Shown here in pieces: positions 1 to 64,000 of a stretch of DNA of 64,000 nt. The position numbers and the translations under genes were made by a program. The notes below the pieces were generated by a model, which did not search any database, was not told the DNA's origin, and was given only the letters and a program-made list of their open reading frames with translations. Every line of letters begins with the position of its first letter. The first letter of the stretch is position 1. Source of the DNA: Epithemia pelagica. Lineage: Eukaryota > Protista > Bacillariophyta. The stretch lies in contig OX337235.1 of NCBI GenBank assembly GCA_946965045.2, positions 3,100,001 to 3,164,000 on the forward strand, given 5' to 3'.

Positions 1-1798
1 ATCACATATAACACTAAAGGTAATAAAATATTTCTTGCAACCACTAGGACGTCGCGTGTCGGACATTAGAAACGCGAAGCGCTATCGAGGATTACTCCTC
101 TGGTACAAATTCTACAGGGGCCTACGTCGTTGATGTAAACTCTGAACTCAGCTTGTATGCTTCGAAGCGCAGCCTTAACCCTAATTACGATACCCATCAT
201 GTGGTATCTCTTGTTTCTCCTCTTTGATTCTCTCCCGTCTTATGTGAGATGTGAGCCATTGCGATAGAAAGGCTTGAAAGTGAGGAGTGAGGAATGTGGG
301 GGTAACCCTATAGTTGGTCAAGAGCCTACAGATAAAAATTGAGGGAGCGATGTACGCTGAAGTTAAATGGGGGGTCCAGGGCTATGGGGGGTCAGGAATT
401 TGCAAATTACGGGTTGGCAGCCCATAAATGAAGTCAACTCAGCTTTTAACTTTGAAGTCAGTTCTTGGTTCTGCGGTAGGCAGTAAGCAGTCACGCATCT
501 TCAGCGCTGGAGATCCAGCGCTAGAGAATCCCCAGCAAAGATTTTCTGTTGCGTGTATACGTTAGTCACCGTAGTCTTTTCTCTGCACTGGTCACTTTTA
601 TCCTTTCTCATTTGTTTGTTTCATACTGGTCACTCTGTGTGATTCATTTGCTCCACACAGCCTTCCAAAGTGCCTGATTGCAATAACAATGATGACTCTT
701 CAACTGTGGAAGAGTGCAATATGGATAGCAGTCCGAAGCACACCCCCAAAATGAAGGTTCTGTAAGAGGACACCTATCAGTGTATTCTTGAAAGGAGATA
801 ATATTGACATGGCAACAAAACAAAAAGATTCTGCTGGAGACCAAGCAACTATTCCACCACTGGAAAGGAAAGCTCTCACCAAGATAAGTGCTCTAGGAGT
901 AGTTACTAGGAGTACTCCCCTAGCTAGGCATTTTTATCATGGTAGCACAGGTAGTCTTATCTCCAGCGGATGCGCATACCTAGTTCCAGCAGAGACCTCT
1001 CCAGCGCACTCTAGCAGAGATGAGCTGTTGCGGGACCGACCTCTACTTGAGATCTTGGAACACACAAACTCAACAAATTCTTGAAAAAGGAACAATGGAG
1101 TTCCAATTCAATTGCCACAAAAGTTCTGCAAATTGACTTTTTACTTTTTCAGAAAGAAAAGTCGACTTAAAGTCAGAAGTCAGAAACTAAGATATTATTG
1201 ACTTCCACGATTCGAGGTACGAGTAATGGTAGAAGTCGCGGCTCACGCTGACGTTGGAAGGTCATAGTTCAGAACTTGACTTAATGAAAAACGTTAAGTC
1301 AAAGTTGAAAATGTGGTGCTGTCCAACTTGATTTCACTGAGAAAAGAGAAAAGTCATGGGATCTCGGCTGGAAATTGACTTGACTTTCATGAAAAAAGTT
1401 AAAAGTTGTTAATTTAAGCTTAAAAGTGTAAAACAGTCAAGTAGAACTTCAACACTCAACACTCTGGTTGCGTTTTGCGTGATCACTGAACTCAGCCGTT
1501 CCATCCCGAAGGGTACTGTCCGTCATCCGCTCGTTAGGTGGTCCGTACCAACTCGTGCTTCCCCGCCGAGAGCGTCCGAGGTTGGCCTTTGAAATATGTA
1601 CTGCCAACCTCGGACGCTCCAGCCGGAACGCGGGCTCAAATTAGGAGGAGCTGCGCGCGTGTTTATCTGGGCGGGCCAGTTTGCTGCCTGCCTCCATGTC
1701 TTCGATCGACTTGTTCGCCGTCGTCAAAGACCACAAGAAAGCGGTTGCAACCATAATTCTCTCGAACTTTGCCGTATTGTAGGCATCGAGTATACGTC

Positions 1799-3772
1799 AT
1801 GTCTGTCTGGGTTCAGCTATATTACGAGGGAAAGGAAAAACCGGCGGGCCATCCCATTAACATTAATCCAGCACCTAAAGATGTTGCTGACTTGACGAAG
1901 GAAGTAAAGGCAGAGCTACCACATTCCCTCAGCCATTGTGATGCGGCAAATCTTTCCGTGTACCCCCCCGACACCGATGTGACGATTGAAGGCTACGAAG
2001 ACAAGTTTATTAAGCCATGGGAGGAAGTTCCTAGCACAGACCCGTTGCCCGGCGAAAGAACACCACGTCCCGTGATTGCCATGGCACCCGCGAAGGCAGA
2101 TGCGGCGATTGCAGATGCGGCAGACCAGCGATTTCAAAAAGTATCAGGCGTCACAAAAGAATCAAATGATTCCTCCGTAGCCCTTGCAAAAGAGGCATCA
2201 ATTTACGTGAAAGAACTTTCTGAATTGGATGTACAGGAAGATGACCGTGGGGAACGATACCTTGACGTTTCAAAAAGTGGATTGTTCACAGATCAAAATG
2301 AGATCAGCGAAGCAACGTCCCGGCATGAGCTCTACCAAGAGTTTCCTTGCCTGAAAAATCGACTGGTTGTGTTTGATCATTATGAGCCCCTTTGGGTGAG
2401 GATACTTTCATTCTTCCAGAAACCCACAGGTAAGCGCGTGTTTTTGGTAGGAACACCAGGAATTGGCAAAAGTATAATGAGAAACTTCCATGCACACCTG
2501 ATCCTGAAAAACGCTAAGGAGAAAAAGGAAAAATGTATGGTTGTCATGGCAAAAGGTGGGATTCGTCAGCATGTTCGGCTTTTTGTTAATTCTGACGGCG
2601 CAACAAAGGCTACGGTTTCGGAAGAAAACCTGAATCATGCAGCAGTAAAAGCGATGGGCTACACACCAGGTCAAGATTTCTTTTGTTTGGCAGATATATC
2701 AAATGGAGATGCAACCTATGTCTTTACTGAGGGTGGTCTTGTCCTTTACTCTTCCCCCAGTCAGAAGCTCGCCAACTCGCAACTCCTCAAACAGCAAAGC
2801 TGTTGTATCGGATGCCCCCTTCCTGCAAAACAAGCCTTACTTTGTTATGCATCACAAAGTATGATAGAGCAGTATGAGAAATTTGGACCCATACCTCGAA
2901 TTATTTGGGGGATGGCGAATACTAATAGACATGAATCGAGGCTACGTGAATCTCTAAAACCACTTGACGAATTTCTGGGCGTTGCCCAGCAAAGGAACTA
3001 TCTCAAGGGGCCGCATCGCTTCTTCTACATGGATGTTGTAATCAAGGATGGACAGCCTCAGTATAATTTAGATGATACTCCACCCGAACTCATCTATGCC
3101 CCTCGATATGTCATGAAAATCGTCGCGGAATTTGTTGTCAAAGAATTGCTTTCACCAAGTGTTCAAAATCAATTTGGAATGCAACACAAGGCAATTGATG
3201 GTATACTTTTCGAAGAAGTTTGCCTCTACCTTATTGCTAAACATCCTCAAACGATCTTATTTGAAACTCGGAACCTGGGACATCGGAGCCAGCCACTTCG
3301 TGGGCACTTGCATAAAAACGTATTGAAAGTTGAAAAGGTGGAAAGACAAGATGTCGAGGATGTTGTTGGGGTCATCAATCCCGAGGCGAGCATAGGTACC
3401 AAGCTTCTTGTGCCGCAAGCGTCCAATTATCCTGGTCTAGATGCTGCTCTTGTGATGAGTGGAGATAACGACCCGAAGCACAAGCGAAAAAAAAGGAAGA
3501 AAGATGATCACGGAGTTACAACCGTATTACTGCAAATGACACGTTCTCTCAATCACCCAGTTAGTGATGATGGTATCAACAAATTTGTTGCCATTGAACG
3601 AAAGATGGCAGTTCACGGGGTGGCCTCAAGAAACTGTGTTCTTTTTCTAGTTCCAGATGTGAATTTCGAAAGTTTTCAGAGGCAGAAAGCAAGTACCAAG
3701 GAGAGGCAGCGCGATTTGAATGATGTTTTGCAACTTGTTGGATCCATCAAGATTCGCGGTCAAAGCAACTAG
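1799..3772 (+). CDS. Crinkler (CRN)-like effector: Ubl-like header + P-loop NTPase + PD-(D/E)xK REase-fold domain
   Basis: The N-terminus SVWVQLYYEGKE...DVADLTKEVK...CDAANLSVY resembles a CRN ubiquitin-like header. Walker A VFLVGTPGIGKS, probable Walker B FFCLAD, and C-terminal NYPGLDAALV...LLQMTRSLNHP (REase-like). Start placed at ATG 1799 inside the 1769 ORF. Confidence 0.8.
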   Translation: MSVWVQLYYEGKEKPAGHPININPAPKDVADLTKEVKAELPHSLSHCDAANLSVYPPDTDVTIEGYEDKFIKPWEEVPSTDPLPGERTPRPVIAMAPAKADAAIADAADQRFQKVSGVTKESNDSSVALAKEASIYVKELSELDVQEDDRGERYLDVSKSGLFTDQNEISEATSRHELYQEFPCLKNRLVVFDHYEPLWVRILSFFQKPTGKRVFLVGTPGIGKSIMRNFHAHLILKNAKEKKEKCMVVMAKGGIRQHVRLFVNSDGATKATVSEENLNHAAVKAMGYTPGQDFFCLADISNGDATYVFTEGGLVLYSSPSQKLANSQLLKQQSCCIGCPLPAKQALLCYASQSMIEQYEKFGPIPRIIWGMANTNRHESRLRESLKPLDEFLGVAQQRNYLKGPHRFFYMDVVIKDGQPQYNLDDTPPELIYAPRYVMKIVAEFVVKELLSPSVQNQFGMQHKAIDGILFEEVCLYLIAKHPQTILFETRNLGHRSQPLRGHLHKNVLKVEKVERQDVEDVVGVINPEASIGTKLLVPQASNYPGLDAALVMSGDNDPKHKRKKRKKDDHGVTTVLLQMTRSLNHPVSDDGINKFVAIERKMAVHGVASRNCVLFLVPDVNFESFQRQKASTKERQRDLNDVLQLVGSIKIRGQSN

Positions 3773-3792
3773 TTTTATCCAAAGCATTCGAT

Positions 3793-4371
3793 GTGAGCTT
3801 GTCTTCAATTGGACTTCATGATGTTCTGTTCCTTGATGAGGGCATCCGGACAAGCTGCTACAGGCGTGTGGTTGGTTCCTGCACGTGGTGGCGAGTGCAT
3901 TCCCCTTGGTGGCCCCGTGATACGTTTGTTGCAGCCGTGCAGGGTGCAATGAACCAGGTGGAGCGTGTTCTGCCTGCTCTTCTGCCTGCTCGCAACCACA
4001 CCTCTCGCTTACACCACCTCGTCAACGCCGCACTGCGTGAGTTCTGGGCGTCTGCAACGGCAGGACGGGATATCACACCTCTGCTGACGGTGGAGGGCGT
4101 GCGCACAGTGAGTGGCTTTGATGCTTACCGAGTCGCAGCCCTCGTGGGGAAGTACATGCGTGCACTCGTGGACGCGGCTACTGGGACGTCCCTGAGTCCC
4201 CTCCCACGACGGGTGGTCGTGCATCTCACAGGGTGTGGTGGCCGATGGGATCGGCCAGCCTGCGTTCAAGGCGCCAGGACAACCTGTAGAAACAGGGCCA
4301 ACCTCGAATCCGGTGTTTCTTCTATCCAGTTCCGGGTTTTGAAGAGCGACATACGAGGAACTATGGCTTAA
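3793..4371 (+). other. GC-rich orphan ORF (192 aa, GTG start), copy 1
   Basis: About 60% GC by spot count, against mid-40s in the flanking CRN gene; reads like a helical protein; no family recognised. Confidence 0.3.
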
Positions 4372-5041
4372 AAAAGAAGAAAACGAATGCAAGGAAGTAC
4401 GACGACAACAACAAGGGTGGAGGTGACATTCCCACCTTTCCAGCCCCTCCCACAACGGATACACCAACAAATACCATGCCATCATCCATGCCGGCCCAAT
4501 CACGTGACACCAGTCCGTCCAGATTTTGTGGTCACGGCCGAATGGTTTGATTTGGTCGTGGCCACTTCCACCGACAATGGTGCTGCTGTTCGGACCTAGG
4601 CTGGTAGCCAATGAAAACCTTCGTGACCTATCCTTGGGGAGCAATCGAATGAATGGTACCTTGATTCCGGAGATATTTGCCTTGAATTTAGACATTCGTT
4701 TGGATTTGAGTTACAATGATTTTACTGGACCAATCCCCACCGAGGTTGGGAACATGATCAACTTGACAAGCTTTACAGTGAATGGCAATGCCGGTATCAA
4801 TGGCGAACTTCCCGAAGAAATGAGTGGCATGACACAACTGGCAGAAATTCGCATTAACGATACGGACATGACGGGTCCCATTCCGGATTCAGTGTGTACC
4901 GCATTGAATGGCTCGGATCCTTCTCCAACTGGCTTTGCCGATTGCGACGATCACGACAATGGTGCGCCATGCTTTCAATGGTGCTGCACCAATTCAGACT
5001 GTACCTGTCGTTATGGACTTGGTTCACTGATATGCTTCTGA
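4370..5041 (+). pseudogene. Internally deleted LRR gene relic (module A start fused to module B end), copy 1
   Basis: 4370-4598 matches 21480-21912 (TPVRPDFVVTAE..DLVVATSTDNGAAVRT). 4600-5038 matches about 24130-24585 (LRRs, then DCDDHDNGAPCFQWCC). Confidence 0.8.
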
Positions 5042-5446
5042 ATATAGGAACGTAGGAGCGGGGGACCAGAATCGATCGAGAGATGAAACTGATGAAACCA
5101 TTTACAATTGTTTTCGTTAAAGATTGTTGTACCTCTCAAGACGATCAGCAGTCTATGTACTTTTTATTATTCTCTTTGTTCTATTATAAACCCCACAGTA
5201 TAGACGTAACTACTTCTAGGAGTAGTTACAAATTACCCCCTCGGCCGAGCGATCTAGCAGTCATAGTCTTAATAGGTGTGACTAGGTATTATTTTTTGTG
5301 TCAAAATCAAAACCGTCAGTCGAACAGTTATTTCTATCAAAAGCTAACAACAACGACGACGACGACGACAGTGCGGAGGACATCCCTTACGGTCGCGTTG
5401 GGATTAAACTCTTTACACCATACAACATCAGTCTGAGAATCAAAAA

Positions 5447-7309
5447 ATGGAGGAAGAGTTCAAGACAGTGGATGATGTCCAGAAATGGCTTTCGGAGGAA
5501 CGGAACGTACCAACGCCAGTCGCTACTTCCGTCGCTACAACTTTGTTTGCAAGCGGCTATGTCTATCCGTCCACGTTACTTAATATCCACTGGGGGGATC
5601 TGTTACTGCTGAATCTCAGTCCACCCCATCGCAGCATGTTGTTTAACAAGCTTCAGGCATCGCTTCCAGAAAGGTCTGGTCTAGGCGTCACAAAAGAATC
5701 AAATGATTCCTCCGTAGCCCTTGCAAAAGAGGCATCAATTTACGTGAAAGAACTTTCTGAATTGGATGTACAGGAAGATGACCGTGGGGAACGATACCTT
5801 GACGTTTCAAAAAGTGGATTGTTCACAGATCAAAATGAGATCAGCGAAGCAAAGTCCCGGCATGAGCTCTACCAAGAGTTTCCTTGCCTGAAAAATCGAC
5901 TGGTTGTGTTTGATCATTATGAGCCCCTTTGGGTGGGGATACTTTCATTCTTCCAGAAACCCACAGGTAAGCGCGTGTTTTTGGTAGGAACACCAGGAAT
6001 TGGCAAAAGTATAATGAGAAACTTCCATGCACACCTGATCCTGAAAAACGCTAAGGAGAAAAAGGAAAAATGTATGGTTGTCATGGCAAAAGGTGGGATT
6101 CTTCAGCATGTTCGGCTTTTTGTTAATTCTGACGGCGCAACAAAGGCTACGGTTTCGGAAGAAAACCTGAATCATGCAGCAGTAAAAGCGATGGGCTACA
6201 CACCAGGTCAAGATTTCTTTTGTTTGGCAGATATATCAAATGGAGATGCAACCTATGTCTTTACTGAGGGTGGTCTTGTCCTTTACTCTTCCCCCAGTCA
6301 GAAGCTCGCCAACTCGCAACTCCTCAAACAGCAAAGCTGTTGTATCGGATGCCCCCTTCCTGCAAAACAAGCCTTACTTTGTTATGCATCACAAAGTATG
6401 ATAGAGCAGTATGAGAAATTTGGACCCATACCTCGAATTATTTGGGGGATGGCGAATACTAATAGACATGAATCGAGGCTACGTGAATCTCTAAAACCAC
6501 TTGACGAATTTCTGGGCGTTGCCCAGCAAAGGAACTATCTCAAGGGGCCGCATCGCTTCTTCTACATGGATGTTGTAATCAAGGATGGACAGCCTCAGTA
6601 TAATTTAGATGATACTCCACCCGAACTCATCTATGCCCCTCGATATGTCATGAAAATCGTCGCGGAATTTGTTGTCAAAGAATTGCTTTCACCAAGTGTT
6701 CAAAATCAATTTGGAATGCAACACAAGGCAATTGATGGTATACTTTTCGAAGAAGTTTGCCTCTACCTTATTGCTAAACATCCTCAAACGATCTTATTTG
6801 AAACTCGGAACCTGGGACATCGGAGCCAGCCACTTCGTGGGCACTTGCATAAAAACGTATTGAAAGTTGAAAAGGTGGAAAGACAAGATGTCGAGGATGT
6901 TGTTGGGGTCATCAATCCCGAGGCGAGCATAGGTACCAAGCTTCTTGTGCCGCAAGCGTCCAATTATCCTGGTCTAGATGCTGCTCTTGTGATGAGTGGA
7001 GATAACGACCCGAAGCACAAGCGAAAAAAAAGGAAGAAAGATGATCACGGAGTTACAACCGTATTACTGCAAATGACACGTTCTCTCAATCACCCAGTTA
7101 GTGATGATGGTATCAACAAATTTGTTGCCATTGAACGAAAGATGGCAGTTCACGGGGTGGCCTCAAGAAACTGTGTTCTTTTTCTAGTTCCAGATGTGAA
7201 TTTCGAAAGTTTTCAGAGGCAGAAAGCAAGTACCAAGGAGAGGCAGCGCGATTTGAATGATGTTTTGCAACTTGTTGGATCCATCAAGATTCGCGGTCAA
7301 AGCAACTAG
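5447..7309 (+). CDS. CRN-like effector with SAM-like header + NTPase + REase, copy 2
   Basis: Header FKTVDDVQKWL...GYVYPSTLLNIHWGDLLLLNLSPPHRSMLFNKLQ has a SAM-domain pattern. The rest is nearly identical to 2146-3772. Confidence 0.8.
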   Translation: MEEEFKTVDDVQKWLSEERNVPTPVATSVATTLFASGYVYPSTLLNIHWGDLLLLNLSPPHRSMLFNKLQASLPERSGLGVTKESNDSSVALAKEASIYVKELSELDVQEDDRGERYLDVSKSGLFTDQNEISEAKSRHELYQEFPCLKNRLVVFDHYEPLWVGILSFFQKPTGKRVFLVGTPGIGKSIMRNFHAHLILKNAKEKKEKCMVVMAKGGILQHVRLFVNSDGATKATVSEENLNHAAVKAMGYTPGQDFFCLADISNGDATYVFTEGGLVLYSSPSQKLANSQLLKQQSCCIGCPLPAKQALLCYASQSMIEQYEKFGPIPRIIWGMANTNRHESRLRESLKPLDEFLGVAQQRNYLKGPHRFFYMDVVIKDGQPQYNLDDTPPELIYAPRYVMKIVAEFVVKELLSPSVQNQFGMQHKAIDGILFEEVCLYLIAKHPQTILFETRNLGHRSQPLRGHLHKNVLKVEKVERQDVEDVVGVINPEASIGTKLLVPQASNYPGLDAALVMSGDNDPKHKRKKRKKDDHGVTTVLLQMTRSLNHPVSDDGINKFVAIERKMAVHGVASRNCVLFLVPDVNFESFQRQKASTKERQRDLNDVLQLVGSIKIRGQSN

Positions 7310-7329
7310 TTTTATCCAAAGCATTCGAT

Positions 7330-7908
7330 GTGAGCTTGTCTTCAATTGGACTTCATGATGTTCTGTTCCTTGATGAGGGCATCCGGACAAGCTGCTACAG
7401 GCGTGTGGTTGGTTCCTGCACGTGGTGGCGAGTGCATTCCCCTTGGTGGCCCCGTGATACGTTTGTTGCAGCCGTGCAGGGTGCAATGAACCAGGTGGAG
7501 CGTGTTCTGCCTGCTCTTCTGCCTGCTCGCAACCACACCTCTCGCTTACACCACCTCGTCAACGCCGCACTGCGTGAGTTCTGGGCGTCTGCAACGGCAG
7601 GACGGGATATCACACCTCTGCTGACGGTGGAGGGCGTGCGCACAGTGAGTGGCTTTGATGCTTACCGAGTCGCAGCCCTCGTGGGGAAGTACATGCGTGC
7701 ACTCGTGGACGCGGCTACTGGGACGTCCCTGAGTCCCCTCCCACGACGGGTGGTCGTGCATCTCACAGGGTGTGGTGGCCGATGGGATCGGCCAGCCTGC
7801 GTTCAAGGCGCCAGGACAACCTGTAGAAACAGGGCCAACCTCGAATCCGGTGTTTCTTCTATCCAGTTCCGGGTTTTGAAGAGCGACATACGAGGAACTA
7901 TGGCTTAA
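7330..7908 (+). other. GC-rich orphan ORF, copy 2
   Basis: Identical translation to 3793..4371. Confidence 0.3.
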
Positions 7909-8578
7909 AAAAGAAGAAAACGAATGCAAGGAAGTACGACGACAACAACAAGGGTGGAGGTGACATTCCCACCTTTCCAGCCCCTCCCACAACGGATACA
8001 CCAACAAATACCATGCCATCATCCATGCCGGCCCAATCACGTGACACCAGTCCGTCCAGATTTTGTGGTCACGGCCGAATGGTTTGATTTGGTCGTGGCC
8101 ACTTCCACCGACAATGGTGCTGCTGTTCGGACCTAGGCTGGTAGCCAATGAAAACCTTCGTGACCTATCCTTGGGGAGCAATCGAATGAATGGTACCTTG
8201 ATTCCGGAGATATTTGCCTTGAATTTAGACATTCGTTTGGATTTGAGTTACAATGATTTTACTGGACCAATCCCCACCGAGGTTGGGAACATGATCAACT
8301 TGACAAGCTTTACAGTGAATGGCAATGCCGGTATCAATGGCGAACTTCCCGAAGAAATGAGTGGCATGACACAACTGGCAGAAATTCGCATTAACGATAC
8401 GGACATGACGGGTCCCATTCCGGATTCAGTGTGTACCGCATTGAATGGCTCGGATCCTTCTCCAACTGGCTTTGCCGATTGCGACGATCACGACAATGGT
8501 GCGCCATGCTTTCAATGGTGCTGCACCAATTCAGACTGTACCTGTCGTTATGGACTTGGTTCACTGATATGCTTCTGA
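7907..8578 (+). pseudogene. Internally deleted LRR gene relic, copy 2
   Basis: Repeat of 4370..5041. Confidence 0.8.
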
Positions 8579-8983
8579 ATATAGGAACGTAGGAGCGGGG
8601 GACCAGAATCGATCGAGAGATGAAACTGATGAAACCATTTACAATTGTTTTCGTTAAAGATTGTTGTACCTCTCAAGACGATCAGCAGTCTATGTACTTT
8701 TTATTATTCTCTTTGTTCTATTATAAACCCCACAGTATAGACGTAACTACTTCTAGGAGTAGTTACAAATTACCCCCTCGGCCGAGCGACCTAGCAGTCA
8801 TAGTCTTAATAGGTGTGACTAGGTATTATTTTTTGTGTCAAAATCAAAACCGTCAGTCGAACAGTTATTTCTATCAAAAGCTAACAACAACGACGACGAC
8901 GACGACAGTGCGGAGGACATCCCTTACGGTCGCGTTGGGATTAAACTCTTTACACCATACAACATCAGTCTGAGAATCAAAAA

Positions 8984-10846
8984 ATGGAGGAAGAGTTCAA
9001 GACAGTGGATGATGTCCAGAAATGGCTTTCGGAGGAACGGAACGTACCAACGCCAGTCGCTACTTCCGTCGCTACATCTTTGTTTGCAAGCGGCTATGTC
9101 TATCCGTCCACGTTACTTAATATCCACTGGGGGGATCTGTTACTGCTGAATCTCAGTCCACCCCATCGCAGCATGTTGTTTAACAAGCTTCAGGCATCGC
9201 TTCCAGAAAGGTCTGGTCTAGGCGTCACAAAAGAATCAAATGATTCCTCCGTAGCCCTTGCAAAAGAGGCATCAATTTACGTGAAAGAACTTTCTGAATT
9301 GGATGTACAGGAAGATGACCGTGGGGAACGATACCTTGACGTTTCAAAAAGTGGATTGTTCACAGATCAAAATGAGATCAGCGAAGCAAAGTCCCGGCAT
9401 GAGCTCTACCAAGAGTTTCCTTGCCTGAAAAATCGACTGGTTGTGTTTGATCATTATGAGCCCCTTTGGGTGGGGATACTTTCATTCTTCCAGAAACCCA
9501 CAGGTAAGCGCGTGTTTTTGGTAGGAACACCAGGAATTGGCAAAAGTATAATGAGAAACTTCCATGCACACCTGATCCTGAAAAACGCTAAGGAGAAAAA
9601 GGAAAAATGTATGGTTGTCATGGCAAAAGGTGGGATTCTTCAGCATGTTCGGCTTTTTGTTAATTCTGACGGCGCAACAAAGGCTACGGTTTCGGAAGAA
9701 AACCTGAATCATGCAGCAGTAAAAGCGATGGGCTACACACCAGGTCAAGATTTCTTTTGTTTGGCAGATATATCAAATGGAGATGCAACCTATGTCTTTA
9801 CTGAGGGTGGTCTTGTCCTTTACTCTTCCCCCAGTCAGAAGCTCGCCAACTCGCAACTCCTCAAACAGCAAAGCTGTTGTATCGGATGCCCCCTTCCTGC
9901 AAAACAAGCCTTACTTTGTTATGCATCACAAAGTATGATAGAGCAGTATGAGAAATTTGGACCCATACCTCGAATTATTTGGGGGATGGCGAATACTAAT
10001 AGACATGAATCGAGGCTACGTGAATCTCTAAAACCACTTGACGAATTTCTGGGCGTTGCCCAGCAAAGGAACTATCTCAAGGGGCCGCATCGCTTCTTCT
10101 ACATGGATGTTGTAATCAAGGATGGACAGCCTCAGTATAATTTAGATGATACTCCACCCGAACTCATCTATGCCCCTCGATATGTCATGAAAATCGTCGC
10201 GGAATTTGTTGTCAAAGAATTGCTTTCACCAAGTGTTCAAAATCAATTTGGAATGCAACACAAGGCAATTGATGGTATACTTTTCGAAGAAGTTTGCCTC
10301 TACCTTATTGCTAAACATCCTCAAACGATCTTATTTGAAACTCGGAACCTGGGACATCGGAGCCAGCCACTTCGTGGGCACTTGCATAAAAACGTATTGA
10401 AAGTTGAAAAGGTGGAAAGACAAGATGTCGAGGATGTTGTTGGGGTCATCAATCCCGAGGCGAGCATAGGTACCAAGCTTCTTGTGCCGCAAGCGTCCAA
10501 TTATCCTGGTCTAGATGCTGCTCTTGTGATGAGTGGAGATAACGACCCGAAGCACAAGCGAAAAAAAAGGAAGAAAGATGATCACGGAGTTACAACCGTA
10601 TTACTGCAAATGACACGTTCTCTCAATCACCCAGTTAGTGATGATGGTATCAACAAATTTGTTGCCATTGAACGAAAGATGGCAGTTCACGGGGTGGCCT
10701 CAAGAAACTGTGTTCTTTTTCTAGTTCCAGATGTGAATTTCGAAAGTTTTCAGAGGCAGAAAGCAAGTACCAAGGAGAGGCAGCGCGATTTGAATGATGT
10801 TTTGCAACTTGTTGGATCCATCAAGATTCGCGGTCAAAGCAACTAG
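8984..10846 (+). CDS. CRN-like effector with SAM-like header, copy 3
   Basis: 620 aa; differs from copy 2 by one T>S change in the header. Confidence 0.8.
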   Translation: MEEEFKTVDDVQKWLSEERNVPTPVATSVATSLFASGYVYPSTLLNIHWGDLLLLNLSPPHRSMLFNKLQASLPERSGLGVTKESNDSSVALAKEASIYVKELSELDVQEDDRGERYLDVSKSGLFTDQNEISEAKSRHELYQEFPCLKNRLVVFDHYEPLWVGILSFFQKPTGKRVFLVGTPGIGKSIMRNFHAHLILKNAKEKKEKCMVVMAKGGILQHVRLFVNSDGATKATVSEENLNHAAVKAMGYTPGQDFFCLADISNGDATYVFTEGGLVLYSSPSQKLANSQLLKQQSCCIGCPLPAKQALLCYASQSMIEQYEKFGPIPRIIWGMANTNRHESRLRESLKPLDEFLGVAQQRNYLKGPHRFFYMDVVIKDGQPQYNLDDTPPELIYAPRYVMKIVAEFVVKELLSPSVQNQFGMQHKAIDGILFEEVCLYLIAKHPQTILFETRNLGHRSQPLRGHLHKNVLKVEKVERQDVEDVVGVINPEASIGTKLLVPQASNYPGLDAALVMSGDNDPKHKRKKRKKDDHGVTTVLLQMTRSLNHPVSDDGINKFVAIERKMAVHGVASRNCVLFLVPDVNFESFQRQKASTKERQRDLNDVLQLVGSIKIRGQSN

Positions 10847-10866
10847 TTTTATCCAAAGCATTCGAT

Positions 10867-11445
10867 GTGAGCTTGTCTTCAATTGGACTTCATGATGTTC
10901 TGTTCCTTGATGAGGGCATCCGGACAAGCTGCTACAGGCGTGTGGTTGGTTCCTGCACGTGGTGGCGAGTGCATTCCCCTTGGTGGCCCCGTGATACGTT
11001 TGTTGCAGCCGTGCAGGGTGCAATGAACCAGGTGGAGCGTGTTCTGCCTGCTCTTCTGCCTGCTCGCAACCACACCTCTCGCTTACACCACCTCGTCAAC
11101 GCCGCACTGCGTGAGTTCTGGGCGTCTGCAACGGCAGGACGGGATATCACACCTCTGCTGACGGTGGAGGGCGTGCGCACAGTGAGTGGCTTTGATGCTT
11201 ACCGAGTCGCAGCCCTCGTGGGGAAGTACATGCGTGCACTCGTGGACGCGGCTACTGGGACGTCCCTGAGTCCCCTCCCACGACGGGTGGTCGTGCATCT
11301 CACAGGGTGTGGTGGCCGATGGGATCGGCCAGCCTGCGTTCAAGGCGCCAGGACAACCTGTAGAAACAGGGCCAACCTCGAATCCGGTGTTTCTTCTATC
11401 CAGTTCCGGGTTTTGAAGAGCGACATACGAGGAACTATGGCTTAA
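10867..11445 (+). other. GC-rich orphan ORF, copy 3
   Basis: Identical translation to 3793..4371. Confidence 0.3.
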
Positions 11446-12115
11446 AAAAGAAGAAAACGAATGCAAGGAAGTACGACGACAACAACAAGGGTGGAGGTGA
11501 CATTCCCACCTTTCCAGCCCCTCCCACAACGGATACACCAACAAATACCATGCCATCATCCATGCCGGCCCAATCACGTGACACCAGTCCGTCCAGATTT
11601 TGTGGTCACGGCCGAATGGTTTGATTTGGTCGTGGCCACTTCCACCGACAATGGTGCTGCTGTTCGGACCTAGGCTGGTAGCCAATGAAAACCTTCGTGA
11701 CCTATCCTTGGGGAGCAATCGAATGAATGGTACCTTGATTCCGGAGATATTTGCCTTGAATTTAGACATTCGTTTGGATTTGAGTTACAATGATTTTACT
11801 GGACCAATCCCCACCGAGGTTGGGAACATGATCAACTTGACAAGCTTTACAGTGAATGGCAATGCCGGTATCAATGGCGAACTTCCCGAAGAAATGAGTG
11901 GCATGACACAACTGGCAGAAATTCGCATTAACGATACGGACATGACGGGTCCCATTCCGGATTCAGTGTGTACCGCATTGAATGGCTCGGATCCTTCTCC
12001 AACTGGCTTTGCCGATTGCGACGATCACGACAATGGTGCGCCATGCTTTCAATGGTGCTGCACCAATTCAGACTGTACCTGTCGTTATGGACTTGGTTCA
12101 CTGATATGCTTCTGA
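11444..12115 (+). pseudogene. Internally deleted LRR gene relic, copy 3
   Basis: Repeat of 4370..5041. Confidence 0.8.
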
Positions 12116-12186
12116 ATATAGGAACGTAGGAGCGGGGGACCAGAATCGATCGAGAGATGAAACTGATGAAACCATTTACAATTGTT

Positions 12187-12462
12187 CGCCATGCTTTCAA
12201 TGGTGCTGCACCAATTCAGACTGTACCTGTCGTTATTTGGACGGTTCACTGAAATTCTTTAGGATAGGAACGTAGGAAAGGGGGACTAGAACCAATCGCG
12301 AGACGAAACTGATGAAACCAATTACAGTTTTTGTCGTTAAAGAATGTTTTCCCTCGCAAGAAGATCAGCAGTCTATGTACTTTGTATTATTCTCTTTGTT
12401 CTATTATAAACCCCACATTATAGACGTAACTACTTCGAGTTTCAAATTACCCCGGCAGCCGA
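12187..12462 (+). repeat. Diverged copy of the LRR module-B C-terminus plus 3' flank
   Basis: CGCCATGCTTTCAATGGTGCTGCACCAATTCAG...AAATTACCCC is similar to about 4966-5240. Confidence 0.85.
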
Positions 12463-12690
12463 TGTAGCAGCTTGTCTTGTCAGGTGTAGCACATTCCCCA
12501 ACGATGAAGTCAGTGCCCAAGATGTGTGATAGCCACCTTCAGTTTGTCTCCATTCAATGATATCCTGCTACAAACAAGCACAACAAACCTAGGTATAATA
12601 GAACAGGTTCTAATTTGCCAATGACATGTAAATAGATTTTTGTTTGTTGCTGAGTAGACGTGATACTGTGGTAGATTCTTTTGTTTGGTT

Positions 12691-14826
12691 TTACGTTGCA
12701 CATTCACAACACGAACAACACACATTTTGGGCAGCTGAGCAGGTGTCTTCGACACCACAATCCACAATCGCCGATCCGGATCCAGTTGCTTTGGCAAAAT
12801 CCAAATTGTTACACACATCAACAGATACGGTCCCCGTCAAGCCTGGATTTCCCGACAAGTCCAAGGTGCGCAATTTGGACAAGTTGCCAAACCCAGTGGG
12901 CAAGGGTCCGGTCAAACCGGTATTTTTTAAATTCAAACTTCGCAAATTGACGTGGTTGCCAATGGAATTGGGAATCCCACCGGAAAAGCCATTGTTGGAC
13001 AAGTCCAAATTGGCCTGTAGTTTGGTCAAGGTGGAAATGGCGGGAAAACTACCCGAAAAGTTGTTATTGTCCAATCGGAGTGTTCGAAGTTCGGTAAGGG
13101 CCAAGAGACTGGGGACACTGGATCGCAATTGATTGTTGGCGACAATAAAGAGGGTGGCACGCGTCATGAACTGAACTTGGGAGGGTAAGGGTCCTGTCAA
13201 TTGATTCTCTCCCAAGTGGAATTGTCGAACTTGTGTCAAGGAGGACACGGAGGAAGGAATGGATCCCGGAAGCTGATTGCGACTGAGATTCAACGTCACA
13301 ACTCGCGTCCATTTGGTAAAGAGTGAATCCGATAAGGGAGTATCGAAAAAGTTGCCCACAATTTTGACAACGTTCAAATTTTCCAAATTGCCCAAGGAAT
13401 CGGGAATTCCACCCACCAAGCCCGTATCTGGTTTACCGGTATTGTCCAAGACCAACTCTCGCAAGGATGTCATTTCACTCAATTCTGGCACCAAGGTTCC
13501 TGTCATGCCGACATTGACCAATTCCAAGATTGTCAATTCTCCTGCTCCATTGCACGAGAGTTCCCCACCGGCCTGGCCAAATTCCCAATTGCATTCGTCT
13601 TGTTGTGGACTGGCCCAAAAGCCTTGTTCGGTCCAATCGGTGGGACCGTTGGTGGCGTAATAAAAGGCCATGAGACGAAAGCGTTGCAATTTGCGAGCAT
13701 CATTGACACTTTGGGTCCGTACATCAATGTTTTGACTCCACAAATAGGCACGATGTTGCGGTGTATTGGGAATGTCCACCGCCGCACCATTGTCGGCCGA
13801 ATTCTCGACAATCAAATCGTACAAGGCTTGACCGGATTCGGGCACAAAGGGAGGATATCCCGTCCTGGTCGGTACCATGGGTGCCGGACTAAAGGTGGGT
13901 CGAGGTGTAATGGTAGGAGCCGCCGAAACGGTCGGACTGTTCGTTGGTGCCGGCGAAATCGTTGGCGCTGGTGAGACGGTGGGAGCCGGAGATATACTCG
14001 GCGGTGTCGTGGGTTCGAAGGACACACTGGGAGCTGGCGAAACGGTGGGGGATTCGTCCTTGTCGCCGCCACCTCCACCGCCACCACCACCACCCGCAAC
14101 CAAGACAATAATAATGACAATGACACCCACCACTACCAGGCACGCCGCAACAACACCCATAATGACCCAATTGACATTTTCCAAACAGCTACAATCACAC
14201 GAGGGACCTTGAAAGGATTTGCGAGGCTTTGATTTGCGATCGTCATCGTCATTGTAGGAGCCATCGTCGACACCCCATCCTCCCATTCGAGCTTGTTCGG
14301 GTTCTGGTTCTTCGTTGTACTCTTCTTCGTCGTCTTCGTCGTCGTCACCACTTTCATCCTCGTCGTCATCGTCGTCTTCTTCGCCTTCGTCAATCGTGGC
14401 AGCTCGTCCCTTGCCACCCATGCTGGCCTTGCGAGAGGGTTTGTTCCCAAACAAGTTGAAGGAATTGCCACTGAGTTTGTTGCCATCCTTGCCAAATTCT
14501 CCTTCGTTGCTGGCAATAATTTCCGAGGTCGTACTCATACCCGAGGCACTCATAGTGGAGGAAATACCGCCCCGCTTGACATCGCTGTATTCACTACTAT
14601 AACTGGAATTCCCCCACGATGCATGATGGTTGCTGTTATTGTCGCCTCCTCCCGTTTCTTCATCCTCCTCGTCACTGCCCGACTCGTCTTCCTCACTCCC
14701 CGACTCTTCCTCGTCACTGCCCGATTCTTCCTCCTCCTCATCACTTTCTTCGTCGTAATCACTCCCCGAATCGTCTTCTTCCTCTTCTTCACTGTCGTAT
14801 TCTTCACTATCTCCTCCTCGCGACAT
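12691..14826 (-). CDS. Type-II membrane LRR (L-domain) protein, module C
   Basis: Acidic N-terminus, TM helix WVIMGVVAACLVVVGVIVIIIVLVA, Pro/Ser/Thr stalk, plant-type LRRs (LxLxxNxLxGxIP), Cys-rich C-cap; 711 aa, intact. Confidence 0.9.
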   Translation of the reverse strand: MSRGGDSEEYDSEEEEEDDSGSDYDEESDEEEEESGSDEEESGSEEDESGSDEEDEETGGGDNNSNHHASWGNSSYSSEYSDVKRGGISSTMSASGMSTTSEIIASNEGEFGKDGNKLSGNSFNLFGNKPSRKASMGGKGRAATIDEGEEDDDDDEDESGDDDEDDEEEYNEEPEPEQARMGGWGVDDGSYNDDDDRKSKPRKSFQGPSCDCSCLENVNWVIMGVVAACLVVVGVIVIIIVLVAGGGGGGGGGGDKDESPTVSPAPSVSFEPTTPPSISPAPTVSPAPTISPAPTNSPTVSAAPTITPRPTFSPAPMVPTRTGYPPFVPESGQALYDLIVENSADNGAAVDIPNTPQHRAYLWSQNIDVRTQSVNDARKLQRFRLMAFYYATNGPTDWTEQGFWASPQQDECNWEFGQAGGELSCNGAGELTILELVNVGMTGTLVPELSEMTSLRELVLDNTGKPDTGLVGGIPDSLGNLENLNVVKIVGNFFDTPLSDSLFTKWTRVVTLNLSRNQLPGSIPSSVSSLTQVRQFHLGENQLTGPLPSQVQFMTRATLFIVANNQLRSSVPSLLALTELRTLRLDNNNFSGSFPAISTLTKLQANLDLSNNGFSGGIPNSIGNHVNLRSLNLKNTGLTGPLPTGFGNLSKLRTLDLSGNPGLTGTVSVDVCNNLDFAKATGSGSAIVDCGVEDTCSAAQNVCCSCCECAT

Positions 14827-16177
14827 GGTTTAGAGACTGCTTTTTTTAAGTATTCGGTGACACACAAACGAACAAAAGGTTGCTGTCCACACTCGATATC
14901 TTGTGAGGGGAGGGAAAGATGGATGCAATGAATGCGCTACAGCAAAGCAAAGCAAAACCAAGGGCACTGAAAAAGAAACACCCAAGGCCACAGCAACAAC
15001 CACTCCAAATAACACACAATCACCTCATCCACAGCAGAGAGAGAGCGAGTGATTGCGTGGATCTCTCTCACAAACAAGCAGAACCACCAAGAGAGGTCAA
15101 TATGTCTCATGAAATCCCCGAAAACTCACTGGGACCAAAAAAAGTGAGAACTCCTTTTCGGCCAATATCCAAGACTCAATGCCCAACCAGTTCCCACGAA
15201 TTGTGGGCAATACGCCAAGGATTTCCGTTCAGGAATCTTCCGAATGTCGATGGCCGGTCACCGATACTTTCCCACCCAAAACTATGTGCATCTTTTTTAG
15301 CTTTCTCCTCATGGTAGTTCTTTGAATTTCATCGATGAGAGACTCCCCTGAGGATCTCTACTAGAGGTTTTTCCTACCTCTCTAGTGGTTGTTGTCGGGT
15401 GCAAGATTGAATCATAACGAGTTGCATTCCCCTCTTTTACACAACAAGGACATCGTTGACGACGACAGGAAACTCTGTGGGTGAAACAGAAGAACACCCG
15501 CAACAAACATGACAATGACACCCAACCCTGTCTTTGGATATTGTATCATACCGATAGGCTGTGGCGATTTTGGGGCAAACCTTTTTGATGGAATGTAGTT
15601 TTGTGTCATTTCTATGGATCGGGAGATGATTGTCCCTCTCTCTCTCTCTAGAGTTGCTAGTGCTCCGAAGTAGTTTACCCCCAAACAATGGTTCTCGCCA
15701 CAAATCTTCCGATTTATCTTGTTACGACAGTCCCCGTTGGTGATATTGTACAAACAATAGCGGGTCCATACCCATACCGTCAAAGTTTGGTCGGTTGCAG
15801 CTATACTCATTCTCATGGTGGTGCATCCCAGAGTCCAGAGTCTCGACTCTCGGGACATCTTCGAATAGGTAGATCGAAACAAGAACAGGGAACCAATGTT
15901 CCTGCAACCGCAACGCAGCTTCCGAGAAACGTCGGTTGAGAGTCATGGCCCGGCGCTCTCAATACATCTCATCGTTTGTCTGTACTATATTCTTTCGATG
16001 AATATATCATGATATACCCTCAAAGTGCTGGGGCGTTATACATTCGCGCGCGTCGGACGTTGGTCGTGCAGCTTTCTCCGTTGCACCAAACGACTCGCTC
16101 ACATTTTACCACAATCCCAAATTTTTGCCACAATCCCTTCGAAGGAGAGCGACAAACCTTGCTGATTGATTTTTACC

Positions 16178-17480
16178 ATGGCTGGAACTACAACAACGAA
16201 CCATCCGAGCAGCAAACGAATGATTTCAACGACGAGACTTGGTCGGTCCATGGGACTCGTGCTGATGGTGTGGTCCATACTATTCGTGTGTTTGGACCAA
16301 GTAGCAGCCGCAAAACGGAGGAATAGAAATGACCGCCGCCGATTGAGCAAAAACGATGACGACTACTACGATTATTATTATGATGACGACGACGACGACA
16401 AGGTACGTCTCATGGAACACACCATGGAGGAATACAGACGAGCGACACTCGTGGTAAAGCCATGACCACGAGAAGACATGTGGTTCTCTTTGTTTCCCCC
16501 GTTCTCTTTCGAAGGTAGCCCATTGGAGTTGTACGGATATGAGATTCACTCTCACAGGCCAGCCTATTTCTGTTTGTATGTCGCTTCGGACCCTATAGTG
16601 TGGCGAATGTACGGGTGCCATTGAACACTTGTATGTCGATTGCGTGGCTCCCAGTACAGTCACTTCCAACAAGGTTCGCGAATTGAACAATCCAGCCCTG
16701 TGTGCCATGGATTATTGGAAATGGATGGAATTTGTCCAACAACATTATTCCGATTGTCTCTTGGCTGGTGTCGCTTCTCCCTATGTTTTGCCCTTTTATG
16801 CCTCCTTGATCAATGATGCATCGGCCTACGCCCTGTTGGGTATCTTCAAGGCGGACGATGCCGCCTATGCCTGTCAAACTCAGCAATACAAGTGTCCCGA
16901 AGACTGGTACAATTTTCGACATGAACCCGTAGAGTCTACCTTGTGGCTGGATGGCCTCGTCGACGGTATCGATGACCAGGTGCCCAACCAGGTGGCCAAT
17001 GTCGCCTATGTTGGAGGCGATGGTGTCCTGTACGATGCCAGCATGTATCGAACTTTTGATCATGCCATTCTCGAATGTTGTCGGGGAACGCAGTGTTATC
17101 GTCCCTATTGGGGCATTCATGGCAATCCGGCCGACCAGAATGGCGACGACGACAAGACCAACACGGCCACTGGGACTTCCACGCCGGGGAATGCTGGAGC
17201 AGCAGCAGCGGCTGGAAGTGGTGGTGGTGGTGGTGGTGCCACTCCCGCCACGGTAGAAGGAGGAGGCGCAACAGTGGCCACGGCCAATGACAATGATCGA
17301 TCGGTCGGAACATCATCACAAAACGGACAAGAACAAGAGGGATTATCGACCACCATTTCGGCCGGTACCGCGGCTCAAACCAATGCTGCGACACGCAGCG
17401 GCAGCAGCAGTAGTTTGACAGTCCTGGCAATCACCATGCTCGTAGTATTGCTGACCACCACCAATCGGATGATATCATGA
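16178..17480 (+). CDS. Secreted, probably GPI-anchored Cys-containing protein (2 exons)
   Basis: Hydrophobic signal-like segment GLVLMVWSILFVCLDQVAAA. A phase-0 GT-AG intron 16403-16598 joins ...DDK to CGECTG... in frame. Gly/Ala/Thr linker and hydrophobic C-terminal tail LTVLAITMLVVLL. Confidence 0.7.
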
Positions 17481-18216
17481 TCGTGGAGTTGCTACGGGTC
17501 ACAGCATGACACGAAGAAGACGAAGTATGGACTGTATTTGTAGAGTACGCTAGTAATAATAATCATTCCAGCGCCATGAGTGTCGCGTCGTTTTGGTCTT
17601 TCTTATCGACACAACAGCCAGTCCCCAAACCGACGGATCACAACACACCAAATAGCAAACTTCTAGCTATCATCCGACCACTAAAGTCGAGGAGCGTCCC
17701 GAACTGGGGAGAACGAGGCCAAGGGCGAAACGAAACATTGTCAGTGGGATGGGTTGGTTTTTGTTGCTACTGCTGCCAACTCAAGGTCCAAGAATTGTAG
17801 GAGTAGAACGACACTGATGCCTCTGGCGAATCATATTCCTTGTGCTAGCTAGAGAGAAGGAGTAATAGCTAGTGTTGCTGTCGTATGTCCCGTGATAAAG
17901 GACAAAGGAGGTGGTACACTCATAGGTGTATCGCTTTTTTGGTAGCGGTCCATTTGGGGGGAATGTTGGATTGGTTGGGGAGAAGTCATTGTGGTCATTT
18001 TCCATTGAGGGGCAATTCTTTGTGTACAAGTCCCAAAGCATTGATCCCAACAAGCTTGTGAGATGGCAATTCTGTCGTCTCAAAATGGCATTTCCTCTCT
18101 CAAGTTCCAACCACTGCAGGCACGAAACAAGCGAGAGGGAGGAACAGCATCGATTGCCCGGACGAAACCAATCAATCAATCCATCCATTAATTAGTCCAT
18201 TACATAATCCATCATC

Positions 18217-20436
18217 ATGTCTCGAAGTGAACGCGATCGGTTTTTGGATGAAGACGAAGATGATGATGATGACTCGGAGGAGGAATCCTCGGACGATGAT
18301 GATGATGATGATGATGACTCGGACGACGACGATGAGGATGATTCCTCTGACGACGATGAGGATGATTCCTCTGACGATGACGATGATGATGATGACGACG
18401 AGGAGAGTAGTGACGACGATGATGATGATGACGACGACGATTATGCGGAACGAGCCCGACAAAGTCGACGAGGAGACGATTCCGATGAAGACGAGGATGA
18501 GGGGGAAGACTATGACGATGAGCACGAAACTTTAAATGATGAAAAACCACAGGGTGGTGCCAAGGGCAATGGTTGGTTTGGAGGCATGTTTGGATCCTTC
18601 AAAGCCGATGGAGATGACGACGATGACGAGGACGATCGTCGTCCCGAACAAGCGCGGCCTCGAGGCGATTCGGGTGGTTCCAACACCCAAAAGTACATGA
18701 TTGTGGGAGGAGTCATTGGTGTATTGGCAGTCGTGGGTGTCGTCTTGGGCATTGTCGTGTCGGGTGGCGGTGGTGGCGGTGGAAGTGACAAACAAGGGGC
18801 ACCGGCGGGACCGACTCCGGCACCCTCCGTTTCCGCGGCACCGTCCGTCTCCATGGCACCATCCATTTCGTTGGAACCAACGGTATCGCCCACGATATCT
18901 CCGGCACCATCGTGGGAGTCCCTGTTGGATGGGTCCGGTCAACCATCCATGCCCCCCGTGGAGGAGGTGACTCCCACCGTGTCACCGGTGGAAGCACACG
19001 ATGGGATTGATACCAGCACGGAATTGTTTGAGTTGATTGCTTTGAATTCTGCCGACAATGGGACGGCTGTCGTGTATCAACCCGATTCTCCCCAACAACG
19101 AGCCTTTTTGTGGTTGCAAAATGTCGATACCCTGACACGAAACAGTCTCCAACAACGGAGAGAACGACGATTGAACCCTGCGGCGGAATCCAAGCGGTTG
19201 CTCCGTGGTAGCAGTTTGCAAGAAAACGAGGATGATTCGGCTCGACGACTGACGGGTCCTATTAGTGACATTCAAATTGTGCAACGATATCGATTAATGG
19301 CCTTTTACTATGGCAGCAATGGTGATACGACCTGGACCAATTCCGCCTTTTTTGGCAGTCCCGACAAGCAGGAATGCAACTGGGACTTTAATCAAGATGA
19401 GGTCCAACTCAAGATTGATTGTATCTCACGCGTGTTTACCAATCCCGATACGGACGAGGAGGAAACGGTCCAAGTGGTGGTGCGGTTGATTCTCCAAGAC
19501 AATCATGTCACGGGTCAATTGGTTCCGGAACTGGGCGACATGACCACCTTGACGGAATTAATCATTGACAATTCCGATTCGGACGTTGGCATGACGGGTG
19601 GTATTCCAGAATCCTTTGGTCAATTGCATCGCATGACCAAGTTCAAGATTAGTGGCAACGACTTTAGTTCCCAGCCCTTGCCCTCCAACTTGTTGAACGA
19701 TTGGACCGATTTGGTCATTTTCAATGTGGGTCGGAATCGGTTGCCCGGTCTCATTCCCACATTGGGACCGCACTTGGAGACCATGACGCAATTCAATCTG
19801 GCCAACAATGACTTGACGGGTGCCATTCCACGGACCATTTCCTTTTTGAAAGGCCTCTCGTTGTTGACCCTGTCCAACAATGACTTGGAGGGAGACGTGC
19901 CACCGGAACTGTCGAGTCTGTCCCAACTTCGCAGCTTGACCTTGGACAACAACAAACTGACGGGTCCCTTTCCCGATGTGTCCACCATGGTTGAATTGAA
20001 GGCACAATTGGATCTTTCCAACAATTTGTTTTCCGGTCCCATTCCCAGTACGGCCTTGAACAATAACGTCAAGTTACAAGCCTTGTGGCTTCACAACAAC
20101 AACTTTGAAGGACCGTTACCGGACCTGTCCCCCTTGCTCAATTTGCGCAAATTGGATTTGTCGGGTAATCCATTCTTGACGGGAACCGTGTCGGAGCCCT
20201 TTTGTACCAATGAGGAGAAATTTGCCAGTGCCTATGGAAATGTCATGTGTGTTCCCGATCATGTCAATGACCAATGTGCGAGTGAACCAACGGCATTGGT
20301 TTGTTGTCCCTGCTGTGTCTGTGTCGAATCGGTACTACCCACTCCCACCCCAGCTCCCGTGGCCGTTTCGGTACCCACCGACACGGAGACACCCACAACA
20401 TCATCTTCCGCTCCTTCGGGTGATACGGGAGCGTAA
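18217..20436 (+). CDS. Type-II membrane LRR protein, module D
   Basis: Poly-Asp N-terminus, TM MIVGGVIGVLAVVGVVLGIVVSG, PSxxP stalk, LRRs, CCPCCVC cap; 739 aa, intact. Confidence 0.9.
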   Translation: MSRSERDRFLDEDEDDDDDSEEESSDDDDDDDDDSDDDDEDDSSDDDEDDSSDDDDDDDDDEESSDDDDDDDDDDYAERARQSRRGDDSDEDEDEGEDYDDEHETLNDEKPQGGAKGNGWFGGMFGSFKADGDDDDDEDDRRPEQARPRGDSGGSNTQKYMIVGGVIGVLAVVGVVLGIVVSGGGGGGGSDKQGAPAGPTPAPSVSAAPSVSMAPSISLEPTVSPTISPAPSWESLLDGSGQPSMPPVEEVTPTVSPVEAHDGIDTSTELFELIALNSADNGTAVVYQPDSPQQRAFLWLQNVDTLTRNSLQQRRERRLNPAAESKRLLRGSSLQENEDDSARRLTGPISDIQIVQRYRLMAFYYGSNGDTTWTNSAFFGSPDKQECNWDFNQDEVQLKIDCISRVFTNPDTDEEETVQVVVRLILQDNHVTGQLVPELGDMTTLTELIIDNSDSDVGMTGGIPESFGQLHRMTKFKISGNDFSSQPLPSNLLNDWTDLVIFNVGRNRLPGLIPTLGPHLETMTQFNLANNDLTGAIPRTISFLKGLSLLTLSNNDLEGDVPPELSSLSQLRSLTLDNNKLTGPFPDVSTMVELKAQLDLSNNLFSGPIPSTALNNNVKLQALWLHNNNFEGPLPDLSPLLNLRKLDLSGNPFLTGTVSEPFCTNEEKFASAYGNVMCVPDHVNDQCASEPTALVCCPCCVCVESVLPTPTPAPVAVSVPTDTETPTTSSSAPSGDTGA

Positions 20437-20730
20437 CATGTCGTGGTGGTGCGGCTGTTCTCAGTCCTTGACTCCCATCCGACCAAATCTGGGTGTTGTG
20501 GATCGTCCGGCTTGGTAGCAACAGACTGCTTGTAGTGTCTCGACCCACATTGCCTTTCTATTTCTCCAATGGGACCTTCACCGAATCGCAAGATTGCGTG
20601 TTGTTGGCAATCCAGTATCGTTGTACGATTATATATTCATTCATCCAATCTATTTTAGAGTCTCTCTTTCTCTTTACTTCTATGTTCATGGTGATGTAGT
20701 ATTTCTCGGATCCTTCTCCAATTGGGTTTG

Positions 20731-20960
20731 TCAATGGTGCTGCATCAATTCGACCTGGACCTGTCGTTATGGGGAAGGTTCACTGAAATGCTTGAGGATA
20801 GGAACGTAGAAAAGGGCGATCCAGAGACGAAACGGATGAAACCAATTACATTTGCTGTCTGTTGTCCCTCTCACGACGATCACCAGTCTGTGCACTCTTT
20901 GTTCTATATTAAACCGCCCGAACATTCTAGACGTAACGACTGGTGCAAATTACAATTGTC
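20731..20960 (+). repeat. Further diverged copy of the module-B C-terminus plus 3' flank
   Basis: Encodes QWCCINSTWTCRYGEGSLKC and is followed by the same 3' sequence as 4970-5240 and 12187-12462. Confidence 0.75.
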
Positions 20961-21366
20961 CCCAGAGAGTCGCTGGAAAATATGATTGGATCGTTACTTC
21001 CCGGAACAGTCGGGAAACTGTATTAGGAGTATAACACAAAAAAGAGGCTAGCTGCTCTCTCGGAGAGCCTAGAGAACCAGCGAACTTGCCATTGAGATTT
21101 TTGAGAGATGAAGCCGACTTTTTGGTCCTATATAGGGCGCAGTCATAGACATGGACCCAACAAGTTGGCGTACCAGTGCTGGGCTATAGCAAAAAGTTGA
21201 TCGCGAACACTAAACTCATCATTAATACTTTTTCACAAAAAATTGTTTCTGCCTTTTCCTCATCATCTCTCCGCAAATCAACTGCAAAAATGAAGCCTCG
21301 TGGCTTTGTTGCTCCTTTTTCCTTGGACAAACAGTCTAACTCATCTTTGCCGTTGATTCATAGAAG

Positions 21367-24300
21367 ATGAATCGTCTATTGATGCTTCTTCTCATTGCTG
21401 GCCTGGTGGCTGGCAGCATGGCCGAGTTCAACTTTTCTCGTGAGCTTGGAAAGAAAGACGACGGCGACTATTCTGGAAAGAAAGAAAAGAACAATGACTA
21501 CGACGATAAAAAGAAGAAACAGAATGCAAAGAAGTACGACGATGACTACGGCAAGAAGGGACAGAAGGAGAAGGGTGACGTGATGGTGGCCAACAATAAC
21601 TACGATGAAAAGAAACAGAATGCAAAGAAGTACGACGATGACTACGGCAAGAAAGGAAAGAAGGAGAAGGGCGGCGTGATGGTGGCCAAAATAGATACCG
21701 ACAACAACAAGGGTGGAGGTGGCATTTCCACCTTTCCAGTATCTTCCACAACGGATACACCAACAAATGCTAGGCCATCATCCATGCCGACCTTATCACC
21801 GGTGAACAATATACCGACCGTGACACCACTCCGTCCTGATTTTGTGGTCACTGCCGAATTCTTTGATTTGGTCGTGGCCTCCTCGACCGACAATGGTGCA
21901 GCTGTGCGGACCGTAGGATCACCGCAACAACAAGCCTATGTCTGGTTGGAATCCGATGTCCAAGCCGCCCGCAATCGACGCTTGCGACAACAAGAACAAG
22001 AACAAGAACACCGCTATCCTGGGCATACAAGCCCATCTCTTGCCACGCGTGACTTGTTGGCTGATTTGCATCCCTTTCGATACTTGCAACGGTACAGTCT
22101 CATGACGCTCTTTTATGCCACAAATGGACCTACGGAGTGGAACAATAAGGCAAGTCTTGGTGATACCGACGAATCGGAGTGTCTTTGGGATTTCAATAAT
22201 ATATTGGTGGATTGTGAGACCCAAACGTTTGATTGGGAAGAGACCAATCCGGATGGGACCACCAACGTTACCTCGATACAAGAAAAGGTGCTGATCAAAT
22301 TGGAAGTGGAAAACAATCGTGTCACGGGAAATTTGGTGGCCGAAGTGGCGCAATTGACGTCGTTGCGGATCTTGGTGATTGACAATACAGCCAATTCCGA
22401 CGCGGGATTGACGGGTGGTATTCCGGCCGAATGGAGTGCCTTGACCAACTTGGAACAGGTCAAAATTGTCGCCAATCAATTCACTGAACCGTTACCACCG
22501 GACTTGACGAGAAATTGGGACCGATTGCAACGATTGAACCTCGCCCGCAATCAATTGCCGGGACCCTTACCAACCTCCTTGACTGAAAGCAATCATCCTC
22601 AATTGCAACAAATCATTGTAACCGACAATCAATTGACGGGTGTCTTGACTGGCATTGCCACCATCACGACACTGACCCAACTGGTCTTGAACGACAATTT
22701 GTTTGAAGGGGAGTTGCCACCTGAATTGGGCAATTTGCAATCCCTCAGGAGTTTGAAATTGGGCGGGAATCGTTTTTCGGGGAATTTCCCCTCCTTTGTT
22801 TCAACGCTTACCGAGTTGAAAGCCGATTGTGACTTGAGTCGCAATCAATTTTCCGGAGTCATTCCCAATGATGCCTTTGCTGATTGACACAATTGCAACA
22901 ATTATTGTTACACGACAGTGGGTTTGGTGGACCTTTACCTACCAGTTTGAATAAATTGAACAAAATGCGTCGGTTAAACGTGGCCAGTCAACGGACGACG
23001 CCCGATCCACCGGGTCCTTTTCGAGGGGAGGTTCCCCCACCACTCTTTACCAGTGTGTCCGGACAGGCCAACAATGCCTATGTCTGGGTCTTTTGTGAGA
23101 ATCCCGACATAGATGATCCCAGTGATGACACAACTTGTGATCGGAGAGTATCGGTTTGTTGTTCCTGTTGTACCTGTGCCCACTGCCAACGGAACCCCAG
23201 CACTGTCCAGTGCTCCTTCAGAAGCACCGACATGAAGAGGGCTGTCCACTAGTGCTCCAACTCCCAGTATCCTTCCACAACTCATAGAAAGCGCGTGTGA
23301 TGGTCTGCCAGAGAATTGCGCCGCCGTGAGGCAGCCCGGTACGCCACAGAACCAAGCCATTTTGTGGCTTGCCAACAGTCAAGACGTGCAATTCATGACC
23401 GAAACCACTCAAATGGCTCGCTATGGCCTCGCCACATTGTATTATAGTACCAGCGGTGATGACTGGCTAAGGAACGACGACTGGCTCTCCGACCTTCCTC
23501 TTTGTAGATGGTACAGTACCTCTCAATTCACCAACATTTGCGACCCGATGGGGAACCTGCTCCATCTGGAGTTGGACAACAACAATCTGAACGGATCCCT
23601 GGTTCCCGAACTTGCCCTCTTGCCGACGATGCAAACACTTAGTATCAAGAGTTCGGGTACAGGACAATTAACAGGTCTCCTTCCACCAACTTTGGCTGCC
23701 TTGTCCCAGCTCACCAGTGTCACAAGAACGGGAAATTCATTCTCTGGAGGACTGCCGGATACATACGGAGACTGGGTGCAAGTGCAAACACTGGATTTGA
23801 GCAACAATAACCTTTCAGGTACCATTCCTTTGGGATTTGGACCGTTTCTCTCTGCGAATTCCATCGATTTATCCGACAACAACCTCTCGGGTCCCGTCCC
23901 TGCATCATTGGTCATTTCGGGAGTGTCGCCCAATGACAATCTATTCGACCTGAATTTGGATGACAATCGCTTCACCTTTATACCAAGTCAATTTGGTTTG
24001 CTGCGAAATATGATTAGTCTCCGCGCGAACCGAAATAATTTGCAAGTCTTCCCGACTGCCGTCTTCTCCATGACACAATTGCAAGTATTGCAACTCAGTG
24101 GCAACGGCATGGACGGACCCCTTGCCACTGGATTAGCGGCCAATGTGAACCTGAAAGATTTGTTCTTGTTGGACAACCGACTGACGGGTCCACTCATTCC
24201 AGAACTGTTTACCTTGGAAAATTTGGAACGGCTTAATTTGAGTTTCAATCGCTTGTCGGGTCCCATTCCGTCCAACATTGGAAATTTGGTCAATGTACGA

Positions 24301-27076
24301 GAATTGCATTTGGAAGGCAACTTGGGCATTAACGGGAGTGTTCCTGCAGCATTGGCCTCGTTAACACAAATCCGTGCCATTCACATTGAAAAGACTGGAT
24401 TGACCGGTTCCATTCCTGATCCAGTGTGTACCTTATACAATACCACAATGGCTAGACCACCAATCGCGTACGCTGATTGTGGCGATCATGATGACGGCGC
24501 ACCCTGTTTCCAATGGTGCTGTACCGATTCTACATTGGAGGATGATTGTACGTGTCGGTTCCCCACAGGCGACTCGAGATGCTTCTCATCTTTGGGGCCG
24601 ACGGGATATCCTCCCTTTGTGACTGAAGCCGGTCAAGCCTTGTACGATTTGATTGTCGAGAATTCCGCCGACAATGGTGCGGCTGTGGACATTCTCAATA
24701 CACCGCAACATCGAGCCTATTTGTGGAGCCAAAACATTGATGTACGGACCCAAAGTGTCAATGATGCTCGCAAATTACAACGCTTTCGTCTCATGGTCTT
24801 TTATTACGCCACCAACGGTCCCACCGATTGGACCGAACAAGGCTTTTGGGCCAGTCCACAACAAGACGAATGCAATTGGGAATTTGGCCAGGTCGGTGGG
24901 GAACTCTCGTGCAATGGAGCAGGAGAAGTGACAATCTTGGAATTGGTCAATGTCGGCATGACAGGAACCTTGGTGCCAGAATTGAGTGAAATGACATCCT
25001 TGCGAGAGTTGGTCTTGGACAATACCGGTAAACCAGATACAGGCTTGGTGGGTGGAATTCCCGATTCCTTGGGCAATTTGGAAAATTTGAACGTTGTGAA
25101 AATCGTGGGCAACTTTTTCGATACTCCCTTATCTGATTCCCTCTTTACCAAATGGACCCGACTCGTGACGTTGAATCTCAGTCGCAATCAGCTTCCGGGA
25201 TCCATTCCTTCCTCCGTGTCCTTCTTGACACAAGTTCGACAATTCCATTTGGGAGAAAATCAATTGACGGGACCCTTACCCTCCCAAGTTCAGTTTATGA
25301 CGCGTGCCACCCTCTTTATTGTCGCCAACAATCAATTGCGATCCAGTGTCCCCAGTCTCTTGGCCCTTACCGAACTTCTAACACTCCGATTGGACAATAA
25401 CAACTTTTCGGGTAGTTTTCCCGCCATTTCCACCCTGACCCAACTACAAGCCAATTTGGACTTGTCCAACAATGGCTTTTCCGGTGGGATTCCCAATTCC
25501 ATTGGCAATCATGTCAATTTGCGAAGTTTGAATTTGAAAAATAGCGGTTTCGACGGACCCTTGCCCACAGGATTTGATAAATTGTCCAAATTGCGCAATT
25601 TGGACTTGTCGGGAAATCCCGGCTTGACGGGGACCGTACCCGGTGGTGTGTGTGACAATTTGGAGTTTGCCACAGCAACTGGTTCCGGATCGGCTATTGT
25701 GGATTGTGGAGTCGAGGATACCTGCTCACCTGCCCAAAATGTGTGTTGTTCGTGTTGCGAATGTGCAACATATGGGATTGATACTACTACCAAATTGTTT
25801 GAGTTGATTGCCATGAATTCTGGAGACAATGGGACGGCCGTTGTGTATCAACCCGATTCTCCCCAACAACGAGCCTTTTTGTGGTTGCAAAATGTCGATA
25901 CCCTGACACGAAACAGTCTCCAACAACGGAGAGAACGACGACTGAACCAAAGTCCCAAGGACCGTAGTCGTCGTCGTGGGAATCCTGTGGCGGAATCCAA
26001 TCGATTGCTCCGTAGTAGTAGTTTCCAAGACGACAACGGCGAGGATTCTGTTCGACGACTGACGGGTCCTATTACGGACATTCAAATTGTGCAACGATAT
26101 CGATTAATGGCCTTTTTCTATGCCAGCAATGGTGATACGACCTGGACCAATTCCGCCTTTTTTGGCAGTCCCGACAAGCAGGAATGTGACTGGGACTTTA
26201 ATCAAGATGAGGTCCAACTCAAGATTGATTGTTTACCACGCGTGTTTACCAATCCTGATACGGATGAGGATGAAACGGTCCAAGTGGTGGTGCGGTTGAT
26301 TCTCCAAGACAATCATGTCACGGGTCAATTGGTTCCGGAATTGGGCGATATGACCACCTTGACGGAATTAATCATTGACAATTCCGATTCGGACGTTGGC
26401 ATGACGGGTGGTATTCCAGAATCCTTTGGTCAATTGCATCGCATGACCAAGTTTTTCCCAACCCTTACCCTCCAACTTGTTGAACAATTGGACCGATTTG
26501 GTCATTTTCAATGTGGGTCGGAATCGGCTGCCCGGTCTCATTCCCACATTGGGACCGCACTTGGAGACCATGACGCAATTCAATCTGGCCAACAATGCCT
26601 TGACGGGTGCCATTCCACCGACCATTTCCTTTTTGAAAGGCCTCTCGTTGTTGACCCTGTCCAACAATGACTTGGAGGGAGACGTGCCGCCAGAATTGTC
26701 GAGTCTGTCCCAACTTCGCAGCTTGACCTTGGACAATAACAAACTGACGGGTCCCTTTCCCGATGTGTCGACCATGGTCGAACTAAAGGCACAATTGGAT
26801 CTTTCCAACAATTTGTTTTCCGGTCCCATTCCCAGTACGGCCTTGAACAATAACGTCAAGCTACCGGACCTGTCGCCCTTACTCAATTTGCGCACGTTGG
26901 ATTTGTCGGGTAATCCACTCTTGACCGGAACAGTGTCCGAACCATTTTGTACCAATGTGGAGAAATTTGCCAGTGCCTATGGAAATGTCATGTGTGTTCC
27001 CGGTCATGTCAATGACCAATGTCCAAGTGAACCAACGGCCTTGGTCTGTTGTGCTTGCTGTGCCTGTGTCGTATAG
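21367..27076 (+). pseudogene. Giant four-module (A-B-C-D) secreted LRR gene, disrupted
   Basis: Signal peptide MNRLLMLLLIAGLVAGSMA. Relative to its paralogs: -1 at about 22885, -2 at about 23178 (frame restored), in-frame TGA 23233-23235, a net 23-nt deletion at about 26455, and an in-frame 42-nt deletion near 26860. The modules match the 28271, 12691 and 18217 genes. Confidence 0.8.
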
Positions 27077-28270
27077 GTACCACCCGCCACTACTCCAGCG
27101 CCAGTGGCCAGTTCGGTACCCACGACATCACCCGCCGCTCCTTCGGGCGATGTGGGAGCGTAACAGGTCGTGGTGGTGCGGTTGCTCTAAGTGCTTTTTC
27201 CATCCTACCACATGTCGGGGTTGTGGAACGTCCGGCTTGGCATGAACAGAGTATTGTCTCCCGACCCATTGCCTACCTACTCCGAGGGGACCTTCACCGA
27301 ATCGCAAGATTGCGTGTTGGCAATCCAGTATCTTTGTACGATTATTTCATAATCATTCATCCAATCTATTATAGAATCTCTCTCTTTCTCTTGTATACAC
27401 TGCAAGCAATGACAAGCCTTCCACCTCTAGAGGGACAAACAGCATTCTTTACACCGATAGACATTTGATGCGTTATGCTTGTTGTGTCATGGTATAATAC
27501 GTGATTGAAAATGAGGCCGGTAGCTCAGTCCTGTGGGACGGACGATAGACAGACGAAATGCCACACCATGCCCGGCGCCCAGCCGACTTTTTTACGGTCC
27601 ACGCGCAGTCACAGACATGGACCCAACGCGTTGGCGCAGCAGGGGGGCTCTCTATTATTAGAGATTGCGTTGCGCAAAATGGACCGCGAACACCAAACTT
27701 GCAAAATTGTCTCCCCCATCTTTTTCCCTCCCAAAATCAGTGTTCTGTTGTTGCTAATAGCTTTGTGTTGTTTGAAGAGCGTGGTTCTGTATCCTCAACC
27801 TACTACTACACCATTATTTCTCTCATCTGTGAGAGTAAACGACTTTTGGTACAACAACACCGCTTTGCTTGTTCTTGTTGGACAATCGCACAGCATTGCA
27901 AAACTCAAAGCAACGGCGGATTGGGTCGTCCTTCGTTCTGTACTTCATTATTCTCCCTTCTTTTGGTGTTTGACAAGGACGCGACAGTCGTCCGTTTGAT
28001 CTGACAAAGAAAAAACGCCAACACTACAGCCAACACCACGGACCCTATATACGTCACTACCCTCCAAGACTACAGAAAGCGCCAATCGTAGTGGGAGGAA
28101 AACTTGAACCGAAACATCGAATCTTTCTAGTCTTGGATCAGGAGCTTGCATTCGAAGGACTCTGAACAAGATACCCACACAGTGTCACCAGAAAGAGAGT
28201 GACACACCTCTAATATACCAGCAGTATCAGGAGCAGCAACCACCACAACCACCACCATAACAACACAAAA

Positions 28271-30628
28271 ATGGGCAAAGATCCCTTTCAAGACGAGCAC
28301 GAGTCTTCGTCGGAAGATGATGACGATGATGAGAGCAGTAGTGGGGAAGACGACAGCAGTAGTGGAGAGGACGATGATGATTCATCCTCGGAAGGTTCCA
28401 GTTCGTCGGGGGAAGACGACGATGACGACGATGGTAGCGGCTCCGAGTACGAAGACGACGATGACGACGACAACGAGGATGACGACAAGCGAAAACCACC
28501 CACCACACCGGATCAAGACCGAAGCGATACAGCGAAACGAGACAAGCGTCCTGGATCCGGACGGTTTTCCGGTGCCGCCATGGGGTTGTTTGGCAAGCGT
28601 CAAAAAGAACATCAAGACGACGACGACGACGAAAATGACAAGAAGAGTCGCGATGCCTTTCATGATGAAGGGGATGATGATGATGACGATGAGGATGACT
28701 CGCGTCGTCGTGGAAACTGGGATGACGACGACGATGATGATCCCGAAGTTCCCGAAAAGGCACGTGATGATACCAAGAACAAGCGTGGATCCGTCACCAA
28801 GGAGTCGGCCGATTATGCACGAGGCAAATGGATTGTCTTGGCCGTGGCTGCAATCTTGCTCGTGATTGGTATTGTTGTGGTGGTGGCCGTGGTGGTGGCC
28901 ATGAAAGATAGTGACGACAAGGAAAAGGAAAGTTCCCCGTCACCGTCCGTTTCGGCGGCACCCTCACTGTCGGCCGTCCCTACCATTTCTCCGGCACCCT
29001 CGGTATCCTTACAACCGTCGGGTATACCGACCTTGTCCAATGCTCCCAGTATTTCGGCGGAACCCTCCTTGTCGGATCATCCCTCTGCTTCCCCCACCAT
29101 GTCATCGGCACCGACATCAGAGGGTGGTGGCATTCCCACCTTTCCAGCTCCTCCCACCACCCCGGCACCGACCATTTCGGCAGCGCCGACGCAATCGCCC
29201 GTGACCAATACACCGACTGCGACACCGGTCCGTCCTGATTTTGTCGTGACGGCCGAATTGTTTGATTTGGTCGTGGCCACCTCCGCCGACAATGGTGCAG
29301 CTGTTCGGACCATAGGATCGCCGCAACAACAAGCCTATGTCTGGTTGGAATCGGACGTCCAAGCCGCCCGCAATCGACGCTTGCGACAACAAGAACAAGA
29401 ACAACACGAACGTGAACAAGAACACCGTACTACGGGGCACACCAACCCGTCGCTTGCCACGCGTGACTTGTTGGCTGATTTGCATCCCTTTCGACGCTTA
29501 CAACGGTACAGTCTCATGACGCTCTTTTATGCCACAAATGGACCTACGGAGTGGAACAATAAGGCAAGTTTTGGTGATACCGACGAATCGGAGTGTCTTT
29601 GGGGTTTCAATAATATTTTGGTGGATTGTGAGACGCAAACGTTTGATTGGGAAGAGACCAATCCGGATGGGACCACCAACGTTACCTCGATACAAGAAGA
29701 GGTGCTGATCAAATTGGAATTGGCCAACAATCGTGTCACGGGAAATTTGGTGGCAGAAGTGGCCCAATTGACGTCGTTGAAGATCTTGGTGATTGACAAT
29801 ACAGCCAATTCCGACGCGGGATTGACGGGTGGCATTCCCGCTGAATGGAGTGCCTTGATCAATTTGGAACAGGTCAAAATTATTGCCAATCAATTCACCG
29901 AACCGTTACCTGCCGACTTGACAAGAAATTGGTCCCAATTGCAACGATTGAACTTGGCCCGCAATCAATTGCCGGGACCCTTACCAACCTCCTTGACTGG
30001 AAGCAATCATCCTCAATTGCAACAAATCATTGTAATCGGCAATCAATTGACGGGTGTCTTGACTGGCATTGCCACCATCACGACCTTGACCCAACTGGTC
30101 TTGAACGACAATTTGTTTGAAGGCGAGTTGCCACCCGAATTAGGCGATTTGCAATCGCTCAAGAGCTTGCGATTGGGTGGGAATCGTTTTTCGGGGAATT
30201 TCCCCTCCTTTGTTTCGACGCTCACCGAGTTGAAAGCCGAATGTGACTTGAGTCGCAATCTATTTTCCGGAGTCATTCCCAATGATGCCTTTGCTGATTT
30301 GACAAACTTGCAACAATTATTCTTACAGGACAGTGGGTTTGGTGGACCTTTACCTACCAGTTTGGATCAATTGACCAAAATGCGTCGCTTAAACGTGGCC
30401 AGTCAACGGACGACGCCCGATCCACCGGGTCCCTTTCGAGGGGACGTTCCCCCACCACTCTGTACCAGTGTGTCCGAAACGGCCAACAATGCCTATGTTT
30501 ATGTCTTTTGTGAGAATCCCGATGACGATCCCGCTGATGACACAACTTGCGATCGGACAGTATCGGTTTGTTGTGCGTGTTGTACCTGTTTGCCCCCTCC
30601 CGACAATCCCGATATTGGTCCCACCTAA
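28271..30628 (+). CDS. Type-II membrane LRR protein, module A
   Basis: Acidic N-terminus, TM WIVLAVAAILLVIGIVVVVAVVVAM, stalk, LRRs, CCACCTC cap; 785 aa, intact. Confidence 0.9.
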   Translation: MGKDPFQDEHESSSEDDDDDESSSGEDDSSSGEDDDDSSSEGSSSSGEDDDDDDGSGSEYEDDDDDDNEDDDKRKPPTTPDQDRSDTAKRDKRPGSGRFSGAAMGLFGKRQKEHQDDDDDENDKKSRDAFHDEGDDDDDDEDDSRRRGNWDDDDDDDPEVPEKARDDTKNKRGSVTKESADYARGKWIVLAVAAILLVIGIVVVVAVVVAMKDSDDKEKESSPSPSVSAAPSLSAVPTISPAPSVSLQPSGIPTLSNAPSISAEPSLSDHPSASPTMSSAPTSEGGGIPTFPAPPTTPAPTISAAPTQSPVTNTPTATPVRPDFVVTAELFDLVVATSADNGAAVRTIGSPQQQAYVWLESDVQAARNRRLRQQEQEQHEREQEHRTTGHTNPSLATRDLLADLHPFRRLQRYSLMTLFYATNGPTEWNNKASFGDTDESECLWGFNNILVDCETQTFDWEETNPDGTTNVTSIQEEVLIKLELANNRVTGNLVAEVAQLTSLKILVIDNTANSDAGLTGGIPAEWSALINLEQVKIIANQFTEPLPADLTRNWSQLQRLNLARNQLPGPLPTSLTGSNHPQLQQIIVIGNQLTGVLTGIATITTLTQLVLNDNLFEGELPPELGDLQSLKSLRLGGNRFSGNFPSFVSTLTELKAECDLSRNLFSGVIPNDAFADLTNLQQLFLQDSGFGGPLPTSLDQLTKMRRLNVASQRTTPDPPGPFRGDVPPPLCTSVSETANNAYVYVFCENPDDDPADDTTCDRTVSVCCACCTCLPPPDNPDIGPT

Positions 30629-31136
30629 ACGTAACTATCGCCGCCCCCGAAACACCAGCAAATTGAGAACGCGTTAACCAACGGCATACCATCACCCTAA
30701 ACAATATACACACGCACTGTAAAACTAGAGCAGGGATCTTCATGACTTGTTGTTCTTTAGGAAATGGATCCATGTGCCTTGGCTACAACACTTCAGAATT
30801 CGAGAAACCCACGGAAATAACGTCGTGTGGTAGGTTTTTCGAGTCGATCCACCACAGGGTAGTTGAGGGACGAGTTACGGCGTATTATGTGGTCGTACCA
30901 ATCCCTCTGATAAACACTTATTCTCAGAGACTACCTAGGAAGATACATTGTCGATATAATCCTTGAAATAAGAATAATATTATTTGGTACGTACTGAAAG
31001 GGACAAGGACATCGGAGTGGCACGAAAGTCTAATTTGGATCCAATTCCAATGGGTCGGTATTGTCTAAGCGCAATGGATAGAGCACGTAGCAAGGCGCGC
31101 GCGAGAGCGTTCGGTAATCGGCGTGCGAACTGCGAG

Positions 31137-31289
31137 TAAGAAAACCCGTCCGTTGAGCATACGGAGCACCGTCATGGGTGCACGGGTACAAAAGTCATTC
31201 CAAACAAAGAAGTGAACTAAAATATAGGTTACAGAGTCACTACTCCCTATCTTCTCGATTTTCATACGTACGACATACATACTTTCTTA
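31137..31289 (-). repeat. 3' LTR (153 bp)
   Basis: TAAGAAA...TTTCTTA; identical to 37842-37994. Confidence 0.97.
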
Positions 31290-31418
31290 GTCCCCTCAAA
31301 CAGTACTCGACCCAATTGAGAACTGTTTGCCATCCCAGAAGTAAGTGTATTCGGGCCAACTAGCCCAGGAAACCTCAAGACCTGCACAAAACCTCATAAA
31401 CAATGATGAGGAAAGGAC

Positions 31419-34400
31419 TCACTCTGGGGATCCATGATCATCAGTAATATCCCAAAGGACCAGACTCAACAAATGATTGCGTTTCTGTCCTCCTGGAATC
31501 ACCTTGGTGGCCAAATCGGCTGGATTATGCTGCGTGGGAATATGTGTAGTCAACAATTCACCCATGGCAACGGCTTCTCTGACAGCATGATAGCAAATAG
31601 AATTGGACTTCTTCTTCAGCGATGATTCCGGCTTCGATGTATTATGAATCACGGACATGTTATCACCATAAACATATGTAGGACCAGACAACGGCACTCC
31701 CATCATCCGTAATTTGTAGCGTAGTCCCCTGACGGCCTCCATGCCCGTCTTCATTGCGACAAACTCAGCTCCAAAAACGGATGTTTCGATGGTCGCTTGT
31801 CGCTTGGTATACCACATAATAGGTGCCATATTCATAAAGATGAAGAATCCAGTTCTAGATCGCCGTACCATCTTGTCACCAGCATGATCCGAGTCAACAT
31901 ACAGCCGCAGATCCACTTCTTTACCACGTGCCTTTGGTGCATTCGGTGGAACTGCCTCCTTTACATCGCCGTAGAACTCCTTCCAGTCGCAATCTTCACG
32001 AAATTCTCGGAGGTCTATCTCGGGATAGGTCGGATCAAATGCCATCCTGGCATTGTGCTTGATTTTCAAATAGGAATACATATGGAACACTGCTTCCAAA
32101 TGTCCTTGTCGTGGACTTGCCACTTGGGATGCTAACAATGATGTTTCGGTCATGATATCCACCCTTCCCAGTTCAACCATCCATCTGAGGACGCCAATCT
32201 GGGACTGGTAGAACGACACCTCGTCTTCATTCAGTTGATCTGTCACGTCCAGAACTGGGTCATATTCTGATGGGAACGGAGTCGCCGCGCGTCTTGCGAG
32301 CTTGCGGCCGCCACACTCGCGTTCCAAATACGTCTCAACATTCGAAACAGCTTCTTGTACATACTTGCTCGAATTTATAGCCCAACTGACAACGGAATTG
32401 GGCATGGTCATGGGCTTAAGCTTCCCTCCAAGGTACATGTCAGGATTTCCGATCGAGCCCGGCTTCATAGGGAAGAAATGATCTAACTCGTGTAACATCG
32501 CAGTCGCATCGTGCGATATGGCCAAGACATCGTCTACGTACAGCAATACATAGGCGTTGTACTTGTGACCGTCACTCGGACGTGTCATAGGCTTCATCCA
32601 CAAGTCTCGATCAGCACCCAAGCACGGATCGTACCCAAGAGTTCTCATACAACTCGCAAGGTGGTTGCGGAAACTTGCACCGGCACTCTTTAACCCATAC
32701 AATGCTCGTACAATATATGCACGCTTCCCAGCGTTGGACCCGAACTCGGGGCCCAGTACAGTCCAGATTTTCTCACTGTTCGGCGCAGTTAAATAAGCAT
32801 TCTTGATGTCGGACGTTTTGACCTCTAGGTCGTTGAGAGCGGCAATAGTGAGGGCAATACGAACACTTTCTCGAGATACAACACTGGCATAAGTCAATGT
32901 TGCTGGTGCCTCTGTTGTGTGTCCGCCCGCTACAAACCGTGCCTTTCTCCTGAAATCTTCCATTTTTACGTCGAAAACCATGTGGCATCGGATCTCCTGG
33001 AAGCCAGGAGCTGGTTTCTCGTCGTCTTCCATCAACTTGAACGCCACTCGAACAGCTTCCATCTCTTTCTCGATGGCCTTTCGCCACAAGTCGTTGCCAT
33101 TCCTTCTGTCAAGTTTGTATGCTTCGGCAACAGTCTTGGGGATTTCGATCCCAAACTTGTGCGTCCGCTTGTGGTAGCGGCTGTTGACGGCGGCGAGTAT
33201 CCGATCTCGTCGTCGGAGGAATTTACTCACCCACCAATCAAACGCTGGCTCGTTTTCAATCTGCTTTGCGATGGCGTACTCCGCCACTTCAATCGGATTT
33301 GATTCCTTCAGTCCGGCCAGGCGCTCCCAGGACGTTGATCCGTCGCGCCACTGGACGCACAACTCCCACCCTTTCGTCGTCTTCTTGCTGTGCTTCCGTC
33401 CTCGGACAACAACGTAGCGGTTATCGTGGTCGACAGCGGCTTTGGTCTTGCGATGGTCAACAATGCTGTCCAACAGCAAGAATTGGTTTCCCTCGGCATC
33501 GCACTGCGCATACATATTTTCCGCGATGACATTCGCGGCATACTCAGACGTCTCGCCGTCTGGAAACTCAACAACATAAACTCTCGAGTCTAGAATCGGG
33601 TTGTGGGACGACGTCCCCTTGAGACGGCCATCGCTGGTCTTGGACCGTCTTTTCACCTTGCCCGTCACCATTGCATCACCCTTCGGCAACAAGACGTCGG
33701 CTCCAACGTAGTTATCGTAGGTGTCTGGTGTGATGTCGTCAATGTCGGGTGCAATCGGTGGCTTGGGGTCATCATCGTCTTCATACGCCTCGTAGGTCGG
33801 CGTTTCCACATCAACTAGACCATCGTAGTCTTCGACTTTAGCTACACTGCCTAACTTCTCGTTGACCTTGCTCGTGTAGTCTTTTCTCTTCTCTATTTCA
33901 GTCGGGTCACGGATTTCATCGTCCGTCAGATGTCGGTAGGTCGAGCGAATCTTGATCATTCCTGACTCGGCTAGGATCTTAATTGCATGTGCGGGTCCCA
34001 TGTCCGTCGCAGGACCTAGGTACCTACCCAGTTTCTCCTTGTCTTCCGGGTAGTTGGCCGCTGAGTCGTAGTAATAAACCCAGTCGTACCACCCATATCC
34101 AGCCAAGAGTGAAATGTCGAAGGTCTCCCCGTACATTGCCGTTTCCGGGACTTGACCTGACAGCTCGAAATTACTATGACATGTAGCCGATCTGATATAG
34201 GCTTCCAACTCGAGGCAATGATCCCACAATACCTTGGGAGATTTAGTTGAGACCAATTTCCGTCCAGTACCACGCTTCAACTCCCTAATTGCACTCTCAG
34301 CCGCATTTGCCCATGGAGTATAGGGCTCCAACTGTTTCACTCGACAACCAGCCTCTCTAGACTTCTTCCTGAACTTGCCCTTGACCTGTTCCGCGGCACC

Positions 34401-35482
34401 ATCCATGATTAGTTCCGGTGGACGGCCTTCCCTCTGGAGCAACAACGACAAAGCTTCGTGTGCATCGCCTTTCGAGGCCAGAGGGTACGCTCTAGTCCAT
34501 CCATTCCTTGCCGTGAAGACTTGGGCACAAGTATTACCCAGCCTAGACTTCACCTTCGAAAACATAGTGTCCGTGAATAAGGGATGAGGCAATGGCCGGT
34601 ATCGGTGAAACCGGTCGTTCGTCGTGAACCTCTTGGTCAGGGGGTTCAATGTGGTACGTAGACCACGTTGCGTCGTCACTCGAAGGGTATCCGCTGCACG
34701 TTCCAATCCACATCCCCATCGACGTGCCAAAGTCTTGGCATCGATAGCTTTTCCAGAAGGGGTAGTTTGTGTTACGGAAAGAGTCGCCACGCGTGCTTGC
34801 AGAGCAGTCGCGAAGCATGCGGTTTCCGACGGTCGCGAATCAGAAAGCAAAGTCGTGAAAGGGTCATTGGGTCCCCTTGAGCGAACGGTGGAAATCGATC
34901 GTTGGAGGGCCGCTCGGGCCGACATTTCATCCCGAGCGAAAGAGTCATCTTGGGGTCCCACGGCGGGTCGGGACTAGTCAAATCAAAGCGACGACATGAA
35001 GCATATTCCTCGGAAGTGGGGGTCCTCGTAGGGAAATAGGAAGTGACACCACATAAATCAAGGGGTATCACAAATTCCTCATCGTCCTGATCTTTCAGGA
35101 CCAGTGCGTGTGTCTTATTGTCGGGATTATCGGTCAAGAATTTCGGTTGGTCCGAAACTTGCACGTCATTCATCCACAACTGCATAGGGCACAGGAGGTT
35201 GTGAGTAAGCGATGGTATATAAATGGCCTGGTTCACGAGTAGGATCAATACTTCACCGGTATCGGGGCAATCGTAAGCTAGAGCCGCACTTATAGTCTTG
35301 CAACTCTTGTGAACCACGCCCTGAGAAGAATCATATCCCTTGACATCCACAGGGCGGCCATAGTCCTGTACAACCATCGCAGACCTTCCAACAACACACG
35401 TGTCCGCATGACTATCAAGCTCGGTACGAGACTTGCCCTCGTCGGACGTGTCAACCGCACCGACACGCACTGAGCGGACCAC
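31419..35482 (-). CDS. pol: Copia pol (protease, integrase, chromo-like segment, RT, RNase H) with one 1-bp frameshift
   Basis: Protease ELDSHADTCVVG; integrase FTDTMF...IMDGAAE...AESAIRELK; RT LLYVDDVL; RNase H LYVDSDHAGD. The two ORFs join if the G4 run at 34952-34955 were G5. Confidence 0.93.
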
Positions 35483-35485
35483 CGC

Positions 35486-36994
35486 TCATTTCCGTGACTT
35501 CTTCTGGCGGGTTAGCGCCGGATTGTCGCGATTCGACTCGGGCTTGCGCTTTCCCGCAGGCTTGGCATCATCATCAGAACTATCGGACGATGAGTCATTA
35601 CCGCTGGCTCGAGATGGATCGCGCAATGGTGGCAAGCTCATTGAATTCTTCGCGAGAGCGGACAGGGCAGCGATGTTCCTCTGAAACTTCTTGGAAAAGA
35701 ACTTCATCTCTTTGGGCTTGCTGGAATCGCCCTTGCCCGTGCGATTCTCCCGCATTTCCTTCAGCTTCTTGCGCTGGGCGTGAGAAAGCTTCTGATATTC
35801 GTCTTTCTTATAATATCGGTCTTCTACATCGCCACTAGCCTTCCCCCCAGACTTAGTCTTACCAGAATTAGAATCAGTCTTGGTACTGATACTCGACACT
35901 TGAGACTGACTAGCCGATGGGCGCTGTGCTAAGAAATCCTTAAACAAGGAGACGGCACGGGTGAAATCGGCTTGTAGGGAATCATCCGACGTGATTCGCG
36001 TCTTCACCGCTTGAAATTGGTCGGTCTTGATTCCGTCCATCAGATGCCGAACCTTAGAACGGTCATCGATGCCAGGATGTACGCCCTGCTGGCGTAATCC
36101 TTCCAAGATCGCGTGTTGATTCACGTGAATCTTACAGTATTTCTCGAAGTTGAACCGCTTATGTTCACCGTTGTAACTCGTGTTCATAAGTTTCCGTTCA
36201 GCTTCGTTGGCCAAATTATTTGCGTTGTTCGGCCCTAAGTAATGGTCAAACAAGGCTTGATAAGCCGCTCGCCCGTCGCGATTTCGGCTCGCCTTGCGGA
36301 TGTAGGTGGAACAATCCATCCGTTCGCACATAGCGGACAAACGGATCCAAACCTTGGCTCGATCCTGCAAGTACTGACGGGTAAAACCGTCGTTCGGTCC
36401 GTTTCCAACACGGTGACGAGCGCGTGCAATCATCTCAGCCTCGTCGGACTCAAATCCGCCTTGCGGGTCAGCTCCGGGAAATTCGTCCGTCCGGATCACG
36501 TACGCCAAAGGTATACCGGACGTGCCTTGGCACTCGGCAAAGTACTCCTTAATCAACTCGATGTTCCGCGGCCAGTCACGATTGTCGAGCTCGGGTGCTT
36601 CCGGATCATCGTGCATGGTCTCATATTCTTTGAGGTCTCGCATAGGGCGAATGTTCGCCATCGTCAAATCGTTCGGCGTGGTGGCCCGATCGATGCGGAT
36701 ACGGTGGCGGACAAAGTAGCATGCCAACTTGAGATTCGTCTCGGCTAGGATAGAAACCTCAAAGCCTGGATTAGGGACAGGCGGCGGAGCTGCCACTCCT
36801 GCCGCAGCGGCAGGAGGAGCTTGGACACCACCGGGGCGACGGACGGCCTTACAGAGATTAGTGACGCCGTCGTCGTCCAAGTCGCGGAGATCTTCGGTCG
36901 AGGAGAGTCCTTGGCGGTCCACAAGGTACTGGGATGCCGGGTTGGAGAACTGGAGGCGGATGAATGCCTGGCGCATTGCAGCTGGAGCGGCCAT
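35486..36994 (-). CDS. gag: Copia gag
   Basis: 502-aa ORF upstream of and in frame with the protease ORF; GIPLAYVIR and YNGEHKRFNFEKY motifs typical of diatom copia gag; no CCHC knuckle seen. Confidence 0.85.
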   Translation of the reverse strand: MAAPAAMRQAFIRLQFSNPASQYLVDRQGLSSTEDLRDLDDDGVTNLCKAVRRPGGVQAPPAAAAGVAAPPPVPNPGFEVSILAETNLKLACYFVRHRIRIDRATTPNDLTMANIRPMRDLKEYETMHDDPEAPELDNRDWPRNIELIKEYFAECQGTSGIPLAYVIRTDEFPGADPQGGFESDEAEMIARARHRVGNGPNDGFTRQYLQDRAKVWIRLSAMCERMDCSTYIRKASRNRDGRAAYQALFDHYLGPNNANNLANEAERKLMNTSYNGEHKRFNFEKYCKIHVNQHAILEGLRQQGVHPGIDDRSKVRHLMDGIKTDQFQAVKTRITSDDSLQADFTRAVSLFKDFLAQRPSASQSQVSSISTKTDSNSGKTKSGGKASGDVEDRYYKKDEYQKLSHAQRKKLKEMRENRTGKGDSSKPKEMKFFSKKFQRNIAALSALAKNSMSLPPLRDPSRASGNDSSSDSSDDDAKPAGKRKPESNRDNPALTRQKKSRK

Positions 36995-37841
36995 GGTAAT
37001 CAGAAACAACAATCAACTCGTAACTTCTTGAAACACTTCCTCAAAAGTGAGCTTTCCAAGACGAGTTTTGCCATGATTTTAAACCATTACCTACGTAGAA
37101 CCACTACTGGGTTGCACACAATCCTTGATTGTTGCTCAAAATCGGTCGTGCCAGACCTAACCCACATGATCTTGGCCCTAATTGGCTAGATCCACATAGG
37201 AGCCCGGAAAAGTCCTTTCGTCGGTTCCACAAGACACCCGAACCACGTCTAGGTATATTTTGTCCTGCAGTGGAAGGCCTCACATGGAGCTAAGCTCATG
37301 TGCTCTCGGCCAGAGGGATAACAAACCGCAAAATGTGAGACAAGTCCCAAAGGGTTGCGATGCGACACTGTACTTATACCAAAATTCAGCACTGTGCAAC
37401 AATGAGTACCCCCCTTCCGTTGAGAAGGCATTTCATCCACATGAAGACTGGTCCCAGGAATATTCTCCGGACCATTTTCCCAGGGTAAAATGCGGATCAC
37501 ACATATAACTGGTTTTGGGATGCGTTCTGATTTCGAATTCCGCAACCATGGCGGATCTGGTTCACTGGGATGGATCCAGTAGGGAAGACCGTCGCCATTC
37601 CCCCAATCTGCGCACCTTTTCGCAGACAACGGTAGCGCCAAACAATAGTAACGTACCATTATCATTGTGCCTGCACGAGCCCATTCACAGGTGCAATAGG
37701 TCAACCAATGAGCCCCGACAGTTGGGTTATATCTGTCGGTTTGCCTTATAGGCTTGGGGCACTACGCCAACGGTCGCAGCCATCTGTCCAGGCATTGGAC
37801 CGTCTACTTCCATGTTATCGACCGGTTTGGGTCTGATTAAC

Positions 37842-37994
37842 TAAGAAAACCCGTCCGTTGAGCATACGGAGCACCGTCATGGGTGCACGGGTACAAAAGT
37901 CATTCCAAACAAAGAAGTGAACTAAAATATAGGTTACAGAGTCACTACTCCCTATCTTCTCGATTTTCATACGTACGACATACATACTTTCTTA
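37842..37994 (-). repeat. 5' LTR (153 bp)
   Basis: Identical to 31137-31289. Confidence 0.97.
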
Positions 37995-38337
37995 CGAGAA
38001 ATCCATCTCGACTTTTGGATTTTGGATTTTTGGATGTCAGACCATGACACAGATCGTCCAGAGGTCTCTCTGTATCTGTTCTCTCTCTCTCAGACTCAGA
38101 TCTCAATGTCCATCGGCAATGGACACGGCACACGCTCCTCGTATCGTATAGTCCTTCTCCTCGTAGAAATCCCAGAGCCGTTCAGGAAACAAACTGGTCC
38201 CAAGAAACGATGGTGAATCAGAAAAAAGGGGTGCTTTACAGTAAAAAGTGAATTGACGGACATGTTTGTCTTATGAGTATGGTGATGGGTTGAATGAAAT
38301 CCGACAATGCAATATAGTTGTCGAACTACATTACTTC

Positions 38338-39159
38338 TCACCACCATGAAGACGAAGCCGTCGCTGCCTGGCATTTTTCACAGTGGCAGGTAAATCCGTA
38401 CAACTCTGGGAGATCGTTGGCATGTGAGACATTATATGAGATCAACAGTTGTTCCCCAGCTGAAATGGTTCTCGCCGCCACAAGTCTATGAGGATTCAAA
38501 GGGTGAAAGATAACGTTGGGGACACAACTGTGATTGAACATACTGCAAATCGTATAGAGAGACATTCCAAAATGATCAGAAAACGCATTCGTTTTGAGTT
38601 TGTCATACAAGCGTAGACACTCTTCCGGATTCCAAATCGGACAGGCGGTCAAAGATGGACCATACGCTTGGGTGATCACCTGAAACAAATGACCCTTGAC
38701 AAAGTCGGCATCAGTTCCGTCCATAGAGGTATATCCAAGACAACGGAATGGAATGAAACGATCGGAAAAGGGCACATTGGAGGAAGTCTTCCATTTCAAG
38801 TCAGAGCCATGCTTGTGATAATGCACCTTGGAGGAAGTCTTCCATTTCAAGTCGGAGCCGTGCTTGTGAATATCAATGATACCTCCCACCATCTGGGCTA
38901 CCATATAGGCATCTGGTACCCATCCCAATGGAACTTTGGAGCCAACAAGAAGTGGAATATGATCGGATTTCTTTCGACTTTTAGATTTCTTTCGACTTTG
39001 AGCATGAAATAGCATGTCATTCGGAAACGATACCACTGGTACCTCGGTCAGAATCGTCTCGGCAAAATGAAAGGCTTTCTTGGCAAACAGCCCTTGTCCA
39101 AACTCCTTACTCCACTGAAGCTCCACAGAATCCTTTGCTAGCAGCTGAGAGAGAAACAT
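38338..39159 (-). CDS. SET-domain (SMYD-like) methyltransferase
   Basis: GQGLFAKKAF..AETILTE, NAF...SMFNHSCVPN, ISAGEQLLISY, YGFTCHCEKC. Start uncertain. Confidence 0.85.
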   Translation of the reverse strand: MFLSQLLAKDSVELQWSKEFGQGLFAKKAFHFAETILTEVPVVSFPNDMLFHAQSRKKSKSRKKSDHIPLLVGSKVPLGWVPDAYMVAQMVGGIIDIHKHGSDLKWKTSSKVHYHKHGSDLKWKTSSNVPFSDRFIPFRCLGYTSMDGTDADFVKGHLFQVITQAYGPSLTACPIWNPEECLRLYDKLKTNAFSDHFGMSLYTICSMFNHSCVPNVIFHPLNPHRLVAARTISAGEQLLISYNVSHANDLPELYGFTCHCEKCQAATASSSWW

Positions 39160-39582
39160 GGTGCACTCATTGTCGAAGGAGGATACAAATCGGGTGACTC
39201 GTCCCGAATAAGGATTCCACATGATGATGATGAACCAGAAAATGGTCCCTTTGATGGTTGCTCCGCAGTTTCACCGGAAATCCTGACCATACTACCTACC
39301 CGTCCTAGCAGAAACGCTTTGCCAGGTCGGATTTACTCCACGTATTACGCCTAGGAGTATATGGAGAAGAACGGCAGGAGTGTGTGCTGACTGAATGAAT
39401 CGAGGAGTAGCATTGTCGCAACAAAAAGCTTGTCCATGAATCGTCTGGTTCCTCGGACGAACGCGCAAACCACAATTTCCGTCCTCCTCGAACCGAACGA
39501 ATGGGTTGTTTCTGGTTGATTTTTAAAAAAAAAACGAAGGAGTTGTTGTCTTGTGAATTTTCGTACTGGCGTTTCCATCGGG

Positions 39583-39920
39583 CATGTTGGAAAACGTGGG
39601 AACGTTGGAATTTGTTTCCAATGGCTTGTGCATGCGCAAGAGGAAACGCCTTCCAAGCTCCCATACGAATACCTAGCCACTAGGTAGTCTACCAAGAATG
39701 TCCTTCCGATGGTACTCCTACAACAAACTGCGAAAGAAGGACGACTCGCATTCGGACCATGTTGGAAAACGTGGGAAGGGTTGAATTCGTTTCCAATGGC
39801 TTGCATATACGCAAAGGGAAACGCCTTGAAAGCTCCCATACCACCCAGCCACTACCGTCTACCAAGAATGCCCTTTCGATGGTACAAAACTGCGAAAGAA
39901 GGACGACTCCTCGCATTCGG
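39583..39920. repeat. Diverged tandem duplication, about 175-bp unit x2
   Basis: CATGTTGGAAAACGTGGG at 39583 and 39758; both units end in CGCATTCGGA. Confidence 0.8.
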
Positions 39921-40612
39921 ATGAGAACTGAGTCTACTAGACGCACAAACTGCTGCAGTTAGAAACAGGTAACGACGTTTTCGGAGGCACTGTTCTGGAC
40001 CGTCGCAAACTAGGTAGGTCCGATCATGGGGGTATATGATCTGCCATCCGCAAGAAAGCTACAGGAGTAAGATACCGGGGTAGCTTCTTTTCCATTCACG
40101 CAGATCCGGTACTCAAAGCGAAGGGGTTCGGAGTTCGAAAAGAAGCGGACACTGGAAATGCGAACACTGAGAGCGCACAGGGGGCTTCGATACAGTTTTT
40201 CAAGGAGTTTGTAGCGTGCCCTTTTCCATTTCGCCCCACCATAAAGTCCCGCGGTGTGTGTCGGTGCGCCATATGGGATGTGCCCAGCAGTCGCTCGAGC
40301 TTACACCGTTTTCCAGTTTCAGGCTTGTCATCGCATCATCCAGTTGTGCAACCGTCATCCACCTCGCCAGCTTATTCAAGAGCAGATACCTTTTGCGGCG
40401 TTTCTCTTCAACAGCACATCTGTAAGGGTTTTGTTTCATTTTGGGGGCAAGGACAGCCGATTGATTGACTGGTGTGTTGTTCTCAATACATAATCAATAC
40501 TCCAACAACAACCAGAGCTTTGTAGAGTTTGCTCTGCTCTTTTCCATTTGTAGAAAACAGTGCTGGCAATCCACACCGAAACGATCCATTGCTTTGACAC
40601 ACGCCCAAAAAA

Positions 40613-41820
40613 ATGAGTTGTCGCGTGTACAACGAGTTTTGGATTCAACTCTTGTTGCAATCGCCTCCTCAAGAGGGAACTGTCCAAGAGTATTATCGTC
40701 ACATTTGCCACTACAGTCAACGCGTGGCCTATATTGCACTGCTTCATGGGTTGGCGCTCGTGGGCTTGTATCGCTTGCTGGTGCAAGGCCAGTGCATGCT
40801 CGAAACTGTAGTATGGACCCTGATTCTCCTTCCACTCTGGTACGTTTCCAATGAGCGACTATGGGATGGAAACACTACTAGATTGTTCTGATTCAGATTT
40901 TCTCACTCTCGATATTTTGGATTTTGGTCTTGTTGTGGTTTTGTTTCTGTTTTGCACACAGTGAATTGGGTTGGACCATGGGGGCGCACCGGTACTGGGC
41001 CCATCACTCGTTCCAAGCCTCGTGGGTGGTACGATTGATATTAATGTTGTGTCAGTCCATGGCCCATCAAGGCTGTCTCTATGATTGGGTGGTGCGTCAT
41101 CGATTGCATTGCAAATATCGTCATTCCTGGGCCGATCCCCATTGCTATACAAAATCCCTCTTTTTGGGCAACCAACCACCCACACCCCACCCATCATGGT
41201 CGGCCAAGAATCCACCACCACCATTGCACTATTCCTACGACTTGCATCGTTTCATTTGGGACGCGCAACGGACCTTGGATTGTTCCGATGTCTGGGACGA
41301 TGGTCTCGTTCAATGGCAAGCCCGGTGGTACCCGTGGATTTCCCCCTATTTGGCCTTTTGCTTTCCCGCTCAAGTGGCCGTACATGCCTGGGGCGAAAGT
41401 GTCTGGACTGCCATCCTGGTGGCCGGAGTCTTGCGTCATGTCGTGGCATGGCATTGGACCCATTCGTGGTTAAGACTGTCGGAATCCTCCACCTCTGGTT
41501 GGAGGACGGATAGAACTCGGTTCGTGCCTCCCACTACTGCCGATCAGCGCTCCAAATCCCCCAATCACACAAAGACCGTTGCCGCTGTACCACCATTCCA
41601 CCATCATTGGAGTCCATCGACGGTCGTGTTGAATGGATTGCAATTGCTGGGATTGGTGTGGGACGTGCAGCCGACGCGTGCATATGGGAACCTGGTCCTT
41701 CCCCAACCATCACCACGTCCCGAGTTAACCGCCAGTACTGCCACCCCCACGGAACAACCAGCGGGACCCACCAAGGGTGGCGGCTTTGGCGTCCCACCAC
41801 GACACGGTCAAACCTTGTAG
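40613..41820 (+). CDS. Delta-9 acyl-CoA desaturase-like membrane protein (2 exons), degenerate His boxes
   Basis: GT-AG intron 40840-40961 keeps frame. TMGAHRYWAHHSF, W..RHRLHCKY...ADPH and terminal LGLVWD match the stearoyl-CoA desaturase pattern. Confidence 0.75.
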
Positions 41821-41930
41821 CACTGTATCCATTGTGGTCTCTCGGCCCCCGATGCACGTGCCGTGTGTCTCACAACCGTCTCCAAGACTATTGGAAAAAG
41901 GACACTCCACGAAGCAGTGCCACACGACGA

Positions 41931-42510
41931 CCATTTTGGATCACCAGCGCTTTTCTGTTGCAGAATGCAACGGAATGTCCGTGTTGGGAAAGGAGGAGCA
42001 GTCTCGAGATGTGACCACTCCACAACTCAAGTTTTCCCAACTACCAGTCTCCAAATACTCTTCAACAAGAAACGACAAGACACTGACCCAGATCCACGAC
42101 TCTGGGGAATCTACTGTTTCAAGGACAGTCGTGCTTGCCAGTTGTGGTTCGGGTTCCTCCTTTGAGGCACTGGACCGGTGAACTTTTGGGATAAGAGCGT
42201 GTTTAGAAGTTACATTCTTTCGTCAACAAGGTTTTCCTTTGAGATATCCTCGACCATCTTGGATCACCAGCGCTTGTCTTGCCTGATCACCAGCGCTTGT
42301 CTTGCCTGTTGTCTGTACCAGGCAATGAGCGCGCCCATGATGGCCACTCCGCTCTCCCAACTACCAGTCTCCGAATACTCTGCAACAACAAACAACAAGT
42401 CAATGACCTAGATCCACTACGCTTGGTAGTCTACTGTTTCAAGGACAGCTAGAGTGTTACTCGTACTTGCCAGGTGTGGTTCGGATTCCTCCTTTGAGAC
42501 CGGTGAAATC
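41931..42510. repeat. Diverged tandem duplication, about 323-bp unit x2
   Basis: CCAT(T/C)TTGGATCACCAGCGC at 41931 and 42254; shared CCCAACTACCAGTCTCC and TCTACTGTTTCAAGGACAG blocks. Confidence 0.8.
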
Positions 42511-42530
42511 CCGGGACCATGACTTGCTTC

Positions 42531-43049
42531 TTACACAAACCCTAGCCCTCTTTCTTCCACCAGGTTTCCTTTCAGATATCCTTGAACATAACGAACTTTG
42601 CCATTGATTTGTTTGGCAGCCATGACTTGTTCCCGTCCCATCTTTTCCATCGTGAATCCCGATCGAACAAAGTCCTTGTCAGTCTGTAAAAAGATGTAGT
42701 CCGCATGTTCCATCCAGTCCATGGTGCCAAACAAGACAAGCTTTCCTCCCTTGTAGGCAGCATGCTTCATCTTTTGTAAGGCACACTGATAGACTTTGGC
42801 TTTGCATTTGGCATTGAAATGAATGTAGCGAAAGTACCGAAAAATAGTCTTGCGAGGATCCCCGGGGGATCGTTCCAAGGTCGGATGTAACTCACAAATG
42901 GCCTCGACAATCAATTCATCCCCATCTACTACATTGTGGTACCGACGGGCCATCCAGGTTTTGCCACTGCCCGGTGTGGCATAGACCAACGTGCCCCAAT
43001 ATTTGGAGGGTACCGTCAATTCGGGATTGGCCAGCATGATCAAAACCAT
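42531..43049 (-). CDS. Small P-loop NTPase/kinase-like protein
   Basis: LVYATPGSGKT Walker A followed by VVDGDE; about 172 aa. Confidence 0.65.
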   Translation of the reverse strand: MVLIMLANPELTVPSKYWGTLVYATPGSGKTWMARRYHNVVDGDELIVEAICELHPTLERSPGDPRKTIFRYFRYIHFNAKCKAKVYQCALQKMKHAAYKGGKLVLFGTMDWMEHADYIFLQTDKDFVRSGFTMEKMGREQVMAAKQINGKVRYVQGYLKGNLVEERGLGFV

Positions 43050-44007
43050 TGTCACGTTTGCAAATTCTAGCTAGTAGAATGCCTAAGAGAAAGATTCATT
43101 TTCATTGTCATGGAGAGAAACCATTTTCGTGAGTATTCCATCTCAAACGTGTTTGGTCCAAGAAAGCGCCTCCTCTTACCTTGAGTATCGTTGAGTCCGA
43201 AAAACTATGAGTGGATGTTCCAATCATGGTCAAATATATAATACGAGTACTCCTATACGATATACGATATACGATACTATATCCACGATAGCTATGGCTC
43301 TTGCGGGAAGAGATCCACTTGGAATTGTTCATACATTCAACTGCTTGGGATTGCCGGATGGGTTACGCCATTATTATAAGGCAATATAGCATTCCCAGCG
43401 GTCCACCTGTCTTGCCGTGGCCAATGCGGTTCACGTGACGTATGTTGGAGACGTGAAATGACGTTGACAAAATATTGCCATTTGTCATCTACCATACGTC
43501 TCTGCTTCCTCCTAGCTAGGAGTAGGAGCAGTTCCTTTCCCCGTTATTGTCTTTTCCTTCCTGGGCCTCAACCCGTATGGTCATCCTTGATGGAGTACTT
43601 GGAACTATTCCACCCCCTCCCAAACGCCATTCTCTTGGTTGAAGTCCCTGAACTACAATGATTGGAGTGTCGCCAGTTTCTCCATACTCCAGACGAGTTC
43701 CTACCGCTATTGCTTCTCGGAGGAGCACGACGCCCACATACTGCTTGACCAAAACCAATCTCGTTCTACTCCCAAAGGATATGCCAGAAATGAATTCTAC
43801 GCGTTATTGCCAGAGAGCCTGCACTAAACATGAACGCGCGGCTACTCATAGGAGTATACGTTTCCATATTTGCGTCACGTCGAAACTTCTGACGTGACGT
43901 AATGCGAATGGTCATCTACATTCGTCGATATACGTCAAGAGGTATCTTTCAATCTTTCAACTCGCATTTTTCTGCTCCGTCCCACAACAACGATACGCTC
44001 CAGCACC

Positions 44008-44520
44008 ATGTATGGCACAAACAGTTTCGATTTTGGCAAGACGGTTGTCTTGTTGTCCTGTATCTTCCATGTCATTATGATGTATTGGATTGCCGTGGAT
44101 CCCTATTCGGTTGTTACCTCTCCTCACGGGGGAGGATGGTGGGCGCCCTTGCAGCAGCAACTGGTTGTTGACAGCACGGATACAGACACAACCCGTAATC
44201 ATCATCCAGTGGCACTCTATCCACGCATGTGGGCCACTGGCTTGGCGTTGCAATTGGCCGTGCGAGTCAATTGGGTCTTTACGGTCGAAACGACACCCTC
44301 CCTCTACCGGTGTGTCTTGCTCACATATGCCTTACCCTTGGTCCAGTACCTGTGGGAATCTTGCTATTTTGAGACTCTACCGCCCTTGGACGCTGGAATG
44401 GTCTCCTTTCTGGTCCTTCCCTGGTTGGCCATTTTGGTAGGATATCCCCGATACACTCGGGAAGCCTCGGACAAGGGCAACAACAACCACAATAACATGG
44501 GAGCCACCAAACAAGACTAA
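44008..44520 (+). CDS. Small multi-pass membrane protein, Erg28-like
   Basis: PRMWAT...AVR...SLYRCVLLTYAL..YLWE..FET pattern resembles Erg28 (RTFGTW...R...LY.L..TY..AL.HF..E...F.T). By-eye match only. Confidence 0.5.
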   Translation: MYGTNSFDFGKTVVLLSCIFHVIMMYWIAVDPYSVVTSPHGGGWWAPLQQQLVVDSTDTDTTRNHHPVALYPRMWATGLALQLAVRVNWVFTVETTPSLYRCVLLTYALPLVQYLWESCYFETLPPLDAGMVSFLVLPWLAILVGYPRYTREASDKGNNNHNNMGATKQD

Positions 44521-45439
44521 ATATGATGAAGACACACTCTTCCCCTCACGCGAAAGACTCGGATGACAGTTTCCTATATCTGCCGTTATGTCTGTTCTGG
44601 CTGGTTGGACGGACTGTACCGGAAGATTCGCCCTCCTCGAGACACTTCTCACACAATAATGGGAGGCGAGTTTGTTTCGGCCCACAGAGTGACGCACTCG
44701 TTTTGTATATTGTATAGAGCTGGGTTTCCCTCGGTTTGGAGACAGCAAACGGTTTGAGGGAATTTAGCTAAAGCACTGTGTACTTTCTCAATCTCCCAGC
44801 ATACGAACACACAAGAGAAAACCACCAACCATGGCACACCCACATTTGATTTTTGTCGAGTGGAAGCGGAAGATACCAATGCTCCTCTTCATTTCATGAA
44901 TGAGTATCTCCCTCCAACGAGAATGTACTAACTTGGTAATTAAAGAAACTGTTGGCATGTATGATTGAAAGCTTTTGATAGGTCAAGACATGAAATGAAC
45001 GAGGTGGAACAACGACATTCGGCACGTTCGCAATCTTGCCACAAAGACCATGTTTGTGGACGCTGCAGTGACGGACGGGGAATCCTGAGAAGGGATCTTT
45101 GTTTTGTTCCGTCCAGAATATATGGGTATACATGTACACCACCTTCATATTGTCTACAGAGTAGACTACGGTAAAACTTATAGAAAAGAAATCTCAAGTT
45201 ACGACCAAGTCTTGATCACAGTGTCCTTTGTTCACTGTATCGCATGAATACGAGAGTCCATGATGAGGAGGGAGCTAGCACGACATGAGTATACTTCACG
45301 CTACAACAATACACAGTTTTAACACATATTTGAATCCCTATTTTAGTTCTTGGTTAGTTCTGCTTTGATACTCCGCATACAGCACCGTACATAGATACTA
45401 CAGGTCATTTTCGTGGCGGCTTTCTACGACACTACACGT

Positions 45440-46341
45440 TTAGGCAAACCATCCCACCATATCATCCAAGACGGCCGTCAACATGAGGAGGGCCACGGCA
45501 TCGGCACCGGGCGCAATGCACAAATCCCATCCCGCGACACGTTGATTGGATCGCTTGGACATGACGGCGTAGCAAATGTCCCGATCGTTGGGATCGACCA
45601 CGAGGTTGTCGCCCTTGCGAGGAGGAATGAGTTTGCCTGTCTTTTCATTGGGCAATCGGGAGGCGGGGAAGATGCGGAGGTAGGGTTGGTAGTTGTGACC
45701 ATTCCAAATGAGGAGGGAGCGGAAATGCAAGTGCGAGTCGTCAATGTCGCGAACCTTGTACATGGGGTAAAAACCGACACCATTCTCCGTTTCGGCCGGA
45801 GATTCACCGGGGAACATGGGGCCACGGCCGTAAATAAAGTAGGCCTTGTTGATTCTCAACTTTTCTTGAACGGCAAGAGCAATCTATTCATGTGGGAGGA
45901 GGGAACAACGTAACAAGGAGTGTTTATGGGCAAGAGGTGAGATCTCGGTTTCTCTGTGGATGCATTTCACACATTGACTCCAACACAACTGTGCAAACGT
46001 ACCGGATGTTCATCCTTATCTTTCAAGACGATACGGTTGCGTCCCAAGATACTGGCATCTTCACAAATGTGCGCACCGTCGGCAAATTGTTCTCCATCGG
46101 ACGACAAGATACTAAAGACATCCTTGCGATTGAACCACTTGTGTTTGCCGTGTTCAATCGTCAACTTGATGATACTGCCCTCTTGCATGCACGGACCAAT
46201 ATCGCCACCTGGGGGCATCAAGTACTTGCCCTTGTTGAGTTCCGGCAAGGGCAAGACCTTTTCGGCCATTTCCTTTTCACTGGGAAATCCAGCCACATTG
46301 TTCAACATATGGTCGGTTGCTTCGACTTGACCGGCCACCAT
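45440..46341 (-). CDS. LURP-one-related / Tubby C-terminal-like protein (2 exons)
   Basis: Phase-0 GT-AG intron 46002-45884 joins DEHP to IALAVQEK. The C-terminus IAPGADAVALLMLTAVLDDM is typical of the LOR family. Confidence 0.7.
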
Positions 46342-46476
46342 GATTCTGCTTGTTTTGGGGTAATGCTCTTGCTGACACTCTTTGGAGGAAACGCTGTACG
46401 AAGCTGCTGCTGTTTGCAATGAGCACAAGTGAAGATGAGGACGACGACGACGACAACTACCAAACAAGATTTACAA

Positions 46477-49397
46477 GGGAATAGCGAAATGACAGACTTT
46501 CATGACAGACTTTCGGATAAACTTTCAAAATGTTGACTGTTATACGGACAGAATATCCGGTTGCACTCCATAGCTTTTTGACAGACATTCGGAGTTTCAG
46601 GTAGCTTTTTGACAGACATTCGGGAAAACTTTTTATTTTTGTAGTATCTTCTATTTACAATACAAAAAAATGTTCCCAACCAACATCATATCTATACGAG
46701 CTCCATCAATCGATATGGGTAACCGTAGTGGCCCGTGCTTTTCATACCCCCACTGTTTTTTCTACAGTGATTCTAACTTCGTAGGGACACCACTACGGTC
46801 ATTTTGCACTGCGTAACACCACCATGACACACTCAAGCCGGTGTGCACCTCCAACGAAAGGTGCCAGCTCTCTTGCGACCATCAAGGATGCCTAAGAATC
46901 AAGTGTACCGTGAGGGAATGGGCGGGCAGGGATGAGTTGGCTTTTTTTATGGACCGACGGCAAGGTTTTGAAGTCTTCCTTATTTGGCATCCGAAACAGA
47001 GGAAGTGACCTTGAGAAGAAGACGACGACAACCGATAGAATGCATCCAGCAAGTCACCGATCATACGTCCGCATGCAGCAATCATTTCCTCGTCACTTAA
47101 TAGACCGAGCACAACATTGGAAAGCCTCGACCGTTGGTGGCTCAAACGCAACAAAAGCTGATTTGTCCAGACAAAACAAACGTGAACCGTGGGTGGAAGG
47201 ACTGCTTCTACTGCGACAGACGATGGTGGTGCCGGTGGTGCGGCTGATTCCCACAGCACAATTTGAGTGGAAGAAGGAGGGGATGCCGTGAAGCTGATGG
47301 GCGGTGGTCGAAGAGCCTTGCGAGTCGACAACACTCGGCAACAACAACAACAACCCAAAACCCAAACACAACAATCAACTACTCACTCCTCGCTGCCACC
47401 GAACGAACAACAACAACACTCGGCAACAACACTCGACAACGACACTCGGCGGCAAGACTCGGCGACAAGATGGTGTGGTCGTCCTCCTTCTTCTACCGTG
47501 CGACGAAACAATCAACTCCTCGTCTTTTCGTTGCCCTCACCCAACAAATCGAAGCCTCGTCCACTGGTGGTAACAAGCGACGACAACGACAACCACAAGC
47601 GGCTCAACTACAAATGGCGAAACAATCGGCGACGATGTCACAGCTGATCGATCGAATGAACGAAAGAACGAAAGAACGAATGAACGACAACAACAACACT
47701 CGGCGACAACAAAAATCCAAACACAACAATCAACTACTCACCGCCACTGATCGAACGAACGAACGAATGAACAAACAACAACAAAACCAACACTCGGCAA
47801 CAACAACAACAACAACAACAACCCCCACGCAACAATCAACTATTCGCTGTCACCGAACCCTCTGCCCGAGACTGTGCCCTTCAACAACAGCAAGCGGTGA
47901 CAACGACAAGCGACGACAACGGCATGCGACAAGACAGCAAGCGGCAACAACGACAAGCGGCGACAACGACAAGCGACGACAGCGACATCCGACGACAATG
48001 ACATACTCAACAATCAACTGCTCGTTTCGGCCAAAAGGCAAAACATTCGGCGACCACGGCACGGCAACAGCACCATACTCAACACCGAAACGATTGCCTA
48101 TTGTACGACCTACGACACAGAGAAGCATGTACTAAGCTAGATAGATGTTCTGTACTAGTAGCTGTTTACATGCATACTCGTAGATGAGGCGGGTTGATTA
48201 TTGTGCTAGCGCCGCCTCACCATGGTGATGGTGTGGGTGCAGTTGGTGAGAAGAATCTCGCAACAAAATGTGCAAGAGCATGAGGGCAATTCATTTTACT
48301 TTAGGAAAATGTATGGTGTAGTGAATCTCGTAGGGCCGGAAGTTCAACCGAGTATCGGAAACGTGAAGCACGGGCCACTACGGTTACCCATATCGATTGA
48401 TGGAGCTCGTACACATGATAGAGAGAATATTGCCTTTTAGTGTCTTGATTTCCCGTAATCAGACTGCTCGTTTGGACCCAACAATGATGGAACCAACCAC
48501 GCCAAGGAAGCAGCAAACAATCACCTACCAACTACTCGCTGCCAACGAACAACGAACAATGACAACACTCGGCAATAACAACAAAAACAACCCGCACGCA
48601 ACAATCAACTACTCGCTGTCACCGAACCCAGTGCACGAGACTGTGCCCGTCAATGACAACAAGAAGCAACAACGACATGCGGCGACTGCAGCAACGACAT
48701 GCGACAAGACAGCAAGCGTCGACAACGACAGCGACAACAACAACATGCGGCTACAACAACGACAGCGACAACAACAACATGTGGCTACAACCACAAGAAC
48801 AACATACTCAACAATCAACTCCTCGTTTCTGCCCAACGGCAAAACAATCGGCGACGACGGCATGGCAACAGCACCATTCGGCTGCTTCCGATAACACAGT
48901 TCGAGTGGAAGAAGGAGTGGACGCCGTAAACGAGAGCACCTTATCGAATCTTGACACTCTTACTGGATGGTGAAACAACAATAAACAAAGACAAAGACAA
49001 ATGGATCGATGCAGGCAAAAGACAGGATGGTGAACGAGGATGGATGGACGAAACGATTGCCTACGAGTATGACACATACAAGTATGTACAAAGCTAACTA
49101 GTACATGCTCTCACTCAATTAGTCATGTTCATACAAGTAGAGGAGGCGGGTTGATTGCTGTTGTGTTAGAGCCTCCTCGCCATGGTGTGTGTGAGGATAG
49201 TTTGCATATCTTGAGATTGAGCATCTCATTGATCGGTCGGTCCATTTGAGGGATGAGGGGCAATTCATCTTAGTTTTTTACTTCGGGAAAATGTATAGAG
49301 TGAATCTCGTTGGACCGAAATTCCCTCTAAAGTTGAAAGTTTATCCGAAAGTCTGTCATGAAAGTCTGTCATGAAAGTCTGTCATTTCACTCCCCTC
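46477..49397. mobile_element. Non-autonomous Mutator-like (MULE) element, 2921 bp
   Basis: 9-bp TSD GATTTACAA at 46468-46476 and 49398-49406; imperfect TIRs of about 50-65 bp containing GAAATGACAGACTTTCATGACAGACTTTC; no transposase ORF. Confidence 0.85.
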
Positions 49398-49420
49398 GAT
49401 TTACAAAGATATCTTTTGGG

Positions 49421-50164
49421 CAAGGATGTAAGTGCTGACAAGTCAGTTTTTTTTACGTCTGACGAATTGACCGAAAGCGTCACAAGTCACGTCAGCCTAT
49501 TGGGCCGTGACTAATTTGGTGACCAATTTAAGAAAATTCTTCCCGGGCTTCGTTGGTGCAATTCCATGCGACGAGAAACGTACAAAAATGAGAAAAAACA
49601 AGAAGCATGGAGGTAGACGATGAACCACAACCACCTGTGTCATCCGGGGATGAAGACAAGGATTACGACCCTGAAGGTGAAGGTGACTCTTCTGACGATC
49701 TGTGGCAGGGGCATCAACACAACAGGGAAAAGACAATGACAACGAAGATTTTCCGGAAAAGCGGAGAGAAAACCTAGAGCCCTTGCCAACAGTAAATGAC
49801 AAGAATTATCCTCAAGAGGATCGACGGTACTTTGGCCGCAAGCACTACGTCCGCCATGACAAGTACCCTCTGTCTAGCTTTGTCTGTGTGCAGGAGGAAG
49901 AGGTGGACGTCGACCCACTCCCGAGTCTCCCGACTATTATGGGAGTGTTCAAGTACCATAAGGAGATGGAGAGTCAACATCAGATCTAGAGATCACTCTT
50001 CATTAGATGTAAGCATCCGTAGCTTAGTAAATGTGTGCGTTATTGCGGAGTACCTAATGCGTCACCCATTTGACTAATTGGATTAAAAGAAGTCACCCTT
50101 TGGTCAAAATCTGGTCACGTCAAGTCAGTAAGGGGGTCCGTGACGTGACCTACTTACATCCTTG
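49421..50164. mobile_element. Non-autonomous P-element-like TIR element, 744 bp
   Basis: 13-bp TIR CAAGGATGTAAGT at 49421-49433 and 50152-50164; exact 7-bp TSD TTTTGGG at 49414-49420 and 50165-50171. Confidence 0.8.
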
Positions 50165-51402
50165 TTTTGGGGGCTGATCTTTTTCTATTTTTTTCTTTGT
50201 CTACCGTCGTGTGTCGTGTTGTTCGACGACAGGCAAAGGCAAAGTGCTTCCAAAGTGCCGTCTGACCTAAACACACCTCCAGCGCGACGGATGCGAATCT
50301 ATGGCCGTTTTACAATAGCGAGTCATTGTTGTCTATGAAAGAGAAACTCTCGAGTTTTCACTCCACTTCAAATTTTTTGGGTGTCGAAGGACAAAGATTC
50401 AATGAGGTGGAAAGACTCAATGGTAGTCTACTCTCTTAATGGAATGTATCCGAATTTCAGTCCCGAACAGGACAGTCTATCCAGTACCGCATACCCTGGC
50501 TTCGTACTCTGCTCCAGATAGAATCTTTGAGAAGACACCGCAAAAGCGTTCTGATCCATTTTATGCGACCGGAAAAGTAGTCGCGCAAAAATGAGAATCA
50601 GTCGCTTTTAAGGAGCTTCAGCGACCAGCACCGTAGAAGGGCTTTTGTAAACTCTCTTCAACCACACATAACCACGTAGTGCGCAAGCAGCTTATACCTA
50701 GTCTACTCGTACAACATGAGACAAAACCAAAGGATCATGCATGAACAAAAGGAAAGATTGCAGCAGTGATGAGTAAGAAGAAAGAAAAGGAGACAACAAG
50801 ATTAGAAATAAGCAGCAGTAGTGAGAAGTTAGAAGTGATTCAGCCCAGCATGATCCGTCCATGGTTCTTACCTCACGTCATGGTCAAGCATTTGCCAGGG
50901 TTTTGGATTTTGTGACAGACGAGAGCGAGAGGGTTGTCCAAATTTATGAGCATTCGTCTCAAACAAGGACGCAAGCCGGCCTTGATGTAACGGTGTTGGC
51001 AATTAGAGATACTTAGAGCTACCTGAAGCAGTGGCGGGCGACATTGAAAACAGGATAGGGTTGGGGATTTGTCTGGCCGCCTCACCAATATGGAGGGGAA
51101 ATAATGGCGAATAAGAACGATCAATCGGACCACGCCGAATTGCCATGACCCCGTTCCATTCGATCGACCTCTCCAAGATATCGAAGGAAAGGTTCCTTGA
51201 ACCAACATCCCTCCCAGGAAGTCGCAGTCGGTCCAATTTGGCAGGATTGACCACAGACAACGACAGATTGTTCCTTGTGTGTGATCTCACAAAATAACAA
51301 CGCAACAAAACCAACCAACAACAAATACAGACTTTTGGACGAGCAGTACAGAAACACATCGCTCCTCGTCAAACAATACAAAATCACATCAACGAATCCA
51401 TA

Positions 51403-52425
51403 ATGTCCACATTTCAACCAGTACTGTCAGGGTCGTCACCTTTGCTTACGACAAGGGCTTTGCCACTACTGCACCTCCCAGCAGAGTGGATTGCCGGATG
51501 GTTTCCGTCTCGAGAACTTGCTCAAGATTGGTCGTCCCTGCTGTCGGTCTTTGTTCCTAAATTGCAACCTCTGCCCACTTGGGACCTGCAAGACGGTATC
51601 TTTCGGGCGTGGTGGTTTGATCCCTTGGTCGCCACCGTGGCCTTTGCAGTTCTCATCAATTGGTATTGGTGGCACGAACGTCGATTGGGTTTGAGCAATG
51701 TCAAGCAACTGAAATTGGGAGTGTTGAATGCACTGAGTCAACCGGCACAAGCTACCTTTGGGTATTGGGTCGGAATTTATCTCTGGCGCATAATTGTGCC
51801 ACCGGCTGGACCCGTTCTACCCGATGGTGTGCCCCGATTCGACAGTGTCACCAATTTGGTGGCCGACCTCTTGTACTTGGCCTTGGAAGTCGGGAGTGGC
51901 ATTGTCTTGTACGATGCCATTTTCTTTGTCTTGCATTGGAGTATGCACGAAATTCCCGCCCTGCGCAAATTTCATTACGAACATCACAATGCAAGCAAGG
52001 GGACGTTGGAAAGTCGCGACGTTTTGCGACATTCCATGGTCGATGCCAGTTTGCAAGTCTTGGTCAACATTTTGGTCCAACGCCATACCGTTTGGGGCCT
52101 CGTCAAGAGTCGCTTGGCTCGGGCCATCCATAACGTGTTGGTCATTTGGATGTTGACCGAATCCCATACGGCGGCACCCACACCCTATATTTGGAGACGG
52201 TGGTGTGTCGGTGTCCGCGATCATCGCATTCATCATTTGGGCCAACATCATGCTGCGGCAGAAACGTTGTCGTCCCTGCGACCCTTGTTTTCGGAACTCA
52301 ACAACCAGGAATCGTTGGACTTTTATGGTCGCAATCATCGCTATCAACAATTTTTTGGCTACTTGGATGATTTGCGAGCCTTGGTCGCCTCGTTGCAAGT
52401 TCGATACAAGTTGCACAACCAATAA
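51403..52425 (+). CDS. Fatty acid hydroxylase / sterol desaturase superfamily protein
   Basis: His boxes HWSMH, HYEHH and HRIHH; TM segments. Confidence 0.85.
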   Translation: MSTFQPVLSGSSPLLTTRALPLLHLPAEWIAGWFPSRELAQDWSSLLSVFVPKLQPLPTWDLQDGIFRAWWFDPLVATVAFAVLINWYWWHERRLGLSNVKQLKLGVLNALSQPAQATFGYWVGIYLWRIIVPPAGPVLPDGVPRFDSVTNLVADLLYLALEVGSGIVLYDAIFFVLHWSMHEIPALRKFHYEHHNASKGTLESRDVLRHSMVDASLQVLVNILVQRHTVWGLVKSRLARAIHNVLVIWMLTESHTAAPTPYIWRRWCVGVRDHRIHHLGQHHAAAETLSSLRPLFSELNNQESLDFYGRNHRYQQFFGYLDDLRALVASLQVRYKLHNQ

Positions 52426-52902
52426 AACGTTTCTGGGGAAGCGCTTGTCTACTAGAGCGGACTGCCAATAGCACGACGCCAATGGATATACCTGGACGGT
52501 CCCGTCGAGCGGTCCGTAACATATGAGGATGCACACAAAACGGGAGGAAAGGAGCTATAACGCTTGTAGAATAGATATGGAAATAGTTGAAAGCCATGGT
52601 TTAGTTAGTTATCGTTGTGCTGATAGAGAACTTGAGGCCCACTCAAGGTCGTTGAATGCAACTGGAGGCCCGAGACAAAATGACACGACGCTTCGATATA
52701 TCCGAAATCGTACCCAACGAAAAATCACATAGAATGGGGCCATAGTGCATCGTAACAAAGTTTTTGGCTTCCCCCAATTTCGATAACCCATTGGTCCCGA
52801 TAGACACCGGTTCGTCTCACGTTTTCTCGTCGATTCTTCTGGCATTGTCCACCTCTCGTCTCTCTCGCTGTCGTCGGTTTGTTGCTCCACACTCTCAAAG
52901 AG

Positions 52903-53883
52903 ATGCGCTCTATACGAACAGGCCCTTTGTTTCTGCTCTTTATTGGCAATCTCTTAATGTCGTTGATATTCACTTTGGGTCCCATGCTGTCCATCACGGT
53001 CGATGGTCCAAACAGTATGGAAGAAGCACTCCGCAAACCTGTACACAACGACTGTCAGTCCTCAACGACGAAACCACAAGTGTCTTCCTTTTCACCATTC
53101 CCCTCAAAAGTCTATGGTCATTTGCATTATGCCAAGACTGCAGGAACGACCATCAACGGTGTGTTGGCGGCCAAATACGAACGTGTATGTGGGACCAAGG
53201 GCTACAGTTACGACGCCTACCAATTTAACAAGCGGGTCGAACGTCGACTCAGGAAATTTAATGTCAGCAGTTTGTCCGAGGAAAAAGCCGGAGGCAATGA
53301 CCTGGTGAACAAATCCTTTCCGGACTGGAATCGAGGACGGGTCCCCCAACGCATAATGGACGAAATTGGCTATGAGAACTGCGACTATGTCAGTTTTGAA
53401 AACCCCTCCATGGTATGGAATCGAATGAATGAGACGTGGAACTTTGAACTTCATGTTCCCTGTCGAGATCCCGTGGCCCATTTACGGTCGCAATGCAACC
53501 ACAAGGGTCGAACCTTTAATTGTCAGGCATCCAATCTAGTGCAGGAGGCAAAAAAGTGTTTTGTGGCAGCCGATCGATTTCATCCCTGGTTACCCGATCA
53601 GCATCAGCCTCACTTACGGAACCATTCCATCAAATGCTTCAATCCCATTCCCGTACAACCCTACTTGGACTATATGGGAGAACGGTTGCAACATAAACGG
53701 GCTCCGGCAACCTACATACATCGTTCGACCAACAAGGTTCATGCCAACGAAACGCAGTGTCTCAACGATCCCGTCGTGGCGGACCGGGTTCGAACACTCT
53801 TGATTGAGAAAATTCCATACTTTGAATGGTGCCACCAATGCATGGATGATCCAGACCAAAATTTGTTGTTTTCCCCATCCTAA
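52903..53883 (+). CDS. Type-II membrane sulfotransferase-like protein
   Basis: N-terminal TM, then HLHYAKTAGTT, resembling the 5'-PAPS-binding motif. Confidence 0.65.
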   Translation: MRSIRTGPLFLLFIGNLLMSLIFTLGPMLSITVDGPNSMEEALRKPVHNDCQSSTTKPQVSSFSPFPSKVYGHLHYAKTAGTTINGVLAAKYERVCGTKGYSYDAYQFNKRVERRLRKFNVSSLSEEKAGGNDLVNKSFPDWNRGRVPQRIMDEIGYENCDYVSFENPSMVWNRMNETWNFELHVPCRDPVAHLRSQCNHKGRTFNCQASNLVQEAKKCFVAADRFHPWLPDQHQPHLRNHSIKCFNPIPVQPYLDYMGERLQHKRAPATYIHRSTNKVHANETQCLNDPVVADRVRTLLIEKIPYFEWCHQCMDDPDQNLLFSPS

Positions 53884-54307
53884 ACAGCACCAAGAGAGAA
53901 ACAAGAACTGTTGGTAGACCGTCGAAGGTGTACTACAATCCAGAACGATTGGGGGTTTAACCTCAGCTCTAGGGCTAGCCTCAGCGGCTTTTTGACAAAG
54001 GGCTGGTAGATAACAAGACCCTCATCAGGTCGTGAGACACTCAGGGCACCGATCGGAGCTGTACAGGCCAGGAAGCATACGTCCGCCGATCTGTTCTTTC
54101 GGTGTGCGTGAAACGGGACGTCGATTTGGTACAAGAGCATGAGCTTAGAAGGATCAAACATTGTGGTTGGTGCTATATGTTCTTATATTCCTTTACTCGA
54201 CAAATTGTCCTTCGAGATGGTGAGGGATGAGAATCGGACTGACTTCCAGTATCTGTTCTTCGGTTCAGTTGTCGTTAATGTTGTCCCCTTCTTCGCTACG
54301 TTTTCTC

Positions 54308-55831
54308 TTACTTCAACACACTTTCATAGTACTCAATAGCTTTCTCACTCCATTGATAGTTGTGTCCCAATGGATCCCTGCAATTGTACTCGGCACAATT
54401 TTCAAACAATACCTTGTCTTTCAAACCCTCATGAATTTGCCCCTGCCGATCGCCATTGGCTCCGAGAGCGCTCGTGGGTGGATTTTCCGAAATAACGGGA
54501 CGTTGCGTGCCCCACACTGTGCGGGCCACCGCACGCGATGCCCTTCGGACACGGCGACCGATGCGAGATCGTCGTCTGAGGCGACGAAACAATTTTTTGA
54601 ATACCCCGCCGAGCTTGCGTAGTCCCTTTTTGGGTGGATGAGGTGGCTCTTCCACGCCATTATTATCATCATCATCGTCGTCATCTCCTAAAAGAAACAG
54701 ATGGAGTCGAGCCCCAACGTTGCGCCTGAACCGATTGAGTTTGCGCAAATTCTTGTGAGCCAATCGTCGAAAAAACAAGGCCGTGTCGTCCGGTCTCCAC
54801 AAGACATGAACCTTGCTATGCGCCATGGCGGCAACGTCCTTTCCTGGATTTGCCAGAGCATCAAAATTCGTGCCAGGATGGTTCAGATTCCGCAAACGGT
54901 TAATCTTGGCTCGAAAGTATCTTGGAATCGATTCGAGCATGGATGGTTGGTAGTCGTTAATGGCCGTGTCAAAAATGTCTTCGCGTACATCGGGTGCGAC
55001 CATGAAAATGTGTTTAAAGGGAGCAAAAATGTCTCGATGAGACTGACCAAAGCCTTGTAACACATAGTTTCCCATGCTATGACACATGAGACACTTGGTG
55101 GGACCAAAGCGCATAAAGATGGTGAATAAATTCATGAGCCGTCCAAAGGATTGAGCAAAGAGTTCCGACGCGTCGGGGGCCGAATTTTTGCGATCATCCA
55201 TATAGGCCAGTGGAAATTGTGTCGTATCCCAAATAACAGGAATAACATTGTACTTTCGATCCGCTCGGGCATTGTATTCAGCAGCCTTTTCCAGGACCTT
55301 TTCTGGAGGAGTTGAGAAGCCGTGAATGTACAGCAAGAAGGGACGACTGACTTTGAGGCTCACAAAGAGTCGGGGGATGCGAACCAGACCTTGCAAAAAT
55401 TTGGTCATACTCGAAAAATTATCGCCAGAAAACAACACTTGGCCTTGAAATTCGGGTGGGGAGAATAGGCCCTTTTATTTGGTGGTTTCTGTGAATTCCA
55501 GAATAGAGGGATAGCCCAAACTTTTGGAGTTGCGAGAAAAGGTGACCACATTGGAGGCATGACGTTCGCCAACGCCCACCACGACATACGGCAAATACCT
55601 GTTCTGGTCGGTAATGTAGTCATCGGCTCTCTCCAACAAATTGAAAGCATTTCCGACAATGCCCACCAACATCATGAAAACAATCGAAGCGGGGATCAAG
55701 CCAATCAAGAACAGACTCCACCATGCCAGACGACGACACAGATTTTGAGTAATTGTAGACGTCGACCTGTGCATGGTCGTTTGGCCTCCTTGGCCCAATT
55801 TACTGCTTCCATTTCTCTGTATGGGGCCCAT
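54308..55831 (-). pseudogene. Membrane-anchored alpha/beta hydrolase (DUF900-like), paralog 1, one in-frame TAA
   Basis: LLYIHGF, CHSMGNY nucleophile elbow, FMVAPDV. ORFs 55475..55831 and 54308..55438 are in the same frame, separated by TAA 55477-55475. Confidence 0.7.
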
Positions 55832-56547
55832 TGTTTCCTTTGTCGTTTTTATAGTCAGTGCCGTTTCATTGTGTGTCTGTCACAGTCGTCTTCTTCGTTT
55901 GCTGCTAATCACGATTTTCCTCGGCATCTTGAAAAAGATCTTTGGGTCTTGTTCCGAGTGGTGTGTGGTCAGTGATATAAAAAATGAGACGTTGCCCAGT
56001 TCCGAATGCTGTGGTCAGTGTTTCTACCCCATCCAACATCTCGGTCGTGGTAGCATGGGTAGTAACTTGATGATATCAGCTGCGAAAGCAAATTTCAGGT
56101 TTTAATGTAATCATAGGATGTGTACTGAAATCCATAATATACTCCTACGACAAATCTACTGGACTCACCAGGGTCCATTCTATCGACGCTGTTGATGTTC
56201 TCCATATCCCCTGCATGTTCAGAGTTTAGATGAAAAGACTCCCTCAGCTTCATCATCATCCATAGATAGTCGATACTTCATCGGGGTTCAGATGTTAGGT
56301 TGTTAGTTGCCAGAAAGGGGGGCTTTGGGCTCTTTGCGCAACATAGCGCCAATGAAAATTACTCTTTGCATATTTCATAGAAGCATTTTTCAAAGAAATT
56401 GAAATCGTGACGCAATGCGGTGGTTGTTTTTGTCTTGTGTGGCAAGAAAATGAGTCAATATATGTCATTTTTTGCCCCATTACGTTTCATCGAGACATTG
56501 AATTCCCAGAGTATGTCTTTCCTCAACATCTTTCTCCTTTGTAATTC

Positions 56548-58105
56548 TTAGTCCAACACACTTTCATAGTACCGAATGGCCTCTTCACTCCATTGATAAT
56601 TGTGTCGCAGAGGACAATGGTTGTTGTACTCATCAAAGTTGAAAAAGACAATCTTGTGCTTTAAATCGTCGTGGATCCGATCCTGTCGATCTCCATTGGC
56701 ACCCAAAGCCGTGGTGGGTGGATTTTCCAACAGGAATGGGGGTTGGACTTGCCATATGTTGCGAGCCCACCCTCGCAGGAATTTTCGGACCGGACGGCCC
56801 ACACGGGATCGTTTTAACAGGTGACGCAAACCTTTGTTCAACCAAAAACCACCCTTTCGTTGACGTACTTCCTTCTCGAACATGGACAACATTGGATCCA
56901 GAATAATACTCTCTTCACCTTCATCGCGATGCAGAAAATGTCGGATACGAAGCAAGACGTTCCGCGTAGCTCGCTTGAATTTGCGCAAGAACTTGTGTGC
57001 GAATCGACGAAAGAGCAACGCCTTGTCCTTTTGACTCCACAAGACATGAACCTTGTATTGCGCCATGGAGGCAATGTTCTTGCCTGGATTGGCAAAGGCA
57101 TCAAAATTCGTGTCCACAGTACTATTGGGATCGTAAGCTTTCCGTAAATGATTCATGCCGACTTGAAAATATTTTGGAATCAATTGTCGTACGGAGGGAT
57201 TGTAATTGTTGGTTCCAACATCAAACAGATCTTCGCGCACATCGGGTGCGACCATGAAGATGTGATCAAAGGGGGCAAAAATGTCTCGATGGGATTGACC
57301 AAAACCTTGCAACACATAGTTACCCATACTATGACACATTAAACACTTGGTGGGACCAAATCGCATAAAGACGGTAAACAAATTCATGAGCCGTCCAAAG
57401 GATTGAGCAAAAAGTTCCGAGGCGAGCGGAGCCAACGTTTTCCGATCGTCCAAATAAGCAGTGGGTTGTTGTGTCGTATCCCAAATCACGGGAATGACAT
57501 TGTACGCTCGGTTCGGTCGAGCATTGTATTGAGCAGCCTTTTCCAGGACCGTTTCGGGCGGAACTGTAAAGCCATGAATATACAACAAGAAGGGACGTCT
57601 GACGTTGAGGCCCACAAACAGACGGGGGATACGGGATAAACATTGCAAAAACTTGGCTACACTGGAAAAAATTATCTCCAGAAAACAGTACCTGGCCTTG
57701 AAATTGGGGATGGGGTAAAGACTTGGTTTTCTTGTGTGGTTGTTGCGGTAGAAGCGGTTGTGTGTACTCCAGAATAAAGGGATAGACAAAACTTTTGGAG
57801 GAGCGAGAAAAGGTGACAACATTCGACTCGTGTCGTTCTCCCACTGCGACCACGACATAGGGTAAATACCAGTTCGGATCGGCATTCGCATCGGCTCGCT
57901 CCAACAAGTCCAAGGCATCGCCCACTGTTCCCACCACAATCATGGCAACAATCGAATAAACGGGAAACAAGCCAATTAACAAACTCCACCATACCACAAG
58001 AAGCAGTATCTTTGCCATTGGCATCCGATTCGTGGTCCGAATTCTCGTGGTCGTTTGACTTCCAACAACCACTTGTGTGGAACCATTCCTCTGCACGACA
58101 TCCAT
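56548..58105 (-). pseudogene. Membrane-anchored alpha/beta hydrolase, paralog 2, +1 frameshift in a T6 run
   Basis: Same motifs as paralog 1. Removing one base of the run at 57666-57671 restores GDNFSSVAKFLQ. Confidence 0.7.
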
Positions 58106-58106
58106 G

Positions 58107-58108
<2 letters not shown>

Positions 58109-58152
<44 letters not shown>
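58109..58152. repeat. (TC)22 microsatellite in the 5' region of hydrolase paralog 2
   Basis: Read directly from the sequence. Confidence 0.95.
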
Positions 58153-58155
<3 letters not shown>

Positions 58156-58784
58156 TTCTTTGTTGTTTCTGTTGTTGTGGTCGACCTTCTGAGCATCTTG
58201 AACATGCGTAGGAGTAGCCACTATGTTGGATGCTGGAAGGTACGGGAATGACGTAGATGACCAGGATGTACAGCCATGAAGCTGGGACACCCGGAAAATC
58301 TTCACACGCGACCAATCAAACAAAATTGTAGAAATTTCTTATTACAGTAGAACGATCTTAAGTAATCTTGGAGAAAATCTAACGGACACGCATGCATGGA
58401 TTTGAAGTAATCTACTTAAGGATTTTGCGCGCACGCATAGCTCTACGAAAATTCACATCAGATGCGAATTTTCACATGAGATGTGAATTTTCACATGAGA
58501 GGTGCGATTTTTCACGTTAAGAATCGCACCTCTCATGTGAAAATTCACATCTCATGTGAATTCACATCTTCTTCACATCCTCTTCACATCATCTTCACAT
58601 CCTCTTCACATCGTCTAACATCATGTTCGAATGACCTTCTTGTCTTATAGATCGTGGAACAAGAAGCATAATCAATTGATGTTACTTCGTTTAGGCACTA
58701 GAGTAGATTTTCATCATCCCATCGTCTTGTCGTCTTCTTATCCTCTCGTCTTGTCGTCTTGTCGTCCTCTGCTCGTCTTGGCAG

Positions 58785-58915
58785 GCTCCTGGTGGTCGAA
58801 CTTCTTGTGGGAGTAATGGGATCTTGCACGCTGCGATGGCTCCTTCATTTTACAATGGACGCCATCGATGGAGATGACACACATGGGGATCGGTTCTTCT
58901 TCTTGGTTCACCATT
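58785..58915 (-). pseudogene. Fragment of a second DDE_Tnp_4 transposase
   Basis: CVISIDGVHCKMKEP...HYSHKKFDH aligns with AISVDGVDCKINEP...YYSHKFNH of the main transposase. Confidence 0.7.
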
Positions 58916-59143
58916 TGATTGTTTGTGTGGTGGTCGATGAACAAAAGTAGAGGTGCGGCACTCGTTTCCGTGTGCACGCGCGTTTGGCAACAAACGAAAA
59001 AACACGATACAAGCCACGATTCTCAATCTTGCTACAATAGACAAAGGAAATACAAAGATATAAACGATTCTCGTTATTCGTCTTATACGCACACTACTTT
59101 AGGCAGGTTGGAATAATAGCATCAACCGCAACAGAAATGGACC

Positions 59144-59578
59144 TCAGTTGTCGAGGGGGTCTTCAACGTGCCTCCAGCGGGCTTTGTGGGGTTTCTTGGT
59201 TTGCTGCTTTCGAATGGCTTCAGTCAGCATGTCTTCGAACCTTTTTGCCATTGGCTTGGCATCGTGGATGTTGCATTTGTCCAGCTCAATGCACAGAACA
59301 TGCATCTGGCTGGCAATGTCCGGATGCTGGTCCAAAACTGCCGTCTCATAGGTGAAATCGTCGTCTTCTTTCCACTCGCTGATGCTGTCCTTGTTGACCT
59401 GGGTGCAAATCAGCATAGCCTCTGGCTGACTGACCAACACCCACACCTTGACTTCAGTTTTCTTCCCTTCAACGTCGTACCATCCATGCCCACCCTTGTA
59501 CGTTCCTTTCAGGAACCGAATACGCTCTCCTTTTCGGTCCTCCCATGCCTGGGTCAGTGCAAAAGGCTTCGGTGCCAT
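59144..59578 (-). CDS. Transposon accessory ORF1, 144 aa, KOW/SH3-like N-terminus
   Basis: KGERIRFLKGTYKGGHGW resembles a KOW motif; ATG start, intact, coding-like composition. Confidence 0.55.
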   Translation of the reverse strand: MAPKPFALTQAWEDRKGERIRFLKGTYKGGHGWYDVEGKKTEVKVWVLVSQPEAMLICTQVNKDSISEWKEDDDFTYETAVLDQHPDIASQMHVLCIELDKCNIHDAKPMAKRFEDMLTEAIRKQQTKKPHKARWRHVEDPLDN

Positions 59579-59871
59579 CGTTCGTTTGGTTGCTGGTTGT
59601 TGTTGCTGGCTTGTTGTTGTTGCTAGCTGGTTGCTGCTGGCGGTCTGGCTGCTGCTGCTGTTGTTGTATTGGATGTCGTTCTCGCGTCAATTTGTTTGGT
59701 TGCTGCGTACTCCCACACATTGACATCCTGCTCAATAATATGAGAACACGAGAATTTTTTGGCGAGAGTAGGATTTCTGTGGGGGAGTGCGCCATCGGAA
59801 AACCCTCACAAAACACAGAAGAGAAAGCATTCTCGTTATCAAGCAAAGCAGATTGCAACCAGTCAGGTACG

Positions 59872-60806
59872 ATGATCATCTTAACACCTAATGAGATTGC
59901 CCGTGAAGGCCTAGAGCTCTGTAGTGTTGTGCATGGCATCGTGTGTAGCTTAGCACAGCTCTATAAGGATTTTCGATCTCTCTATGGGTCTGACCCACTC
60001 ACCGTGGCTAACATATGGTATGATATGAATACCACTGCTATTCCTGAAGCTTCTCTTTCTGAGAAAGAGAAGCTTCATGGACTAAAGATGTTTATGCTTG
60101 CGATGTACTTTTTGTGGAACTATCCACGGAACACAACAACCCTGGCATGTACATTCAAGGTGAATGAGAAGTATGCCTCGGGGAGAGCACTATGGAAGTG
60201 GATCGCTCGGATCCAGGCTCTAAAAGGTACAAAAATTGTTTGCGAGAAGAACCGTGCTCTCGATCGTGACGACAGGCCGCTCCCGAAATTTGCGATATCT
60301 GTCGACGGGGTTGATTGTAAAATCAATGAGCCAAAGCATCCGACAAAGTCTGTCGATCGCAAGTACTACTCACACAAGTTCAACCACGGAGCGTTGAAGT
60401 ATGAGCTTGCGATCGGCATCTTCAAGCCCAAACTGGTGTGGATAAACGGCCCGTTTCAAGCGTCGAAACACGACATTACTGTGTTTCGAGACCACGGACT
60501 CTTGGAGAAAATGAAAACCGACCATCCGGGAAGATTTGTGGTGGCTGATCGAGGATACCAGACGAGTCGTCCGGACGAGATTGGAATTATGAGCACCCCA
60601 AATGACATGGACCCCAAGTTGCTGAAGAACTTCAAGACTCTCGTGTTCGCCAGAGGCATGAGAGCTTCAACGGACGAATCAAGTTCTTCAAATGCCTCAG
60701 TGAGACGTTCCGCCATACCCAGGAGAAACACAAAATCGCTTTCGAAGCGGTTTGCGTCATTGTCCAGTATCAGATGGACAATGGAGCACCAATCTTTGAC
60801 GCTTAG
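59872..60806 (+). CDS. DDE_Tnp_4 / HARBI1-like transposase, frameshifted near the C-terminus
   Basis: ISVDGVDC, LKYELAI...WINGPF.AS.HD, VVADRGY. Removing a 2-nt excess at about 60638 restores RVRQRHESFNGRIK...TAG 60806. Confidence 0.88.
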
Positions 60807-60991
60807 ATGTATTGGAAGTTTGACCACTGCATAATAATTGATAATTGATATTAGTACTAATTCACCATTATTGCCTACCACGCTATAGGTCTGTTGCTTT
60901 GTGCTGTTGTCTTTTCAAAGTGGCTGAGACCTCACTACAATTGGCTCTCGATCTCATACTAGTCTCAGCTCACACATGCAGTCTCATGAAT

Positions 60992-62452
60992 CTAGTTGTG
61001 AACCGTGGAGTCATCCCCTCCACTAGTAGGGGCAATGGGAGTAGGGGCAGCGGGAGTGTGAGCACGACGACAAGAAGCCAGACGGTTTGCAATATCCGCG
61101 TCACGCCGAGAAGTGCTGGATTTGAGGCCAACGCGACGGCCCCCAGATTCGGCAATTGTCCAATAGGCATACCAGGTCAGTGAATCGTACGTCTCCCCTT
61201 GGAGGTGAAACGTGTGAGGGATGGCGGTGACTTCGGTAGGGACATAAGTCTCGTCGTTCGCAAGCGTGAAGTTGTCTAAATAAATCTCCTCGCTGAACTT
61301 CAGGAGGTAGTTCATCAACTCGCGACTTTTTCCTGCGGCCTTGATGTCACTTCTCAGACCATTGATGGCATCCAGTGTGACCGTCTGCGCACTGGCTTCC
61401 ATGTCAATCACATAATCTTTAGCATTGTTGCGGGCATGATGGTCCTGGGATGGTCCGGTAAGTAAGATGCATCTGTTCCACAAGGACTGGTCCACGTATT
61501 TGTGAGGGATCGACGCTGACCACAGATGTCGATCCTCACCCGCGATCAGCTTGCGTATGTGAATGGCATTGCGTATGTGGTTGTTGTAGCGCAATCCGAG
61601 GAGTCGAAAAATCTCAAACTCACGATTTCTCTCCAATTTTGATAGGTCAACATCGATCTCGATCCAGTTCGACGTATCGACGGGGGATTCGTTGGAGCTG
61701 CTGTCGTCCATTGTGGTGGGTGAAAAGAGAGGGGGCCTGTTGGAGTGCTGTCGTCCTGGAGTTTGTTGGTTTCGCGGAGGAGTTTGTTGGTTTCGCGGAG
61801 GAGTCCGTTGGTTTCGTCGGGGAGGAGTGCGTTGGTATCCTTGTTGCCGACAATTTGGGGAGGCTTTTGTGGCGGGTGTTGGCTGAAACGACGGTGGTGC
61901 AAACGAAAATCCACCAAACTGATCCGACAATTCACAAGCTTCGTCGTTGGAAGCGGAAACTTTGTGAGGCGGCCTGTGGATTCGGACAGACCCGTCTTCG
62001 GTGCTTTCGCTGGAGGCAGAGGATGATGATTCAACAATCTTCGTCGCCTCGGGGATGGATGGGTCAACGTCTCCCTCGCACTGCTTAAACGCGTCAGTCT
62101 CTGCCCTGGTTGTCTCACTGACTTCGGAGACTTGGAGGCTCTGCAAGTGGACGAGGTAGTTCTTGATGAGCAGAAGTTTGTACCAACTAAACTTCTTTGC
62201 AAGCTGCTCTCGTCGCTTCTCGCCTTTGGTTCCGTAAAAGAAGGGGTTTTTCTCTGCAATCTCCAAGAAGCTGACCGACTGCCGTGGAAGCTTCGACCTT
62301 TCGATGTCACCAACAATCTGCTTCAACTCGTATTGAGCAAAGAGTGTTTGCCTTTTCTCTTTGGCTTTTTTCTCGTTCTCTTGCTGTTCCTCTTTGGTCT
62401 GCATTATGCTCTCGTCTTTCGTCTTGTGACAACAGAAACAATCAACCAGCAT
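60992..62452 (-). CDS. Transposon accessory ORF3, about 486 aa, unknown function
   Basis: Long intact ORF with a helical N-terminal domain (VGDIERSKLPR...FYGTKGEKRR), a Pro/Gln/Ser linker containing 21-nt repeats (TPPRNQQ), and a globular C-terminal domain. Start uncertain (62452 or 62404). Confidence 0.7.
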   Translation of the reverse strand: MLVDCFCCHKTKDESIMQTKEEQQENEKKAKEKRQTLFAQYELKQIVGDIERSKLPRQSVSFLEIAEKNPFFYGTKGEKRREQLAKKFSWYKLLLIKNYLVHLQSLQVSEVSETTRAETDAFKQCEGDVDPSIPEATKIVESSSSASSESTEDGSVRIHRPPHKVSASNDEACELSDQFGGFSFAPPSFQPTPATKASPNCRQQGYQRTPPRRNQRTPPRNQQTPPRNQQTPGRQHSNRPPLFSPTTMDDSSSNESPVDTSNWIEIDVDLSKLERNREFEIFRLLGLRYNNHIRNAIHIRKLIAGEDRHLWSASIPHKYVDQSLWNRCILLTGPSQDHHARNNAKDYVIDMEASAQTVTLDAINGLRSDIKAAGKSRELMNYLLKFSEEIYLDNFTLANDETYVPTEVTAIPHTFHLQGETYDSLTWYAYWTIAESGGRRVGLKSSTSRRDADIANRLASCRRAHTPAAPTPIAPTSGGDDSTVHN

Positions 62453-62944
62453 GACCGAGCCTTGCTTGCAAGTCAGAGGCGCCAAACAACAAAGACAAGG
62501 ATGCCTATCTAGTTGATAAGAATCATAGAGCAATGATTGCCTAAGTCTTCTTCTATTTAAACTCTTTCTTAGGAACAAGCCCTTGACGTGCATGCTACAT
62601 TCGTTTCCGTGTAGGAGACCAAATGACAGGCGTGACCCCACAACAAGTCAAAAGAGTCTCGACATGCGTCAAATGATGGATGCTTGTATATAGGGAATGC
62701 CGATTTGTGCCATGCATGCGAGGCAGGCTTCTGTCCATCCGCTTCCGCATGGTAGAACGAAAACACAACGACGAGTAACAAGCATCTCGGCATGCTTCGA
62801 ATAATTATTGCGTGTATCTACCTAGCTAGAATGCCGATTTGTGCCATGCACGTGATCCCCGTCCGTTTCCGCATGGTTGAACGGACAAAACACAAGACTC
62901 ATACATGTGACGGCCCCGGACGTCTCACAAAACAATCAAACACC

Positions 62945-63497
62945 ATGGCTCCAAGCAAGAACGACGGATGGATCAATTGGAGGTTCTGCAAGTCCAGGGA
63001 GCTGGTGATCTCGGACCTGGTGGACGGGACGATGCCCATCGATGCGACAGCTTCTGCCGCATGGGACCATTACAAGAAGACAGCTGTTTTTATCAAGGAG
63101 AAAGTTGTTTGGAGCCAGTTCGAGCAACGCTACAAGGATCACGTCAAGCAGACTCGTAAGAGCAAGTCTCTCAGTGATCAACAGATGGAGGCTCTACTGT
63201 TCGACAGGACCTGGAGAGTTGACTTTTGATCTCTCGGAAGCCAAGATGGAGTTGCGTGCTGATGTTGCGGACGGAAAGCATCTCAAGACTACACCGCTTG
63301 AGCTACAACGCACGCGACAATCCTACAAACAGTTTTCGTCCAAAAAGTTCAAGGAGCATATCTACCAGGAGCAGCGCCGCAAAAAGTTTGTTGCTGAGTT
63401 GGAACTCAAACGAGTCAACGAAAAGAAGAAGAAAGAGCAGCTACGAGGAATCAATGAGGTCCCAGTGACGGAGGATCAGGAAAACCAGCAGAGCTAG
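62945..63497 (+). pseudogene. Transposon accessory ORF4, duplicated helical (Myb/SANT-like?) domain, frameshifted
   Basis: W..CKSRELVISDL.DG and FDLSEAKMELRADVADG...Y..F..KKFKEHIYQE are two related halves in different frames, with the shift at about 63205-63229. Confidence 0.6.
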
Positions 63498-64000
63498 TAA
63501 CTACTTTCTATAGTCCTTCATTCACCCTTTAAGACTCTCATTTTTTGTCGTTTTCACATCGTCTTCACATTTCACATCGTCTTCACATCTTCTTCACATC
63601 TTCTTCACATCGTTGATGTGAATTTTCACATATTCATGTGAATTTTCACATGAAGTGTGAATATTCCTATCGCCACTGTTTTCTTCACATCACAGATGCG
63701 AAATTTCACATCGTCGATGTGAAATTTCACATGAAGTTTCCCTTAAGTAAAATCACACGCCGTCCGGTTAGGTTACTTAGATACGAGAGAAGGCATGCGT
63801 GATAACACATAGAATACTTAGATGAGAAGTACAGTACTACCAATTTTCTAAAATGTCAACCTACAGTCCTCTGTGAAGATTTTCCGGGTGTCCCTGATGC
63901 TATGATAAGGTCACCTTCGTCCTTGCCGCAGCCCTAGTTTAACAAATTGTTCTAAATAGTTGCTTACTTGCGGAACTATGGGCCCCTTTCGAATCACCAC

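Follow-up and report, generated by a model that had tools for sequence, protein, structure and literature searches.

How did a single reading path in a diatom gene cluster come to hold four complete LRR ectodomains, when a near-copy of each is found in a different stand-alone gene nearby? Within the window, by which we mean the whole 64,000-nucleotide stretch analyzed, sequence alignment resolves positions 21367-27076 of the plus strand into a signal-peptide-like head followed by four complete LRR ectodomain modules, A-B-C-D. We judge that this locus is probably a chimeric fusion gene, formerly functional and now a young pseudogene, within a cluster of type II LRR receptor-like genes of a diatom. 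The original prediction, a signal peptide and four modules in one path, is borne out: the modules are whole ectodomains of four neighboring genes, each extending from the linker up to the stop codon or just short of it, and the transmembrane (TM) helix is absent. The parts of the chimera are as follows.

21322-21366, plus strand: 5' leader, copied along with the head; homology to two genes of contig C18 starts about 45 bp before the ATG.
21367-21696, plus strand: head, with a signal-peptide-like N-terminus (MNRLLMLLLIAGLVAGSMA/EF) and then a Lys/Asp-rich spacer.
21697-23178, plus strand: module A (linker, N-cap, LRRs, and the Cys-rich C-cap CCSCCTC), paralogue of the 28271 gene's ectodomain.
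23179-23246, plus strand: A-B joint, a piece of S/P/T linker of the L012 type (L012 being a second B-type gene).
23247-24588, plus strand: module B, a B-type ectodomain, 96-97% to C8:3078723-3081440 (L002, 905 aa).
24589-25772, plus strand: module C, copy of the inverted 12691 gene's ectodomain.
25773-27076, plus strand: coding part of module D, copy of the 18217 gene's ectodomain.
27077-27392, plus strand: the D donor's S/P/T tail, original stop, and about 235 bp of 3' flank, from alignment.

Because the next-best paralogues of the modules have less than 50% amino acid identity, the pairing of each module with its donor is unambiguous. In a self-BLAST of the window, module A (21697-23190) matches 29110-30604 of the 28271 gene at 89% (90.8% over aligned columns) and ends 24 nt short of that gene's stop. 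Module C (24600-25772) matches the inverted segment 13864-12692 at 95.0% (94.97%) with no indels, and spans the 12691 gene from its last linker codons to the first two bases of its stop codon. Module D (25772-27392) matches 19001-20674 of the 18217 gene at 84.8% with gaps counted and 92% over aligned columns, with a 36-bp in-frame insertion at 25948 and a 42-bp in-frame deletion at 26859. Module B, for which no donor had been proposed, is 96% identical in an own-genome search to G000:C8:3080077-3081427, the C-terminal ectodomain of a 905-aa gene lying 20 kb upstream of the window. The chimera comprises five or six segments, the nearest relative of each being a different gene, and all four ectodomain donors still lie within 50 kb of it. 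Three of them are in the window.

12691-14826, minus strand: stand-alone gene related to module C; it encodes a type II LRR membrane protein of 711 aa whose TM helix spans residues 215-253.
18217-20436, plus strand: stand-alone gene related to module D; its product of 739 aa has a TM helix spanning residues 159-187.
28271-30628, plus strand: stand-alone gene related to module A; its product of 785 aa has a TM helix spanning residues 183-215.

The stand-alone relatives share a type II layout, in which an acidic N-terminus precedes one TM helix and an S/P/T linker leads on to the LRR domain; the donors are intronless. A single TM helix upstream of the LRR domain is present in all five stand-alone genes and in proteins P0168, P0032, and P0109. 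P0168 comes from another organism (49% identity) and shares the single-module layout with Atlas diatom clusters of 578-891 aa; an Atlas feature search gave 0.90-0.96 to seven LRR clusters, the commonest phylum being Bacillariophyta. LRR_1, LRR_4, LRR_8, and LRR_14 exceed the Pfam cut-offs in every piece of the chimera and in every donor. Each of the four modules, which are 28-46% identical to one another, has an N-cap motif and a CCxCCxC or CFQWCC C-cap, and a hydropathy scan found no TM helix in the chimera. The chimera holds domains of the diatom type II LRR family but lacks the family architecture: four separately capped LRR domains stand in one chain, as in a Slit-like layout, and four lesions interrupt that chain here. 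Judged by eye, its N-terminus resembles a signal peptide, and the product was presumably TM-less and secreted.

A fifth segment, the head, was borrowed as well: it matches the 5' ends of two non-LRR genes of contig C18 at 81-84% identity (own-genome matches at C18:537061-537301, 81%, and C18:550195-550348, 84%). These paralogues run on into a non-LRR ORF with no Pfam match. The signal peptide of the original prediction is thus itself copied from the C18 genes. Within the spacer is an internal tandem duplication (21490-21598 and 21592-21693, 87%).

The joints coincide with domain boundaries and show 0-3 bp of microhomology. At the C-D joint, the chimera reads GCA ACA TA/T GGG ATT GAT (slash at the joint) versus GCA ACG TAA in donor C, so the joint lies inside the donor's stop codon, as had been claimed, with possibly 1 bp of microhomology. 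The B-C joint is in frame and drops the last 3 codons and the stop of donor B. Both joints had been described as in frame and as omitting the donors' tails and TM helices. The frame is indeed kept, but the donors' TM helices are N-terminal, as befits type II proteins, not C-terminal, and module D, contrary to that description, keeps the 18217 gene's tail plus 235 bp of 3' flank. The A-B joint of the window haplotype is 1 nt out of frame (23177-23246), with a TGA at 23233-23235, and its linker piece is 84% identical in the own-genome search to C8:3084301-3084373. A scan of JGI metagenome contigs with the C-D-joint peptide found no match.

The reading path begins with the ATG at 21367 in frame 1; the gene, being broken, was read in pieces or else with X marking the breaks. 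Besides the A-B frameshift and its TGA, the window haplotype has a 1-bp deletion at 22883 in module A and a 23-bp frame-breaking deletion at 26454 in module D. Its total is four frame-breaking lesions, the number first counted, plus an early TAG (27074-27076) 38 codons ahead of donor D's stop. A single open frame of 1114 codons (23326-26670) nevertheless extends through B and C and 230 codons into D; a public protein word search with its 1114-aa product returned mostly bacterial and plant LRR proteins, the only close kin being P0001, from the other haplotype. Introns were considered as a cause of the frame breaks and rejected, since the breaks are 1-, 2-, and 23-bp differences from the donors and are in part haplotype specific.

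That other haplotype, L013 (ENA ERZ21939226 ctg1315l), belongs to an independent assembly and is 1.5-5% diverged. Its modules stand in the same order, its B-C and C-D joints are identical to those of the window haplotype, and its allele is also broken. It matches the window at 98.5% identity with 0 gaps over 2775 bp. Its A-B joint is a different one of 40 nt that is in frame, and P0001 reads through it. The 1-bp deletion, the A-B frameshift, and the TGA are private to the window haplotype, whereas L013 alone carries +2 at 21931, -5 at 22933, a 375-bp element, and an 8.3-kb copia element. As the only shared frame-breaking lesion is the 23-bp deletion, the decay is recent. Read-derived unitigs cross the C-D joint (X2 record 14, X4 record 32) and the A-B joint of the window haplotype (X1 record 2, X3 record 19), and the end of the L013 insertion is also present in X3; among the pieces listed, no unitig bridges the B-C joint. 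Logan contig depth is uninformative because short unitigs mix paralogues.

Substitution patterns suggest that the fusion was under constraint. Chimera-donor dN/dS is 0.29 for A, 0.20 for B, 0.19 for C, and 0.20 for D (upper confidence limits at most 0.45), as estimated by the Nei-Gojobori method, which ignores transition bias and tends to understate omega; the portion of D downstream of the 23-bp deletion gives 0.13. The corresponding dS values are 0.175 for A, 0.109 for B, and 0.140 for C. At family-conserved sites, the chimera has 8 derived residues and the donors 6, and each module breaks 0-2 of the 89 invariant columns. The low dN/dS and the even split of derived changes together indicate constraint for most of the fusion's life, and the four-domain secreted-type gene seems, on these sequence comparisons, to have worked for long and to have decayed only recently. 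The low dN/dS could in part reflect gene conversion from functional neighbors rather than selection on the chimera itself; no long identical tracts between modules and donors were seen.

Gene conversion also underlies the strongest alternative, which we consider unlikely but worth real weight: that the multi-module gene is far older than its 85-96% identities, ectopic conversion in either direction having homogenized the modules with their neighbors, so that the near-copy identities date the last exchange and not the joins. Synonymous divergence is indeed uneven. In C, it is 0.097 in the 5' part and 0.305 in the 3' part, with nonoverlapping confidence intervals, and in A, it is 0.58 in the linker versus 0.175 in the folded part, although linker alignments are unreliable. 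Module cores are 96-97% identical to the donors and module edges 88-89%, and B is a mosaic of an L012-type linker followed by an L002-type body. The uneven divergence and the mosaic B imply later sequence exchange, so that the age of the joins cannot simply be read from the high identities. Against an older gene, homology stops exactly at the module boundaries, and D includes its donor's noncoding 3' flank at a divergence similar to dS, both of which fit segment copying; moreover, no identical tract longer than about 150 bp was seen. Greater age would in any case alter the dating and not the origin by concatenation.

A further point for an older gene comes from a relic upstream.

7908-8578, plus strand: relic within a tandem amplicon of 3537 bp; the copies at 4371-5041 and 11445-12115 are identical to it.

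Three parts make up the relic: a K-rich head piece of 35 bp, 198 bp of A's 5' end (80-83%), and an L012-type 3' end, namely, the last 440 bp of an L012-type gene including the stop (94.7%). It shares the head-A joint with the chimera, yet at only 80-83% identity. It had been taken for an A-B form that stopped after B; the 5' end of A is there, but the B part derives from a different, L012-type gene, and the joint between them is out of frame. The relic lends no more than loose support to a head-A-B2 precursor. A separate suggestion, that the amplicon's 620-aa ORF is a CRN effector, was rejected, as the ORF has no Pfam match and the organism is a diatom, not an oomycete.

We think it very unlikely that the locus is rearrangement debris, dead on arrival, which never was a working gene and owes its in-frame joints to luck. 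It is broken in both haplotypes, and tandem amplification and transposon activity mark the surrounding region. However, the upper limits on the dN/dS of 0.19-0.29 stay under the value of roughly 0.55 that one neutral lineage would be expected to give, and the derived changes are symmetric. Between the haplotypes, the 2775 bp of B-C-D hold no indels, versus four in 1.5 kb of A. Furthermore, the three joints are all at domain boundaries and in frame, A-B being so in L013.

Less probable still is an ancestral four-module gene that gave rise to its single-module neighbors by fission, for which the shared sequence speaks and nothing further. Each neighbor possesses a long acidic N-terminus, a TM helix, and a linker of its own, all absent from the chimera, and module D carries its donor's 3' flank. 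Fission is unparsimonious given that the stand-alone type II architecture is the conserved one, occurring also in P0168 and the diatom Atlas clusters. Finally, paralogues 85-96% identical within 50 kb are the classic setting for collapse or mis-joining, but an assembly artefact is scarcely credible here, as the same joints recur in the second assembly of a diverged haplotype, read-derived unitigs bridge C-D and A-B, and the modules differ from their donors at 4-11% of sites throughout, which marks them as separate copies.

We return to the fusion of copied segments. At least five separate genes would have contributed such segments, which would have been joined, probably in succession, through events that were non-homologous or at the level of microhomology: the 5' leader and signal peptide of a secreted-protein gene on another contig and the ectodomains of four cluster members. 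A usable protein would require that the frame be kept, that the upstream module's stop be gone, and that the cytoplasmic and TM part of the next module be omitted, and this filter would make every joint run from just past a C-cap to within a linker. The product would be a TM-less protein with four independently capped LRR domains in series, presumably secreted. Purifying selection probably maintained it through most of its history, and some sequence exchange with the stand-alone relatives took place later. Function would then have been lost through the 23-bp deletion in D first, followed by haplotype-specific frameshifts, the nonsense codon, and transposon insertions. The original prediction of cassette-like shuffling is apt only as a description, and a dedicated mechanism need not be invoked, since the few in-frame, TM-free survivors could account for the precise joints. 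Three boundary-precise joints are nonetheless many for unguided events.

An RNA-mediated chimeric retrogene was also considered, since the head homology begins near the likely transcription start and that of D enters the 3' untranslated region. It was rejected: the D homology runs out in CT-rich sequence that lacks a poly(A) tract, nothing else favors a retrogene, and the intron test is void because the donors are intronless.

Among known proteins, a similar layout is that of animal Slit, a secreted protein whose four LRR domains (D1-D4) follow one another in tandem and bear individual Cys-rich N- and C-caps. The chimera resembles it in having a putative signal peptide and four separately capped LRR domains with short linkers, each a potential independent binding surface. 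In contrast to Slit, with which it is akin only through the LRR repeats, the chimera has no EGF or LamG domains, its caps are of diatom type (N-cap LFDLI..NSADNGAAV..PQ..A..WL, C-cap CCxCCxC), and it is recent, traceable to neighboring genes, and now broken. Plant clusters of LRR receptor-like proteins (Cf-9/Hcr9 and Cf-2) form chimeras via unequal crossing-over and sequence exchange. They too are tandem clusters of intronless LRR receptor genes with exchange among paralogues and frequent chimeras and pseudogenes. However, plant exchange is homologous and keeps a single ectodomain, whereas here whole ectodomains of dissimilar paralogues stand in series, the joins are non-homologous, and a putative signal peptide of foreign origin takes the place of the membrane anchor. 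In lampreys, VLR assembly, in which LRR cassettes are inserted by somatic copy choice guided by short homologies, likewise stitches nearby donor cassettes into one reading frame. The VLR process is somatic and builds a single LRR domain from subdomain cassettes, while the chimera is germline, involved very few events and whole domains, and shows no sign of an enzyme-driven process.

Serial LRR modules also occur in P0229, an environmental protein (JGI metagenome 3300082498, contig Ga0671645_0005945). It is one intact intronless ORF with at least five complete modules (N-cap, LRRs, and C-cap) of 370-402 aa that are 37-46% mutually identical, each beginning within about 20 residues of the preceding C-cap; P0223 and P0050 each have several C-caps. 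The multi-module architecture is thus not unique to the chimera, although P0229 belongs to another LRR subfamily (about 30% to module C, C-cap CxCCTCC). One could imagine that diatoms or related protists recurrently string clustered LRR ectodomains into secreted multivalent proteins with boundary precision, but we find this highly improbable. If true, it would be a germline counterpart of cassette assembly, with this locus caught in the act and P0229-type proteins as older products. Our search of the own genome found no other multi-module LRR gene and hence no sign of a recurrent process here: full-length module matches of two subfamilies are all in single-module frames, and eleven large LRR-matching ORFs have at most one N-cap and no C-cap motif.

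The locus is a well-documented case of ordinary processes, namely, duplication, fusion, selection, and decay, and not a new mechanism. It provides an unusually clear record of the intronless building of a multi-domain binding protein, with joints readable to the base and a substitution pattern suggesting that the product was in use before it was lost. Diatom LRR receptor-like genes form a large, fast-evolving family, for which the conversion of membrane-anchored single-domain proteins into a TM-less multi-domain one is documented here. If the secreted form was functional, whether as a decoy, an adhesin, or a ligand cross-linker, it would offer a handle on the receptors' ligands.

The LRR fusion pseudogene at 21367-27076 on the plus strand, hereafter the chimera, consists of a head followed by four LRR modules, A to D. 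Its relatives are five stand-alone LRR genes in or just upstream of the window, which spans C8:3100001-3164000:

12691-14826, minus strand, relative of module C
18217-20436, relative of module D
28271-30628, relative of module A
C8:3078723-3081440, just upstream, 905 aa, relative of module B (L002)
C8:3083174-3085675, just upstream, 833 aa, a second B-type gene, B2 (L012)

The LRR genes of the cluster are intronless, and the stand-alone genes share a common plan. The N-terminal half comprises a long acidic N-terminus, a single strongly hydrophobic helix, and a Ser/Pro/Thr linker; the C-terminal half comprises an N-cap (…LFDLI..NSADNGAAV..PQ..A..WL…), LRRs matching Pfam LRR_1/4/8/14, a Cys-rich C-cap (CCxCCxC, or CFQWCC…CTC in the B type), and a short tail. 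This shared layout identifies them as type II membrane proteins with a C-terminal LRR domain. In a different organism, the 661-aa protein P0168 has this layout too, with 49% identity across the full module, indicating that the single-module anchored form is the conserved one. Bacillariophyta is the commonest phylum in the nearest LRR clusters of the window LRR proteins (Atlas scores of 0.90-0.96), which points to a diatom rather than an oomycete. Diatom LRR receptor-like genes form an expanded, fast-evolving family, some members of which are regulated during sexual reproduction (PMC5485032). The surroundings in the window include a copia element (RVT_2; 31419-34961) and a DDE transposase. A fifth A/C/D subfamily member (C8:3317000-3323000) has a 1052-codon open frame with a very long Ser/Gln-rich N-terminus, at a locus that includes a run of N.

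Self-BLAST, together with a search of all 60.5 Mb (23 contigs) of the genome, confirmed the original prediction that the chimera concatenates LRR ectodomains of its neighbors, including its assignment of modules A, C, and D to the 28271, inverted 12691, and 18217 genes:

Modules of the chimera compared with their stand-alone relatives (dS intervals overlap; dN/dS with bootstrap intervals)
Module A, 21697-23190 versus 29110-30604, 89% identity; dS 0.175; dN/dS 0.29 (0.18-0.45)
Module B, 23247-24597 versus C8:3080077-3081427, 96% identity; dS 0.109; dN/dS 0.20 (0.11-0.34)
Module C, 24600-25772 versus 13864-12692 (inverted), 95.0% identity, no indels; dS 0.140; dN/dS 0.19 (0.10-0.32)
Module D, 25772-27392 versus 19001-20674, 84.8% identity with gaps, 92% over aligned columns; dS 0.164; dN/dS 0.20 (0.12-0.29)

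These pairings are unambiguous, since the next-best paralog of every module falls below 50% amino acid identity. The first 260 bp (21327-21584) comprise a leader of ~45 bp, an N-terminus resembling a signal peptide, and a spacer rich in Lys and Asp, and match the 5′ ends of two contig C18 genes at 81 to 84% identity; those genes run on into a non-LRR open reading frame (ORF) with no Pfam match. The Lys/Asp-rich head spacer (21490-21693) carries a tandem duplication of ~102 to 109 bp (87% identity) that the C18 paralogs lack. The 68-bp A-B spacer (23179-23246) is 84% identical to the L012 linker and unlike that of L002. Counting the head and this linker, the chimera combines six or more segments, each with its own origin.

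All upstream breaks lie between C-cap and stop, and all downstream breaks lie in the linker past the transmembrane (TM) helix. Module A ends directly after its CCSCCTC motif, 24 nt short of the donor stop. Module B stops three codons before the donor stop, in frame with the last linker codons of donor C (…SSLG|PTGYPPFV…). The C-D join had been placed on the donor stop codon, and C indeed breaks off after two bases of the donor TAA, where it meets the end of the donor D linker (…ECAT-Y-GIDT…), with just 1 bp assignable to either side. A hydropathy scan found one helix in each stand-alone gene; in the chimera, with X placed at its breaks, it found none. The B-C and C-D joins are in frame and free of donor TM helices as proposed; module D, however, retains the donor tail, the original stop, and ~235 bp of 3′ flank. 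Homology there runs out in a CT-rich sequence that lacks poly(A).

A word search recovered a 1,028-aa protein (P0001, 98% identical) encoded by the other haplotype (L013), on the 507-kb contig ctg1315l of a different assembly (ENA ERZ21939226). This locus is collinear with 12998-27361 at 95 to 98.9% identity, in the unchanged order head, A, B, C, D, and matches 23246-26020 at 98.5% with zero gaps across the B-C and C-D joints. Four public runs belonging to a single study supplied bridging unitigs: X2 record 14 and, free of differences, X4 record 32 cross the C-D joint, and X1 record 2 and X3 record 19 cross the A-B joint of the window haplotype. No listed unitig bridges B-C, which is supported by the two assemblies. 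A loose X3 end at 26020 coincides with the start of an L013 insertion, indicating that the study's material contained both haplotypes. We therefore reject misassembly of the junctions. The second haplotype preserves the module order and is not an intact allele, as both copies carry lesions:

Window haplotype, 22883, 1-bp deletion
Window haplotype, A-B joint, 1 nt out of frame (anchor distance 71 nt versus 40 nt in L013)
Window haplotype, 23233-23235, TGA
Window haplotype, 26454, 23-bp deletion
Window haplotype, 27074-27076, TAG, costing only 38 codons of tail
L013, 21931, +2
L013, 22933, -5
L013, two element insertions

The first four correspond to the frame-breaking lesions initially counted. 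L013 lacks the first three; judged against the donors, the 22883 deletion is derived in the window haplotype only, and at A-B, L013 has a different piece of L012-type linker, in frame, through which P0001 reads. The 23-bp deletion alone is common to both haplotypes, so their common ancestor probably had a frame open from the ATG into D. Both L013 insertions lie in module D: at window 26020, a 375-bp element (L013:13068-13442) that has a relative of 82% identity in L010, and at window 27029-27033, a copia element of 8.3 kb (L013:14456-22754) with a 1,893-aa RVT_2 ORF, TG...CA ends, and a 5-bp target duplication (GAACC).

We estimated dN/dS by the Nei-Gojobori method, which ignores transition bias, for each module against its stand-alone relative. 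The value expected of a chimera neutral from the start, with donors at the allelic omega of 0.08 to 0.22, is ~0.55. In D, the portion 3′ of the common 23-bp deletion gives 0.13, indicating that most of its divergence predates that deletion. Counted at sites on which the rest of the family agrees, 8 residues are derived in the chimera and 6 in the donors, and each module breaks 0 to 2 of the 89 columns invariant across the four stand-alone A/C/D/E-type genes. Between haplotypes, omega is higher (0.26 to 0.50), with four indels in A and none over 2,775 bp of B-C-D. Together, these sequence comparisons point to a long constrained phase followed by recent loss. Conversion from functional neighbors could mimic the constraint signal, although no identical tracts longer than ~150 bp occur between modules and donors.

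Allelic dS is 0.02 to 0.10. In module C, synonymous divergence is 0.097 over the first 900 bp and 0.305 in the 3′ part, the last 270 bp (25500-25772 versus 12692-12964), reflecting either a conversion tract over the 5′ part or exchange of one copy's 3′ end with another sequence. Divergence in B and D is higher toward the edges than in the core, and B is a mosaic of L012-type linker and L002-type body. This unevenness and the B mosaic indicate some exchange between modules and stand-alone genes after the first joins, so identities give no simple date for the joins.

A relic (7908-8578, plus two identical copies) joins 35 bp of K-rich head, its 5′ end cut off, to 198 bp from the 5′ end of A, which share 80 to 83% identity with the chimera and 78% with donor A, through the head-A joint also present in the chimera; the final 440 bp of an L012-type gene follow, including stop and flank (94.7%). 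This fits an old head-A-B2 precursor whose middle was later lost; the suggested A-B form ending after B is not seen intact, the A/B2 joint being out of frame. The relic lies in a 3,537-bp unit present as three tandem copies of 100% identity (1769-12186), each also encoding a 620-aa ORF without a Pfam match and a 192-aa ORF. An additional inverted partial copy (L010, C8:3233450-3233647) is 97.8% identical over 449 bp. The unit represents either a very young amplification or a mobile unit. Stretches at 20731-20896 (74%) and 12178-12383 (86%), one of them just upstream of the chimera head, match the L012-type gene end and 3′ flank kept in the relic (8493-8700) and may be traces of older tandem head-A-B2 units.

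The segments and joints can be read directly, and from them the joining would have proceeded by serial copying within the 50-kb cluster, with one segment inverted and one from another contig, through joins with little or no homology. Retention would have been limited to products that kept the frame, removed stops, and lacked a TM helix. An RNA-mediated route was dropped for want of any hallmark, including poly(A) at the D end. The proposed cassette-like shuffling describes the segments and joints, with no indication of a dedicated joining system: all full-length module matches of two LRR subfamilies in the genome are single-module, and no more than one N-cap occurs in any of 11 large ORFs with LRR matches.

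An exhaustive search of representative proteins identified P0229, which likewise carries several complete LRR modules in one chain: at least five of 370 to 402 aa (37 to 46% mutual identity), each ending CxCCTCC, and one partial. Its intact intronless ORF of at least 2,009 aa, whose N-terminus runs off the contig (L025:1-6030), comes from JGI metagenome 3300082498 (contig Ga0671645_0005945). Two further proteins, P0223 and P0050, also have several C-caps. Another small LRR cluster of the E. pelagica genome (C17:228378-234797) contains three single-module genes of the P0229 type (~40% identity) within 6.5 kb on both strands. Animal Slit is a secreted protein with multiple LRR domains, a layout that the chimera resembles. 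Given P0229 and Slit, the architecture is not new. Chimeric genes are well known in plant LRR receptor clusters, where homologous exchange keeps a single ectodomain, whereas the chimera places ectodomains in series. The original observation is confirmed and its overall interpretation supported with these corrections: the chimera offers a clear and datable case in which domains accumulated through gene fusion and pseudogenization followed recently.
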